NCBI GenBank assembly: GCA_964016885.1
Contig: OZ024740.1
Location: forward strand, 161,386,001 to 161,450,000
Length of the DNA: 64,000 nt
Direction: 5' to 3'
Source: Eledone cirrhosa
Lineage: Eukaryota
Shown here: positions 1 to 64,000 of the stretch, in pieces
How the letters are laid out: every line of letters starts with the position of its first letter
Numbering within the stretch: position 1 is the first letter of the stretch
The notes under the pieces: generated by a model
The model's database searches: none
What the model was told of the DNA's origin: nothing
Seen by the model: the letters and a program-made list of their open reading frames with translations, nothing else
Position numbers and translations under genes: made by a program

Positions 1-355
1 CAGCAGAACCTGGGTCAGTCGCAGACTGCACCAGGTTGCGGCTGGAGAAAGTGTCGGTGCATGTGGCTTCCCAGACGAGGGGTTTGCCGCCGCGGAACGG
101 GAAGATGGTCATGTCATCTGGCCTTTTGCCGTATCCTCGGCCCAGCCCCACCGGCTCGAGCAGAGAAGGGAAGCCTGCAGCATCCAAGCCAATCTTTATG
201 ACCTCGTTGAGGGCAGCATGGCGTGGAAGGCGGCCGCACTGTGGAGACAGGAAAGTGGGTGGAGGCCGAAAGAGTCCACGGTGGATCCACAGCGACATTG
301 GTATGGCTCGCAGATCCGGAGGCCAAGCCTCAAGGAAACTCCGATGCGCAGGCTA
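1..355 (-). mobile_element. CRE-like non-LTR retrotransposon fragment (zinc knuckle + restriction-like endonuclease), runs off left edge
   Basis: Manual minus-strand translation with one frameshift: [18 protein letters not shown]...[14 protein letters not shown]...LEPVGLGRGYGKRPDDMTIFPFRGGKPLVWEATCTDT. This matches the CxC..H..C / RH..E..RPD..W(D/E)xT pattern of CRE-clade RLE domains. Confidence 0.75.
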
Positions 356-429
356 AATGTTAGTTCTCTCAGGCTCCATTATTAACAAATATCTAAGCCT
401 ATACATTATAATCGGAACATTGACTCTTG

Positions 430-432
<3 letters not shown>

Positions 433-489
<57 letters not shown>
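433..489. repeat. (CA)n microsatellite
   Basis: Direct reading of the sequence. Confidence 0.95.
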
Positions 490-491
<2 letters not shown>

Positions 492-1100
492 GACATTTGT
501 CTGAATTTGCTGAATTAATGGAATATATCTTAAATAAACCCGGATTAACAATATTCCCATCCCACACCGGAAATAAAACATCCATATGGTGTGCTGATTA
601 ATATTTACGCATTGATTATCAATAATCTTCTAAACAGACATATGTGTCTGTGTGTGTGTTTACACGATTTACGAATCAACACCAAATTTGTTTCGTTGTT
701 GGTCAAGTGACGGTGAGGAAAAACGTGTTTGTAGGTAAAAAGTGGGAAGCTTAGTTAGGTGTATTAAGCAGGGGGGGGGGGGTCATCCCGTTTTACCTTC
801 CTACTGCTGCATTGGCAGGTTTAAAGTATTGACTGTTTATTTGGGAACATTTATTCATTGACTATATGTGTAATTTTTAACATCTGCTCTGCTTACTCCT
901 ACATGGATAGAGAAAAGTGTATCTTCATTTAACATTCCGAGATGTGCTTATTGCTTGCGGAGAAGCTTGAAAGAATTCTGCAATGGTTTTGCAGGTATTT
1001 AGGGAGATCAGAGAACCCATCAGAGTCAGTAGCTTAAATTCAACCCAATTACCCCCGCTCTCCCGCTCTCTCTCTCTCTCTCTCCCCCTTCCCCATCTCT

Positions 1101-1139
<39 letters not shown>

Positions 1140-1464
1140 CATATATATATGCGAGACAAACCACAAATCCTTCAGGAATTTTGGTAAAGTTCATATGCAC
1201 TTTTTCTTCTAACTTATATTTTAGACTTAGATCCATTTAATTGATTATTTATCTAGTTAATTTCTACGGGCTAAAAGGAGTGACTAGATAAATTTTATCT
1301 GACTGTTCCTCGCGGAAAATAGTCTGTATCATTTGTCTGTTATTTCTTCATAGTTACATTTTAAACTTATAGCCTCGTTTAAATGATTATTTATCTGGTT
1401 GATTTCTACGAACTAGGGTGAGGAAAGGCTGGGTATATGTTAACTAATAATTCTTCAAACTTGC

Positions 1465-1543
<79 letters not shown>

Positions 1544-1748
1544 TATAAGTATGTATACGTACATACATATATGTATACAGACGTACAGTAGTATGTATAT
1601 ATATATATACATATATGCACACATATATATGTACGTATCGATTCACCGAACATTTATTATAATGTTCGGTGTGTTTGTAAACAAACATCCCGAATTAAGC
1701 CGTACAGTGTCTAGCAACCATCGTTGCTCATTTGTTCAACACTGACAA

Positions 1749-1797
1749 AGGAACGCTGTACTAGTTTCAAGCTATCGTCAGCAACGTATACCTTCCT
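1749..1797 (-). ncRNA. Type I hammerhead ribozyme, stem II partly deleted (family A)
   Basis: Minus strand reads ACGTTG-CTGACGA-TAGCTT-GAAAC-TA-GTA-CAGCGT. Confidence 0.6.
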
Positions 1798-2440
1798 GCC
1801 AGATGATTGAACGTCTGAAAGTATATACTTTCCTTATGCATATTAACGGCTGAGCAGCCTAATTTACATATCGAGTGAGTTAATCGGCCGGGCACACCGA
1901 AAACGATAAACTGAAAAAATGAAACGAAATTTCATTTCTCACTCTTAGTACGGCTGTTACTTAAATATAAGTATGTATACGTATATACATATATGTATAC
2001 AGACGTACAGTAATATGTATATGTATATATATACATACATGCACACATATATATATGTACGTATGGATTCACCGAACATTTATTATAATGCTCGGTGTGT
2101 TTTTAAACAAACATCCCGAATTAAGCCTGGCCGATTAACTCACTCGATATGCAAATTAGCCTGCTCAGCCGTTAATATGCATAAGGAAAGTATATACTTT
2201 CAGACGTTCAATCATCTGGCAGGAAGGTATGCGTTTATTATAATGCTCGGTGTGTTTGTAAACAAACATCCCGAATTAAGACGTACAGTGTCTAGCAACC
2301 ATCGTTGCTCATTTGTTCAACACTGACAAAGGAACGCTGTACTAGTTTCAAGCTTATTAGCTATCGTTAATATGCATATCGTTAATATGCATAAGGAAAG
2401 GATATACTTTCAGACGTTCAATCATCTGGCAGGAAGGTAT

Positions 2441-2483
2441 ACGTTGCTGACGATAGCTAATAAGCTTGAAACTAGTACAGCGT
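2441..2483 (+). ncRNA. Minimal type I hammerhead ribozyme (family A)
   Basis: ACGTTG-CTGACGA-T.AGCT.AATA.AGCT.T-GAAAC-TA-GTA|CAGCGT. Stem I ACGTTG/CAGCGT, stem II AGCT/AGCT, palindromic stem III ACTAGT, GUA triplet. Confidence 0.85.
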
Positions 2484-2748
2484 TCCTTTTTCAGTGTTGA
2501 ACAAATGAGCAAAGATGGTTGCTAGACACTACGGCTTAATACGGGATGTTTGTTTACAAACACACCGAGCATTATAATAAATGTTCGGTGAATTCATACG
2601 TATATATATATATGTGTGTGTGCATGTATGTATATATATATACATACTACTGTACGTATGTATACATATATGTATGTACGTATACATACTTATATTTAAG
2701 TAACAGCCGTACTAAGAGTGAGAAATGAAATTTCGTTTCATTTTTTCC

Positions 2749-2807
<59 letters not shown>

Positions 2808-3095
2808 GAGAGAGAGAGTTCTCCAGCCTCCTTCTCAACAAGGAAGATGAAAAAACTTACATCTTAATTTTAAATCTTTAAGTTTTAGTTTTTAATTCTT
2901 ATTAATTCTTTTTAATTGTAATACTCAATATTTGATAAGATAAGATAACCGGTGATGCTTTATATACATTATAAAACTCTTTTTTAAAATAATTGTCCCT
3001 CTCATTTTTTCAATAATGTCACTTTGACGAATCAAAGAAAGGAAAAAAAAGGAAAATAGACCCTAAAATATATTTTCCGAGCTATTTCCAACTTC

Positions 3096-3097
<2 letters not shown>

Positions 3098-3165
<68 letters not shown>

Positions 3166-3201
3166 CTCTCTCTCTCTCTCGCTCTCGCTCTCTCGCTCTC
3201 G

Positions 3202-3260
<59 letters not shown>

Positions 3261-3297
3261 TCTCTCCCCCTCTCTCTTTCATATATATATATATATA
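3098..3297. repeat. (CT)n/(TA)n microsatellite
   Basis: Direct reading of the sequence. Confidence 0.95.
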
Positions 3298-3306
3298 ATG
3301 AATATA

Positions 3307-3394
3307 GAGGGTTTCCCAAAAAATGTATACACCATTCTAATAAACATTGTCTGTACTGTAATCAAAGTGTGTATACATTTTGGGGGACACACGG
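3307..3394. mobile_element. Small Tc1/mariner-like MITE
   Basis: Imperfect TIRs GGGTTTCCCAAAAAATGTATACAC / GTGTATACATTTTGGGGGACAC, flanked by TA. Confidence 0.5.
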
Positions 3395-3988
3395 TACATA
3401 TATAAATATATATACATAAAATTATATATATATGTATATATGATGGTTGTAAACTCAGCTAAGAATATGGGAATCGCTTGTCAGATTACAGAAAGGGGTG
3501 CACCTTTAGGCTACGGCCAGCCACACGAACCTGCAACAGATCTTGAACAAGCAATGCCTGTGCTTTGAAGGTTTTTAATTGGGGAAAGGCCTTTCACTCG
3601 ACCAACCCACTCTCTGAGCATCGAAAACACTCCAGAAAAGGAGAACTGGTCAACATCATCCGAAGCCGCAGAGTTTCCCTCTCCTAGAAAGGTGTTGTAA
3701 CAACAACTGGGGGCCTTTCACTCCCAGGTAAAAAAAAACAGTGTTATTTGGATGGCCGTTGACTCTGCTGAGTTCCTCCGCCCTTTGCCGGGTCTTGTAT
3801 TTCATCCTGCAGAGTGTCCAAATATCACTCTCCTTACCAACCAAGCTTGGTGGGGTTGCCGGTTTAGTTACCGACGACCCGACCATAAGACAGATTGTAC
3901 AGGGTTACATGTTACCAGTTGCACTCGAGAACGACCTGACATATATATATATATATACATATATTGATTGATAGAAAACTAATTCATC

Positions 3989-4180
3989 GCCGGTGGATTG
4001 GCAGTATCGGTAGAGGGTTGGACGCCATGCTTTCTAGCATAGAGTTACGTCCCTTTATGGTCTGAGTTCAAATCTCGCCGAGGTTGACTTTGCCTTTCAT
4101 CCTTACGGGGTCGATAAAATAAAGTACCAGTAATGCACTGGGATAATTGCTGGCCTTGTGCCAAATATAGAAACAGTTAT
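3989..4180 (+). mobile_element. tRNA-derived SINE (cephalopod-type)
   Basis: A-box-like TGGCAGTATCGG, B-box GAGTTCAAATC, conserved body GACTTTGCCTTTCATCC...GGGGTCGATAAAATAAAGTACCAG. Multiple copies in the window. Confidence 0.85.
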
Positions 4181-4200
4181 GATTGATAGATAGATTTCTT

Positions 4201-4391
4201 TATTTGTTTTTATTTTTGGCACAAGGCCAGCAACTACCCCAGTACATTACTGGTACTTTATTTTATCGATCCCGTAAGGATGAAAGGCAAAGTTAACCTC
4301 GGTGGGATTTGAACTCAGAACGTAAAGGGCCATTACTCTATGCTGCAAAGTATGGTGTCTAACGCTCTAACGATACTGCCAATCCACCGCC
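4201..4391 (-). mobile_element. tRNA-derived SINE, same family, inverted
   Basis: Reverse complement of 3989-4180 with scattered substitutions. Confidence 0.85.
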
Positions 4392-4410
4392 ATTGATAGA
4401 TAGATAGATA

Positions 4411-5380
4411 TCTTCCTTTATTTGCCACAGGGGCGTACAAAAATAGGGACATTAGAAGACGTGACGGCGGGGGTTTTACATAAAATCTTTAACAATGATA
4501 AATAACAATAAACTATATAAAAATAAAACAATTGAAATCCCCATTAGGGAGGGAGGGTAACGCTAATGCGGGGTTGTTTTACACCCTGTGGATAGAACAA
4601 CCCTCAACACCAGGAACACGTTTTGTAGGTGTCCCCGTCTTCCCTCTGTTTATCTTCCTCAACCTACAGGTTTATATACAGAGAAGGCCCATTCACTTGG
4701 GCCATTTTCGCCACATTCACCCACCTTTCAGCGAATTTACTGGGGTGTAGCACCTCTCTCTCCACTCTCACCTTCCTTCTAAAGTGGTACTTAAAGAAGG
4801 GGATGAGTTGTTGTCCGGAGAGAAAGGTGTTTGCCCTCAGTCCTTTTAATCTTGTCCACCATATTACCTCTTTCGCCATAGCCACCAGACAGAGGAAGAC
4901 CGCCTCTCTTTCATTCTCAAATGAAGGCGGCGGAGTGATCTTCACAATGGACTCGGTTGACAACTGGATGCGTCCTACACGTGACAGTAGCTGTTCGACA
5001 TAATTCCACAGGTCGGTCACTCCTGGGCACTGAACAATTGCATGCAGAACGGTTTCGATGTCCTGCTCGCATCTTGGACAGGTCCTTTTTGTAGGATCTC
5101 TGCCAGGGCGTCCGTGCCTGTAGATTTTGTCTCGAACTGGTAGAGCTCCTCGGTAACACTGCCAGGCCAGAGACCTCTGGAAGTTATCCATAGGCCCTGG
5201 ACGGAAAGTCCTCCCGAACAGACTGGTCAGTTCGTCTTCCTCAATGCCTAGAGTTTCCCCGAGAACGGCGTCGCACTTATCCTCCACTAATCCTGTATAG
5301 AATTTCGAAGTGGAGTCTCCGCTGATTGCCGTTTCCGCTTGGTAGAGGGCTGTGAGCGCCTGAAGGCACTCGATGTGCCA
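4411..5380 (-). mobile_element. 5'-truncated L1/Tx1-clade LINE (C-terminal zinc-finger region + 3' UTR) inside a (GATA)n tract
   Basis: ORF 4664-5287: LAWQCYRGALPVRDK...CPRCEQDIETVLHAIVQC (zf-RVT-like). GATA repeats at 4395-4410 and 5381-5407. Confidence 0.75.
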
Positions 5381-8300
5381 ATAGATAGATAGATAGATAG
5401 ATAGATATAAATATACGACTGAGGAAAATGTACAGTTAACTGCATCTTTTAAAAATTAAATTGCAACAACGACACACAACAAAAACTTTACTTTTTCAGC
5501 AGAAAAAAACTATTTCGAAGAAATTGCTTTAATTTTTCAAATATACTTGGTTAGCAGCCAAATTATTATGCCACTTTTTTCAGTTATAACTTTACCAATT
5601 GATGAAGACAAATACTTATTTACAAAACTGCAAAAGCTAATAACTCTTGACATATTCAAGATTAAAACATCTTCAAGGAAAATTACAATTTAGTTCCAAT
5701 ATTTAACTAAATTATAACTAAATTATAATCATTTCTAATCAACTGGATATTGTGAAATAGAAAGAAAATGCCAGATGCTGTAAATAGAATTAACTTCGAA
5801 ATTGGTTTAACTACCTTCCAGTAGTAGTATTAGTTTAGCCATATGCCAGACCTGATTGAGCAGGCATATAATCAAATGCACTCCAACCACATCTACCCCA
5901 TATTTTTACCAATAATCAGAATAAGGATCACATTATCCAATATGTTCTCTTTATTTTTTAGAGAAAAGAAAGGTGTAGGTTGTGAATTTTGTTGCTCTTT
6001 CTATTTGCTCAAGTGACTATGTCGAGGCTTTCTATGTGTTTGCTGTCAACTTGGTTTATTGTACTCCTAAAAATCTTCTGCTCCTTGGACCTGGCTGGTC
6101 TCGTATCACCTCTAGTCGGAATCCACCGACACTCATGTTATTTCTCCTTTCATTTCCCATGCTATATCTAACACCAGCACTAACCATTATGCTTAATCCT
6201 TCTGTCCTAGAACATCAGCCCTCTGAAACATCAGTCGTTTCTGTTCATGTCATTCCTACATGGGTTGTGGAGTTGTCGCACACCCGTTAAAGAAACATCA
6301 TCGGATGGCATGTAAATGCCATGGGCACTATTTCATTTGTTTACAGATCTAGCAAAATAAAACTTTGTTGATAGAATAAACACCAGTGATATAATGGACA
6401 TCTGAATAGTCGACTCTATCCCGTATATCTCTCCTACAAAGATTCGTGTTGATCAAACTTCAAAGAATCTAATATAATTTATCAACAAACCACTTAGTAA
6501 GATTACAGGGAATTGAATATGCAACGTCGTTTCAATACTCGGTTCAAAACCTAACACTTATTTAATACTTTTGATACCAACCTATTACTTCTTTAACAAT
6601 GTTGATACCAACCTACCATAAACCTATTACCATCCTAATCATGATTTTCGTTATCACACCATTCAGTGTTTATTCACTAAGATTCTATATACCGAGCCAT
6701 CTTTAGTTAAACATCTTTGCTTGCAATACCGAAACATATTTGGAGTTGACATTATACTACAAAAGATCAATCTCACTCTCTATTGAATTTTATTTCAAAT
6801 TAATCTAAATTAGTTTAAATCCCGAGGCGGCTGTCTTGTTCGTTTTTCTTGTACATAATTAACCATTAAGCTAATGACATATCTTTCCCCTCACTGGGGT
6901 TGTAATTTCAATTAATTAGAACTTTTCAACACCCTCTACAATATGTGCAAGAATAATTCAGTGAATAGAGTTAATTGTTGAAGCGAAAATTTTCGGAATA
7001 TATTTTCAACTTCTTTTTTCTTGAAAGGATTGATGGACGTACAATGTAAATGCTCCTTTCGTGGCTATATTCCCATAGAGTGAGGCGATTGCAGAAATCC
7101 ACATTGTTATTTTATTTATCCCCACACGCCCAAAACAATTATAAAGTGCAAGGCTTGCCTCTGCGGCATTCGAATTCAAAGCACAGTGAAGGAAAAATAA
7201 CAAATACTGGACGGCATACTATTTTACTCTCCCCCTACGCCTCTGCCATACAATCACATTTCTTGTCGAAAGCCAATTCTATTTTAATTACGTTTGTGGT
7301 CATGATGAAGAAAAGCATAAGAATCAGAAGCGTGAGAGCATTGGATGAACTGCATTGTGGTATTTATTTCAGTGTTAAGTGTTTAGTGTTCTGAGTTCAA
7401 ATTCTGCTGAGATCAATTTTGCCTTTTATCCTTTCTGAGCTGCTTAGTAAAGTGCCAAATTGAGCGGTGGGCTAGCACAGTCATTAGAGTCGGACAAGTT
7501 ACCTTGCAGTATTTGTTTCGATCTTTCGTGTTCTGACTTCAAATCTTGCAGTAGCCTACTCGGATAGCAGACTTAATCTGCCACTCAGAGCAACACAACT
7601 ACATGGCCCTTGGATGATTTTAGCGGCGTCCATTCTTCTGCAATCATTCGATTTTAGGCTCAAACTAAATAGTAAATGAAGCCAAAAGAAAATAATTTAA
7701 TGAAAATCAATAGAAGAGGAAAAGTATTTTTTCCAAAGATCGTCAGCTAACCCTTTCGTTACCGTATTTGTAATGCAATACTTTGTGTGTTAATTAATGA
7801 AGAATTTGGGAAAGATTTGCTAGAATTGAAAGTTTATTATGATGGTATTTATAACCAAACAAAATGTTTTTATATAGAATTGTATTGTATGATAAAAGGT
7901 ATTTGGGGAACACATTTTACGGTATGGTTTAGGGGAGATTTGACTATTATTTCTAGCAAATTAGGTCTCTTTCACATGTTCCTTCATTAATATACATAAA
8001 TAGATTAACTCGATCTTCGATATGGTAGTTAGAGTTGCTAGAAATAGCAACAAAACTTGAACCAGAAACGGACACGTTAGATAATGGGTCTCTGTATGTC
8101 CGTAAAAATATAGGATGGTCACGGCTGGACACAGGTCTGCTCAATTAGAACGGAATTTCGAACCCAACTTTTCATTTAAACCAACGAGTAGAGTGTTCTT
8201 ATTCCCTTATATATTCCCAGAATATCTTCATATTATTTGTAATATCGCATGCTTGTTACATTTAAACTAGCGTATATAGAGATAAATTAACCCCGAGATA

Positions 8301-9064
8301 GAACTCACAACCATCAAGTAGACTAGTACACTTGATCAACAGTCAATTTAGGCACAGCTCCAGTACCAACCAACGATTATAATGATTATGTTGCTAATAT
8401 ACTAGGAATATTACTAAAAATGACAAGCGCGTAAAGAATGCCGGAAGGTATAACGGCGGAAATCCTGTCATTATAGGTGAAGACATTAATCAAATAAACC
8501 AGTTCAAAATAATTATTTATTACTGAAAATATTTAGGATGAAAAAGAAAATGTTTAGACAGAAACAAACTCATGTTGGTTCACTTATTAAGATTTGTGTT
8601 AGTGAAATAATGTTATAAACATTATATTTATGCACTTAACGAAAAGTAATTATCAAGTTTTATTAACCAGTTGCAATCCGTTTCCAATTTTAAATTACAC
8701 CTTGCTGACATTCACATATAACTTGTATTTAATATATTAGTTTACACAAAAGGGCGGTGGATAAAATAAAGTACCAGTCACGCACTGGGGTCGATTTAAT
8801 CGACTTTCCCCTCCCACAAAATCACTGGCCTTGTGCCTATATAAGAAACCAATATATTAGTTTACACAAAGAAAATGAAAGCGAAAATATAACGAATGTC
8901 AAAAATGGGTAGAAATGTAGCTATGTGGTAAAAAGGTTCATTTCACAATTGTATGGTTCCTGGTTCAATCTTACAGCGCGGAATCTTTAAGTACATTGTA
9001 GTCATAGCCCCGTATCGATCAAAGCTCTCTGGGAGAAAGTTAATTGGCAGAAATTGTGTAGAAA

Positions 9065-9500
9065 GCCGTCAGATACTTTTGTTTGTCACTTGTTGAACAG
9101 TTCCTTCTCCTACAGACTTTAATTGAGTCTTTGTTGCTAAGTAATGGATCTTTACAGTAAACGAGCCCTTTAACAACCCTTGAGTTCTCTTGCAAAACAA
9201 ATTACTTTTATCCCAGATGTTATTGAAATTAAGGCTTGTAAGAAGGTAAATTATGGTTCTGTAGTTTTTAGGGTTTGTCATATTTTCTTTTTCTTTTCTT
9301 TTTCGTGTTTGTGATTAAGATAGTTTCCCCTTGAGTGAACCTATAAGGTTTTTGTCTCCGGCTTCTTCGATATATTAAACATTTCTACTAGAACCTTTTA
9401 TGTATCTATTAAATATATAGAAAATTGGGATCTTATAATTTCCTGGAACCTTTCACGTTTTTAATTGTATTGGTTTCTTTATTTTGTGTTATTTCGTTTA
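9065..9500 (-). pseudogene. Highly decayed non-LTR RT fragment (R4/Dong-like)
   Basis: Broken frames read KGPG..IPNF, FTQGETILI, TNPKNYRTIIYL and QG..KGS..CKD-like, resembling RT domains 0-2. Confidence 0.5.
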
Positions 9501-10515
9501 GTTCTTTTGATGATATGTCTTTCCACAATTATTCACGTTACGTGTTTGTTGTTTTGAACAATCTCATCCATGGCGATATTTTCACTGTTTATAATCCTAC
9601 CCAAACCTTATCTTTCTTGCTATTGATGCTACATTGATGTCTATTTCCTTTTTATTTAGTCCGTGGGGAATTCTTTCGGGGCTAAAATCGAATTGTTTGT
9701 TATGTATAAATAATTGTTATTTCTTGTCTTAACCATGGAGTCTTAACTGGTAATAACTGTATAGCCTGGAAATATTCATGTTTAGTCTAGGGATATACAT
9801 GGTTAACTTAATAGTACTAATATTCGTGTATGTGTGGCTGAAGTCTGTGATGGCTAGGCATGCGTTTTGTTTTTTTTAAGTTTTATTTGAAAATCGGTAT
9901 GTGTTCGAATCTCATCGAAAACGCTGTGCTTAGCTGTTTCGATCATGCCTCCACTTATATCCCATTTTTGCTTAATTAAGTTGCCGGTTAACATTTTGGA
10001 GAGGATAAATGTCACTGTATTAAATCAAATAAACTGTGAGAGGACATATGTCGTTTCACTTCTTATCATTTGCATGTGGTTGTTGGGATTTCACAAGTCA
10101 ATCAACGTATCGTTTACACAGTCATCCGTGACCCTTTTCGTCATTTTTCGACTTGATTCAATAGTAAGCTCACGGGAATGTTTAGAACTTTGTCTTTCAT
10201 ATTTTTGGGGTTGATAAATAATGTACTATTCAAGTTTTGGGGTGGATTTAATCAAATGTTCCCCTGCCCCACAATTCTGATATCTTGCTTAGAAACGCTA
10301 CTATTTTTCTGAGTTGCAGGATCGCTAAGATGTTTATTTTCTTTTACATTCTCTTATGTTCTGAGTTGATATGTTAACGGGTTCAACTTTGCCGGGTTCA
10401 TTCGCGGTAAAAGAAATAGTATCATTCAAATACTCAGGTTATTATTACTGTCTACACCTTCCCTCAGAATATTGAATTTGTTTGTCTTCTCTATAATTTA
10501 TAGCTCTCTCTTCAT

Positions 10516-10563
<48 letters not shown>

Positions 10564-10564
10564 T

Positions 10565-10600
<36 letters not shown>

Positions 10601-10627
10601 ATATATACGCACACCATGTGCACACAC

Positions 10628-10670
<43 letters not shown>

Positions 10671-11131
10671 CACATGTGTGTGCACATGTGTGTGTGCGTA
10701 CATATTTCAGAGAGAGAGAGAGAAAGAGGGAGGGAGGAAGAGAGAGATCTAAAGTATAGAGGAGAAGACAAGCAAATTCAATATTCTTCGAATGCCAATG
10801 TAAGTTAATAAATTAACATGCCAGAACATATAACATCAAGGTCAAGCAAATAGAGAAAAAGTTTTAAAATAAATTTCAAAACATTTTACTGTATTTACTA
10901 TATGTGCCTTTACCACGGTTTCTGATCCCAAAATTAACATATCATCCAAGCGGATTTTCATTGAGAAAGAGATCGTCGTCAGAAGGCTTTTCTCACTCGG
11001 AGAATATAAAATTCTACGGTTCAAATCACAAACTCGCGCCATACACAATTGTTCTCGAATGAGAGTGAATGAGAGATGAAACAATTCTGCCTGGTACCGT
11101 GTGCAAAAGCAAAGGCTAGGTGGACAGGTCA

Positions 11132-11164
<33 letters not shown>

Positions 11165-11167
11165 CAT

Positions 11168-11253
<86 letters not shown>

Positions 11254-11271
11254 ATATATATATATATATAT

Positions 11272-11343
<72 letters not shown>

Positions 11344-11396
11344 GAGATTCTACAGGACTAGACCTGTTTCATTCTTTAGAAATCATCAGGAATCTC
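11344..11396 (-). ncRNA. Type I hammerhead ribozyme (intact core)
   Basis: Minus strand reads GAGATTC-CTGATGA-TTTCTAAAGAAT-GAAACAGG-TCTAGT-CCTGTA|GAATCTC. Stem I 7 bp, stem III ACAGG/CCTGT. A mutated mirror copy lies on + at 11397-11448. Confidence 0.85.
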
Positions 11397-11530
11397 AGAT
11401 TCCTTATGATTTCTAAAGAATGAAACAGTTCTAGTCCTATAGAATCTCTTCTATATTAAAACTTTTATACTCTGCTATGTATTGAGTACCTTACTTACTG
11501 TGGTTACCTCCGATTCAACCCTGAATAAAG

Positions 11531-11597
<67 letters not shown>

Positions 11598-11684
11598 TAA
11601 TAATAATAAATTTGAAGACTAAAATCCAAAGAGGGCTCGATAAGGATAAATCTATATCAAATATATAAGAACCGTAGAGCAAAT

Positions 11685-11921
<237 letters not shown>

Positions 11922-11950
11922 ATTCATATATATATATATATATATATATT

Positions 11951-15560
<3,610 letters not shown>

Positions 15561-15596
15561 GTTATACATATATATATATATGTATATATCTATATC

Positions 15597-15678
<82 letters not shown>

Positions 15679-15721
15679 TTGCAGCTACCCCCACTCTGGC
15701 ATATACTGTTACTTTGTGACT

Positions 15722-15757
<36 letters not shown>

Positions 15758-17484
15758 ACCTATAATGTTACAATATTCTTAATGTTTGGGATGCTGCTCA
15801 CTGACTGTATCGTCGGTTATTTTCATTGGTTGTCAGCTATATTAATTTATATTATGAGGTTTCTCTCTAAAATATGTATTGTACGTGTGTTTGTTATTGC
15901 TATGTTAGTGTGAACAATGTTTTAACCTTTTATATAGTTCTTTTATTTATTTTGTTTCTTTTTTATTTATTTTTTCTTACTTATTTTGTCTGTCCGTACA
16001 ATAATGTGCAAGAGAATTGAAACTCTACTATTGCCTAATATAGATTTATATTTTTTATATATATTTTGTCCTAATTTACGGTTTTGATAGATTTGTTTTT
16101 ATTTGTACCTGATATTTTAATATATTTGCATCTTCTGGGCGTAGGCATAACTGTATGGTTAGGAAATATTGCTTCGCAGCCATTTATTTTCACGTTCGTT
16201 TTAACTACGTGGAAGTAAGCATTTTTCTATCATAATTTCGCCTTAATCAATGCCTTATGATTGAATTTAGTAGAAACATCTGCGTGTTAGTCCGTCTTAT
16301 TATCGAAGTCACTGGTGATATTTGCTCTACATGTGTTGCTGTCACAGTTGGAAATACAATGAAATCATTTTTTTTTTTTGTTAAATATCTGTTAATAACA
16401 ACACCGCTGTCATATACTGGTATAAATATAAATAAAAAATATCTATATCATAAATATATGTAAAGTTGTTGTCTTACTTTATCGTACTTGCAAATATCTT
16501 CAAATTTCATTAGAAATTGGCTACCAGACAATTTAATGGGGTGCAAATCAATTTCAATTACTTGCGCCAAGCTAACTTTGATATGCACAATTGTGGGATT
16601 TATTGTGTATTCTAATTTTTTTTTTGTGTATGAGGGGACCCCCAAACCTGGAATGCCTTGGGCCCCCCAAGGTCTAAATCCAACCTTGATGCCAGAGATG
16701 AATTTGTTGTTTCTCGGTGTTGACTGCAGGATTCAAGAACGACGGAGCTTTTGAGTCATTGATCGACCTGCTAGAAATAACAACCGCATCTCCTTCAAAT
16801 TACGCTATACTGCCGTTAAGAAAGGCACATTGTGTAAACTACATTGAGATATACAATGCAATGAGAACAGGCTATGGTGAAAGATGGAACGCTTTTGATA
16901 ATATGGCTATTTATTTGTAATTAACCTATGGTAAAACAATGACAAAATAATAATGCCAGCTATATTTTGAATCAAATATCTAAGACTAGTCATAAAACTA
17001 TAGCAATATGACTTGCGGTATTCGTGTCCACTATTTGCATTCTACGATCTATTCCCACCGATGTCAACTTTCTTTCTCATCTTTTAAGGATAGATAAAAT
17101 ATAGTGCCAGTCAAATATTGGGGTAGATTTAATCAACTGAATATATAGCCGTGTTCCTATGTTAGAAACATTTGAAACGTACAATATGTTTAGAGACGAT
17201 TCACATGACATCAAAGCGCCAACATAACATAGTAAGAAATATGTTATTCCTAATCTCTATAGAATTAAATTTAAAAGGCTTAGCTCTCATGTATCTCCGC
17301 ACTTTCGACGATAAATGTTCCAGTTGCCCGGTCAATGGAACGATTTATTCATTAAATTAACTTATAAGTGGCTGATTATTTCACAGACAGTTATAACCTT
17401 AACGTAATTCAACTGTGCAACAAGGCTGGCTCTTTGACGCGCTGCTAAACAGTTTCTATCGACCTTGTGAATTTAACGCACAAA

Positions 17485-17629
17485 CAGTGCCGGATTTACC
17501 ATTGTGCTTAGATGTGGGTAAACACAGGGCCCCGTTGGCCAGGGGCCCAACTTTCTGCCTTCAAGGCCCAAGTAAGGAGCCTGATAATTTATCTAGCACA
17601 GGGCCTCATTTGTCCTAAATCCTACACTG
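17485..17629. mobile_element. hAT-like MITE
   Basis: TIRs CAGTGCCGGATTTA / TAAATCCTACACTG. Near-duplicated 8-bp flanks CGCACAAA / CTCACAAG. Confidence 0.55.
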
Positions 17630-17899
17630 CTCACAAGGTTTGTGTTGACCCGAAGCTAAAGCAAACGACACCTATCCGAAATGCCATGATGTAAGATTGA
17701 CCTGGAACTGCATGATTGTGAAGGTCATTTTTCAAACATTTGGCCATACTGCGTCCATATATGAGACTTGTAAAGACTACAATTCTAAATCAAATATACT
17801 AAATATTACACAGTGGAACAACGCAGAATTGTTTTGTTACGACTGAATAGCTTAATAAGTTTCGACGGAAACTATAATCGATTTGTCTGCAGCTATTCA

Positions 17900-18720
17900 A
17901 TACGGGTACCTCTAAGTGACCTGCTAAAAATAACAGCCAAATTCCTATAAAACAGGCAAAAGACAAGATAATGTAGTTTTAGGTGTACAAAAAGACGAGA
18001 TGGTTTAGTGGGGTATGTCTTCGATTATATGACTACTTGATCAGTGTCTACCTGAGGCTAAACAACAACCACTGAAGTTAAATCAATCAACAAGGAAGCC
18101 TCTATGGGGCCACTCAACCTGTTAGAAATAGCATCTAAATTTTCTTGAAATCAAACTGTCGTATTTTTTGTTTTGGGGCAAGGAACGTTACAAAATGTAA
18201 TCTTACATACTTACATACACATAAAAAGACAAAATAATCAAAGTCGGAAGGAATTTGATCAGAGTTGACTTCATGTTAAAAACCCAGTGTAGCTCTAAGG
18301 TATAAGGGGAACCTTTAAGTGTCCACTCAAACTGCTAGACATAGCAGCCAAATCTTCATTAATTTACATCTCCTCACTGTCTTAATAAATACGGCATACA
18401 TCTTATAATAACCCATGTTTGTAACGAAAAAGAAAGCATGGTTTCAATCGATCATATTTCTGCTCAATCCTATATAAATTCAACGACTGGCCCCTCTTAT
18501 CGCTAATTATCTTATTGCTGTTGTTGCTTATCCCCAGGTAAATCCGGTCCAACTGAGTTTATGATCATACTTATCCCAGCTGTGATTATTCCACCAATTT
18601 AGGTGTATCTAAAATTATCTTTTCTGATGTACCTTTTCCTTCTTTTAAGATGGCGCAGTGTAGTTTTACGGGAGATATCGTTGCTGTTTCTAGCCGATCG
18701 AACGGTTTCGTAGCAGCTGT
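17900..18720. repeat. Cluster of decayed copies of an interspersed repeat (CTGCTAGAAATAGCAGCCAAAT motif)
   Basis: Motif variants near 17920, 18120, 18330 and 18680 (minus), also near 16770 and 19095. Confidence 0.5.
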
Positions 18721-19767
18721 AGCATTAATTAATTATGAACAACAGACGGGGGTTAAGGGGGTATAATACCTCTCTGTATGTAGCAGCAACACTATGATAT
18801 TCACTGATGTTTCGTTGGTTTCCAGGATCGAGTTCACTTACTCTTATAGGTTAAACTTCCGGCAATAAACCGAGAAAGCGTCTTTTTAATCCTATTTCAA
18901 TTGGAGTTGAACATTAGGTCTTTGGATCTTTTGTGATTCTGGGAAGAATTCCAATAATTCTTTAAGGTCCTTTCACATAGATAACTCCGCATGTATGATA
19001 TTCCTGTACTGTCCCCAAACCGGAAAAATATGCGATCTATTCAGATTCAAATTCGTTTCATCTCTTGATCTCCACGTAATCATTCTAACTTTTAGAAATA
19101 GTAGCTAAATATTTCCTCAAACCATAAATTATGCTGTCTTGAAATACACTTGGTCTGTGTAAAAAGAGTAAATTAAAAAAAGACGGGGTAGTTACTGTAT
19201 AGGAATTCTTCTCAGGATTCTTTGGGCAGAGTCCTTAAACACGCATTCCACAGGGTCCTATAAGAGTCAACTATCTCTAACGAGTCGTGCCGTTTGGCTT
19301 TGAAGCGTATATTCTGTCACGCGATTTTTCTTCAGACACTGTTACCACATATTAGTTGTTACGTTATCCAAACACCTTACTCGTGGTCTACCAGTGCCGT
19401 TTGGCTTCGCCCATAAATTCTGTCATGCGATTTTTCTATGAACACTCTAATCATATATTTTTAGTACCAGAACTATGATCTCTCGATGCGGAGAATTAGT
19501 GTCTCTACCTGGAACAGCACTCTATCAAGTAACGTTACTCCAAAGTCCCTTCGGAGGAACACTATTTCAGCTACTTGTATTTGCGATTGTATTCTTTCGA
19601 ACATTACTCAAGATTTATGACCATAGACAGATAAGAGTGGACGAATGCTTCCTTTGATAATATGTCTGATTGATCAGGGATCCTATAGGATCAAAAGAAC
19701 GTCTGTTCAACCAGGTCCGCCCTTTTATTAAAATACCACCCAAACCACCCCTAATGCTGCAACTACT

Positions 19768-19813
<46 letters not shown>

Positions 19814-19879
19814 CTACTGCTGTTTACAGAACTCCTATCTTTTCCCATCTCTGTTAACATTGCTAACCTTATCAGGAAT

Positions 19880-20382
19880 ATCACCACCACTATCATCAGC
19901 AGCAGCAACATAGATCCTCATCGACATCAACATTATCATCATCGACATCATCATAAATAACAACTACCTTAAACCTTCACCATCATCAACATAAACCTTC
20001 ATCGCAATAACATTATCATTATCATCAACCGTTACTACCACCATCATCATCACTAACATTCCTATAAAGCACTAGAACCACCACCATCATCATCATCATC
20101 ATCATCATCACCTCAGCCACCAAAAACAACACCTTAAACCACTATCACCAGCACCATTACAATAGCCACTATCATCGTCATCGTCAACACTACCACCACT
20201 ACCACCATCAACACCACCACCACCACACCACCACTACCACCATCAACACCACCACCACCACACCACCACTACCACCATCAACACCACCACCACCACACCA
20301 CCACTACCACCATCAATACCACCACCACCACCACTACTACTGCCATCAACACTACCACCACCACCACCACCACCACCACCTC
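19880..20382. repeat. (CAT/CAC)n low-complexity tract with ~33-bp tandem unit
   Basis: CACCACCACTACCACCATCAACACCACCACCAC repeated about 4 times at ~20190-20330. Confidence 0.85.
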
Positions 20383-20668
20383 GTCGACCTGACCATTACG
20401 TAAAAGTAACTAGTGGTCACATTAGTATCTATTGCCCAGAGCAAACCATTTTGCTTCCATTTCTGGTTTTACGTCTGCCATACGTAATGTAAATCTAAAT
20501 TGGACGTAATTGATTTCAGCAGCTAGAAATGTGTTACTAAAGGAAGAAGCGCACGCTCGCACACATACACATATGTATGTGTGTGTCTTTATGTATGGAA
20601 ATATATGTATATTATATATATGTACGCGTACATGTATGTGTGTATTTATATGTATATATGTATGGGTA

Positions 20669-21068
<400 letters not shown>

Positions 21069-21224
21069 AAAACTCCAGGAAAACAATACAGTTGAGTGCT
21101 TCTAATCTATTGTAGATTGTATTCGTTGAGTAATCAACGAGCCATACTAATCTTTGGTTATATATATATATATAAAATAAAGTTAAATAAAAAGTCATAT
21201 GATTAAAATTTAGCTTCGTTTATT

Positions 21225-21279
21225 ACTGCTATATATATTTCAGTGACAGCCATCTTTGGCTGTGACCTCTTCAGGCAGT
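21225..21279 (-). ncRNA. Type I hammerhead ribozyme
   Basis: Minus strand reads ACTGC-CTGAAGA-GGTCACAGCCA-AAGA-TGGCTGTCACT-GAAA-TATATA-TA|GCAGT. Stem I 5 bp, stem II about 10 bp, palindromic stem III. Confidence 0.8.
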
Positions 21280-21907
21280 TTGAATTAGTATGGTATAGAC
21301 AAGTACATATGTTGTTGAGGTGTATAATATTGTCAATACTCTGATATGCCCAGTTCCTGGTTGGGTTGTTATTTCAGTGAGGAACTGGAATCATATGAAT
21401 TCAAACAAACGAATTTCAGTGTCAAAGGTCCTCTTCTCCTCTCATTGTCAGTTATTAGAACATTTCTCATTCTAAGTGTTGTTATTGTTGGAGTTAGCTT
21501 AAAAAATTGATAAAATGGTAGAAGGGACAAGGTGTTAAAGGAATAGTGTTTTTGTTTGCTATTGTTAAGTACATTTCACCTGTACCATTATTTTGGTAGT
21601 GTTGTTGGTGTTGTGGTCAGCTTATATCTTGCTGCTGTTAACAATTTAGAAGTATCCAGTGTGTGTTTTTTCCTCATCCCTCCTGCCACTATCTCTCATA
21701 GTGGCGGTGGTGGTGTGGGGAGGGGTTCTTCCATGTATATGAAGAAATATAGGGCAATAAATGAAGAAAACAGAAAATAAATAAATAATATAATAAAATA
21801 ATTAATATAATTTCTATAATTTGAAAATAAATAAATAAATAGAGAATAAAGAATAAATGAAAAATTGGTGAAAAGGTAATGAAAATGAATATGGAGAAGT
21901 GAAAAAT

Positions 21908-22092
21908 AATTGTTTCTACTTTAGACACAAGGCCAGCAATTACCCAGTGCATTACTGGTACTTTATTTTATCGACCCCGTAAGGATGAAAGGCAAAGTCA
22001 ACCTCGGCGGGATTTGAACTCAGACCGTAAAGGGACGTAACTATGCTGGAAAGCATGGCCTCCGACCCTCTACTGATACTGCCAATCCACCG
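21908..22092 (-). mobile_element. tRNA-derived SINE (same family as 3989)
   Basis: High similarity to the reverse complement of 3989-4180. Confidence 0.85.
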
Positions 22093-22130
22093 TGAAAAAT
22101 AATGTAGCATAAAGTGTGTGTGTGCTATAA

Positions 22131-22348
22131 CCCTTTAGCATTTAAACCGGCCGTATCCGGTCAGAATTCTGTCACCTCTTTCTGTTCAAACCGGCCATAA
22201 CCGGCCACTCATACTCATGTTAAGGTATTGTTCTCAAAATAAATATCAAAATCTCATAGATTCAATATTATGCGAGATACTTATGTTAAATAAAGTGTTT
22301 ACCATGAAAATACAATAGTATATATAGAGTAATGTAAATGCTAATGGG
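22131..22348. mobile_element. piggyBac-like MITE
   Basis: TIRs CCCTTTAGCATTTA / TAAATGCTAATGGG. Flanks ATAA and TTAA. Confidence 0.6.
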
Positions 22349-22636
22349 TTAAACATTATACACACCTGATAGTTGAATTTAATTTAATCAGTTGAGTGCT
22401 TTGTGGTTGAGAGAAGTAATATTTTTAGTATCCTCCAGTCATGCACCCTAGCAACTCAATTGGTCCTGCTTCTGTACTATTACAGTAGATATCCTCACAG
22501 TGTACACCTGCAAATACCAACAGTTCATTTTGCTCATCTCTGGTGAATACATAGGACTTTAGATTGTGCCATTTAATGACAAATCCCTGCTGATGAGATC
22601 TTTTCTAACTCCTACTATTATTATCACATCATTTGG

Positions 22637-22860
22637 GCGGTGGATTAGCAATATCGGTAGAGTGTCGGACAACATGGTTTGCAACATAGTGTTACGGGCC
22701 TTTACGTTCTGCATTCAAATCCCATAGTGGTTAGCTTTGATTTCATCCTTACCGGGTCGATAAAATAAATAAAGTCCCAATAACGCACTGTGATAGATTT
22801 AATCGACTTTCCCCTATCCCCAAATTGCTGGCCTTGTGCCTATTGTAGAAATCATTATTA
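22637..22860 (+). mobile_element. tRNA-derived SINE, diverged
   Basis: GGCGGTGGATTAGCAATATCGG...TTCAAATCC...GGGTCGATAAAATAA...GCTGGCCTTGTGCC. Confidence 0.75.
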
Positions 22861-23125
22861 TCACATCTTTTATCTGTAAATTAGCAATCTTTAACATAGC
22901 AAATAGTAGTTTTGGCAGGATCGTCAGCGCGTTAAATGTTTTGTATTTCTTATTCGCCCACGTATGTTCTATTTTGGGTATTGTCGCTTCACGGCGGTAT
23001 CTTATTGAGTTGGTTCTAATTTAAGTTTCCACTTTTGTTATTATAGAGCAAGTCTGTAAGCAGCAGGGTCGAGAAAATATTTGATGCCACAGTGTATTAT
23101 AATATGTTATCGATCTGTAAAATCC

Positions 23126-23193
<68 letters not shown>

Positions 23194-23195
<2 letters not shown>

Positions 23196-23810
23196 TCTTT
23201 TGTTTGTTTTACGTTCATGTAGTTGTTCTATGCTGTCTCAATAAATAGATTTTACTGAATATAAATTTAAGATAATATATATACATAATTGCAAATGAAT
23301 CGAATATTTTTATTAATATTCGAAAAACTCAGATTATAATTATTGTTTTCAGCCATGTAGAGCGATAAACTATTTGTTTATTATTTGAATATGACAAAGC
23401 CCGCCATTAATCGCTCGTATACATGTTTGGCCTGTCTGCTGATATGCAAATCTGGCTGATCAATGGGTCTGCTAATATGGAGATCTGACTGATCAGCCAG
23501 TCTGCTAATATGCAAATCAGGCCGATCAGTCTGTATATTTTAGAAAATATCATATATTGTCACTAGTTCTGACAGTTGGCAGGTAAGCAGTATACTGTAC
23601 TGATGAAGGGTAATCACCCAGAAACATTAGTGTCTGCCGTTCTGTTTATATGCCAACACAAGAGCTAGAATGACGGTGCCATTCTACTGACATGGCTATA
23701 GAGAGGCTGTTTGCATTATTGCAAATGAATCGAATATTATTATTAATATTCGGAAAACTCAGATTGCATTTATTGTATTCAACCATGTAGAGCGATAAAC
23801 TATTAGTTAT
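23194..23810 (+). mobile_element. Non-coding HHR mini-element (family C, ~430 bp period) between (TA)n tracts
   Basis: Direct repeat TTGCAAATGAATCGAATAT...CCATGTAGAGCGATAAACTATT at ~23289-23375 and ~23719-23805. HHR at 23594-23640. Confidence 0.75.
23594..23640 (+). ncRNA. Type I hammerhead ribozyme (family C)
   Basis: ACTGTA-CTGATGA-A.GGGT.AATC.ACCC.A-GAAACA-TTAG-TGTC|TGCCGT. Confidence 0.8.
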
Positions 23811-23819
23811 ATATATACA

Positions 23820-23921
<102 letters not shown>

Positions 23922-24105
23922 TACCCGAATTACTTGATCGTTTTTTTTTGGCTATGCGAATGATTGTTTAACCATCGTCTCGGTGTGTTTGGCCTTTAAC
24001 GTTTGTTATAGCTCTGGTTCATCTGAATCATTAAGCACTTGCCGCACATCTCTGAGGTTGTTTTTCGTTATTTCGTGGGCCGAAATGCGAATCTCGATAA
24101 TTTAT

Positions 24106-24164
<59 letters not shown>

Positions 24165-24169
24165 GTTTA

Positions 24170-27100
24170 TCTGTAGGTTTCGAACACCTGAGATGAAAAA
24201 TTAACGTGCAAATAGTTGAGCATTCCACAGACTCGTGAACCTTAATTTGAATTCGTTCTCAGTTAATAATCCATAGTTTTAATAAATTTTCATGTAAGCA
24301 GAAAAGAATACACATGTTAATCTTTGTGGTAAAACACCCTAAACCGAACACTAACCTGCACTTATAACTCTCTAACTTGCAACCCATCTGCCTAATTTGG
24401 CAAACCGAACGCAGACCGCCCATCTTCCTAAACTTACCAAAACGAATACAGACCGCAACAGCCACCAAATGGAAAAGACATACATTATCAAGCTGCACCT
24501 CTCATATTATATAGTTCATATACAATAAAGCTAATAAAGCTATTATCTGCAGCGGCTATGATCCCATTACGTAATAGGCCGTTTTCCAACTTCTTCTGTC
24601 GTCTCTCAACTTTAAACTCCTAAACTATCCACCTAGATGACGTGATGCCGCGCATTGAGAAGTCTAGTCCGTACTTCACAACATAGGAAACCAAATATTA
24701 CTCAAGCTATTAAAGAAATAAGCGAAATAAATCAAAGATGACATAAATACGATATCAAAAGGTGACGCAAAAGCATAAACTTTAATGTCATTTTTTACAT
24801 ATAAATATAAATACACTGAAATGTGTAAAATCAGCTGTCCTGAGTAGAGCGACCCCCCAAAAGACTGTCTGAGTCAGAGGTCGTTTACTGTAGACAATAG
24901 GCGTATTACGTAACATACCCATAAATTGGAGGCAGGTTGCAATTATGTGACTGTGTGTTTTGTCAGACAGGCAAGTGTTTTAAGATGTGTCTGGTATGTT
25001 CCATTATTTAGTGAGAATGGATGTGGGAGAGGGTGGCACTCATGTGGATATGTGATAAATATGACAATTAAATGTGGGGGACTAGATGTTCAATCCTGAG
25101 CAAAATATGTGTCTAGAAAATGTTTTGAATTCAGCACTTCACATATAAACACACACGAATGTAAAACATAATTAAGATTAAATCATATGTGCACGTGTAA
25201 AAAAGGATCAAATATGCAAATAGAGATTTGCAAAATTATTTAACAAAATTAAGATCAACCATCTCTTAAAACGTGTTTATCCTTCTGGCATCGCAAAGAA
25301 AGGAGATAAACAAAGAAAGAGACAAGCAAGAAAGAAAAAAAAAACAATGACCATAGCTATCCCCTCACCCGTAGCCTTTCACTATCTTCCCCCGTGGCAT
25401 TTGGGTCAAATATCCAAAATCAACAGAAGAAATCCCTTGAAATTTAATACAACGTAAAAAAATGGTAAATGTTTTCTAAGTAGGTCAAATATCGACGAAA
25501 TATCAGCAACGTGAATCTCCCTTGAAATCTGCTACTTCAAAGCAAATATACTAAATTTCTACAACCTTCGTGTAAATTAAATTATACGTCCCTTTATATT
25601 TATCACCTCAAAGCAAAAATGTTAAATGTTCTTAGAATCTTCCTAAATATGCTAAATTACTACAAGTTCAATGTAAATAAAGTTAATTTCTTATCCATAT
25701 GCTTTTCAATTGCAAACTTGAAATAACCTAAAATTTTCCTAGACTCTCTCTTTCAGCACCAGGGTTCCAATGAAAATGCCGTAAAACAAACTTTTCTTCG
25801 TAACCCTGTCCTACCATATGTTTTAAGAGTTTACACTCCTTCCGTAAAAACATTCATTGACTACTAATCCTACCGTCGTATCCTAAAGGTGTTGGCATGC
25901 AGTTTGAGGCGAAGGCCATACAAGTTACCTTAAAGCTAAAATCCTCAGTCTTATTGTAGTCTTTTGTCACTATCTACTCAACACTCTTCTCTCTAGTGAC
26001 ATCTAAATAATTTACCTTGCTAACCTTGAATCCATGCCTCTTCGCCTCTAACCTCTTCGGGTAGATTTTGTGTAGTAAATTGTCGAAATGCTCCTAATTA
26101 AGAACAAATACATCACCGACATACGCACATCATACACCAACTGCCTAATCAGACCTATTCTCCTAAGCTTCCAGATATCCAAACTCACAGGAAGATAAAT
26201 ATAAATCAGCCAGGAGTGAGCTACACTCCCTGCCCATTGGCATGCCCCTGATCTGCCTGAAAACATTATCTGCAACTGCAATGGAAGAATTATTTACTAT
26301 AAACCGGACCGCCCGTGTATCTGTTGTACCTTATTCTAAACATGAAGCCATTCCTGGAGGAAACATACTTAAACTTATTTCCGAAAACCAGGTCCATTAT
26401 TCTACCTACCCCTTTCTCAACTAAACCCAGTTGCAAACTAGTGTGACGAGTGGAGAAGCCATACGCCTACATTGTTTTTATAATCATTATTTTGCTCAAT
26501 CTAGTTAACAATTCATTAGTAGATCATGTACTCCACCTCTGATTCATTCCACCATTTGCAAGAATTGAGTCACAATATCTATTAAATGCCTCCATAACCA
26601 CTACTAAAGCCTTGTTAACTAAAATAGTTACTTGTCTCTTCGTTCACCTACTAACTCCGGCTATAAATCTGTATCCATACAGCGTTTTGTGCAACGTCGG
26701 TATTCAGAAAACTATGAGAACATACATATTTTCCTCCTTCAACTGTCAATCACCTATGCCTAAGCTTTTCTATTAGGTGATCTATATTCCCCGATCTTTG
26801 CTCGTAGGTTCCATAACCACTGAAATTATAATTAACATCACCTAACTTCCTAGGTAAAACAGACAGGTAGAAGATTTTGTAAATTAAAACGAAATTATCC
26901 GCTGCCTTGTTCGTCGGTGCGATGATGTACACATTATGAATCCCACTTAAAAGTTGCTTCACCTCGGGCCTATTTAGCATAGAAAGCCCCTGCGTCGTCA
27001 TGCCTAACCCTCTTACCTTATTCGCTACCCAGCTAATAACTCTATCCTTCCATTCCCAAACACTTCAATAGCAAATCCAAATTTCAAGCCTAACCTAACC

Positions 27101-27300
27101 ACGAAATCATCAATTAATTCCAACACCAACTTACCTACCAGGGACCCGTATATCCTTGTAGATTCCCTAAATGTAGTTCCTTTTATTATGAGCCACCTAA
27201 GATTCTTGTTCTCAACTATAGTTAAATCACCTGTTATTACGGGTCCTATGTAATGATTTACGGCAATGAGGGTAATCATAGGCGAGGAAACTATATATTT
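24170..27300 (-). mobile_element. Decayed Penelope-like element (possibly Naiad-type RT)
   Basis: Minus-strand fragments GPVITGDLTIVENKNLRWLIIKGTTFRE, IIAPTNKAADNF, TLHK..YRFIA, FRQIRGMPMGRECSSLLADLYL, RYVGDV. The 3' boundary is approximate. Confidence 0.65.
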
Positions 27301-27342
27301 TCGCCTGTTTCAAATTCTAGTAGAGAGTAGGGCAACGGATGC

Positions 27343-27382
27343 ATCGTCCTGATGACGGTGAAAGCTAGAAACGCGTTGGCTG
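27343..27382 (+). ncRNA. Minimal hammerhead motif (weak stems)
   Basis: ATCGTC-CTGATGA-CGGTGAAAGCTA-GAAAC-GC-GTT|GGCTGT. Palindromic ACGCGT stem III. Confidence 0.6.
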
Positions 27383-27922
27383 TTGTCCCCCACTGCTTCT
27401 GTTGGAATCGGCAGGACGGTGTTAGTCGTCAGCTTTACAATATTCATAGCTAAAAGGTTTTCCAAATGTTTATTCGTAAACATACCGTATACCATTAGAT
27501 AAATAAAATTCACATACTTACATGTATACAGGTATATCGGAGCGAAAACTTTAATTCTACTTTCAAGCTGAGTGGGCATGACAGCTCCATATGCAAATGA
27601 AACTAATCAGCCTGTCTGATATATCTTTGCACATATAAACTCGCATATCTGACAAAATGTCGAAAAAGAGTTGGGCCTCGTCATCTCGATTGTACAGTGA
27701 GCTGATCGATATTGAAACAATTGAAATATGCCAATAAAGTTTATGCATATGCTGCAACACTGACTTCGATTCTTTTAAATCTATTTACAATCTGCGCACT
27801 ACAGCCGCATTAACTCTGGAATACAACCCAAACAAGACGGACTTCATAACAGCATTGAGTGCTTCGAACGGCGCGCCGCCTGTAACTTTAGTTACACACC
27901 AAACACACACACCACACACACA

Positions 27923-28832
27923 CATTTCACAGAACTTATGTTCATCGATTTCAGGCACTTGACTCCTTCTTCCTCCCATTTGACCTGTGCGAAATTCTTT
28001 CCTTACTCACATTTCGACCAGGTTTGATGGTCTTTATTCTCTCTCGTCCACGATTTCACAGAACTTATGTTCATCGATTTCAGGGACTTGACTCCTTCTT
28101 CCTCACTTTTCGTTGCATTACCATCTTTGTTTGTTTACTGTCTCGCTCGTTCCCCCGATTTACGTGTCCCAACGACTTTCTTTAGCCGTTGCTCGCACCC
28201 ACCAGAGGTATATGGTCTTTAAAGCAATGAAATACCAATGAAGGTTGGAAGATCACTGATGATGGACTAAATTTATTCATATGTAACCCATTTTCAACCA
28301 CGCAGTATGTCATGTTTTCATATTTTTCATATATATTTTCCTCCGATGTGACTCGTCTGTTTCTTTTCTTACTGCTTCCCCTTTTCTCTGTATCTCTCAC
28401 TTCCTTTTACCCCCTCTACCAGTTACTCTCTCTGTTAGCCTCATCCTCACACTTTCACTCACTCACTCTCTGCTAATCCCTCTCCTACGTCCTCCCGTTT
28501 GACCTGTGCGAGATTCTTTCCTCACTCACACTTCGACCAGGTCGGATGGTCTTTATTCTCTCTCGTCTACGATTTCACAGAACTTATGTTCATCGATTTC
28601 GGGGACTTGACTCCTTCTTCCTCCCGTTTGACCTGTGCGAAATTCTTTCCTTACTCACATTTCGACCAGGTTTGATGGTCTTTATACTCTCTCGTCCACG
28701 AATTCACAGAACTTATGTTCATCGATTTCAGGGACTTCTTCCTCACTTTTCGTTGCATTACCATCGATTTCAGGGACTTGACTCCTTCTTCCTCCCGTTT
28801 GACCTGTGCGAAATTCTTTCCTCACTCACACC
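27923..28832. repeat. ~129-bp tandem repeat in two blocks (27923-28125, 28490-28832)
   Basis: TTCACAGAACTTATGTTCATCGATTTC recurs near 27925, 28054, 28573 and 28703. Confidence 0.85.
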
Positions 28833-28845
28833 TCGTTTTCATATT

Positions 28846-28892
<47 letters not shown>

Positions 28893-28894
<2 letters not shown>

Positions 28895-29735
28895 TAAAAA
28901 TTAGCGAGAATCGAATTTCAGCCCATGAATTAGCGAGAAACACTTTCGAGTTGTGAGGCAAGCGCTCTATAATTCAAATTAATTAGAGCTTACAACTTAC
29001 GTTAAAGGCCAAACACACTGAGATGGTGGTTAAACTAATAATCCACACAGCGAAGATTCGATCTACTATTTCGGGTCAAACAGATATACAGATATAAAAA
29101 TATATGAAAATATAAATGTTTGAGACTCACCCGGACCCCTGGAATGATGGTAAAGTCCAGTGTTGGGGTTTCTGCGGCTCCATAAGTCATTTACTGTCCA
29201 CTTACATAAAGGATGTTAAGTTTCTTGTATCCTGACTGAACTAGGAGTACGCGTTGTCAACAGGATTCAGTTCGAAAGTCTACATAGATGTGTCTGTAAC
29301 TGACCCCACGTGGGGTTCAGCAAGGGAGGCAACACCCATATTAGGCGATTGAATTCTTTTGTGTATAATATTGCGAAAATGCAAAATATCACAAATCGAA
29401 TGAAGCTCTCGACAGAGTGGTTAAATATAACAAAGCTATTCGGCAGTCAATAGAGTAGACCAAAACCAGTCAATAAAATTAACTGGCCAATAGCTAGACT
29501 CTGGAGATTAATACAAATAAAAATTAGCGAGAATCGAATTTCAGCCCATGAATTAACGAGAAACACTTTCGAGTTGTGAGGCAAGCGCTCTATAATTCAA
29601 ATGAATTAGAGCTTACAACTTACATTAAAGGCCAAACACACTGAGATGGTGGTTAAACTAATCATCCACACAGCGAAGATTCGATCTCCTATTTCGGGTC
29701 AAACAGATATACAGATATAAAAATATATGAAAATA
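28893..29735. mobile_element. Non-coding element with ~217-bp terminal direct repeats (period ~622), between (TA)n
   Basis: 28897-29115 is almost identical to 29519-29735. Diverged inverted relative at 23920-24105. Confidence 0.75.
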
Positions 29736-30644
29736 TATATATATATAAGTAGAAGTTGTATTTAATTTGTTGGAAGTCCGACAAACATAAATGTTTATAA
29801 ATGATTTAGAGCACTCAAGACACTGGAGTAAATATTCAATGATATTAAATAAATGGAAACTATATTTATAAATTGCAAATTGTGTGTTGAGGAAATTTTC
29901 TTCATACTTAAATGTAAGAACTCTATTAATGTACGGACGAATTTATTTAGTTCTTGTAGACATCGCCTAAATTCAACGTTTAAAATTATATATAAATTAT
30001 AATTACACTTATAATATTTCTACTTATTTCCATAACAATCTTATCCACTCTTTTTTAATATATTGTTATCTCTAAATCATATCTATAATATTTGCTATAA
30101 TTTCACTTCTTAAAGTTTCTTAAAATATATACATATATGATCCTAATTTTTAATTTTAATTTTAATTTTAATTTTAATTTTAATTTTAATTTTAATATAT
30201 TTTTTAATTCTTTATTTTATTTTTTATTTCTTAATTTTTTCATATATTTTTTTTAATTACTTTTTTTTTTTAATTATAAATTTGTTTTTAAATAAATACA
30301 TTTTTTTTTAAATTATTAAATTCTTATAAATTTTTTTTTTTTTTAATTTAATAAAATGTTTTAACTTCTTTTATAACCACTAACTAATTCAGGCTAAATA
30401 TATCTTTCAACATTTATATCTTTAACATATATACTTATTTTGACAAAATAATCTCATATTAACGAATAAATAAACAAAACTGGAGTTTTTTCCGTATCCT
30501 TCCATTTTAAAATATATAAATATAAATATTCTTATTAACTCAGTTAACTTAATTTAATTTACTTACATTAAATATAAACCAATATCCCTCAGAAAGAGAC
30601 AGAGAGAGAGACATATATGTGTGTGTATATATATATATATATAT

Positions 30645-31296
30645 TGTTATACTTGGGGAGGGTCATATTGTAATATTGCCAGAAATAATAACAGAACACA
30701 CTCACTGTTTGGTTGGTTTTCGCTTCTGTATCTTGATATCTCCATAGTTATTTCATTTGGCAATCAATGTTTATCATTGATTGACCAGCGGTTAAAAATA
30801 CAGATATAAATATATATAGTCTATCAAAGTTCTTTCGTTGCACATCTGCAACATCATCAGTGATACTATTATGTTTCATCCTATTGTATTTTATCGTATG
30901 TCTACGCCATTTTTATTTTATTTTTATTTTTATTTTTATTTATTTATTTCTTCTTGTCTCTGTCTCTGCGCATGCGTTTGTGTGTGTGTATAATGTTTGG
31001 TGTGTGTGTTCGCGTTTGAGTGTATGTGTTTTTGTTTTCGTATTCTATCTTTGTTCATTAGCGTTTATATGTGTTTGTTGTTATTGTACTTGTGTATATA
31101 TTTATTTATGTGTGTGTATATATATACATATATTTATATGTATATATATATATATATATATATTGTTATACTTTGGGAGGGTCATGTTGCCAATAAGAAA
31201 CACACGCACCAGCAACATGACCCTCCCAAAGTATAACAATATCGGTTTCAACACACGATTTCAGATAAAGAATCTTGCTAAACAAATTCAGAAACG

Positions 31297-31300
<4 letters not shown>
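30645..31300 (-). mobile_element. Solo PLE terminal-repeat fragments (family of the 40900-45505 PLE) with local inversion
   Basis: ACTTGGGGAGGGTCATATTG...CACTCACTGTTTGGTTGGTTTTCGCTTCTG shared with 40900 and 45105. Short inverted repeat 31161-31189 / 31211-31240. Confidence 0.75.
30822..30865 (-). ncRNA. Minimal type I hammerhead ribozyme
   Basis: Minus strand reads TATCA-CTGATGA-T.GTTGCA.GATG.TGCAAC-GAAAG-AA-CTT|TGATA. Damaged copies at ~41098-41135 (-) and ~45374-45417 (+). Confidence 0.75.
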
Positions 31301-31345
<45 letters not shown>

Positions 31346-31411
31346 AATAAATATATACACAAGTACAATAACAACAAACACATATAAACACACACACATG
31401 TATACATATAT

Positions 31412-31578
<167 letters not shown>

Positions 31579-31975
31579 GAAGATTGTAAATAAGTTTTCT
31601 GAAGTCAATAAACTCCATCATCCATTGACTGATATGTCTGATTATAAAAGAAAATAAGGAATTGAATCTATCCAACTTACAGTGGTAAAAAAACAATTCG
31701 TTGTTTGATTGATATTGACATGCAGACTAAGTGATTTATGGGAAATAAGTATGATTAACACGCATATCTATTTTAAGGATACTATAGGCATCAGTGAAGA
31801 AAAACAATACAAACATAATTAGTTTCTCGTATAAAATATTGATGGTACGTTTGAGTGAATGCTCGGCTTGCTAAAATATACATGTGTGTGTGTGTGTCCA
31901 ATATGTGACTCTGTGTGTACACGCATGTTATATGTATGTATATAAATACTCTCACACGCAGTCTCTCTCTCTCTA

Positions 31976-32022
<47 letters not shown>

Positions 32023-32103
32023 CTCTCTCTCTCTCTATCTCTCTCTCTCACTCTCTCTCTCTCTCTATCTCTATCTCTCACTCTCTCTCTCTCTCTCTCC
32101 CAT

Positions 32104-32166
<63 letters not shown>

Positions 32167-32475
32167 ATATATATATATATATAATATTAAGGATACTATT
32201 TATGGTTATGTATATACTAAAACTTTTTATAGTTATATATATTTTAAACCCTAAACAGTGAAAGTCAGTCATTTATTACTACCTTATTACCAGTAAGATA
32301 AATAGGTCAATGTAATAACATCAGTTGTTCTACAGAGCAGTTATATAGAATTTGAATTGCTATACAGAAATATAATATAATATATCTCACTCCACTGTAC
32401 ATCAATATATACATATGTATCTGTATGTCTCTTGCGTTGGAAAGGAGGTCAATCGTGTGTACAAACATTGAAAAA

Positions 32476-32522
32476 TACTCCGAAGAATTCAAGCCTAGGT
32501 TTGGATGAAACAATTGTAAGTG
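32476..32522 (+). ncRNA. Hammerhead motif with U4C core variant
   Basis: TACT-CCGAAGA-ATTCAAGC.CTAG.GTTTGGAT-GAAAC-AATT-GTA|AGTG. Confidence 0.65.
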
Positions 32523-32594
32523 AATAAATGCTTTGAACATAGCTTTGATTCTTGTGAATTCTATATATATATGTATATATACATAAACACATGC

Positions 32595-32629
<35 letters not shown>

Positions 32630-32630
<1 letters not shown>

Positions 32631-34450
32631 CGCGGATCCATGGACGAGTTCTCTGCAGCGGTCACTGTCCCTCACCATCGCTGCCATGTCCTGCGTCTCC
32701 AAAAGACCTGTGTCTATCCTTAGGGCATCAACATATGTCAACCTTGGTCTCCCTCTCCTAGTGTGTCCGTGCAGAGGCCCCTACGGGAGCACTGAGTGCA
32801 GTGTCAACTCTGAATGTCGGTGAGCATGTCCAGCTAACCTCAGCCCCCTCTGTATTACTTTCGAGCTGATTTTGGGAGGCTCCCGTACAGCTATGAGTTG
32901 TTCATCCTCTGTTTAATGTTCAGAACCATCCTCTTCAGCATTCTCGTGTAGCATCCATCCACCTTCTGAGTGAGTTTCTTGGTTAGTGTCCAAGTCTCAG
33001 ACCCGTACAGCAGCACAGACTCCACTGAAGCAAAGAAGAGAGAGATCTTTAGGTCTTTACGAAAGTCCGACTTCCACACCAATCTCAAAATGTAGCACGT
33101 CGTCCAGGCTTTTCTCTTCCTCTCAACCACATCATTCTCTGTGTTCCCAATCTTTGCTCCCAGATACAGGAAGTCCTCAACCAATTCTAGCTGCTGCCCG
33201 CCTACATTCATAATCTTCTCTGGCTTTTAATATTCTCTACCATATACTTCGTCTTAATCTCATTCATTCTCAGCCCCAGACTCATCGACACAGTCTCCAC
33301 CTCCTGCATCAACTCCTCTGCTTCCTTCACTGTGTTTGTCACCAGAATTATGTCGTCAGCAAATTCAGCATCTGATATCTTTTTCGCCTTAACTCTCCTG
33401 CTATGAGCCAGTGCTACAGTAAAGCCTTAGTCCTGGTCAACGTGCATACAAAACGTTAGGGAGCGATGACAAAAAGTTAGGGAGCCAATGAATCTCCCTG
33501 GAGCACTCCAGCCAGGATCTCAAAGAACTCTGTCATCCCATCAGGTGTAATGACTTGGGCTTTGGTGTTGGTGTAGAGCAGTGATATCAGTTCCACTATC
33601 TTCTTGGGGATTCCATAAGCCTATAAGATCTTTATCAGGCAGTGACGGTCCACAGAATCAAAGTCCTTCCTAAAGTCAATGAAAACCATGACAGCAGGAA
33701 GGCTCTTTGCTCTAGCTCCCTATAATATCCTCCTCAGCATCAGGATGTGACTGGTGGTTGATCTTCCCTCTCTGAAGCCGTTATGGTTGTCCCTGAGGGT
33801 CTTTGCCACAAGTGATGTCAGGGAGTTCCCCCTGTAGTCGTTGGTGTTAGAGAGATCTCCCTTCTTTGGCACTGGGACGATGTTACTGATCCTCCGTTGA
33901 TTCGGGGCAACTCCTTTCTCCAGTGCCTGGTTACCGAACTCCAAGATGATATCATTAAAACCACTCCATCTTCTACATGAGCCTTGCCCTACTTCATCTT
34001 CTTCTTGACTCTCTGGGACTCCTCTTTGGTGAAGGGTCCTGTCTCAATATCCAGTTCCTCAAACAGCTGCCTGATCTCCCCAGTGTTCTGTGCTGTGGAG
34101 GGCGGCTCTCCTGGTAGGGTCCTAAAATGGTCCAGCCATTTCCTCTTCCTATCCTCGGGCCCTGTTCCCTGGAACTGACTCGAAACCCCTCTCTTCCTGC
34201 CTGTGATCTCATTGATGATCGCCCAGCTCTCCTTATACTTAGACCTGTCAACCGCTCTCTCCACACTTTTGATCTTCTCTATCAGCGCCTCCTCTCTGGC
34301 CTCGGTTTAATCGGTACAGATTTCTTTCTTCATCACCCCCATATTCTCCTTCCTCTCCTCCGTAGGATCGGCATAGAATTGGTCCTTGGCAGCTTTCAGG
34401 AGTTCTCTGGCTGCACACACTTTTGTATCTGGGTATGACATTAAACTGCA
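32630..34450 (-). mobile_element. RTE/RTEX-type LINE, RT-containing 3' half (decayed)
   Basis: IVPVPKKGDLS..DYRG, FIDF.K.FDSV, AGVLQGDSLA, FADDIIL, VEDFLYLG, SVLLYGSETWTLT. Confidence 0.85.
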
Positions 34451-35778
34451 CCCAGTGGCAAGGCTCCAGTTCGGTGGTTCAGGAGCTGTTGGGAATGTGG
34501 AGTTACCCCATAATAGTTATCACTCCTAAGCCTTCTCTGGCCCGGAGTACTACTACCTGTTAGGGACCCATTTATGGGTTAAATAATTACCTTATTCGAG
34601 TGGCGCCAGCAAGGTATTATCAACCATTGAAAAGAACCATAGAATATATTTAACAGCACTCGGGTTAGAGCCCTTAACTACACTGTCAAGAAGCAGTCTG
34701 GTCGTTATGACTCTGCTGGTTTAGAGCCACAGGGAGGGCGATTTAATGATGGATCAGCTGTCTCTGAGACAAATATATAGAATGCAGTTTTGTCCTGCAG
34801 AAGAGCCATTAAAATGGGCACTTTGAATGTGAAGACTTTTCGGGCACTGGAGAAGAGACAGAAGTTGGGTCATCTGTTCGAGGAGAGTGGTATGCAGATA
34901 CTTGCGATCCAAGAACACAGGATGCTACATGATGAGCCCCTGTTGAGAGTGATGATTGGGAAGAGGAGCCAGCTCATCACCATATTAGCAGTGAGGAACA
35001 CGACTAATGCTACAGTAGAAGGGGTGGCTTTGTGTTCAGTGCAAAAACCATTCTATTGGTGAGGGAAATTATACCTGTCTCCCCGCAAGTGTTGAGGGTG
35101 ACCTTCAATGGAAACCCAAGACTGACAGTCATCTCAGCCTATAGTCCAACCGAGGGAGACAGAGATGTGAGTGCAGAGGAGTTCCACGAGGAAGTGTGTA
35201 GAATTGTCAACACCACACCAGCTCATAACATCCTACTTGTTCTGGGTGACTTCAATGCACATCTGAGTAAGGAGAGCAGTGAAGATCCTTGCTGGTACTT
35301 CCAAAACAACACCAACTGAAATGGAAGACTACTGAGAAACACCCTACTGGAGGCGAACTTGATGGCAACCAACCTAAGGGTTAGTAAGAATCCGGCGAAG
35401 ATGTGGACTTACATCTCTGATATGCACCTGTCCAAGTCCCAGATTGATTTCATTCTGGTGAGGGAAAAGTTGCGGAATAGCGTTCTGAACACAGAACCAT
35501 ATAATTATTTCATACACTGGGCAATAACCACCGGCTTGTTATGAGTGAGGTCCGGATGAGCTTAAGAAAGAGTAAGGCTCAGCTCCGGAGAGCAATATAT
35601 GACTGGGAACCTTTCTAGGAAGATGATAAGCTACAGGAGAGATAGACCGTAGAAGTGAGGAACAGATTCAGTGCTGTGTGGAGAGGTAGAGGAGCGATAG
35701 ATTGGAGGGACTGAGGAGAGTGTCACGAGGAGGTATAGGTACTTCACCAATGCAGTGGCGGAAGCAAGTGAGACCCTA
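34451..35778 (+). mobile_element. Same RTE LINE, 5' half (5' UTR + APE endonuclease), inverted relative to the RT half
   Basis: KMGTLNVKT, ILAIQEHR, VISAYSPT, LGDFNAHL, SQIDFIL across ORFs 34790-35544. Confidence 0.8.
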
Positions 35779-37020
35779 CCCCCACCCTCCTAACACCCGT
35801 GTTCTTTTCCCTCTCACCTACCAACCCATCACCCTACCACTCCGGCGACATATCCTCCATTCATTCCGTATCCTCTCTTCTGACCCCGTCACTTCTCGCT
35901 TTTTTCCAAACCGACCCATTACTGTTTTTAAGCATGCCCGCAACCTCCGCGACCTCCTGGTTCGCAGTTCCTTTTCGTCCTCTCCCAGGACTCCACCTGA
36001 CTCTCATCCTTGTTCCCGTCTCCGCTGTAACACTTATCCCTTCATTTCCACCCTCACAACTCTTACAGGCCCTAACGGGTCTTTCTGTATCCGCCATTCC
36101 TTCACCTGCACATCCACCCACGTTGTCTATGCCCTCCGGTGTTCCGTTTGCGGGTCTATATATATATCGGACAAACGGGACGCCGTATGGGGGACTGTTT
36201 TGCCGAACATTTGAGGGACATACGACTCGGTTTGGATACTCCTGTTGCCCATCATTTCTGTTCTCCTGGTCATTCTTCCTTACATGTTTCAGTCCTGGGT
36301 GTCCTTTTACATCATGGAACACAAGCCTCGCGCACCAGGACAGAACAAAGTCTGATTCACCGCCTGGGGTACTATCCCCTCTTGGACTCAACTCACCTCC
36401 CCAATTTCTCTAATATCCCGTCCATTAACAAACTCCTAGATTCCAATCGCTTTCTCTTGATCATTAACATCTTCTCTTACAACTAATAGATGCCGACTAT
36501 ATATGCTCACTCCACTTTTCCCTTCACTGCTCCGTATACATACATACCCTTAAATTAACATACTTTTGCTCATAGTTTCGTACAAACATGCACACACACT
36601 ATTTTACTCACATATACACGCATATTTCTTCTTAGCTTCGTACGGACGTATAATAACACACACACACAAACACATACTTACGCACGTGCTCAAGTATAGC
36701 TCCTTTTACAAAACGGTTTTTTTCCATTTCAGGTAGACGCCTGCCATCATCCACTTATCTAAAAAATAAATCATACACGAAACGCAGGCACCAACAGTTT
36801 TGCAACAGATGTCAACATGAATGGACCGGTTATTTTTATCTAAAAACATTTTTTCCAATTCTATCCTGCCCGTCCCCTCAATCTATCTTATTACTCATTC
36901 TTTCTTCTGATGAAGGACTAGCGTCCAAAACGTTAAGACTCTCTTCCTGCTATATCAAGCATTAACCTAATATATACCTTCCATATACTGTACCGATTGT
37001 GTTGTTATTTTTGTTTACGT
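35779..37020 (+). mobile_element. PLE 3' fragment (GIY-YIG + terminal repeat with degenerate HHR at 36903-36938), ends in (TA)n
   Basis: NLRDLLVRS, FTCTSTHVVYALRCSVCG..YIGQTGRRMGDCFAEHLRDI. TCTT-CTGATGA-AGGACTAGCGTCC-AAAACGTT-AAGA (G12 mutated). Confidence 0.85.
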
Positions 37021-37026
37021 TTTACA

Positions 37027-37062
37027 TACATACATATATATATTATTACCTTTTACATACAT

Positions 37063-37143
<81 letters not shown>

Positions 37144-37250
37144 TATACATATATACATATACATGCATATATATATATATATATTCATACATAGATATAT
37201 ATTCATACATATATATACATATATATACATATATATATATACATATATAT

Positions 37251-37281
<31 letters not shown>

Positions 37282-37322
37282 AATACATATATATATACAT
37301 ACATATATATATACATATATAT

Positions 37323-37367
<45 letters not shown>

Positions 37368-37402
37368 CATATATATATATACATACATATATATATACAT
37401 AC

Positions 37403-37481
<79 letters not shown>

Positions 37482-37708
37482 GATACATATATATATACAT
37501 ATATATACATATATATACATATATATGTATATACATATATATATGTATATACATATATATATGTATATATATATATGTATGTATATATATATATATGTAT
37601 GTATATATATATATATATGTATCTATATATATATATATATGTATGTATATACATATATATATGTATATACATATATATATGTATATATATATATATATAT
37701 ATACATAT
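37027..37708. repeat. (TA)n/(TACA)n microsatellite, ~680 bp
   Basis: Direct reading of the sequence. Confidence 0.95.
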
Positions 37709-39750
37709 TACGCGGGCGGTGGTTTGTACCGTGACGAAAGTCTTTTGACCATGACTAAGTGCGGACACCGTGCTTGCGACAGGTTCAGAAAAGAACTCAC
37801 AGCCTTCTTTAAAGGCTTCAACCTCTCCATACAGGTTGAGGCCAATCTCTCGGTCGTTAATTACCTTGACCTTACGCTTAATTTATTGAATGGGTTGTAT
37901 TACCCGTATAGAAAGCCAAATGATACGCTTAATTACATAAGTAAGCATTCCAACCATCCTGCCAGCATAACCAAGAACCTGGTAAGAAACGTTTCGTTGA
38001 GGCTTTCCCGTCTTTCCACCAACGAGCGTATTTTCGACGACCATTCCACTTATTACAAGGAAGCTCTTGCTCGAAGTGGATTTGTCGATAAGGTAGCATA
38101 TACAGAGTACGAAAATAGACCTAGAAGAAATAGATCCCGTCGCATTTGTTGGTATAACCCACCATATAATAGGGAGGTGGCCACACCTTTAGCTAAGATC
38201 TTTCTTTCCCTTATTACGAAGCATTTTCCTCCTACACATAAATATAGTAAAATTTTTAATAGAAATACTATTAAAATGTCTTACTCTACGACTCCTAACC
38301 TTGCACATAACATCACAGCTTCAAATTTAGCTAAACTACCTAGCCGTAGGGACACGTGCAACCCTGTAGTTAGTACTAACTGTAATTGTAGGAATCGGGT
38401 TGATTGCCCCTATCCGGGAAATGCCTCTCTAGTAACATTGTCTACAAATGTAAGGTTGTAACACCCACGTCCCGTAGGGACTACATAGGGTTAACCGCCA
38501 ATAGATTCAAGAGGCGTCTTTACACGCATACCCATTCTTTTCGTTACCCTCTAAGAAGGAATATGACGTCACTTTCAGCTTATATCTGGAGTCTAAAAGA
38601 CAACCACACCCAATATAAGTTACACTGGGAGATCCTAGCTAGGGCTAGATCGTATAACGGAAATAAAAGACCATGTGACCTCTGCGCCGCTGAGGCCCTG
38701 GAAATACTCTACGCCACGGACCACATCTTAAACAAAATATCTGAGGCAATTTCGGCTTGTAAACATAAATTGCACTAAACTTTCCTGTATTACAGCCCCA
38801 CGTTATACCCTAACGGATAGTACGATCTATACGTGGATATTTTACGTCTTGATGTGGGAGCTAAGTAAATGTTTTGTTTATACCATTACTTATTTGCATA
38901 GGTAAGTATATATTACCCGTATGTTTCGTGAAGGTACGTATACCTTCTCGTACATATATTTGATTGTTTATGTTTGGCGTATAATTTTTTTTTTTATTAT
39001 TCTGGTACATGTGGTTTGGCTATGTGTATACGGGAGTTTTGCGTCTGTGTGAGTATGCAGGTTCGTACGTATGTAGGGTGTGTGTATATGTGTATTTCAT
39101 GTTTTGGTTGACTTACGTCTCCGAACATTCGTGTATTTACATCTAGGTATGTGTGTGCGCATGTTATATACGTATTTATTTATTTATATACGTTTATTTA
39201 ATTATTTATTTATTTGTATACACGCATACACACACACACATATGTATATGTGCGTGGTTTTGTATACCTATGGTAAGTGTTTTGCGTATGCTTGTGTATG
39301 TACGTATTTATTTGCGGGTATGTATTTATTTCTATTACTTCTGTATTGTATTTATTTACTTGGTTCTTAACTCTGTAGCGGAGATTCATTCGGTCTCCTA
39401 GTTAGAATTTTAGTCTACGACTTCTGCTATACCATTTACGTGGTTTTGTCTTTGCGTGCTGCTCCACATATGATGTATTATCTTCGTTTTTTTTTCGTTC
39501 ATTGCCAGAGAACGTCTCTATGAACCACCTAAGAGAACATTAGTCTTTTATACCATAAAAGTGGTTCTGTCTTTGCGCGTAATTGTTTTTCACCGCTCCT
39601 ATTAATGACGTATCTTATTCGCTTTTTCCCGTTCTTTGACAGCGAACATTTCCACGAACCAAAGTATCGTCTTTCTGTCTTCCTTGTTAGTTTCAGAAGA
39701 TCCCGTTAAGGGTGAAAGCAGCGATTCTTTGCTTAAACTTTAATCTGTTA

Positions 39751-39758
<8 letters not shown>
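37709..39758 (+). mobile_element. 5'-truncated PLE (YRDD-type RT end, thumb, GIY-YIG), flanked by (TA)n; HHR-like motif at 39689-39739
   Basis: [59 protein letters not shown]. Confidence 0.9.
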
Positions 39759-39800
<42 letters not shown>

Positions 39801-39803
<3 letters not shown>

Positions 39804-40845
39804 TATATTATATTTTGAGAATAAACTCTCAGTCGTTTACAATAATTAAGCTCCAAGAAAAGGGGCATTTCCGAGCAGTTAAATACATTAAAATATTAAA
39901 ATATATGATAAACACGAAACGTGTTTGCATTGTAACAGACAAAGTTAGCTATTAATGAAATAAACTAATTAAAGTGAATACAATTTGTCTGCCTCGATAT
40001 AAGTCAATAAAGACAAGCTTATATTGGCAACGGCCATGATTCATGGACAGATTTAAATTTCAAAATCCAAACCTGTTCCGTAGACGAATTTGAACCTCGA
40101 AACCTAAATCCGTTTCGCAACGGTGGTATGTGAATTGAAAAATAAAGAGAATCGAAATGGAATTGAAATAAAAAGTGAAATATCCAAATCTTCTGTGCTT
40201 ATCAACAGGAATCCAGTAAAATTAGTACATCTCACATCAAAAATGTGTCTGTTACAATGCAAACACGTTTCGTGTTTATCATATATTTTAATGTATTTAA
40301 CTGCTCGGAAATGCCCCTTTTCTTGGAGCTTAATTATTGTAAACGACTGAGAGTTTATTCTCAAAATATAATATAGTATATTGCTCCTTAACTGTAGAGC
40401 TGATCTTTAATCCCGCATAAACGGCTGTTATTTCTAGCACCGGGAATGCGTGACGGCTAGTTTGGCCTGGCTACACACGTGTAGTCAGACCTGCAAAATT
40501 TTTGATGTGAGATGTACTAATTTTACTGGATTCCTGTTTATAAGCACAGAAGATTTGGATATTTCACTTTTTATTTCAATTCCATTTCGATTCTCTTTAT
40601 TTTTCAATTCACATACCACCGTTGCGAAACGGATTTAGGTTTCGAGGTTCAAATTCGTCTACGGAACAGGTTTGGATTTTGAAATTTAAATCTGTCCATG
40701 AATCATGGCCGTTGCCAATATAAGCTTGTCTTTATTGACTTATATCGAGACAGACAAATTGTATTCACTTTAATTAGTTTATTTCATTAATAGCTAACTT
40801 TGTCTGTTACAATGCAAACACGTTTCGTGTTTATCATATATTTTA

Positions 40846-40850
<5 letters not shown>
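39801..40850. repeat. Non-coding fold-back element: ~555-bp unit in partial tandem plus inverted copy, between (TA)n
   Basis: TGTCTGTTACAATGCAAACACG at 40246 and 40801. 39801-40244 is the reverse complement of segments of 40246-40850. Confidence 0.85.
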
Positions 40851-40890
<40 letters not shown>

Positions 40891-40899
40891 TATATATAT

Positions 40900-43800
40900 A
40901 CTTGGGGAGGGTCATATTTGTGTAATACTGCCAGAATTAATAACAGAACGCACTCACTGTTTGGTTGGTTTTCGCTTTTCGCTTCTGTGTCTTTTATATC
41001 GGTAATCTAATTTATTCGGTCCTCAATGTTGCCATTGACTGACCAACGGTCAAAAATAATACAGATACAATATAGACACAAACACATATATATAGTTTAT
41101 CAAAGTTATTTCATCTGCAACATCGTCAGTGGTGCTATTGTTTCCTCCCGTTACATTGTATGTCTACGCCATCTTTATTTAGTCTGTTTATATATTTATT
41201 TATTTATTTGTTTGTTTGTTTATTTTATTTTGTCTTCTTTGCGCATGCGTTTGCGTGTGTGTATAGAGTTTTGTTTGATGTGTGTTCGTGATTGGGTGAC
41301 TGTGTATTGGTTAAAGTATTCTATCTTTACTAGTGTGTTTATATGTGTTTGTTGTTATTGTGCTTGTGTATGTATTTATTTATTTATTTATCTATTTATT
41401 CATTTATTTATACTTCTCTTAGGTCAGTGCTGTTTGTTTGGGTGTTGTTATTATTCCATTCATTCTTTCTGTTTAGTCTTGGCCTTCTAAGTTCTATTTC
41501 ACTGGCCTCTCTGATTTGCCTATCTGTTGGGTCTTTTCTATGTTTAGATATTATTCTAATTTCTATGTTGTCTATGTTACCGTCGTGTTCTTGTCTGGCA
41601 TGTTCGTATAGTACTGACCCGTTTTTTCGTCCTTTTAGTCCCCCCCCCCCAGTGTTGGTCTATCCTTTCACCTATGCTACAAGCTGTCTCGCCTATGTAT
41701 GTTGTTGTCATGTTTCTGCAAGTACCCTCTGTACATCTTATGCTATAGACTACGTTTCTAGTTTTACAGTTTATCCGGGGGTTTACCTTACATATGATAC
41801 ATTTCCTATTAGTACAGTGGGTTTTCTTAAAAGGGTAGGTTTTGCTGATCAGGGATTTTATGGTGGTTCCTGGCTTTTCTACCACCTTAACCTTTAAGTG
41901 GGTCTTTCTCAGGGCCTTTCTACGCTGGTTAGCTAATTTCCCTCCAGGGGTAGCGTCCACAAACATGACACTCTGGTATCTCTGGTTGTCGTACCATGAG
42001 GTGGCTTTCCCTATCTTATGTCTAGCCCTATCTAAGCTATTCCATGATTTGCTCCTGTATAATGGGCAAATTCCTTTCATGTCCAGTTCTATGAGGGTCT
42101 TATACTTCTCCATGGCTCCTTCGTATACTCTGACTCTGTCTCTTTGGTTGTAGCCAGAGAACTGCATGTGGTTGATGAAGTGTTGGATGTGTCTTTCCAT
42201 TTCTGTTTGGTCGCACATGCGGGACACATTCTTCATCACTCGTACCAAATTTGCGATCAGAATATTAAACTTAGCACTACTGGACATTGCTGAGTTTTTG
42301 AGTATCAGGTATTTGAGTATCAGGTATTTGGAGGCCATGGGTTTAGCATAGTGTGAGTGGAGAATTTGGGCTCTCTCGTCTATAGTGTTAATCTAGAGTT
42401 CCGTGTCTAATACAGGTAGTCTATTGTTAGGGTGTTTGGAAGGGTAGTCGATAGTTACAGTTATACTTTGGTGTATGGAATTAGCTATCTGCTGGATGCT
42501 TTCCATTGTGCTACGTTCTAAATCAAACTTGTTAGTGCTCTCTAGTGGGGATGTTCTTATAACTATATTGATATCGTCTACATAACGAGAGTACATGATG
42601 AGGTCTATGGAGCTCTCATTAAGGAGATCTTTAAGTCTCCTTTCCCACCATACCATAAAAAGGTTGGCAACATCACCAGCTATGCTGACGCCAATGGCTG
42701 CTCCCTCATTTTGGGTGTAGATCTCGTTGAACTTGAATATCTGGCCCTTTAGGATAGTTTTGATACTAGCCCCTATTGCATGTGCGACCATTTTTCTCAC
42801 CTGATCATTGTTTGGGGGGGTCCGTATAGCTTTGGTCCACCCAATCCACCTTCCCATGGGAGTCTTTTTTGCCATTGAGGTTATGGTGGGGTGTCTACCT
42901 TTTATGGGTCTACTAGGGCAGAAACGTCTAAGGTCATGGTTGTCTAGGTAGTCAGTGTCGTAGGTAAGTCTAAGTAGGAGGCCCAGTTCGTCTGTGTCGA
43001 CGTCGCAGAACTGCACCTCACTCTCAATGTTCATCTCCACACATTTTTCCACAGCAAAATCAATGTTAATGGATGGGTACAGTGATACCACATCCATGCT
43101 GCCTATTATGCAATTGGATAGGTTCCTGTTTTTGTTGCACTCACTGATTCTGAGGAGGTCCTCTGTACTGTCACATACATCTGGGGACATCTTGATTATG
43201 GGGCGTATAACCATTGAGAGGAAGTAGGAGATCCTGTAGTTGCTAGCTATATTAGCTCCGCATACGGGTCTTGTTGGTGGTCCTGTTGTCGGGTCGTCGA
43301 CTGTCTTGTGGTCTTTGCGGAGCCCATACAAGGGTGGTATGCCATTGTTAGACGCCTGGAAGTTGTTGGCAGTGCGTCTGCTTGGCTTTAGGATGTCAGT
43401 CCACATCATCATGTGAGCGTTGAGGATTTTCTCTCTCCCATCATGTGTTTGCTGTGCAATTTCGCTCGTGTTTGTGATGTGGGGTTGCATAGCCTTGATG
43501 TAGTTCGGCATGCTATCTATTGACATCCCTCCAGACTTATCTGTGGGTAGACATACTACCTCACCATCCCTTGTGCGCTGCTTGAGGCTAACCAAGCCTT
43601 CTACAGGTTTCCTCCCAAGTTGTTGGGCCTCTGGTCTGCTCTGTCTCTTAGTATACCGGTCTACTATTTGTCTAATCTTATTTCTAGCTATGGTGAACTG
43701 TGCCTCTGTCTCGTCATCTATTTGTTGTGGTATGCAAACTCTTTTATTAAAGGGCAACCTCGTAGGATAGATATTACCCATCTTATATGTTTTGTCAGCT

Positions 43801-44873
43801 GGGTTGAAAAATAGTTTCTCTAAGGGGTTGTCATTATATCTATCGTCATAGTTGTGTGTGTTGCTATTATTGTTATTATGGTGGTTGTTGTTGTTACTGT
43901 TATTTCTACCATTGTGGTTGTTACTTTTATTATGTTTCTTGTTTTTGTTGTGTCTATCATTAATGTTGCTACATGTATTATTTCCATTATTACCACTGTG
44001 GTTGTTGTTGTTGTTCGTATTGTTACCGTTATTACTACTGTGGTCGCTGCTACTGTGTATGTGGTTAATGTTTCTATTATTATTATTAGTGTGGTTATTG
44101 TTGTTGTTCTGTCTATCGTTAGTATTATTACCATTATTACTATTTCTCACTCTCCTGCTATTGTTATTTTTATGGCTGTTATTTCTATACTCAGAGTTAT
44201 TGTTTATATTAATACTACCATTATTATTGTTGTTGTTGTTGTTGTTTACTTTTTTCCAACGTATTTTTGTGAAACACTTTTCCAGCTCCGTTTTTCACTC
44301 CATAGGGTTAATCTTTTTGTAGATGGCAAATTTTGGTGGTAGCTGCAGGATTTGTTGTTCTTGTTCACTGATTAAAGTGTTCCCATAAATATTTACTGTG
44401 TAGTCATTGGTAAATTCTTCCGGTAATTTTACATCAGTCATACGGATATTGTTGATGTTATCTGGGTATTTTTGAGAATATTCTATTTTCCTTTCTTGTA
44501 GTTTTTTCTTATTCATCCATTCTAATTTCTTATTTAAATGCCTATTGCATTCGTTTCGAGGGTATTTCCTTTCACGTCGGATGACGCTCATGAAGTCATC
44601 CCTTTCGTTTGGTGTGGCGAGATTTCGGACTTCCTTACCGTTAATGCGTTTCTGTCTGTAAAGTTCGTTGACTTTTGTGTATGTTGTTTTTTTCATATTA
44701 ACTGTTATTGTGTGTTTTAGTCGTTCAGCTTCTGTTTTGTTCAATAATAAATTATTTACTTGTTTTGATATGTTTGTTGTGTATATTTTGGAGGAAACAC
44801 AGTGTTTTAAGAAGCAGATTTGTTCTGTTGTTATTGTAGTTTTGTGTAATTACTACCATCATATATATCTATA

Positions 44874-44937
<64 letters not shown>

Positions 44938-44949
44938 TATATATATATG

Positions 44950-44995
<46 letters not shown>

Positions 44996-45019
44996 TATGT
45001 ATATATATGTATATACATA

Positions 45020-45105
<86 letters not shown>

Positions 45106-45505
45106 GGGTGGGTCATATTTGTGTAATAATATTCCCAGAATTAATAACAGAACACACTCACTGTTTGGTTGGTTTTCGCTTCTGTGTCTTTTATATCGGT
45201 TAATTTAATTTATTCGGTCCTCAATGTTACCATTGACTGACCAACGGTCAAAAATACAGATACAATATAGACACCAACACATATATATAGTCTAACAAAT
45301 AAATAAATAAATAAATAAACAGACTAAATAAAGATGGCGTAGGCATACAATACAACGGGGGGAAACATAATAGCACCACTTACGATGTTGCAGATGTGCA
45401 ACGAAAGAACTTTGTTAGACTATATATATATTTGTTTCGACACACAATATTTGTTTCGGCACACGATTTCATATCAAAAACCTCGCAAAACTAATTCATC
45501 GCCGT
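40900..45505 (-). mobile_element. Long PLE (RT + GIY-YIG) with terminal repeats at both ends
   Basis: ORFs 42393-44150 (LPTDKSG, LYGLRKDHK, SMDVVSLYPSI, GAAIG, YSRYVDDI, LPVLD) and 41577-42338 (NVVYSIRC..YIGET). Repeat 40900-41100 recurs at 45105-45290, with an inverted piece at 45295-45425. Confidence 0.9.
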
Positions 45506-45527
45506 TATATATATATATATATATATA

Positions 45528-47572
45528 CAGTGGGTCCTTGATAAACGGTAGTTCTTTATCCGGTAAATTCACAGATACGGTTTTGGGTAATTACTACCAT
45601 CATTTCTAAATGGTAAAAAAAATTCACAGATATGGTTTTTGGTCCTGTTTTGTTTATATAACGTCCTGTGAATATTGCTGATGCAGATGGAAAGCCAAAC
45701 GCATGAAGAAGAGCCTGACGTTTGAGATAAAGCTGGACATTTTGAAAAGGAAGGAACAGGACAAGGTACGTTCGCCATAAGTCGTAACTTAGGCCTAGCC
45801 CAGTCTACAATCTGTACTGTTTTAAAAAATGGTGAGGCTGTCAAAAAAGCTGGGGAGAATGCTACGAGTCTAGAGAGTAAATTGCTGACGAAACATCGTG
45901 AGCCGATTATGGATAGGATGGAAAGGTTGTTCAAAATTTGGATCGACGACCAAAATTGTCAAAAGATGCTTCTGTCTTTAAATGTAATCAGTGAGAAAGC
46001 ATTGCCCATTATTGACAGGCTGAAGACTGAAATTGGGGTGGAGAACTTTGTATTCAAGGCAAGCAAAGGCTGGTTTGATAAGTTCAAATGACGTTCGAGT
46101 CTTCACAACATAAAAGTTACAGGTGAGGCTGCCAATTCCGACAAAGAGAGTGCTGAAAAATTCAAGGCAGAGTTAGAGAAATGCATTGCAGAGAAGGAGT
46201 ACAGCAAAAAACAGGTTATTAATTATGATGAAACAGGACTTTATTGGAAAAAGATTACCAGTAATACTTATATTGACAAGGAGGAGAAAAGTGCGAAGGA
46301 GTTCAAAGCCTCAAAGGACCGCGTTATTCTGTTACTTGGAGGGAATGCAGAAGGAGATTTAAAGCTAAAGCCACTCATTATCTACCATTCGGAAACTCCA
46401 ATAGCACTCAAGTGGTTACTTAAGCAATACCTACCAGTGATATGGAAGTCTAATAAGAAGGCATGGCTGATCACTTCAATTCACCAGGATTTTTTTACCT
46501 CATATCTGTCACCAACCCTTAAGGAATATGCATTAGCTAACAACATTGCCAACCGTTTTCTGCTATTAGTGGACAACGCCCCCCAGCCGCCCACGGGCAA
46601 TGGAAGACTGGTCAGCAAATATTGAGATTTTGTTTCCCCCCCCCCCCCCAATCACCACAGCTCTCATTCAGCCGATGGATCAAACAGTCATCAAAACATT
46701 TAAGGCATAGTACCAGCAGAGAACCATGCTGCAGCTGATAAAGGGCACAGGTGGGCCTGACAAGCCCACGATCAGGGAATGTTGGAAATTGTACAACATC
46801 AAGGACGGCTTAGACAACATCAAGGCATCTTGGGAAGAAGTGAAGCAGTCTACCATGAACTTGGCCTGGAAGAAATTATGGCCAGCATGTGTGAATGACT
46901 TCCAAGGCTTTGCTGAGGACATTGGTGTGATAAAAAAAAGATATTGTAAATCTCTGGCTTAGAGCTGGCTTCGATGGTGTTAATGATGATGATGTGCAAG
47001 ACCTTTTGGAAAGCCGAGCTGAACCACTCTCCAATTATGAACTCATAGAACTAGACAAGGCGATACATAGAACTAGACAAGGCGAAACAATCTTAGAAAC
47101 CCTGAAAGAGCGTGACCCCAACCCTGCTAGGAGCAGTAAAGTGGCTCAAGACATCGAGAAAAGCGTCAAGATTTTCCAAGAAATGTATGAAGCCAAAAGA
47201 AACACTGCCAAACATTCCTCCATCTACTCTTTCTTCAAGCCAGTCACACAGGCCAACCGTGCTACAGCTGGCCCTTCAACATCCACTGCAGTCAACGAGT
47301 TTGTTGGTTTTGAGCCTCCCACATCACCCTCATCCTCCCCTTCCAACTCAGTCCAAGATGAGCAAGGGCTGAAACCCGTACTGTCATCCGATGGACTACG
47401 CGGCATGTGTAAGGTACAGTAAATTAAAAAAACATTATTTCTTTTCTGTAGGGATGACTTTTTCGATGTGCTGGAATGCATCCCTATCTATTTCTGTTAT
47501 AATGGGTTCTTTATACGGTAATTCGATATAAGGTAAGGATTTCAGGAACGCATATATACCATATATCGAGGT
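45528..47572 (+). mobile_element. Tigger/pogo-family DNA transposon, transposase pseudogene
   Basis: Starts TA|CAGTGGGTCCTTGATA. Contains FKASKGWFDKFK, NYDETGLYWK, KASKDRVILLLGGNAEGD.KLKP, LLLVDNA, LIQPMDQ.VIKTFK, with stops and frameshifts. Confidence 0.9.
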
Positions 47573-47586
47573 ATATATATCAATGT

Positions 47587-47658
<72 letters not shown>

Positions 47659-47662
<4 letters not shown>

Positions 47663-48260
47663 AAATAACGAAACGAAATTAAATTTCGTTTCGTTTGTAA
47701 CTCACTTTTGTATGACTGACGCTTAAACAATTAAGTTAAAAAATTAAGTTAAAAAATGTACATCCACATATGTATACTGAAATACTAGTATGCATATGAA
47801 TACACACACGTGTACATATGTAGATGTACCGAGTTTTTCACTGGACACTTTACTGTGAGTGTCCAGCTATTCTGTATGTAAACACACAGACAAACCGGTT
47901 TTTAGAGTCATACTGGTTTTCGAAGAAACACCTTTCCTCTATTCTCCAGAAAGCCAGACAAGGAATATTGGACTAGTTTCGATGTTGTTACATCTCATCA
48001 GCAATATTTACCTATCTTCCGGCCTTTCTAGAGAATCGTAAAAGCACATATCGTTATATGCTTTTTCTATGAAAATTAGTAGTGGGCAGACTAATTTGCA
48101 TAGAGCGTGAGTACGTACCGGTTCAGCGGAGACGATAAAAACAAATAACGAAACGAAATTAAATTTCGTTTCGTTTGTAACTCACTTTTGTATGACTGAC
48201 GCTTAAACAATTAAGTTAAAAAATGTACATCCACATATGTATACTGAAATACTAGTATGC

Positions 48261-48262
<2 letters not shown>
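47659..48262 (-). mobile_element. Non-coding HHR mini-element (family B, ~480 bp period) between (TA)n
   Basis: Direct repeats ~47659-47797 and ~48138-48262. Motifs parallel family A (GAAACGAAATT..TTTCGTTTC, CTAATTTGCATA, ACGATAAA). Confidence 0.8.
47964..48008 (-). ncRNA. Minimal type I hammerhead ribozyme, fully paired (family B)
   Basis: Minus strand reads AATATTG-CTGATGA-GATGT.AACA.ACATC-GAAAC-TA-GTC|CAATATT. Confidence 0.9.
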
Positions 48263-48291
<29 letters not shown>

Positions 48292-48719
48292 TATAGAGAT
48301 AGATATATATATATATACATATATATATATAGATATTCAAAACAAAAAACAGCGGAGGACGCGTTTCGCACCTTTCCGACAGACAACCTGTCCCCCACCC
48401 CGGAAAAAACCCCCAGTTGATGGATGTGAATCCGAAATATATAGGGACAATTAAATCTCTCCCAAGGTAACTCGCTCTCGTGTTGTTATTTTAATTTTAT
48501 CCTTTATACTCTTTCCTTCATTCCTCTACACGTCTTATACACACCATGCATCTCAACGTACACCCACTTACATCTCTCTCTCCACCACCGGATCTTGTTA
48601 CCCGGAGATTTACCCATTTGCATTGTCGAGGCTTCCAAACGACTTAAAGATATTTACCTATTATTCCAAAATGCTTCAAGCAAACTTCAATACTCTCTTA
48701 TATACATATATTTATATAT

Positions 48720-51700
48720 GAAAACAGGGAGAAAGAGACGATTATTAGGAAGAAAAATATTTTTTTTCCTTTTTCATTTCTCTCTCTCTTTTTTCTGGGT
48801 TAGAAAATGATTAAAACGAAATGTTTTACTTTATGTGAAGTGTTAAGGTATTAGTTGATTTATTTATTAATTAACAATAGCATTTAATTATCTATTTGTA
48901 TATTTAATAATTATCTATTACAGGTTTCAGCATTTTTATGCATTATCAAATGATAGTGGTATGTATTGGTGTAGAATGGTGGTATTGCACATGTTAAAGA
49001 AATGGTGCAGAAAGAATAATGTTATTTACAAACAAGGTTTATGAAATGAAAAGAAAAAAGAAAAAAGAAAAAAAGAGGCGTAAAGTAGAGCATAAAAAGT
49101 CAATGTGAAAGAAAAAATAATGTAATTTACAGGCATAGTTCTTGAAGTTAAGCAGATCAAAATGTGTTAATATAGCAAGGGTGCTTAGTTTATCCATGAT
49201 TCCATGATGGAGGCAAATGGTGGACTGTCGTTTGATATGATTTCCCTTTTTAGAGAGTTAATATGCAGGGGGAGGCAATTCATGCTGGATGATATTTAAT
49301 TTATTTAAGAAGAAGGATTAGGTGAGGGAGGTAATTCTTGTAAATGTTTGATTGTTTGTTCCAATTTTAGTTTGGTCCGAAGTTTAGTGAATTAAGTAGA
49401 GGTTGGAATTTGTTAATGAAATATGTTTCCTATTGGTACGATGGATGAAAGTAGCGTTGTCTATGAATTTGTAAATGGGGAACATTTTAAAGTTTGGATG
49501 TTGGTTGTGTGTACAATTAGCGATATGTTCACTAAATGCAATCTTTCTGTATTCCTGTATTTTAATTTGTGATTTATGGACGGTCATACGTTGACGGCGG
49601 CTGTTTTTTGTCTGTCCTATGTAGTACTGTGACAACCTGAGCAGGTCAAAACATAGATTAGGTTTTCGGATGCACATGTAAAGTTGTGTTTAACTGTGAA
49701 ATGTTGTCCTTGTTTAAAATGGAATGTTGAACCTTCTATTAGATTTATGCATATGCCACAGTTGGGCCTTCCGCATTTTGTTACTGTAGGGTTCATTGTG
49801 AGGGTTTGTTGGATTTTGGCTTGTGTGAGGATGTTTTTTAGGGATTTAGGTTGTCTTTTGATCTTTATGATGTTTTGTGTTTGGAGGATTTTGTTCATTC
49901 TTGGGTCTCTTTTTAGTAAAGGAATGTTCTGGAGGATGGTGTCGAATGCCTCATTGTTGAGGGGGTTGTGTGTGGAGATGTATGGTAGAGTTTTTGTTGC
50001 GGTTCATTCCTGGGTTTGGGGTGTCTGAGTTCCTGGATGTCGAGTTTTAGGGCACGTTGGAATCCATTGTTGATTAGGGATGGTAGGTAGTTTCTGCTGA
50101 TAAGTGTATTTTTTAATTCTTCTAGTCGTGTGTAGCATGTGTATTTATCTGAAACTATTGTGCAGATCCTTCTGGCTAGGTTATAAGGAATTGCCATTTT
50201 GGTGTATCTAGGGTGGCACGAGTTGAATGGGAGGTATTGTTTGGAGTATATGTCTGTTTCTATGTTGTTGTTTGTTTTCTTGATGATGATGTCGAGGAAA
50301 GGGAGTTGTTCATGGCTGTAATTCATTGTGAATTGTAAGTTTGTGTTGAGTCCATTCAGAAGGGTTTTAAACTCAAACAGTCTATTTATACTTTCATGCC
50401 AGAGGATGAAGCAGTCGTCCAAATATCTCTTCCAGTTCTTTTCTATGTGTTGGTAGAAGTGGTTGCCGTATTTGTCTAGAACTTTGCGGTAGAGAGTGGT
50501 TTCCAAATATCCCATGACAAAGTTGGCGTATGAGGGGGCTTCTTTCGTACCCATGGCGGGCCCAGATTTCTGTCTGTAGTATTTGGCATTGAATTCGAAG
50601 TAATTGTTTTCCAAGGTGAATTTGAGTCCCTCCAACACAAATTCTTTAGGGGTGCGCTGTGGGAGTTCACTAGGGAAATTTTCAAGCCAGAATTGTATTA
50701 CCTCTATAGCTAGGTTATGTGGGATATTGGAATATAAATTGATGACATCAAAGGTTACTAGTAGGGTATATTCATCATTGAGTGTTGTTGGGAGGTGGTT
50801 GAGCATGTCAAGGTTGTCCCTTATGAAGCTTTTTATGTGTTTTAGGAAAGGTTTAAGCAGAATATCTAGGAAGTTGCTTAGGCGGTGGGTTACACATGTG
50901 GTGCCTGCTATTATGGGTCTTAATTTAAGGTCATCAGGAGGGGCTATATTGATGTAAACGTCTGTGGCTTGCTTGCAGGCCCAACCTATTACTTCGCTTT
51001 TGTGTGTCTTTGGGATACCGTAGAAGAGGCTGGTTCTGCTTTTGAAATTGGTGATGTAGTTGTATTCCTTGTCTGTAAGGCCTTCTTTGTAAAGGATTGT
51101 TAGGGATTTTAGGTTTCTCATTATTTTCTGTTGTGTGTAATGTTGGGCCTTTCATAATATGTTTGGTTTTCTAGAGTTGAGAGTACTAGAGTCGTGTAAT
51201 AATCTGTCTCCATAAGGACTACTTCACTCCCTTTATCTGCCTCTTTGATTGTTAGGGTTTTGCCGTTTTTTAGACTGTTAAGACCATTCCATTCTTTTTT
51301 GCTTAGGTTTGTTTTTTGTTTATGTCTGTGTAGGTGGTGGTATGGGTAATTAGTAATGTGTTCGCAGAATTGATCGAGGAATTTGTCCTTGCCTTTTGGT
51401 GGGGTGTAGTTGCTTCTATTTCTGGCTATTGAGTCATCCTCATTGTATTTGTCGTATAGTTGCTCGCTGAGTCTTAGTTTTCTACAGAATTCTGCAATAT
51501 CTTCCTTCATTTCGGGGTAGTTTGGTTGTTGGGGAGTTGGTGTAAATTTTAGACCTTTGGAGAGTATGTTGATTTGGTCTGTTGTTAATTCTTTAGAGGT
51601 TAAATTAACAATTTTTATTGCATTTTGTGACTCCTGTGTGTTTTGTGTTATCTTGTTATCCTGTGTCTGTGTGCTGTGTCTAAAAAATGATTACGGAAGT

Positions 51701-53304
51701 TGTGATGGCTGTTGAAGTTTGGATGTCTCTTATAGTTGTATTGGCCCCTGCTGCTGTTGTTAGATGGTGTGTAGCTGTGGTGGTTGTTGAGTTTAGGTTG
51801 TATCGTGTGGTTGTATTGAGCCCTGCTGATGTTGTAGGGTGTGTAGATTTGATGGACGTGGTTATAGGGTGTGAAGTTATGGTGGTTGTTGAAGTTGGGT
51901 TGTATCGTATCGTTGTACTGAGCACTGCTGTTGTTGTAGGGTGTGTAGACTTGGTGGTAGTTGTAGTAGGGTTGTCTTGTGTGGTTATATTGAGTCATGC
52001 TGTTGCTGTTATATGGTGTGTAGCTATGGTGGCTGTAGTGGTTAGGGTGTCTCGTGTGGTTGTATTGTCCCCTACTGGTGTTGTTGTAGTAGGGTGTGGT
52101 TAGTGGGGGAGGGTAGATTAGGGTTTCCTTATAGCTGGTGTGTGGTTGTGAGGCCCCGTGTGACATGTGTGGTAGTTGTGTATTTTGGTTTCTACGTTGG
52201 AAGTAATGATGGTTGTGGGTTTGTTGTGTAGGGATGTTAGGGGGGTTGTAAGTGTGGGGGGTTCTATGGTTTCTCCTGGTGGAAGAGAAGTTGTAGTGTC
52301 TATCTTGTAGCTGATGTTTCTCTATTACTATATTTGTTGCTTGGGTCCGTGTGGTAGTTGTGTGGAGGATGTAGGAGGTAGGGGCGAGGTGATGCCTACT
52401 TTTTTTGGTATTTGGGGAGGTATTGTTTTTTTTTTGTTGTTGTTGGTTGTTGTATGGTGTTTGGGTGTTGATTGAGTTTTCTTGTTATTATGGTTTTAAT
52501 GAAGGGGTTCTTGGATGTGTGTTCTTTTTGGAAAAGTGTTTCATAGTTAGAGAACCAGGTTTCGTTTATTTCCCAACGTTGAAGGGATTTTAATTATTCC
52601 TTATTACAGTCCTCTAACCATAATTTTGAAATATTTTCTAGGGTGGTGTCTTTGGTTTTATTGATAATTGCTTGATTAATCTCATCGTCGATTGATTTGA
52701 TCCTATCTTCATTTGCTTGGGCTCTCAATTTAAGGAGTTCAATTTCGGTTTTTATGTTATCAAGTGCCATTCTTTCCCTGAGGCGTCTTTGAGTCTCGGG
52801 TTCGTTTGGGATGGATTTAATTTGTAGTTTGCGGGGGATGATTAATGGGGATGAGTTAATCCATTTTTCATAGATCTCCGCTTTGTTATTGTTTTGTATC
52901 ATCTTTCAAAATGAGAATTTCCTGTTTTTAAAAGATGTGTACCAGTGTGGTATTAATTGGTTTTTTATTTGGTAAGTTGTAAGTGTATTAGTGTCATGTG
53001 TATTTTCGTTCGTTTGAATAGGGTTTGTGTTGTTATTCAGGTGTGTTTTTATTGTTTCACATAAGTTGTTGATATTGTCGTTGATTTCATAGGATGTGTA
53101 TTTGGGAATTGTTTCTGCACTTGTAGAGTTTAGTTTGTTGGTGAGTATTGACAAATTAGAGTTAATTTTTTGTAGTTCTTGGAGTATCTCTTGATTGGTG
53201 CTAATGAGAGTGGAATCTGTTTTTGTTTTAGTATGCATTTTCTGTATCTCGTGTGGGAGTGAATAATAATAATAATAAAATGCGGGGAGGAAGCACACGA
53301 GTTA

Positions 53305-53307
<3 letters not shown>
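48720..53307 (-). mobile_element. Near full-length PLE (long N-terminus, RT, GIY-YIG), frameshifted
   Basis: ORFs 52906-53298, 52594-52902, 51121-51510 (KEADKGSEVV), 49913-51121 (FYGIPKTHK, LRPII, WKRYLDD), 49617-49898 and 49384-49677 (NLIYVLTC..YYIGQT). Confidence 0.92.
48912..48955 (-). ncRNA. Hammerhead motif, U3-A8 core variant, in PLE 3' terminal region
   Basis: Minus strand reads TATCAT-TTGATAA-T.GCAT.AAAA.ATGC.T-GAAAC-CT-GTA|ATAGATA. Homologous motif at 12235-12276. Confidence 0.6.
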
Positions 53308-53369
<62 letters not shown>

Positions 53370-53652
53370 TTAGAAACACACAGATACATGCGGACACACA
53401 CATATATACAGGAGTGCATCCGCACCCAACTGTGAGTTAAGGGTGCCAACTTCACCGATGTTGCTCAATGAATGACTGGGACAGACCAATTCAGTTGAAC
53501 TAGACTGAACCAGTATCAGAGTTAAAAATACATTATGAAGAGAGAAGAAACATTTAGATATAATTAGTAATAAAATGTATCATACCTAAACTGCTCCTAA
53601 ATTCCTCGACTACTATATATATATATGAAAACAGGGAGAAAGAGACGATTAT

Positions 53653-54371
53653 TAGTACATCGTTCCTTTGTCAGTGTTGAACAAAAGGGCAACGATGGTT
53701 GCTAAACACTGTACGGCTTAATTCGGGATGTTTGTTTACAAACAAACCGAGCATTAAATAAATGTTCGGTAAATCCATACGTGCATACATATTTATGTGT
53801 GCATGTATGTATATATATATATATATATATATACATACTACTGTACGTCTGTATACATATATGTATGTACGTATACATACTTATATTTAAGTAACAGCCG
53901 TACTAAGAGTGAGAAATGAAATTTCGTTTCATTTTTTCCATTTATCGTTTTCGGTGCGCCCGGCCGATTAACTCACTCGATATGCAAATTAGGCTGCTCA
54001 GCCGTTAATATGCATAAGGAAAGTATATACTTTCAGACGTTCAATCATCTGGCAGGAAGGTATACGGTGCTGACGATAGCTAATAAGCTTGAAACTAGTA
54101 CATCGTTCCTTTGTCAGTGTTGAACAAAAGGGCAATGATGGTTGCTAAACACTGTACGGCTTAATTCGGGATGTTTGTTTACAAACAAACCGAGCATTAT
54201 AATAAATGTTCGGTAAATCCATACGTACATATATATATGTGTGTGCATGTCTGTATATATATATATATACATACTACTGTATACATATATGTATGTACGT
54301 ATAAATACTTATATTTAAGTAACAACCGTAGTAAGAGTGAGAAATGAAATTTCGTTTCTTTTTTTCCATTC
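53653..54371 (+). mobile_element. HHR mini-element family A, ~1.6 tandem units (443-nt monomer)
   Basis: TAGTA|CATCGTTCC at 53653 and 54096. Ends in (TA)n. Confidence 0.88.
54064..54106 (+). ncRNA. Minimal type I hammerhead ribozyme (family A)
   Basis: ACGGTG-CTGACGA-TAGCTAATAAGCTT-GAAAC-TA-GTA|CATCGT. Confidence 0.88.
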
Positions 54372-54616
54372 ATATATATATATATATATATATATACATA
54401 GAATATTTCCGTATCGTGAGAGAGTAAAGGTTTAAAGGGATAGGAGATACATATAGTTAATTGCCAAAAGCTGGTGCATTTGTGCTCACTACTTGTGCCT
54501 ACAGGGTTACATATCGGAGGCGTTAATATTTAGTGGGCGAGAATATAAGCAGAGCGGGTTACAAATGAAAGGAATACAAAGGAGAATACATGCTGTTAGA
54601 ACATGTCTATACAAAA

Positions 54617-54658
54617 GCACCTACGTACGTTTCGCCCGAACAGGGCTTCTCAAGGGCA
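54617..54658 (-). ncRNA. Hammerhead motif, U3-A8 variant
   Basis: Minus strand reads GCCC-TTGAGAA-GCCC.TGTTC.GGGC-GAAACG-TA-CGTA|GG. Stem I is weak. Confidence 0.55.
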
Positions 54659-55018
54659 TACAATTCTAGAGACTGTTCAGTACAGAACCCAGAAGGGGTT
54701 TTAAAGTGATAGTTACATTAAAGTTCATTTTTGATTCATTTGTTGTTATTGTCACCGATCAAGGGGAGTAACTCTGGCCGGTGTTTGAATAAACGTCCCC
54801 AAATGGCTTATATATATATACATATATATATACATATATATGTATATATACAAATATAACGAAGGAGTTGTGGTACGGAACCAAATGGACCATAACGCAC
54901 CAGAGTACTCAATACTTAGTGTAGTAGAGTGGGTAATAGGAGAAAGTATGACCCCGACGTCCAGAAATAGCCGTCGAAACGGCTTGAGCTCTGCCGTCGA
55001 GGTCATACTTTCTCCTAT

Positions 55019-55070
<52 letters not shown>

Positions 55071-55074
<4 letters not shown>

Positions 55075-58000
55075 TTAGGAGGTGAGTTTTATTGTAGCAC
55101 AATAAAGCAATGCAAATATCGGATAAGTAGCACTCTACTGTTTGTAGGACTGGAGTATAAATAATATAAGATCAAAAGATGGTTAAAAGAGTTCCAAGTA
55201 TTTTATTATGCGCATTTCAAATACAAATATCATCATGATATGATATCTGCGTTTTAATCAGATAAAATAGGGATACATGATATGAAGGTTAAAAAACACT
55301 TGTGAATAGTGAAGTTTTAAATCAACATATAAAAAATAATTTAAGATTGATGTGTGATATTGGGAAAAAGTGAGGGGGGGTGGAAAGGGTAAAAAAGAGG
55401 AGATGAGAGTAAAGTGGGGTGGGGGAGGAGTATAAGAAAGAAGGATGGGAGAGGAGGAGAGATGGTGATATATAGAGAGAGATAGCCTTTACAACTGAGA
55501 AAAATATATATTGTCTCACAGAGAGAAGTTAAAAAGCCATTGGAAGATAATAGATAATTTAAAAGAATTTGAAATCAAAAGTTGATGAAGAGAAAAGGGG
55601 GTTAAGAATAATATTAAATTAAATTAAGGTTTGTATATTGAAGGGTTTAATAATATGTGCGAGGAAAAGAGATTGTTAATATGTATTATTAAAATAAAAA
55701 TATTAATGTTATTAAGGATATAATGTGAAAAGAAGTAGAAGAGTGGATGAGTTATGAATTTAGAGGAATTAGTTTGTGTTTAAGTTTGTTTTTATGTAAT
55801 GTAATATGTGTGCGTAATATATGTAAATAGTTTGTTTAAAAATGAGCGCAGAAAGCAAAGAAGAAAAGAATGTTTAAGGAAGAAAATATCTAACATCAAA
55901 ATATATGTTTACGAAATATTTTCTAATGGTAATAATATAATATATTAAAGGAAATTAGTTAGGGTTTAAGTTTGTTTTTATGTATTGTAATATGTAATAT
56001 CTAAAAATCAAACGAGCATGAAAGGAAGAGATAAAGAACTTAAGGAAGAAAAATCTAACGTCAAAAAATGTTTATGTTTACGAAGGACTATTAAAGGTAA
56101 TACTATAATGTATTTAAAAGATAATAATAATTTTTATGGCCAATGATATGAAGAAAGATGGAAGAGTGGATATGTTGTGGTGAGTAATAATAATAATTGA
56201 GAAGTAGTTAGGAAGTAAAAGTACAGATTAGAGGTTAGAAATTAAAAAGAAAAAGAAAAGAGGAAGAAAGGAAAGTGATAAAGAGGAATGATATAGAATG
56301 AGTAACTTGTATTATATAATATATAATAAATAATATTAAAATAAGGTAGAAAGATGGGTATATTTAAAAAAATATATATATATAAGCCTTTGAGAAAAAG
56401 GATTTTAAACAAGTAAAGAATTAGTTATTAGCTGTATTCTTTATGGAATGTTCTGTGGAATTTATGCAAGCAGAGAGAAAATAAATTAGTTCGTCTATTT
56501 ATTATAGAATCTAAATTAGATATAATGGTAAATTTCTCAGATAGGCAAAGATTACACGTTCTGGATAGGGAGGCATTCAAGTAGGGAGAGGCAGAACAAA
56601 CTTTCCTCCAAGAGATGTTATAGTTAATATTTTTGTCTTTCAAGGACCATATGAGTTCTGAGAGTGCCGTGTTAGTTCTTTTAAGTCGGTATCTAAAAGA
56701 CGAATTGTGATTATAAAATCTCACTTTGAAGGAGGTGGAAGTGGAACCAAAATAGGTAAAGGAATTAGTATCAGTTATAACCTTACATTCATAGACTAAG
56801 TTTTTTTCAAGACAATGGTTATTGAGAGGACATTTAGTTTTAACAGGGCAATTACAATTGCGATTAGAGAAATTAGCAGAGTTATTAACAAGTGACCTAA
56901 TGTTATTTATAGGAGGAATTGGATTGGAGAAGTTATTTACGATAGGAATAATAGTTTCCTGATTTAGGTTGGTATTATGAACATTCAACGAAGTTACATT
57001 TTACGTCGTATTTGAGTTTGCAGAATCTAGCCTAGAGTTAACAATGACGTCGGGAGTACTACTGCTATTATTATGACACTCAGTGTTGGAAGGATGTGAT
57101 TTAATATTTAATATTTTATTGTTGTGTTTAGAGATAATGTTAGAGATGTTGGTGGAGGTGGAATAGGAAAATGTTATTGTATGTTTGTTAAATATTTTAC
57201 TATAGATATGTGAGGGAGGGAAGCATTTATCTAAGGCCCTAAAGAATAGTTTAGGAATATTATTATTAATAGAAATAGAGAAAGTAGCATTATACCAGAT
57301 TATATTTTTGTATCTAGGTCATTTATTTAAGTTACTGGAATGATCATAATTAATTATTTTACTGTAAGACCTTCTAGGATTGGTTTCTTTACTGTATTTA
57401 ATTTTATCAGTATAACCGGCTTTAGAAAGTGCATTATTATAGTAATTGGCGTTAGCATCAAATATATTTTTATTAGAGGATAGGTTTGATATTCTTTTTC
57501 CAATATTACTAACTATATAAGTTTTAATGTTAGTGGGGTGGTTAGATTTAAAATTAACATAATTTAGATTCTCATTGTTTTTATGGTAAGGGTAATATAG
57601 GCCAGTGTCAAGATTAAGGGATATATCCAAGAAGTTAGCTAGTTTGACGTTGTTATCAAATTCGATTTTAAGATTATGTTGCTTAAAGAGATCACGTATA
57701 TTGTTCTTAATAATATTAAGGTTAACTAAATTGCAATTTAAGATAGTAAAAAGTCCATCGTCACGATAAATTCCACCGCGAAGTTGAGGAATTTTCCGAC
57801 TCAAAGAGTTCAAAATAAAGATACCAATTAAATCTGTCAATTGGGATGAATCGGATGCTCCCATTGTGATGTCGAAGTTGTTAGAGGTATCAGCTCTGGT
57901 CCAATATTCATTGTTGAACTCTAGGATGGTTTTACGTGCGGTGAGAATGATGTGAAGTTCATCTGTGGTGATGTCAGAATATTTAAATGCGAAAGATTGT

Positions 58001-58195
58001 TGAGAAGTGAAGGCGAAATAGAAGAATAGTAGCTGGCAATATCAAATTGAACAAATTTTAGTTTGTTTTTATTATTCAATTTGTTGAACCAGCCAATCAC
58101 TTCAGAAGTACCAAACCATAAATTTAAGTTCAAAGAAGAGCAATTACTCTGGCGCGTTATGGTCCACCTGGTTCCTTACCACACTTCCTTCGTTA
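55071..58195 (-). mobile_element. PLE (YRDDGL-type RT + GIY-YIG-like), 5'-truncated, flanked by (TA)n
   Basis: [69 protein letters not shown]. Confidence 0.9.
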
Positions 58196-58246
58196 TATAT
58201 ATATACATATATAACGAAGGAAGTGTGGTAAGTTTGATACATACAT

Positions 58247-58287
<41 letters not shown>

Positions 58288-58341
58288 ATATGTATATACA
58301 TATATGTTCGTGTGTGTATAAGTATATATAACTATATATAT

Positions 58342-58469
<128 letters not shown>

Positions 58470-58486
58470 TTATATATATTTATATA

Positions 58487-58865
58487 TACAATATTAAATA
58501 AATGGAAACTATATTTATAAAACCATATCTATTTCATTATATATATTTCGGGGATATCATATTAACAATATGCTATGCCTTCCTCAGACAAAATACAATA
58601 TAAACAGTTTTATATATAAATATATTCGACATACCTTAATAACACCGACTTGCATTTGGAGAGGTTAAAACAGGCAGTCTGTTTTAACCTCTCCAAATGC
58701 AAGTCGGTGTTATTAAGGTATGTCGAATATATTTATATATAAAACTGTTTATATTGTATTTTGTCTGAGGAAGGCATAGCATATTGTTAATATGATATCC
58801 CCGAAATATATATAATGAAATAGATATGGTTTTATAAATATAGTTTCCATTTATTTAATATTGTA
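58487..58865. repeat. Palindrome with 187-bp arms (no mismatch seen by eye) and 5-nt spacer; each arm holds an HHR motif
   Basis: Arms 58487-58673 and 58679-58865. Plus-strand HHR 58759-58820: TTTTGT-CTGAGGA-long stem II-GAAA-TATATA-TA|ATGAAA. Mirror copy at 58532-58593. Confidence 0.9.
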
Positions 58866-58969
58866 AATATACTCCAAATATTTGTCGAGTGCTTTTATAT
58901 CAGTTATAAATATTTACTAGTTGTAACCCAACAATTGTAAATATAACTTTCCATGTATTTATATATATA

Positions 58970-59049
<80 letters not shown>

Positions 59050-61714
59050 AGAAGTGTCTTTTATCGTAATCTGGAACATCAACATAAAAGTTCCTTCATT
59101 GTTTCGATTATCTTTGTGTGTAACTGCCAACAGCAACTCTACAACACCACCATGTATAGGAAAAAAACAAACAACCGTGAAAATATTTTTATCAAGCTTT
59201 ATAATTAAATCCACTGAGAATAGTATTCTCTGATGGTTATGGAATATGAAAACATTGGGGAATATTTACCATTTATTTGAAGTTTCCATGGTTGTATGAA
59301 GCGAAACAAAAAACGTTAAATAATAATTTTTAAAAATATTTTTTAAAATAGAATCAACTTCTAAAAGCTGATTTCATTTTATTTTTAAATAAGATTTAAA
59401 TAAAATAATTTGTTTCTGTTTCTTTTATCTAATTCAAATTCTGAAAAGGAAACCAGCAATCTGAAATAATAGTGTGAATAATTTATATTTTCTTTTTTTG
59501 TTGTTAGACTGTAAAACATAAATATATTATGTCTGTGTTTCCTTCTTGTTTCTATTGTTATTGACAATGTTGTTTTGTCGTTGATGTTGATGATAATGTT
59601 GTTTTGTTACTGTTGGCTGTTGATGTTGGTGTGACCATTGTTGGCTATTTACAATGAAACATGCTGCTAATGTTGCTGATGGTGTTGTTGCAACTGCTGT
59701 TTTTGCTGCTGCTGCCGTTAATAACGTTGATAATAAGTAGGAAGAAGACGAGTAGGGAGAAGAATTTGTAGACAAGGAAATGGAGAGCAAAATCATCGCC
59801 GTCATTATTTACGATAAATATTCTTATCATGATCTACATTTTCATTATCCTCTCTAGCCCCACTACAACCGCCAAAGCAAACGTTTATACATTGTCGCTT
59901 GACATGTCCCAAATAATAACCAAATCTATCTCAACTCATTCCTTTTCCTTGTTAAAAGGAAATGTAATGCAGTCATTAGATAATGTGGTTCTAGATAAGT
60001 GTCGTTTCAAAACATTAAAAAACCTGGCTGTTCTGTCTGAGCTGACCTGTGTCTAAACAACGATTCTTGGGCCAAGATGTTCTCGTTGAAACAAAATGTA
60101 AGAAAAGAAGCAATTTTTGTGAGGCAGCCAAACGTAAATAAAATGTTGTTTATGCTGAGTTTGTTATTGTTGTCATTTACACCCCGACCACCCTGTCTGA
60201 GCGGCCTTAGTCAAAGGTGTTCTAGCAATGATGATCCCACTTTTGGTAATGTGAAATTTAAAGAAATAAAAGCATTGGTGTCAGAGAGAAAGCCCAGCTA
60301 TGTGAAAGTAAGAATCTGTTATGGTTTTTTTTTCCTCTGAGGCACTAAAAACCGGAAGAGATATGAAAAGAGGTGACCAGCAGCAGAGACAGCAAGAACA
60401 CCAATAGGTTTTGAAGAATTTTGTTCAAACCTCGCTGCAACGTGTTCTACTGGTCGCAGCTCTAGGGACGGTCAAATAACACGCGTCATTCTCAGAACCA
60501 GATGACAAAAACGCCAGCTTCTTCAGTGTCACACTAAATCGATCCCCTTGTGAGGTTGTAGAGCAGATAGAGAGCAAGAAAAGATTAGCAAACCATCATT
60601 GAAATAAGAAAGAGGAGGAAAAAACAACAGCATTGTTGGCGGAGAGGGAGAGAACATGAAAAATACACACGGATGACGCACACACAAAGCAGGGTACTTG
60701 TTGTTATATCGTTGATGTGCATAGCCCTTGGATGAATGCCTGGTGCAATAAAAATTTTAAAAAACATATGACATATTGTATGAAGAAGAGAATTTTGGCT
60801 CACATTTTTTAAAAATGTGCAAAAATGAAATATTGTCAAAGACCACATCAGTGGTCTACCACAATGTCCAACAAGCTTTCACATATGACGTTAGATAATT
60901 TTTGTTTGTTATCACAAAATAAATGCTTCGTGTGCCTTTGTATATACACTTTTCTAATGAATAGAAGGTGCACCCATTTGTGGTGTGCTCTGATCCAACC
61001 TCAACAGTAGGCTCTCGTCTGCGTGTACAACGGTTATCCTATTGTTTTTACTTTTTCTTAAATCAGTTTTTAATTATTTGTATTATTATTACTTGATCGT
61101 CAGCACACTCGTTATCTTCAATAATGGAATTTGATTTTCGCCGGGGTTACGAACAAAATGTCTCAGAATATTTGTTCTTTTATCCCATGGAATGGAAAAA
61201 GTGTCAAAACAATGAAAGAAATATGCGAGAAAGCAAAAATTAATATTAGTTAATGACCAAACATATCTGCAGTTCTTTTATATTAGGGAGACAACTAGTG
61301 TTACGTTTAGATGTTATTATGTCCTCATTAATGCAACAAATAAGTTTAAATTACTGTATATTGGCTATCGTAAGAAATTCAATTGCTTATGGCAGTGTTC
61401 CGTGAAAGAAATTCTTTCTCTAAAACAATTTGTGTTTCATTTGTTGTCCTCAAAATATAAGTATGAGTTCCGCAACATTTAGAAACTTGTATAAGATATC
61501 TATGACAAAATGTGTTTGGGAATTTCTGAACATTTATAATTATTTGCACTGATCATCAAAGTATTTATTTTTCATAAATAATATACTGAAAATGATTTAA
61601 TTGTTAATAAAAATTACATTCTCGTGGGCAAATTATTGTAGACATAGTTAATACGTTAAACATTAAAAAGCAAAGAAATATATATGCTCTGTGGAAGAGA
61701 CAATATTAGTCTTA

Positions 61715-62636
61715 TCTATATATATAAAACTGAGCATGTCTGTCTGTGTGTGTGTGAGTTTGAATCCCTAAAACTCGAGAACCACCCAACCGACTCTTTT
61801 CAAACTTTAAACATATAATACTTTCAGGGAGTGTTCTGAGCAAAAGAGATTTCAAATTTTCAATGCCCTAGGGACCGCATTAGGTGATTTAGAGATCCCT
61901 CTCTATAATTCTTAGTCTTTCTCTTTTTAAATAGATGCATACATATAACGTCGCGCGCGCCCTTATAATATCTGTCTGTATGCATTACGTCACTTCCCTG
62001 AAGATGTGTGTGTGTGTGTATGTGTGTGTGTGTGTGTCTGAGTTTGAATTCCTAAAACACGAGAAGTACCCAACCGACTTTTTTCAAACTTTACATGTGT
62101 ATTACTTATCTTTCAGGGAGTGTTATGCACATAAAAAATTCAACTTTTTGATACTCTAGGGCCCGCATTAGTTGAAAATCTGCGTGTTTTCAGGGTTTTA
62201 GGGTTTTTTGAGTCGTTACGTCAGACTGATTTCCTTGAAATTGTAACTATGTATTAGTCAGTCTCTTCATCATACCGTGAGCAAAGAAAATCCAACTTTT
62301 TTATGGTCTAGGGCTCGCATTAGGTGAAAAACTTCATTTTTTCAGCTTTTTAGGGCTTTTTTGAGGCGTTACCTCTAGCCGATTTTCCCGAAATTTCAAG
62401 GCATATTATGCACATTAAAAAAATTCATTTTCTTGATCCCCTAGGGCCCGCATTAGAGGAAAACCTGCATTTTTCCTGCTTTATCGAGGAAAATCTTAAA
62501 GATTATCCAGCCATCAGAGTATTTGGTTTATTTTCTTTACATATTGTCCACGCATGCAGTTTTTCCACGATTAAGTCTGTTGGCAGCCTACGTTCCAAAA
62601 TACCTTATCCGGTGCAACGCCGGGTACCACTGCTAG
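61715..62636 (+). mobile_element. Non-autonomous Helitron
   Basis: A|TCTATATATATAAAA 5' end, subterminal hairpin CCGG-TGCAACG-CCGG, CTAG|T 3' end, internal subrepeats (CTAGGGCCCGCATTAG). Confidence 0.85.
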
Positions 62637-62733
62637 TAGTCAATATAAGTAAGTTCAAGAAATATTTCTGGTATATTTCAATATTATTCATCGGTGAAAC
62701 AAAACCGTTACCTTTGCTTGCCAAAGTAGAAGG

Positions 62734-62875
62734 TGGGCGTAGTCGTTAGAGCGTAGGCTGACATACCTGACGTTACTTTTTCCGACTCTCTGTTCTCTGA
62801 GTTCAAATCTTGCCGAAGTCAATGTAGGTTCGATCAAATAAAGAAGCAGTCTATGATGGTGGATTTGCAGAATTG
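62734..62875 (+). mobile_element. Decayed tRNA-derived SINE
   Basis: GTTCTCTGAGTTCAAATCTTGCCGAAGTCAA B-box region. Confidence 0.55.
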
Positions 62876-64000
62876 ATGGCATTTGTTCTGGATCTTTTCA
62901 TTCGGAGTTCAAATCATTCTGTAATTTACTTGTGACCAGAACTCCAGATTGCGAGTACCTTCTTCTTCTCGCCAGTCTCGGGAGCACTAAAAGTGGAGAT
63001 AAGGACAGTTCGTCGCCATTTAACTAAGCAGTAAAAAGAAAAGGATGACGATTCGAGATTATATATTTTTTTTTTTTTTTCATTTTCCATCTAAATATTT
63101 AAATAAGTGTCTGTCATAATTATATCTTGTTTCTAATTACAGCTTTATTTTTAAATGTTATCTTACAATATGTAGCACACGTCGTATAATGCACCTGCTT
63201 CCTACCCCACCCACCCTCTCTCTCTCTCTCTCTGTAGCAGTTTGTGTTGCTAGTCAATCTTGCAACAAGACAAATTGATGTCTAAATATTCTAAACATGT
63301 GAAGTAGTTTTTGAACTGAATAATTATAATTTAAACAAAAATAGTCATCCAAAACTGTTATTTATAGATAATTTAGTGTTAACTTATTTAATAGATAACT
63401 AAAAAAAAATAATATGAGGATGATGATAGTTAGGGAAAGGGGATTAGATGCGTGGGGTAAATCCCAATTATTGGTACAGGCAGGTTTTTGAGGTTTTGAG
63501 ATAGGATTGAAAACGGTGATTAGTGCAGGACTTGAAAGAGGAGTGTGAGACACAGTAATGAGAAGCGAAAGAGGTGGGAAGGGAATGTTATGTGAGCTTA
63601 GTTGAAAGCGTTAACAACTATCTAAGAAAAACATGGAGTGAACAGTTGCCATATTTGTGGTCTAGAGGTTGGATTTTGTTAGATCCAAAGTGGAATGTAT
63701 CCTCAGTGGTTTTCATTTTGTAACAAAAAGATGGGACAATACGTGCTGAAAGGTATTTAACTCACTCCACTGTACTTTATATTGATTACATGGTCACGTG
63801 TTTTAAAGGAGGGTATTATCATTTAGATTAACCTCAATAATTGACTAATACTTTATTTTGTCGAACTCAACGACGAAATTAGCCTCACTGGAATGTGAAC
63901 TCAGTATGTAAATTACGATGACCAAATAATTGTCAAATTTAGGCAAAAGACCTGTAATTTGGAGAGAGGGGAATTTTATTATATCAACCCAGTGCTTGAC

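What the first reader, a model, noticed from the sequence alone, without database searches (positions are those of the whole stretch)
1545..2751. Family A locus built from four direction-switching segments around the hammerhead
Seen: about 1.4 units in one orientation (1545-2127), an inverted piece (2128-2230), a return to the first orientation (2234-2366) and a final inverted piece (to 2751), all inside (TA)n. The three HHR copies are intact (2441), stem II-deleted (1749) and broken in the core (2330-2366). The unit carries many hairpins (CACCGAACAT-TTATTATA-ATGTTCGGTG, GAAAGTATATACTTTC). Inference: reading across the monomer junction fits reverse transcription of a circular or multimeric RNA with repeated template switching.
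Basis: partly seen in the sequence, partly recalled or inferred. Interest (0 to 1): 0.8.

Follow-up and report, generated by a model that had tools for sequence, protein, structure and literature searches.

The report
Scrambled ribozyme mini-retrotransposon insertion
This is a real but largely expected tangle: a copy of a small, protein-less jumping element that carries a self-cutting RNA, pasted into a TA repeat as four pieces facing alternate ways, a more complicated version of an arrangement already known for Penelope-type retrotransposons.

Summary
The four-segment structure is real in the sequence. The unit is a ~443-nt, ORF-less, very high-copy element with a type I hammerhead (covariation across two related families), a fixed 3' end 288 nt after the cut site, and (TA)n targets: a non-autonomous Penelope-like element (non-LTR retrozyme). 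Partial tandems, head-to-head inversions and microsatellite targeting are published PLE traits, and several other inverted insertions lie in this window. The locus is more tangled than those (three strand switches, 2-3-nt microhomologies, a 15-nt slip). The left segment cannot be copied from the other three, so both target strands were probably primed separately; one RT switching in series does not suffice. Read-through of the ribozyme junction fits a circle or a linear multimer equally; no copy here exceeds 1.7 units. The segments differ by 2.8%, against an assembly fold-back, but no read was shown to bridge the junctions. Best new lead: the second copy (53.6 kb) starts at the hammerhead cut and is capped by an inverted 29-nt piece identical to the 3' end of a neighbouring RT/GIY-YIG PLE, a possible footprint of the mobilising element. 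New member of a known kind; interest 0.35.

The parts
1470..1547 (.). left (TA)n target; its last 5 bases (ATATA, 1543-1547) also match the element at unit 225-229
1543..2127 (-). S1: 1.39 units antisense (unit 58->443->229), ends 59 nt inside the family's usual 3' end
1753..1787 (-). hammerhead copy with an 8-nt deletion in stem II (private to S1)
2125..2235 (+). S2: unit 301-411, wholly contained in S1; 3-nt overlap GCC with S1, 2-nt overlap TT with S3
2234..2367 (-). S3: unit 416->443->105, wholly contained in S4; begins inside the hammerhead core; 3-nt overlap CGT with S4
2363..2392 (+). 15-nt tandem slip spanning the S3/S4 joint
2380..2754 (+). S4: unit 346->443->288, ends at the family's fixed 3' end
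2441..2483 (+). intact type I hammerhead: 6-bp stem I, U.U plus 3-bp stem II, 2-bp palindromic stem III, predicted cut after 2477
2752..2803 (.). right (TA)n target
53653..54373 (+). locus 2 of the same family: simple 1.66-unit partial tandem from the hammerhead cut (-5 to -2) to unit 288, then (TA)n
53627..53655 (-). inverted 29-nt piece capping locus 2, identical to 48748-48720, the 3' end of the neighbouring PLE; 3-nt overlap with family A
48720..53307 (-). decayed RT + GIY-YIG Penelope-like element (CX4CXXC before the nuclease), decayed hammerhead near 48915-48955, ends in (TA)n; candidate partner family
47660..48262 (-). family B: related 480-nt ORF-less unit, partial tandem, intact hammerhead at 48001, ends in (TA)n

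Best explanation
The locus is one retrotransposition event of a non-autonomous Penelope-like element (pLTR-only unit, non-LTR retrozyme). An RNA holding more than one contiguous unit is bound in trans by the RT/GIY-YIG protein of an autonomous PLE (inferred). Both strands of a (TA)n tract are nicked and primed (inferred): the bottom strand at the family's fixed internal start (unit 288) gave S4; the top strand at an internal A+T microhomology (unit 229) gave S1. The two cDNA 3' ends then switched template over 2-3-nt microhomologies, most simply each folding back on its own cDNA (S2 on S1, S3 on S4), and the two extensions were joined at TT, with one 15-nt slip. Shown: geometry, overlaps, fixed 3' end, (TA)n targets, conserved hammerhead, that S1 cannot come from S2-S4. 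Inferred: enzymes, order of steps, which template S2 and S3 were copied from, and whether the RNA was circular.
For: Segment map and overlaps. S2 lies within S1 and S3 within S4. Same 3' end plus (TA)n in locus 2 and in public contigs: two listed loose-end groups of 41 and 30 contigs of run X1 run into (TA)n at that point (1220 further loose ends not shown). Very high copy: 13,656 contigs of X1 and about 28,000-31,000 reads of each RAD run were laid (includes flank repeats). Hammerhead: 34 of 36 cells paired, 5 of 12 pairs with changes on both sides, 1 of 500 shuffles as high (3 sequences). At 7 unit positions all locus-1 pieces share one allele and both locus-2 copies another; 12 substitutions inside locus 1 are each private, so the pieces stem from one template type. 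Of 22 distinct joints listed, 7 are inversions in unit terms, 5 of them in both RAD runs. RT and GIY-YIG PLE remnants lie in the window. Published: PLEs form partial tandems with inverted 5' copies and prefer microsatellites (PMC8557442); a purified PLE protein cuts and extends both strands, starts internally on the RNA and prefers AT-rich DNA (PMC11167929); head-to-head palindromes read as self-priming (PMC3846280); animal retrozymes are PLE derivatives (bioRxiv 2026.07.22.740005).
Against: No listed read or contig bridges the three joints (table 8 shows 16 of 13,768 pieces). No shared allele ties S2 to S1 or S3 to S4 beyond S1's private deletion. S2 ends at unit 411 and S3 begins at 416, an adjacency that the double fold-back does not predict. 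Similarity between family A and the neighbouring PLE is weak: 3' ends 18 of 500 shuffles as high, hammerheads 103 of 500. No target duplication can be read in (TA)n. 8 of the 12 private changes are transversions, unlike the transition-rich family reads. Rfam finds no hammerhead. Cleavage and expression untested.
Confidence: 0.62

Rival explanations
1. One reading: a circular monomer RNA is reverse transcribed by rolling circle, and serial template switching by one RT builds the whole locus.
For: Seamless read-through of the cut site in 4 of 4 pieces that cross it; locus 2 matches 5 nt upstream of the first cut; repeats within each locus share alleles; monomer folds strongly as a circle (z -13); retrozyme circles are shown in coral, mussel and axolotl (PMC7229834) and proposed as PLE templates (PMC4209133).
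Against: S1 needs unit 289-300, absent from S2-S4, so it needs separate priming. None of the 3 loci of families A and B in the window exceeds 1.7 units. Locus 2 and 2 of 7 listed inversion joints stop within 5 nt of the cut, which suits a template with an end or a stall there. 1 of 10 control stretches folds as strongly (z -12.4). The circle part alone remains open (about even odds against a linear multimer).
Confidence: 0.17
2. A simpler PLE insertion (direct tandem plus one inverted copy) was later rearranged in DNA: S3 was inverted in place by replication-fork template switching among the many hairpins.
For: S2 end (411) and S3 start (416) are nearly adjacent in the unit; short microhomologies and a 15-nt slip are typical of such repair (general knowledge).
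Against: Needs a simultaneous 240-nt loss (unit 106-345) or a pre-existing joint at the other breakpoint; all four pieces are equally diverged (1.9-3.7% pairwise), which does not show a later step but cannot date one.
Confidence: 0.13
3. Assembly or library artefact (fold-back chimera, collapsed repeats).
For: No bridging read listed; such structures are known to trouble assemblies (PMC8557442); excess transversions among private changes.
Against: Pieces differ at 24 of 857 pairwise sites (2.8%), as do the two copies in the simple locus 2 (5 of 170, 2.9%); all pieces carry the same locus-specific alleles; S1's deletion is not in S3 or S4. Inversion joints of the family occur in raw reads of two samples.
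Confidence: 0.08

Closest known systems
Non-LTR retrozymes of animals (coral, mussel, axolotl, Xenopus; PMC7229834; bioRxiv 10.64898/2026.07.22.740005)
   Same: ORF-less unit of a few hundred nt (443), GC 36%, type I hammerhead with short palindromic helix III; U.U at the base of helix II as in axolotl HHR_Amex2; very high copy.
   Different: Copies seen here are 1.4-1.7-unit partial tandems with a fixed internal 3' end and inversions, not dimer-to-multimer arrays; neither locus has two complete hammerheads in tandem, so neither meets the preprint's 'active retrozyme' rule; circles not tested.
EN+ Penelope-like elements (Penelope/Poseidon, Neptune, Nematis; PMC8557442, PMC3846280, PMC11167929)
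   Same: Hammerhead upstream of an internal fixed 3' end, partial tandem, head-to-head inverted 5' copy, short tail at one end, (TA)n target, microhomology joints.
   Different: No ORF; three strand switches instead of the usual one; the inverted arm ends at an internal A+T site; the tail on locus 2 comes from another family.
Non-autonomous Chlamys elements such as MRC1 (PMC8557442, passage)
   Same: ORF-less PLE derivatives forming pLTRs and tandem insertions.
   Different: Algal, described as lacking canonical hammerheads, and similar to their autonomous partner at the 3' end; here that similarity is marginal.
LINE-1 twin priming (recalled, not from a call)
   Same: Both target strands prime cDNA, giving a 5' inversion with microhomology at the flank.
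   Different: In L1 the two arms copy separate parts of one RNA; here they overlap, which needs two RNAs or a multimer.

Membership tests
non-LTR retrozyme | type I hammerhead core with stems I-III | tested here: met
   Rfam models did not match
non-LTR retrozyme | short (150-450 bp), low-GC, non-coding unit in head-to-tail repeat | tested here: met
   443 nt, GC 0.36; only low-complexity open frames of 110-125 aa overlap it
non-LTR retrozyme | at least two complete hammerheads in tandem (active copy) | tested here: not met
   each locus has one intact copy; other genomic copies not available
non-LTR retrozyme | self-cleavage and expression as linear and circular RNA | not testable with these tools
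   no RNA holder listed; needs bench work
non-autonomous Penelope-like element | partial tandem (pLTR) with hammerhead and fixed 3' end | tested here: met
non-autonomous Penelope-like element | head-to-head inverted 5' copy or tail; A+T microsatellite target | tested here: met
non-autonomous Penelope-like element | homology to the pLTR of an autonomous RT/GIY-YIG element | tested here: inconclusive
   shared layout (hairpin then ATCGT at the 3' end, similar hammerhead) but 18/500 and 103/500 shuffles as high for A; 4/500 for B; only one PLE end was compared
non-autonomous Penelope-like element | target-site duplication | tested here: inconclusive
   unreadable inside (TA)n
autonomous Penelope-like element | RT + GIY-YIG ORF inside the unit | tested here: not met
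   unit closes on itself after 443 nt

The most novel reading that the evidence does not exclude
The PLE protein primes the two target strands from two different RNAs. At locus 1 both were family A; at locus 2 one strand copied family A down to the hammerhead cut and the other copied only the 29-nt tail of an autonomous Neptune-type PLE. Such chimeric ends would be direct genomic footprints that name the PLE family driving a retrozyme and show how PLE inversions and tails arise. The plain alternative is that the 29 nt were copied from the DNA copy 4.9 kb away during repair.
Probability: 0.25. Interest if true: 0.62.

Novelty: new member of a known kind. Interest (0 to 1): 0.35.

Why it matters
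How PLEs make tandem/inverted insertions and tails is stated to be unsolved (PMC8557442), and the PLE-retrozyme partnership rests on co-occurrence and pLTR similarity. A family with thousands of copies, a fixed start and readable joints is a good natural data set to test two-ended priming, circle versus multimer, and the driver's identity. The single locus itself changes no model.

Tried and rejected
No genome held for the window, so no genome-wide junction census. Family motifs found 0 loci in metagenome contigs and viral contigs. Earlier scan notes: nothing. No RNA holder listed; not used as evidence. The sharp read ends table 6 all lie at AATT and are taken as library cut sites. 5 of 7 listed inversion joints have one arm starting at unit 275-311, near the fixed 3' end, but RAD reads start at AATT sites next to it, so this is not counted as support. 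miRNA matches at E<=10 are below gathering score and reflect palindromes and TA repeats. The locus at 39798-40855 first looked like a second multi-switch case; alignment showed one inversion plus a direct partial tandem. The family B fold used a wrong register that included flank; one search replaces it (z -9.2). Single-strand folds of the isolated family A hammerhead are no better than shuffles (z 0 to -1.2), and stem I is weak in the circular monomer (pair probabilities 0.1-0.4), as expected of ribozymes reported to work as dimers. MITE or foldback DNA transposon rejected: unequal arms, polarity and truncation. Host not identified; 'octopus' in my paper searches was a guess from recalled repeat motifs and comes from no call.

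Full report
Observation. The stretch 1543-2754 is built from four pieces of one repeat unit between two (TA)n runs. A second, simpler copy at 53653-54373 supplies a clean monomer of 443 nt (53658-54100; position 1 is the base after the predicted hammerhead cut). In these coordinates S1 (1543-2127, minus) covers 58->443->229, S2 (2125-2235, plus) 301-411, S3 (2234-2367, minus) 416->443->105 and S4 (2380-2754, plus) 346->443->288. The joints carry overlaps of ATATA (left flank), GCC, TT and CGT, with a 15-nt tandem slip at 2363-2392.

The ribozyme. At 2441-2483 lies a type I hammerhead: 6-bp stem I, core, a U.U pair plus 3-bp stem II, and a 2-bp palindromic stem III. Rfam did not match it. A descriptor scan gave 10 hits in the window against 1 hit in 30 shuffled windows. 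A related family B (47660-48262, 480-nt unit, alignable along the unit) keeps the same fold: across the three intact copies 34 of 36 cells pair and 5 of 12 pairs change on both sides, with 1 of 500 shuffles as high and slid controls at 14-47% paired (only three related sequences). This architecture matches the dimer-type metazoan hammerheads described in PMC4209133 (passages) and PMC7229834 (passages and Discussion). Cleavage was not tested, and the isolated family A motif does not fold better than shuffles.

The family. Both family A loci end at unit 288 and run into (TA)n. Laying four public runs on 1150-3050 placed 13,656 contigs from X1, 9 from X4 and about 28,000-31,000 reads from each of two RAD runs; two listed groups of X1 contigs (41 and 30) leave the element at that same point into (TA)n. 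Of 22 distinct joints listed (142 rows not shown), 7 are inversions in unit terms and 5 of these appear in both RAD runs, which belong to one study. So the family is very abundant, has a fixed 3' end, and forms inversions elsewhere. The window itself holds at least eight other local inverted structures, several between (TA)n runs, and three decayed RT-bearing elements of Penelope type, one with a weak Pfam GIY-YIG match and two with a CX4CXXC motif before the nuclease region, the motif given for Neptune/Nematis in PMC8557442.

Is it real? No listed piece bridges the joints (one search shows 16 of 13,768 pieces), so this is unproven. Against an artefact: outside the microsatellite the locus-1 pieces differ at 24 of 857 pairwise sites (2.8%), like the two copies in locus 2 (5 of 170), while the loci differ at 74 of 1390 (5.3%); at 7 positions all locus-1 pieces share one allele and both locus-2 copies another; the 12 substitutions and 2 deletions within locus 1 are each private. 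A caution: 8 of those 12 are transversions, whereas family reads are transition-rich.

Mechanism. S4 is an ordinary first-strand product from the fixed start. S1 needs unit 289-300, which S2-S4 lack, so it cannot be copied from them; it reads naturally as a cDNA primed by the other target strand at an internal A+T match 59 nt upstream of the usual start. S2 lies wholly inside S1 and S3 wholly inside S4, so the simplest path is that each cDNA end folded back over 3 nt and the two extensions met at TT. This is inference: no shared allele proves those parentages, and the near adjacency of S2's end (411) and S3's start (416) is better predicted by re-entry on the RNA or by a later in-place inversion. 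The model agrees with PMC11167929 (main text): a purified PLE protein cuts AT-rich DNA, extends both strands, starts internally on the RNA and is predicted to be a dimer. That paper also found hammerhead cleavage dispensable in vitro.

Circle or multimer. The cut site is crossed seamlessly in S1, S3, S4 and locus 2, so the template was longer than one cut monomer. A ligated circle and an uncut linear multimer both give this. All pieces in the window fit within one span from a cut site to the next unit's 288 (1.66 units), and locus 2 fills that span to within 5 nt. The monomer folds strongly (z -8 to -13), but so does 1 of 10 control stretches. The question stays open.

A lead outside the finding. 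Locus 2 is capped on the left by 29 nt (53655-53627, minus) identical to 48748-48720, the last bases of the neighbouring RT/GIY-YIG element before its (TA)n; with the TA bases 36 nt match exactly. The piece is inverted relative to family A and shares 3 nt with it at the hammerhead cut. That PLE has a decayed hammerhead about 200 nt upstream of its end and, like A and B, a purine/pyrimidine hairpin followed by ATCGT there, though sequence similarity to A is marginal (18 of 500 shuffles). It may be a tail copied from the driver's RNA, or a repair patch copied from DNA 4.9 kb away; identity with a decayed copy mildly favours the second.

Known versus new. Complex tandem/inverted insertions, tails and microsatellite bias are described for PLEs (PMC8557442, passages), self-priming and template jumps were proposed from head-to-head palindromes (PMC3846280, passages), circle-templated tandem insertion was proposed, and animal retrozymes have been derived from PLE pLTRs (bioRxiv 10.64898/2026.07.22.740005, parts 1-3 of 5). 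PMC6431247 (passages) added nothing. Seven searches showed no account of this family or of a foreign tail on a retrozyme, but the library is partial, no supplement was read and Repbase/Dfam were not available. It works like a PLE-mobilised retrozyme and meets the structural tests; activity, circles and the partner are untested or inconclusive. Verdict: new member of a known kind, with an unusually tangled insertion; interest 0.35.

Noticed in passing
window 53627-53655 and 48720-48748: 29-nt piece capping locus 2 is identical to the 3' end of the neighbouring PLE and inverted relative to family A.
   Followed up: partly
window 47660-48262 (-): Family B: 480-nt relative of family A with canonical hammerhead, same 3'-end hairpin, partial tandem in (TA)n.
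   Followed up: yes
window 39798-40855: Young ORF-less insertion in (TA)n (arms 99% alike): direct partial tandem plus one inverted copy; no hammerhead found by my scan.
   Followed up: partly
window 58481-58871, 11336-11456, 11683-11829, 3991-4389, 54936-55018: Near-perfect palindromic insertions with almost no spacer; the first has a hammerhead-like motif in each arm, the second in one.
   Followed up: no
window 41577-44849 (-) with 40897-41170 and 45106-45429: Decayed RT element with an asparagine-rich (AAY)n stretch and hammerhead-like terminal repeat; a separate copy of that repeat at 45.1 kb is partly inverted, another lies at 30648-30908.
   Followed up: no
window 12770-15554 and 49400-53307 (-): Two decayed RT + GIY-YIG elements, 75% alike over 2.2 kb, both with CX4CXXC, with unrelated downstream sequence.
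   Followed up: partly
window 27349 (+), 23600 (+), 21274 (-), 48366 (-): Further hammerhead-like cores or remnants, some near (TA)n runs.
   Followed up: no
window 45726-46625 (+): Tc5/pogo-type transposase remnants (HTH_Tnp_Tc5, DDE_1).
   Followed up: no
unit 28-60: A major subfamily in the RAD runs (over 3,000 reads each) has a different sequence just after the hammerhead.
   Followed up: no

Follow-up and report, generated by a model that had tools for sequence, protein, structure and literature searches.

A head-to-head junction between a Penelope-like element terminus and a hammerhead-bearing repeat in Eledone cirrhosa, possibly made from two RNAs at one (TA)n break

Within a 64,000-nt stretch of the Eledone cirrhosa genome (contig OZ024740.1, positions 161,386,001 to 161,450,000; hereafter the window), we analysed a region that holds a long minus-strand Penelope-like element (PLE), here called PLE1, a short spacer, and a 29-bp PLE terminal stub fused to a partial dimer of a repeat called family A (Table 1). 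The labels of families A-E are informal and were assigned in this analysis or by an earlier reader.

Table 1 Features of the junction region and the sequences compared with it (window coordinates)
Feature	Coordinates	Strand	Basis
PLE1, apparently full-length Neptune-like PLE	48720..53306	-	RT and C-terminal GIY-YIG-type EN
PLE1 3'-terminal hairpin, last 76 nt	48720..48795	-	fold z -3.9, 0/200 shuffles
250-bp spacer between PLE1 and stub	53364..53613	.	starts with candidate PLE1 TSD
(TA)6 tract	53614..53626	.	putative primer of short PLE arm; from sequence
29-bp PLE1-family 3'-terminal stub	53627..53655	-	identity with 48720-48748; fold
TAG microhomology at head-to-head junction	53653..53655	.	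random joins of at least 3 nt: 0.064
Family A partial dimer	53653..54371	+	self-BLAST, unit mapping; 3' end at (TA)n
Type I hammerhead motif CUGACGA...GAAACUAGUA^	54062..54108	+	descriptor scan; palindromic stem III
Family A 3'-terminal hairpin	54334..54371	+	fold z -2.3; motif search
(TA)n tract	54372..54396	.	putative primer of family A arm; from sequence
Same-family inverted family A composite	1536..2754	.	both 3' ends outward; comparator
Other short stubs	12083-12111, 31164-31189, 58214-58232, 58146-58193		TA-flanking arm comparison

The homology of PLE1 to proteins combining RT and GIY-YIG spans its whole RT-EN part in tblastn searches, and the element has the PLE-type RT followed by a C-terminal GIY-YIG that marks EN+ Penelope-like elements. 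Its RT matched Pfam RVT_1 with E 7.9e-6, which falls short of the curated cut-off, while no Pfam GIY-YIG match was found in PLE1 itself, such a match being present only in a 75%-identical copy at 13406-14284. Among the 120 homologues listed of 363, the named ones come mostly from Octopus, Mytilus and oysters, which points to a probable molluscan host. Neptune and Nematis elements are defined by a CX2-5CxxC linker before GIY-YIG, a DKG motif and a C-terminal EN (PMC8557442), and in the PLE1 translation we found 'KCGRPNCGIC' (a CX4CxxC linker), 'ADKG' (the DKG motif) and, at the C-terminus and across a frameshift, the 'LTCSGC..YYIGQT' of the GIY-YIG region. From these motifs and the domain order we class PLE1 as Neptune-like, with Nematis as the alternative. 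It resembles the Neptune clade in its RT and C-terminal GIY-YIG-type EN, DKG motif, CX4CxxC linker and (TA)n flanks, and this copy differs in that neither a pLTR nor a hammerhead was detected. Membership in Naiad was rejected, the EN being C-terminal and the motif DKG, not DKA.

The aligned RT-EN part of PLE1, about 630 codons, contains three frameshifts and no in-frame stop, and because a stop-free RT-EN part is improbable at 5% divergence (probability 0.04 in simulation), the copy appears to be young. We found no terminal repeat (pLTR) in PLE1 and no hammerhead on either of its strands by scans that detected the positive controls, so that it lacks the canonical pLTR-hammerhead structure; searches of 48700-49500 returned no ribozyme family. 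The 16-mer AGAGAGAGAAATGAAA lies within its terminal hairpin at 48772-48787, and a candidate 9-bp target-site duplication (TSD), ATATATTTA, frames PLE1 alone at 48706-48714 and 53364-53372, a sequence that only 2 of the 77 TA tracts in the window carry at their right edge. The N-terminal part of the PLE1 frame (51683-52484) contains degenerate repeats with many Asn, His, Tyr and Thr residues, which recall the Asn-rich inserts described in rotifer Penelope ORFs (PMC3846280). A second Neptune-like PLE, 75% identical to PLE1, lies at 13403-15554; its 3' region is unlike that of PLE1, being GT-rich and running toward a (GT)n tract.

Searching outside the window with the PLE1 protein gave one locus in metagenome contigs and none in genome contigs, and an alignment of 29 proteins gave nine loci in genome contigs and none in viral contigs. 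All fetched PLE1-like loci were distant (27-51%) and none was informative on the junction. Five indexed sequencing runs contained between 0.09 and 0.46 of the words of 48400-54800, fractions that carry no evidential weight. The closest of them, L002 (51% identical), carries a hammerhead in its 3' UTR, the sole match to the canonical core among the 10 loci scanned; it is a type I motif (L002:1846-1950) about 100 nt ahead of a TA-abutting end. The PLE contigs L002-L010, deposited in bacterial genome records, are probably contamination from animal hosts.

Family A is a non-coding repeat with a 443-bp unit, present at two loci in the window; over its copies, no ORF reaches 120 aa except one frame at 1949-2326 that spans a microsatellite. 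The fused copy consists of the unit 53658-54100 and a partial second unit, has an internal TA-rich tract, and its two units are identical at 117 of 118 positions outside the microsatellite. Cleavage of its hammerhead is predicted after 54100, and the equivalent site in the fused unit lies after 53657. The hammerhead core (CUGANGA, GAAA, UH) is invariant in all five aligned motifs, and the stems covary, with 89.9% of cells paired and double-sided changes in 8 of 15 pairs (reached in 0 of 500 shuffles, a control inflated by the relatedness of the motifs); core, stems I-III and covariation are thus those of a type I hammerhead. Two points speak against this assignment: stem II of family A closes with a U-U pair, and no Rfam family matched its hammerhead. 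Minimal hammerhead motifs often cleave weakly and as dimers (PMC4209133). Searches of viral contigs with the family A ribozyme pattern gave no match.

Non-LTR retrozymes are described as low-GC units of about 150-450 bp, each carrying one type I hammerhead (PMC7229834), and family A has this layout, being a non-coding tandem unit of low GC with one type I hammerhead and dispersed copies. It is therefore like the metazoan non-LTR retrozymes described (PMC7229834; 10.64898/2026.07.22.740005) in its non-coding, low-GC, 443-bp partial tandem with one hammerhead per unit, and differs in having only one whole ribozyme in the copy at 53653-54371. An 'active' retrozyme copy is said to require two consecutive units with complete ribozymes (10.64898/2026.07.22.740005), whereas each family A copy has one complete motif per arm. 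PLEs have been proposed as the mobilisers of metazoan retrozymes (PMC7229834; 10.64898/2026.07.22.740005). In Xenopus, 24 of 57 retrozyme families matched known elements, mostly PLE termini (10.64898/2026.07.22.740005), whereas family A is no pLTR derivative of the hammerhead-less PLE1.

The earlier note had claimed that one 29-mer marks both the 3' terminus of a long minus-strand PLE and the edge of the family A copy, and that the two meet at a shared TAG ahead of the ribozyme cut site. Both claims hold: GAAAACAGGGAGAAAGAGACGATTATTAG at 48720-48748 and at 53627-53655 is identical at 29 of 29 positions, with 7 further common TA bases on the left, and the TAG lies at 53653-53655. Self-comparison of the window revealed no third copy sharing even a 12-mer, and only about 3e-8 chance pairs like these two 29-mers are expected per window under an order-2 Markov model; the first 25 nt of the stub had no match among metagenome contigs. 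Two details required correction, since the PLE, confirmed as long and minus-strand, has its 5' end at 53306 rather than 53307, and the fused unit, whose junction does lie near the cut site, carries only a 3' remnant of the ribozyme and no whole one. In the assembled sequence the stretch 53627-53655 is thus a copy of the 3' end of PLE1, fused 5'-to-5' with family A through the common TAG. The outward-facing 3' ends of stub and family A both run into (TA)n, their 5' ends meet, and the head-to-head join itself is free of any TA tract. The inner end of the stub coincides with the base of the inner stem in the folded PLE terminal hairpin. The spacer at 53364-53613 has no match beyond microsatellite elsewhere in the window and is probably host DNA; its best scores against families A, B and C, 17-24, led us to reject a relationship with any of them.

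To judge the TAG, we turned to the family A composite at 1536-2754, in which the family is joined head-to-head with itself. Its two head-to-head junctions, at 2125-2127 (GCC) and at about 2365-2380 (CGT), both show 3-nt microhomology when read against the reference unit, whereas microhomology is absent from the third junction, which is tail-to-tail and contains a 3-nt insert. Because both same-family junctions show 3 nt and only 6.4% of random joins reach at least 3 nt, we take TAG as true microhomology. The composite is made of four segments, and its left arm stops about 50 bp before the 3' end of the right arm, an offset like that between the two RT start sites that give rise to the PLE tail.

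The junction thus combines opposite orientation, a 5'-5' join and microhomology, the features of a two-template insertion. Our preferred reading, to which we give an even chance, is a single integration: each end of one (TA)n break would have been extended on a different RNA, with the two products joined at TAG. A GIY-YIG endonuclease would have cut both strands at a (TA)n tract; the right-hand TA end would have primed on uncleaved or religated multimeric family A RNA, of which about 720 nt were copied, and synthesis from the left-hand TA end would have begun at the 3' end of a PLE1-family RNA and ceased 26-29 nt later, presumably at the base of the inner terminal stem of that RNA. The 3' ends of the two cDNAs would then have annealed through TAG/CTA, followed by fill-in. 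The identity, orientation, microhomology and hammerhead motif are observed, as is the youth of both parts (the stop-free RT-EN part of PLE1 and the 117/118 identity of the family A units); that the two extensions were simultaneous, why the short arm stopped and which enzyme carried out either step, we infer. The outward 3' termini at TA, the TA-free join and the same architecture in family A at 1536-2754 argue for a single event, whereas the pure-TA flanks, the single junction in one 64-kb window and solo-looking stubs elsewhere argue against it.

Parts of this scheme have precedents. Purified PLE protein, modelled as a dimer, cuts and extends both strands and needs no target homology to start reverse transcription (PMC11167929). 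For human L1, nine two-transcript insertions have been described, the opposite-orientation ones being explained by the joining of two extended ends (PMC11702581), and twin priming and synchronous L1 events are considered related (10.1101/2024.08.27.596794). In contrast, inverted PLE junctions were put down to self-priming in a rotifer study (PMC3846280), whose account also describes no cross-mobilisation between endonuclease-bearing and endonuclease-deficient PLEs.

The earlier note had proposed that two cDNAs were primed on either side of a single (TA)n break; the geometry and the 3-nt microhomology fit this proposal, whereas a TSD is unreadable between two flanks of pure TA, which leaves room for two successive insertions at one TA-rich spot with no tie other than a common (TA)n preference. 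We consider such a history a serious if somewhat less probable alternative, and because the pure-TA target would hide any duplication it is nearly as likely as a single event. An older, 5'-truncated PLE1 piece would have been in place, and a later family A cDNA would have annealed at TAG inside it with deletion of the intervening part, a course to which we attach the same, less than even, probability. The 77 TA tracts of the window are crowded with insertions, stubs without an obvious partner occur among them, and joining of PLE 5' ends by microhomology without a TSD has been described (PMC3846280). The deletion, however, must have ended no more than 29 bp from the terminus of the older element, unless the older piece was very short, and the microhomology has the same length as in the same-family inversion junctions. 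The join can also be read as stub, TA and a family A beginning exactly at the cut site, which would be the case if a family A cDNA had extended just to the ribozyme-cut end, with a single host TA remaining; this variant requires TAG to be a chance 3-nt match (0.064 or less).

A local origin of the stub appears improbable. It would be either a 29-bp pLTR remnant of a read-through cDNA spanning 48720-53655 or a DNA-templated patch, copied from the neighbouring PLE1 during repair of the family A break, as might be suspected from a stub that lies 320 bp upstream of the PLE1 5' end, at the second of the 77 TA tracts past that end, in the same orientation and with 29/29 identity. Partial tandems sit at such upstream positions (PMC8557442), and L1 shows templated inserts from nearby DNA (PMC11702581). 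However, a candidate 9-bp TSD belongs to PLE1 itself, in which case the 250-bp spacer would be host DNA, and no match to any element of the window was found for this spacer. Between young copies, perfect identity is moreover no surprise (0.17-0.56 at 3-1% divergence), and local clustering is seen in other families too, three family D ends lying within 3.4 kb. Least probable of all, and very much so, is a mis-join of two repeat families across TA tracts during assembly. The region is repeat-rich, the three stop-free frameshifts of PLE1 could be sequencing indels, and complex PLE insertions are known to trouble assemblies (PMC8557442); against this, the join falls in unique sequence and not in a TA tract, its microhomology is as long as at other junctions, and unique DNA continues beyond both flanks.

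Returning to the single integration, we asked whether the ribozyme site, on which the earlier note laid stress, sets the position of the join. At the junction, 2-5 nt of the sequence before the cut remain. Family A copies run through the cut site four times, and the other four family A 5' breakpoints fall at unit positions 58, 301, 346 and 416, so that only one of five lies within 5 nt of the cut (p about 0.12). Ribozyme cleavage as the setter of the junction is thus unsupported, the stress laid on it was not borne out, and the site is probably incidental. If TAG is true microhomology, reverse transcription of family A continued for 2-5 nt beyond the cut, and the template was therefore uncut or religated there, which agrees with unprocessed RNA being the main substrate of purified PLE (PMC11167929).

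Comparison of 196 TA-flanking arms uncovered four other TA-anchored terminal stubs of 19-49 bp (Table 1). The stub at 31164 belongs to a same-family inverted pair, of which it forms the short arm, and those at 58214-58232 and 12083-12111 look solo; because such stubs exist, the PLE1-family stub may have been in place first. The fourth is a 48-bp family D terminal stub at 58146-58193, fused head-to-head with an RT-truncated PLE (together 55071-58193) with no TA tract at the join. It did not match the own 3' end of its partner PLE as present in the window, and we regard it as an apparent second cross-family join, whose stub may instead have a same-family origin further downstream. The 19-bp family D stub at 58214-58232 lies opposite-facing across a TA tract from it. 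Abortive 3' cDNAs and head-to-head joins are thus commonplace in this genome, a finding that speaks for the mechanism and at the same time weakens the case for a special pairing.

Whether the junction links PLE1 to the mobilisation of family A, as the earlier note suggested, is a separate matter, since a single event does not require the PLE1 protein to have carried family A. On sequence grounds we hold it possible, if rather doubtful, that the PLE1 protein mobilises family A. In favour are the one junction, the similar youth and same target of both, and a weak 16-nt match common to both 3' hairpins, which reads AGAGTGAGAAATGAAA in family A at 54334-54349. This 16-mer, noticed post hoc, occurs only in four family A hairpin copies and in the PLE1 terminal hairpin (5 matches, 0.02 expected). 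Under strict scoring the match was reached in 6/1000 and 0/1000 shuffles and in 2 unrelated of 2432 windows (TA-free control), but it loses significance when scored leniently; an equal score also occurs in the 3' region of another PLE, and a further shuffle control gave 26, 10, 1 and 1 of 2000. We also rejected extended homology linking family A with the PLE1 3' UTR, since the lenient alignment scores were reached in 72/1000 and 9/1000 shuffles and in 37/2432 windows. Against the link, PLE1 has no hammerhead or pLTR that could be a source for family A, several other PLE families are present in the window, and the two ends can have been extended by two different enzymes. Moreover, because other stubs and a second apparent cross-family fusion occur in the window, the pairing of PLE1 with family A may be unspecific, so that of the suggested link the one junction stands while its specificity is in doubt. 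Less likely still is the fuller scheme in which a dimeric PLE protein would hold its own and a passenger RNA, PLE1 mobilising family A via the common 3' hairpin motif AGAGWGAGAAATGAAA. If it were true, cross-family head-to-head junctions would be a fossil record of enzyme-passenger pairs, and retrozymes unlike any PLE terminus could be assigned to an autonomous partner from the genome only.

The closest known system is the inverted 5'-truncated copy of canonical EN+ PLEs with a tail of 30-40 bp (PMC8557442; PMC3846280; PMC11167929). Such insertions share with our junction the head-to-head arms, outward 3' ends, AT-rich target, 5' microhomology and a terminal piece of about 30 bp. In the descriptions available, however, the inverted arm is of the same family and the tail is an optional extension, whereas here the arm comes from a family without extended homology to family A and the 29-mer is the PLE's own terminus, no extension of family A. 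L1 two-transcript insertions (PMC11702581; 10.1101/2024.08.27.596794) likewise involve two DNA ends, different RNAs and a 5'-to-5' microhomology join, but use an APE endonuclease and poly(A) priming in human cells and have readable TSDs, in contrast to the GIY-YIG PLE, TA priming and invertebrate germ-line fossil without readable TSD considered here. A cross-family PLE-retrozyme head-to-head junction was not reported in the literature searched, which covered few subscription journals and no supplements and is weak evidence of novelty. We regard the junction as a cross-family version of a known insertion pattern that gives no more than a hint of the enzyme that mobilises family A.

Two questions are touched by this reading. 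The mobiliser of animal retrozymes has so far been argued from co-occurrence and pLTR homology (PMC7229834; 10.64898/2026.07.22.740005), and the inverted 5' arm of PLEs has been attributed to self-priming on one template (PMC3846280) or to extension of both strands (PMC11167929). Fold-back on a single template cannot give a junction between two unrelated RNAs. If such junctions are single events and non-random by family, they would settle the origin of the inverted arm and make the mobiliser testable by counting. One junction in a pure-TA target settles neither question.

Several other insertions lie in the window. A 12-bp TSD, TATACAAATATA, with only two occurrences in the window, frames a unit at 54847-55027 made of a minus-strand family D terminus and a near-perfect 77-bp hairpin (z -9.5); this is either a second two-RNA insertion or family D plus a later TA-inserted hairpin element, and since the right part could be such a later element we did not count 54859-55015 as a two-RNA insertion. 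At 58491-58959 and 11596-11829, TA tracts enclose long palindromic insertions in which one arm is extended by 85-100 bp; that at 58491-58959 has a hammerhead motif on both strands. Two short tandem units between TA tracts at 11341-11450 have a minus-strand hammerhead motif with a predicted cut after 11351. Rfam miRNA-like matches in the window were dismissed as microsatellite noise. Family B (47660-48260, minus strand) is related to family A, sharing about 67-70% identity over parts of its length, and has a strong 3' hairpin and a hammerhead matching Rfam HH9 at 38.9 bits, below the cut-off of 52. Family C, a hammerhead-bearing repeat, occurs in several rearranged copies at 30645-31298, 40901-41383 and 45106-45505, and its part at 31164-31298 comprises a 26-27-bp inverted stub and a 55-bp tail. 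A decayed pogo/Tigger-like DNA transposon (Pfam DDE_1, E 8e-15) occupies 45726-47422.

Follow-up and report, generated by a model that had tools for sequence, protein, structure and literature searches.

The window analysed here is a 64,000-nt stretch of the Eledone cirrhosa genome (contig OZ024740.1, positions 161,386,001 to 161,450,000), and at 53653-54373 it holds a short tandem element with a hammerhead ribozyme. The question raised by this locus is how such an element is written into DNA. For metazoan non-LTR retrozymes, a PLE helper and a circular template have been proposed but not demonstrated in the accessible text of the literature (PMC7229834; 10.64898/2026.07.22.740005); statements on published work below refer to the accessible parts of the papers cited. 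The element class, that of the animal non-LTR retrozymes, is already known. The 53653 element is a new member of it and very probably moves as a non-autonomous PLE.

Layout of the unit and its hammerhead

TAGTACATCGT occurs at 53653 and at 54096; these two occurrences place the predicted cut sites at 53657/8 and 54100/1 and define a 443-nt monomer, present in approximately 1.6 units with the partial second repeat ending at 54373, as the first-pass annotation of this DNA had described (Table 1). Repeat 2 differs from repeat 1 by approximately 11 substitutions and 3 indels. The unit had also been called ORF-less, and zero stop-to-stop frames of at least 120 aa were found to overlap the copy; at that threshold, the RT and GIY-YIG ORF of an autonomous PLE is absent from it. 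The ends of the copy sit inside (TA)n, where a target-site duplication longer than 4 bp cannot be distinguished.

Table 1. Positions in the window of the retrozyme copies, their parts and the adjoining elements
Feature	Position	Strand	Remarks
Second A-family locus, rearranged two-armed insertion	1536..2754	.	minus arm short end 1536, plus arm tail end 2754
Hammerhead with U·G pair, second A-family locus	2435-2487		
Family B copy	47655..48264	-	hammerhead ~47960-48013, compensatory changes
Full-length but frameshifted coding PLE, RT + GIY-YIG	48707..53306	-	short end 48707, tail ~53270-53306
Piece of 595-bp tandem repeat family	53363..53613	+	in TA run between PLE end and PLE tail
TA run and last 29 nt of coding PLE 3' UTR (short end)	53614..53655	-	upstream partial repeat of PLE 48707..53306
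5' junction	53653..53657	+	TAG, microhomology with adjoining PLE end; TA, element, upstream of cut site
Repeat 1, full 443-nt unit	53658..54100	+	between successive predicted cut sites
TA-rich palindromic middle	53769..53883	+	long predicted hairpin; length differs among subfamilies
Short 3'-end site in repeat 1	53885..53889	+	unit position ~228-232
Tail segment, ~57 nt	53890..53945	+	two hairpins; short site to tail site (unit position ~285-288)
ATGCAAAT octamer	53982..53989	+	present in both families A and B
Type I hammerhead with extended helix I	54049..54117	+	predicted cut 54100/54101
Repeat 2, partial unit 1-288	54101..54373	+	stops at tail site
(TA)n target	54372..54400	.	adjoins 3' end of copy

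Stem I of the hammerhead (54064-54069/54101-54106) reads ACGGTG/CATCGT and has 6 bp, with the AGG at 54058-54060 lying in a bulged AGG/CCT extension. The core consists of CTGACGA (54070-54076), GAAA (54091-54094) and CTAG-TA up to 54100, with a GUA triplet at the cut. Stem II (54077-54090) has 4 bp over a basal U·U; stem III, of 2 bp round a UA loop, lies within the palindrome ACUAGU. By the definition in PMC4209133, this is the canonical metazoan type I form with a short and palindromic helix III, a form thought to act as a dimer. Cleavage of the monomer would probably be weak because of the U·U at the base of stem II and the 2-bp stem III; the axolotl hammerhead HHR_Amex2 shares this basal U·U of helix II, and its monomer is a weak cutter (PMC7229834).

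The double change in stem I noted at first pass, ACGGTG/CATCGT at 54058-54110 against ACGTTG/CAGCGT at 2441-2483, proved to be a swap found family-wide. A hand count of the first 100 listed of 22,943 matches gave the swap pair as G·U in 38, U·G in 48, A-U in 12 and U·U in 2; the 100 matches represent a small number of lineage states passed on by descent rather than 100 separate changes. The predicted covariation across copies holds between subfamilies, with two-sided changes in 8 of 22 pairs. In an alignment of 20 chosen rows, 94% of cells were paired, compared with 34-47% in slid controls; the two-sided changes in these rows are mostly an A-versus-B contrast and hence few independent events. 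Rfam gave no hammerhead match to the 53653-54373 copy at E values up to 10. The sister copy at 47948-48019 matched HH9 with 38.9 bits, under the 52-bit gathering score, and besides this match only simple-repeat miRNA matches were obtained over the window.

The core hammerhead pattern has 31,145 exact matches in the 3.0-Gb genome, against 0 for the control. Hammerheads of A type number 22,943 and those of the sister family B 8,984. The A type includes subfamilies A, C and D, whose units measure 424-502 nt; the B unit is usually 466-469 nt and approximately 70% identical to A. Nine clear insertions were found in 40 random stretches of 10 kb, from which roughly 67,000 insertions (31,000-128,000) were extrapolated genome-wide. 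The 53653-54373 copy has one complete hammerhead, many arrays of the family have 2-31, and the longest arrays carry up to 31 in a row. Family B is very young, with 99-100% identity between loci, and its two-armed arrays reach approximately 31 hammerheads (e.g., G000:C1:5.74-5.75 Mb). The loci studied form a mixed sample of best matches, position-ordered matches on contig 1, random stretches and PLE-centred searches. Contigs from four runs (kind unrecorded) were also matched to the family: in one run 12,456 did so, with both variants of stem I, and in each of the others 10-12.

By prediction, the 443-nt unit is strongly self-paired (z -8.1); folded without the TA-rich middle, the unit gave z -5.0 in A and z -10.1 in B. 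The predicted whole-unit fold has a similar branched shape in A, B, C and D and brings both ends together. Outside the TA-rich middle, the GC content of the unit is approximately 40%.

The snRNA-type promoter of newt satellite 2 includes an octamer. This satellite, which is reportedly driven by that promoter, is likewise a tandem unit with a dimer-type hammerhead (PMC7229834, PMC2220036), and by comparison with it we infer that the conserved octamer ATGCAAAT of the present unit is a candidate internal promoter element. An essential role as promoter is weakened by a young lineage of 7 loci in which the octamer is changed.

Insertion ends and the PLE footprint

Copies of the family end at two fixed 3' sites, namely unit positions ~228-232 (short) and 285-288 (tail) in A and 228-233 (short) and 299-302 (tail) in B. 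A TA repeat stands directly after 125 of 161 short or tail ends, and 5' truncation and partial tandems are present among the copies. Head-to-head pairs combine one short end with one tail end in 67 of 68 scorable cases; the exception has two short ends, and the number of pairs with two tails is zero. A further 39 of the 107 pairs seen were left unscored, with an end at the locus edge, an interruption or a cross-family shadow match. An intact coding PLE of this genome (784 aa, RT + GIY-YIG) behaves in the same way: 14 of its 14 scorable pairs combine a short with a tail end, and its tail measures 38 nt. Published descriptions of PLE insertions include arms in inverted orientation, a tail confined to one end and insertion at (TA)n (PMC8557442), with the tail bounded by two reverse-transcription start sites (PMC11167929). 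The earlier suggestion of mobilisation by PLE RT is supported by insertion at (TA)n, truncated 5' ends, inversion of arms and the two-site tail rule, in common with the coding PLE; judged from this footprint, the retrozyme family is very probably mobilised by PLE.

A start of the copy at its own cleavage site had also been claimed, and this is likely a coincidence. ATTATTAG closes the left neighbour, whose other copy, at 48707-48748, goes on from it into GAAG; because the TAG of TAGTA is shared with this neighbour, the element itself starts 2-5 nt upstream of the cut site. The family shows no pile-up there: arms starting no more than 3, 10 and 30 nt from the cut site number 1, 9 and 28 of 230, the expected numbers being 3.6, 10.7 and 31.2. 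The 5' start of the 53653 copy is an ordinary 5' truncation at microhomology, and as such is no evidence of a cut RNA template. Across the family, the 5'-end data point against run-off from cut ends, and the RNA templates would have been uncut or resealed at the cleavage site. The left flank was ruled out as part of the retrozyme, being the neighbouring PLE end and a piece of the 595-bp repeat.

The neighbouring PLE (48707..53306) is 64-79% identical to the intact 784-aa PLE frame of the genome. It is a single minus-strand copy interrupted by the 595-bp repeat piece, and its frameshifted ORF extends down to 49388. The retrozyme, with its tail end, is joined head-to-head to the short end of this PLE, and the short-plus-tail rule holds across the two elements. 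Two of 67 single arms (L236 and L299) are joined antisense to PLE bodies, a weak 41-nt match in L030 having been set aside; in L090, found separately, an antisense retrozyme-PLE joint has the short end on the PLE arm. These three joints involve different PLE families. Recurrent chimeras with the neighbouring PLE family were not found, as 0 of 30 position-ordered short ends, from the 1,044 that exist, were joined head-to-head to a retrozyme. A one-event chimera is a possible origin of the joint in the window, and so are successive insertions.

The RNA template

One template per insertion is indicated by the C222T state, which is common to both arms in 15 of 15 two-armed B loci. Variants were called fixed when present in fewer than 3 sampled loci yet in all units of an insertion, and were read on the RNA strand. 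Among 18 fixed variants in B, A>G numbered 11 and T>C 2 (8 loci versus one shared variant), and among 21 in A/D the numbers were 6 and 0, making 17 versus 2 for both together. Singleton variants were without bias (A>G 8 versus T>C 15 of 143 in B; 33 versus 30 of 338 in A/D). Subfamily C was opposite, with fixed A>G 3 versus T>C 7 in 13 loci, which counts against the model given below. A>G on the RNA strand is the expected trace of A-to-I editing; polymerase or RT bias may also be the source of the excess. A one-unit change found in every unit of both arms suggests that one RNA unit was copied repeatedly per insertion, and this unit was likely a circle, round which such copying would run most simply.

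Three clustered A>G changes mark one array in which the 18 full units do not differ from each other. The lineage to which these changes belong spans 7 loci and arrays of up to 25 units, and 58 of its 65 full units are identical. The 20-site array at G000:C1:30.83 Mb was considered as a case of fresh private editing, and this was rejected, since the three changes occur in 70 units at 7 loci and thus go back to one older founder event; a partly changed form was not seen among the first 100 of 3,176 matches. Given these shared changes, read-through of a long master array would also be conceivable. At L089, L100 and L112, both arms carry the same non-fixed variants, and older long arrays (L098, L099, L101, L228 and the 31-site array) are periodic mosaics, for which multimeric templates or later exchange are needed. 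In L100 (G000:C2:316969000-316974900), A369G is present in alternate units of one arm and in three units of the other, a pattern that an edited dimeric circle or conversion between arms would give. Misincorporation at the ligation junction was rejected, within-array variation not being concentrated there.

We consider it probable that the 53653 copy, one of tens of thousands with PLE-like ends at (TA)n, was written by the borrowed enzyme of a PLE as it ran round a circular monomer of RNA. Tandem arrays would be transcribed, and pairs of hammerheads, held together by their palindromic helix III (ACUAGU), are predicted to cut in dimeric form, freeing monomers of approximately 440 nt; by analogy to other retrozymes, a host ligase would close them. 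The PLE RT-endonuclease would then cut (TA)n, and the DNA ends would prime at two RNA sites 57-74 nt apart, the footprint of this step being visible and the enzyme presumed. Each cDNA would cross the sealed junction and run over 0.2 to over 15 units, after which two cDNAs would join head-to-head or one arm would join flanking DNA, as seen in the products. Later unequal exchange would give rise to the mosaics, which are observed in older arrays. Counting against this model, 8 of 9 Xenopus dimers were without cleavage in vitro (10.64898/2026.07.22.740005).

Also against it, uncut RNA was the main substrate in vitro of the Anolis PLE, the only PLE examined in this way, and hammerhead mutants were still inserted (PMC11167929). 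This agrees with a linear, largely uncut read-through transcript of an array as the template, on which the ends would prime near its 3' end, the arrays growing and homogenising by unequal exchange and gene conversion. Such a template is unlikely. It also explains the lack of 5' ends at the cut site, but needs an extra step to bring a one-unit change into all units of both arms, where the fixed variants are A>G-biased on the RNA strand. A hammerhead that looks weak as a monomer fits it, yet arms of up to 17 identical units would require 17 uncut hammerheads, and retention of the ribozyme with compensatory changes is poorly accounted for. Long old arrays are mosaics and L112 has a single variant unit second from the 3' end in both arms, as read-through would allow; non-fixed variants are, however, almost never common to different loci.

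Copying of a linear cut monomer, with the RT leaving its 5' end for the 3' end of that molecule or of another one and so building tandems, is very unlikely. An accumulation of 5' ends at the cut site would be expected from failed jumps, but 1 of 230 lies within 3 nt of it; the 53653 copy itself, in favour of such jumps, begins 2-5 nt from it. Hammerhead conservation and unit-length periodicity would be accounted for, but recurring indels at unit junctions are not seen in B arrays, and jumps between molecules should mix the arrays, whereas young arrays are uniform. Finally, it is highly improbable that the unit is an ordinary pseudo-LTR of an unsampled coding PLE, which the first-pass annotation had named as the case against its reading, or a DNA-level satellite with a relic ribozyme. 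In favour of such an origin, many PLE families of the genome lie outside the sample, and one coding PLE family has a layout like that of the retrozyme, with a tail of 44 nt and a motif resembling a hammerhead 228 nt upstream of the short end. But the present unit forms ORF-less direct repeats in which as many as 31 hammerheads follow one another. When 67 single arms were compared with a library of seven PLE stretches and ten protein pieces, none was continuous in sense with a PLE body. Copies dispersed in the genome carry TPRT-type ends, and the form of the hammerhead is canonical metazoan type I rather than minimal PLE (PMC4209133).

Relation to known elements and setting in the genome

As in the metazoan non-LTR retrozymes of coral, mussel and axolotl, the family consists of ORF-less tandem units of a few hundred nt, with one type I hammerhead per unit, low GC and predicted self-pairing (PMC7229834; 10.64898/2026.07.22.740005). 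Its units of 424-502 nt are at or above the 150-450 bp of the metazoan retrozymes described in 2020 (PMC7229834). Cleavage and circles have been shown for metazoan non-LTR retrozymes, whereas they are predicted for the present family. In the accessible text of the same two papers, (TA)n targeting, head-to-head arms and two fixed 3' ends are undescribed for metazoan retrozymes. Homology to pLTRs is given for 24 of 57 Xenopus families (10.64898/2026.07.22.740005), whereas none was found here; the 3' ends of the four PLE families compared are not homologous to the unit, a point against the proposed model, and near these families there were only independent insertions.

Like PLEs, the family has 5'-truncated copies and partial tandems, an inverted arm that is itself 5'-truncated, a tail at a single end and insertion in (TA)n (PMC8557442, PMC11167929), as well as two RT start sites bounding the tail and the cutting and extension of both strands (PMC11167929). 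It differs in having no ORF and in a tail of 57-74 nt, compared with 30-40 bp in PLEs (PMC8557442). Both start sites of the retrozyme resemble the TA target, whereas that of the Anolis PLE is not homologous to the cut DNA; in vitro, the latter PLE showed no strand difference in start site (PMC11167929), whereas the arms here almost always differ.

A literature search, with subscription papers mostly outside it, found no cephalopod description of the family, nor a two-site rule, editing scars or chimeric arms for retrozymes. The main text of an Octopus vulgaris repeat paper contains 0 occurrences of "ribozyme". Related families may be listed in the supplements of PMC7229834 and 10.64898/2026.07.22.740005.

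Several other hammerhead-like motifs are present in the window. At 23430-23660 (+), three 33-nt repeats, two of them with the octamer TATGCAAAT, are followed by a motif with helix III CATTAGTG, which recurs in L242 and L361; this is probably a further family with an octamer upstream of the hammerhead. At 11340-11450, two short hammerheads in inverted orientation, with a longer helix III, lie between (TA)n runs; their motif recurs in L137, L149, L152, L155 and L354. Another inverted pair, of the long-helix-II type, is found at 58538-58587 (-) and 58765-58814 (+), and further motifs at 21230-21274 (-) and 27349-27377 (+). In the right flank, a motif recognised by eye at 54612-54670 (-), unscored by the motif scans, has the U3-A8 core variant, which is described in some PLEs (PMC4209133).

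At least three more PLE families are represented in the window (13382-15559, 37283-38778, 41577-44849 and 56428-58041). Three PLE endonuclease queries gave 15,680, 31,297 and 59,886 first-look candidates in the genome, where intact PLE frames of 784 aa and over 1,100 aa are present. A hammerhead beside the intact PLE in L218 was not counted as belonging to that PLE, as a true tandem junction in L220 is without it. The 595-bp tandem repeat family (53363-53613 in the window; L071) is young, with 1,321 candidates, many of them 100% identical; most matches stop at one position, which adjoins TA in the window, and no hammerhead was found in its unit. Broken DNA transposase-like frames, which we take to be Tigger/pogo-like, and a LINE zinc-finger frame (Pfam zf-RVT, below cut-off) were seen at 45569-47422 (+) and 4664-5455 (-). 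A 129-nt tandem unit occurs at 28482-28737 and 27924-28089, with a third copy 519 nt away.

The main additions made by the 53653 copy are the A-family tests, the negative 5'-end result and the head-to-head joint with a coding PLE. We tentatively propose that the PLE enzyme may be dimeric, its halves priming at the two fixed sites and chasing each other round one RNA circle able to carry A-to-I edits, so that up to approximately 25 identical units would be written at once; the halves may also hold different RNAs, by which retrozyme and coding PLE arms would be fused head-to-head in one event, as in the window. If this is true, retrozyme-PLE chimeras would name the helpers and show several PLE families serving the retrozyme. 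The one-short-one-tail rule bears on PLE insertion itself, in that the two DNA ends would prime at different sites. With a PLE footprint that can be counted in the retrozyme family and intact PLE frames in the same genome, the helper, two-site priming and the circle become directly testable.
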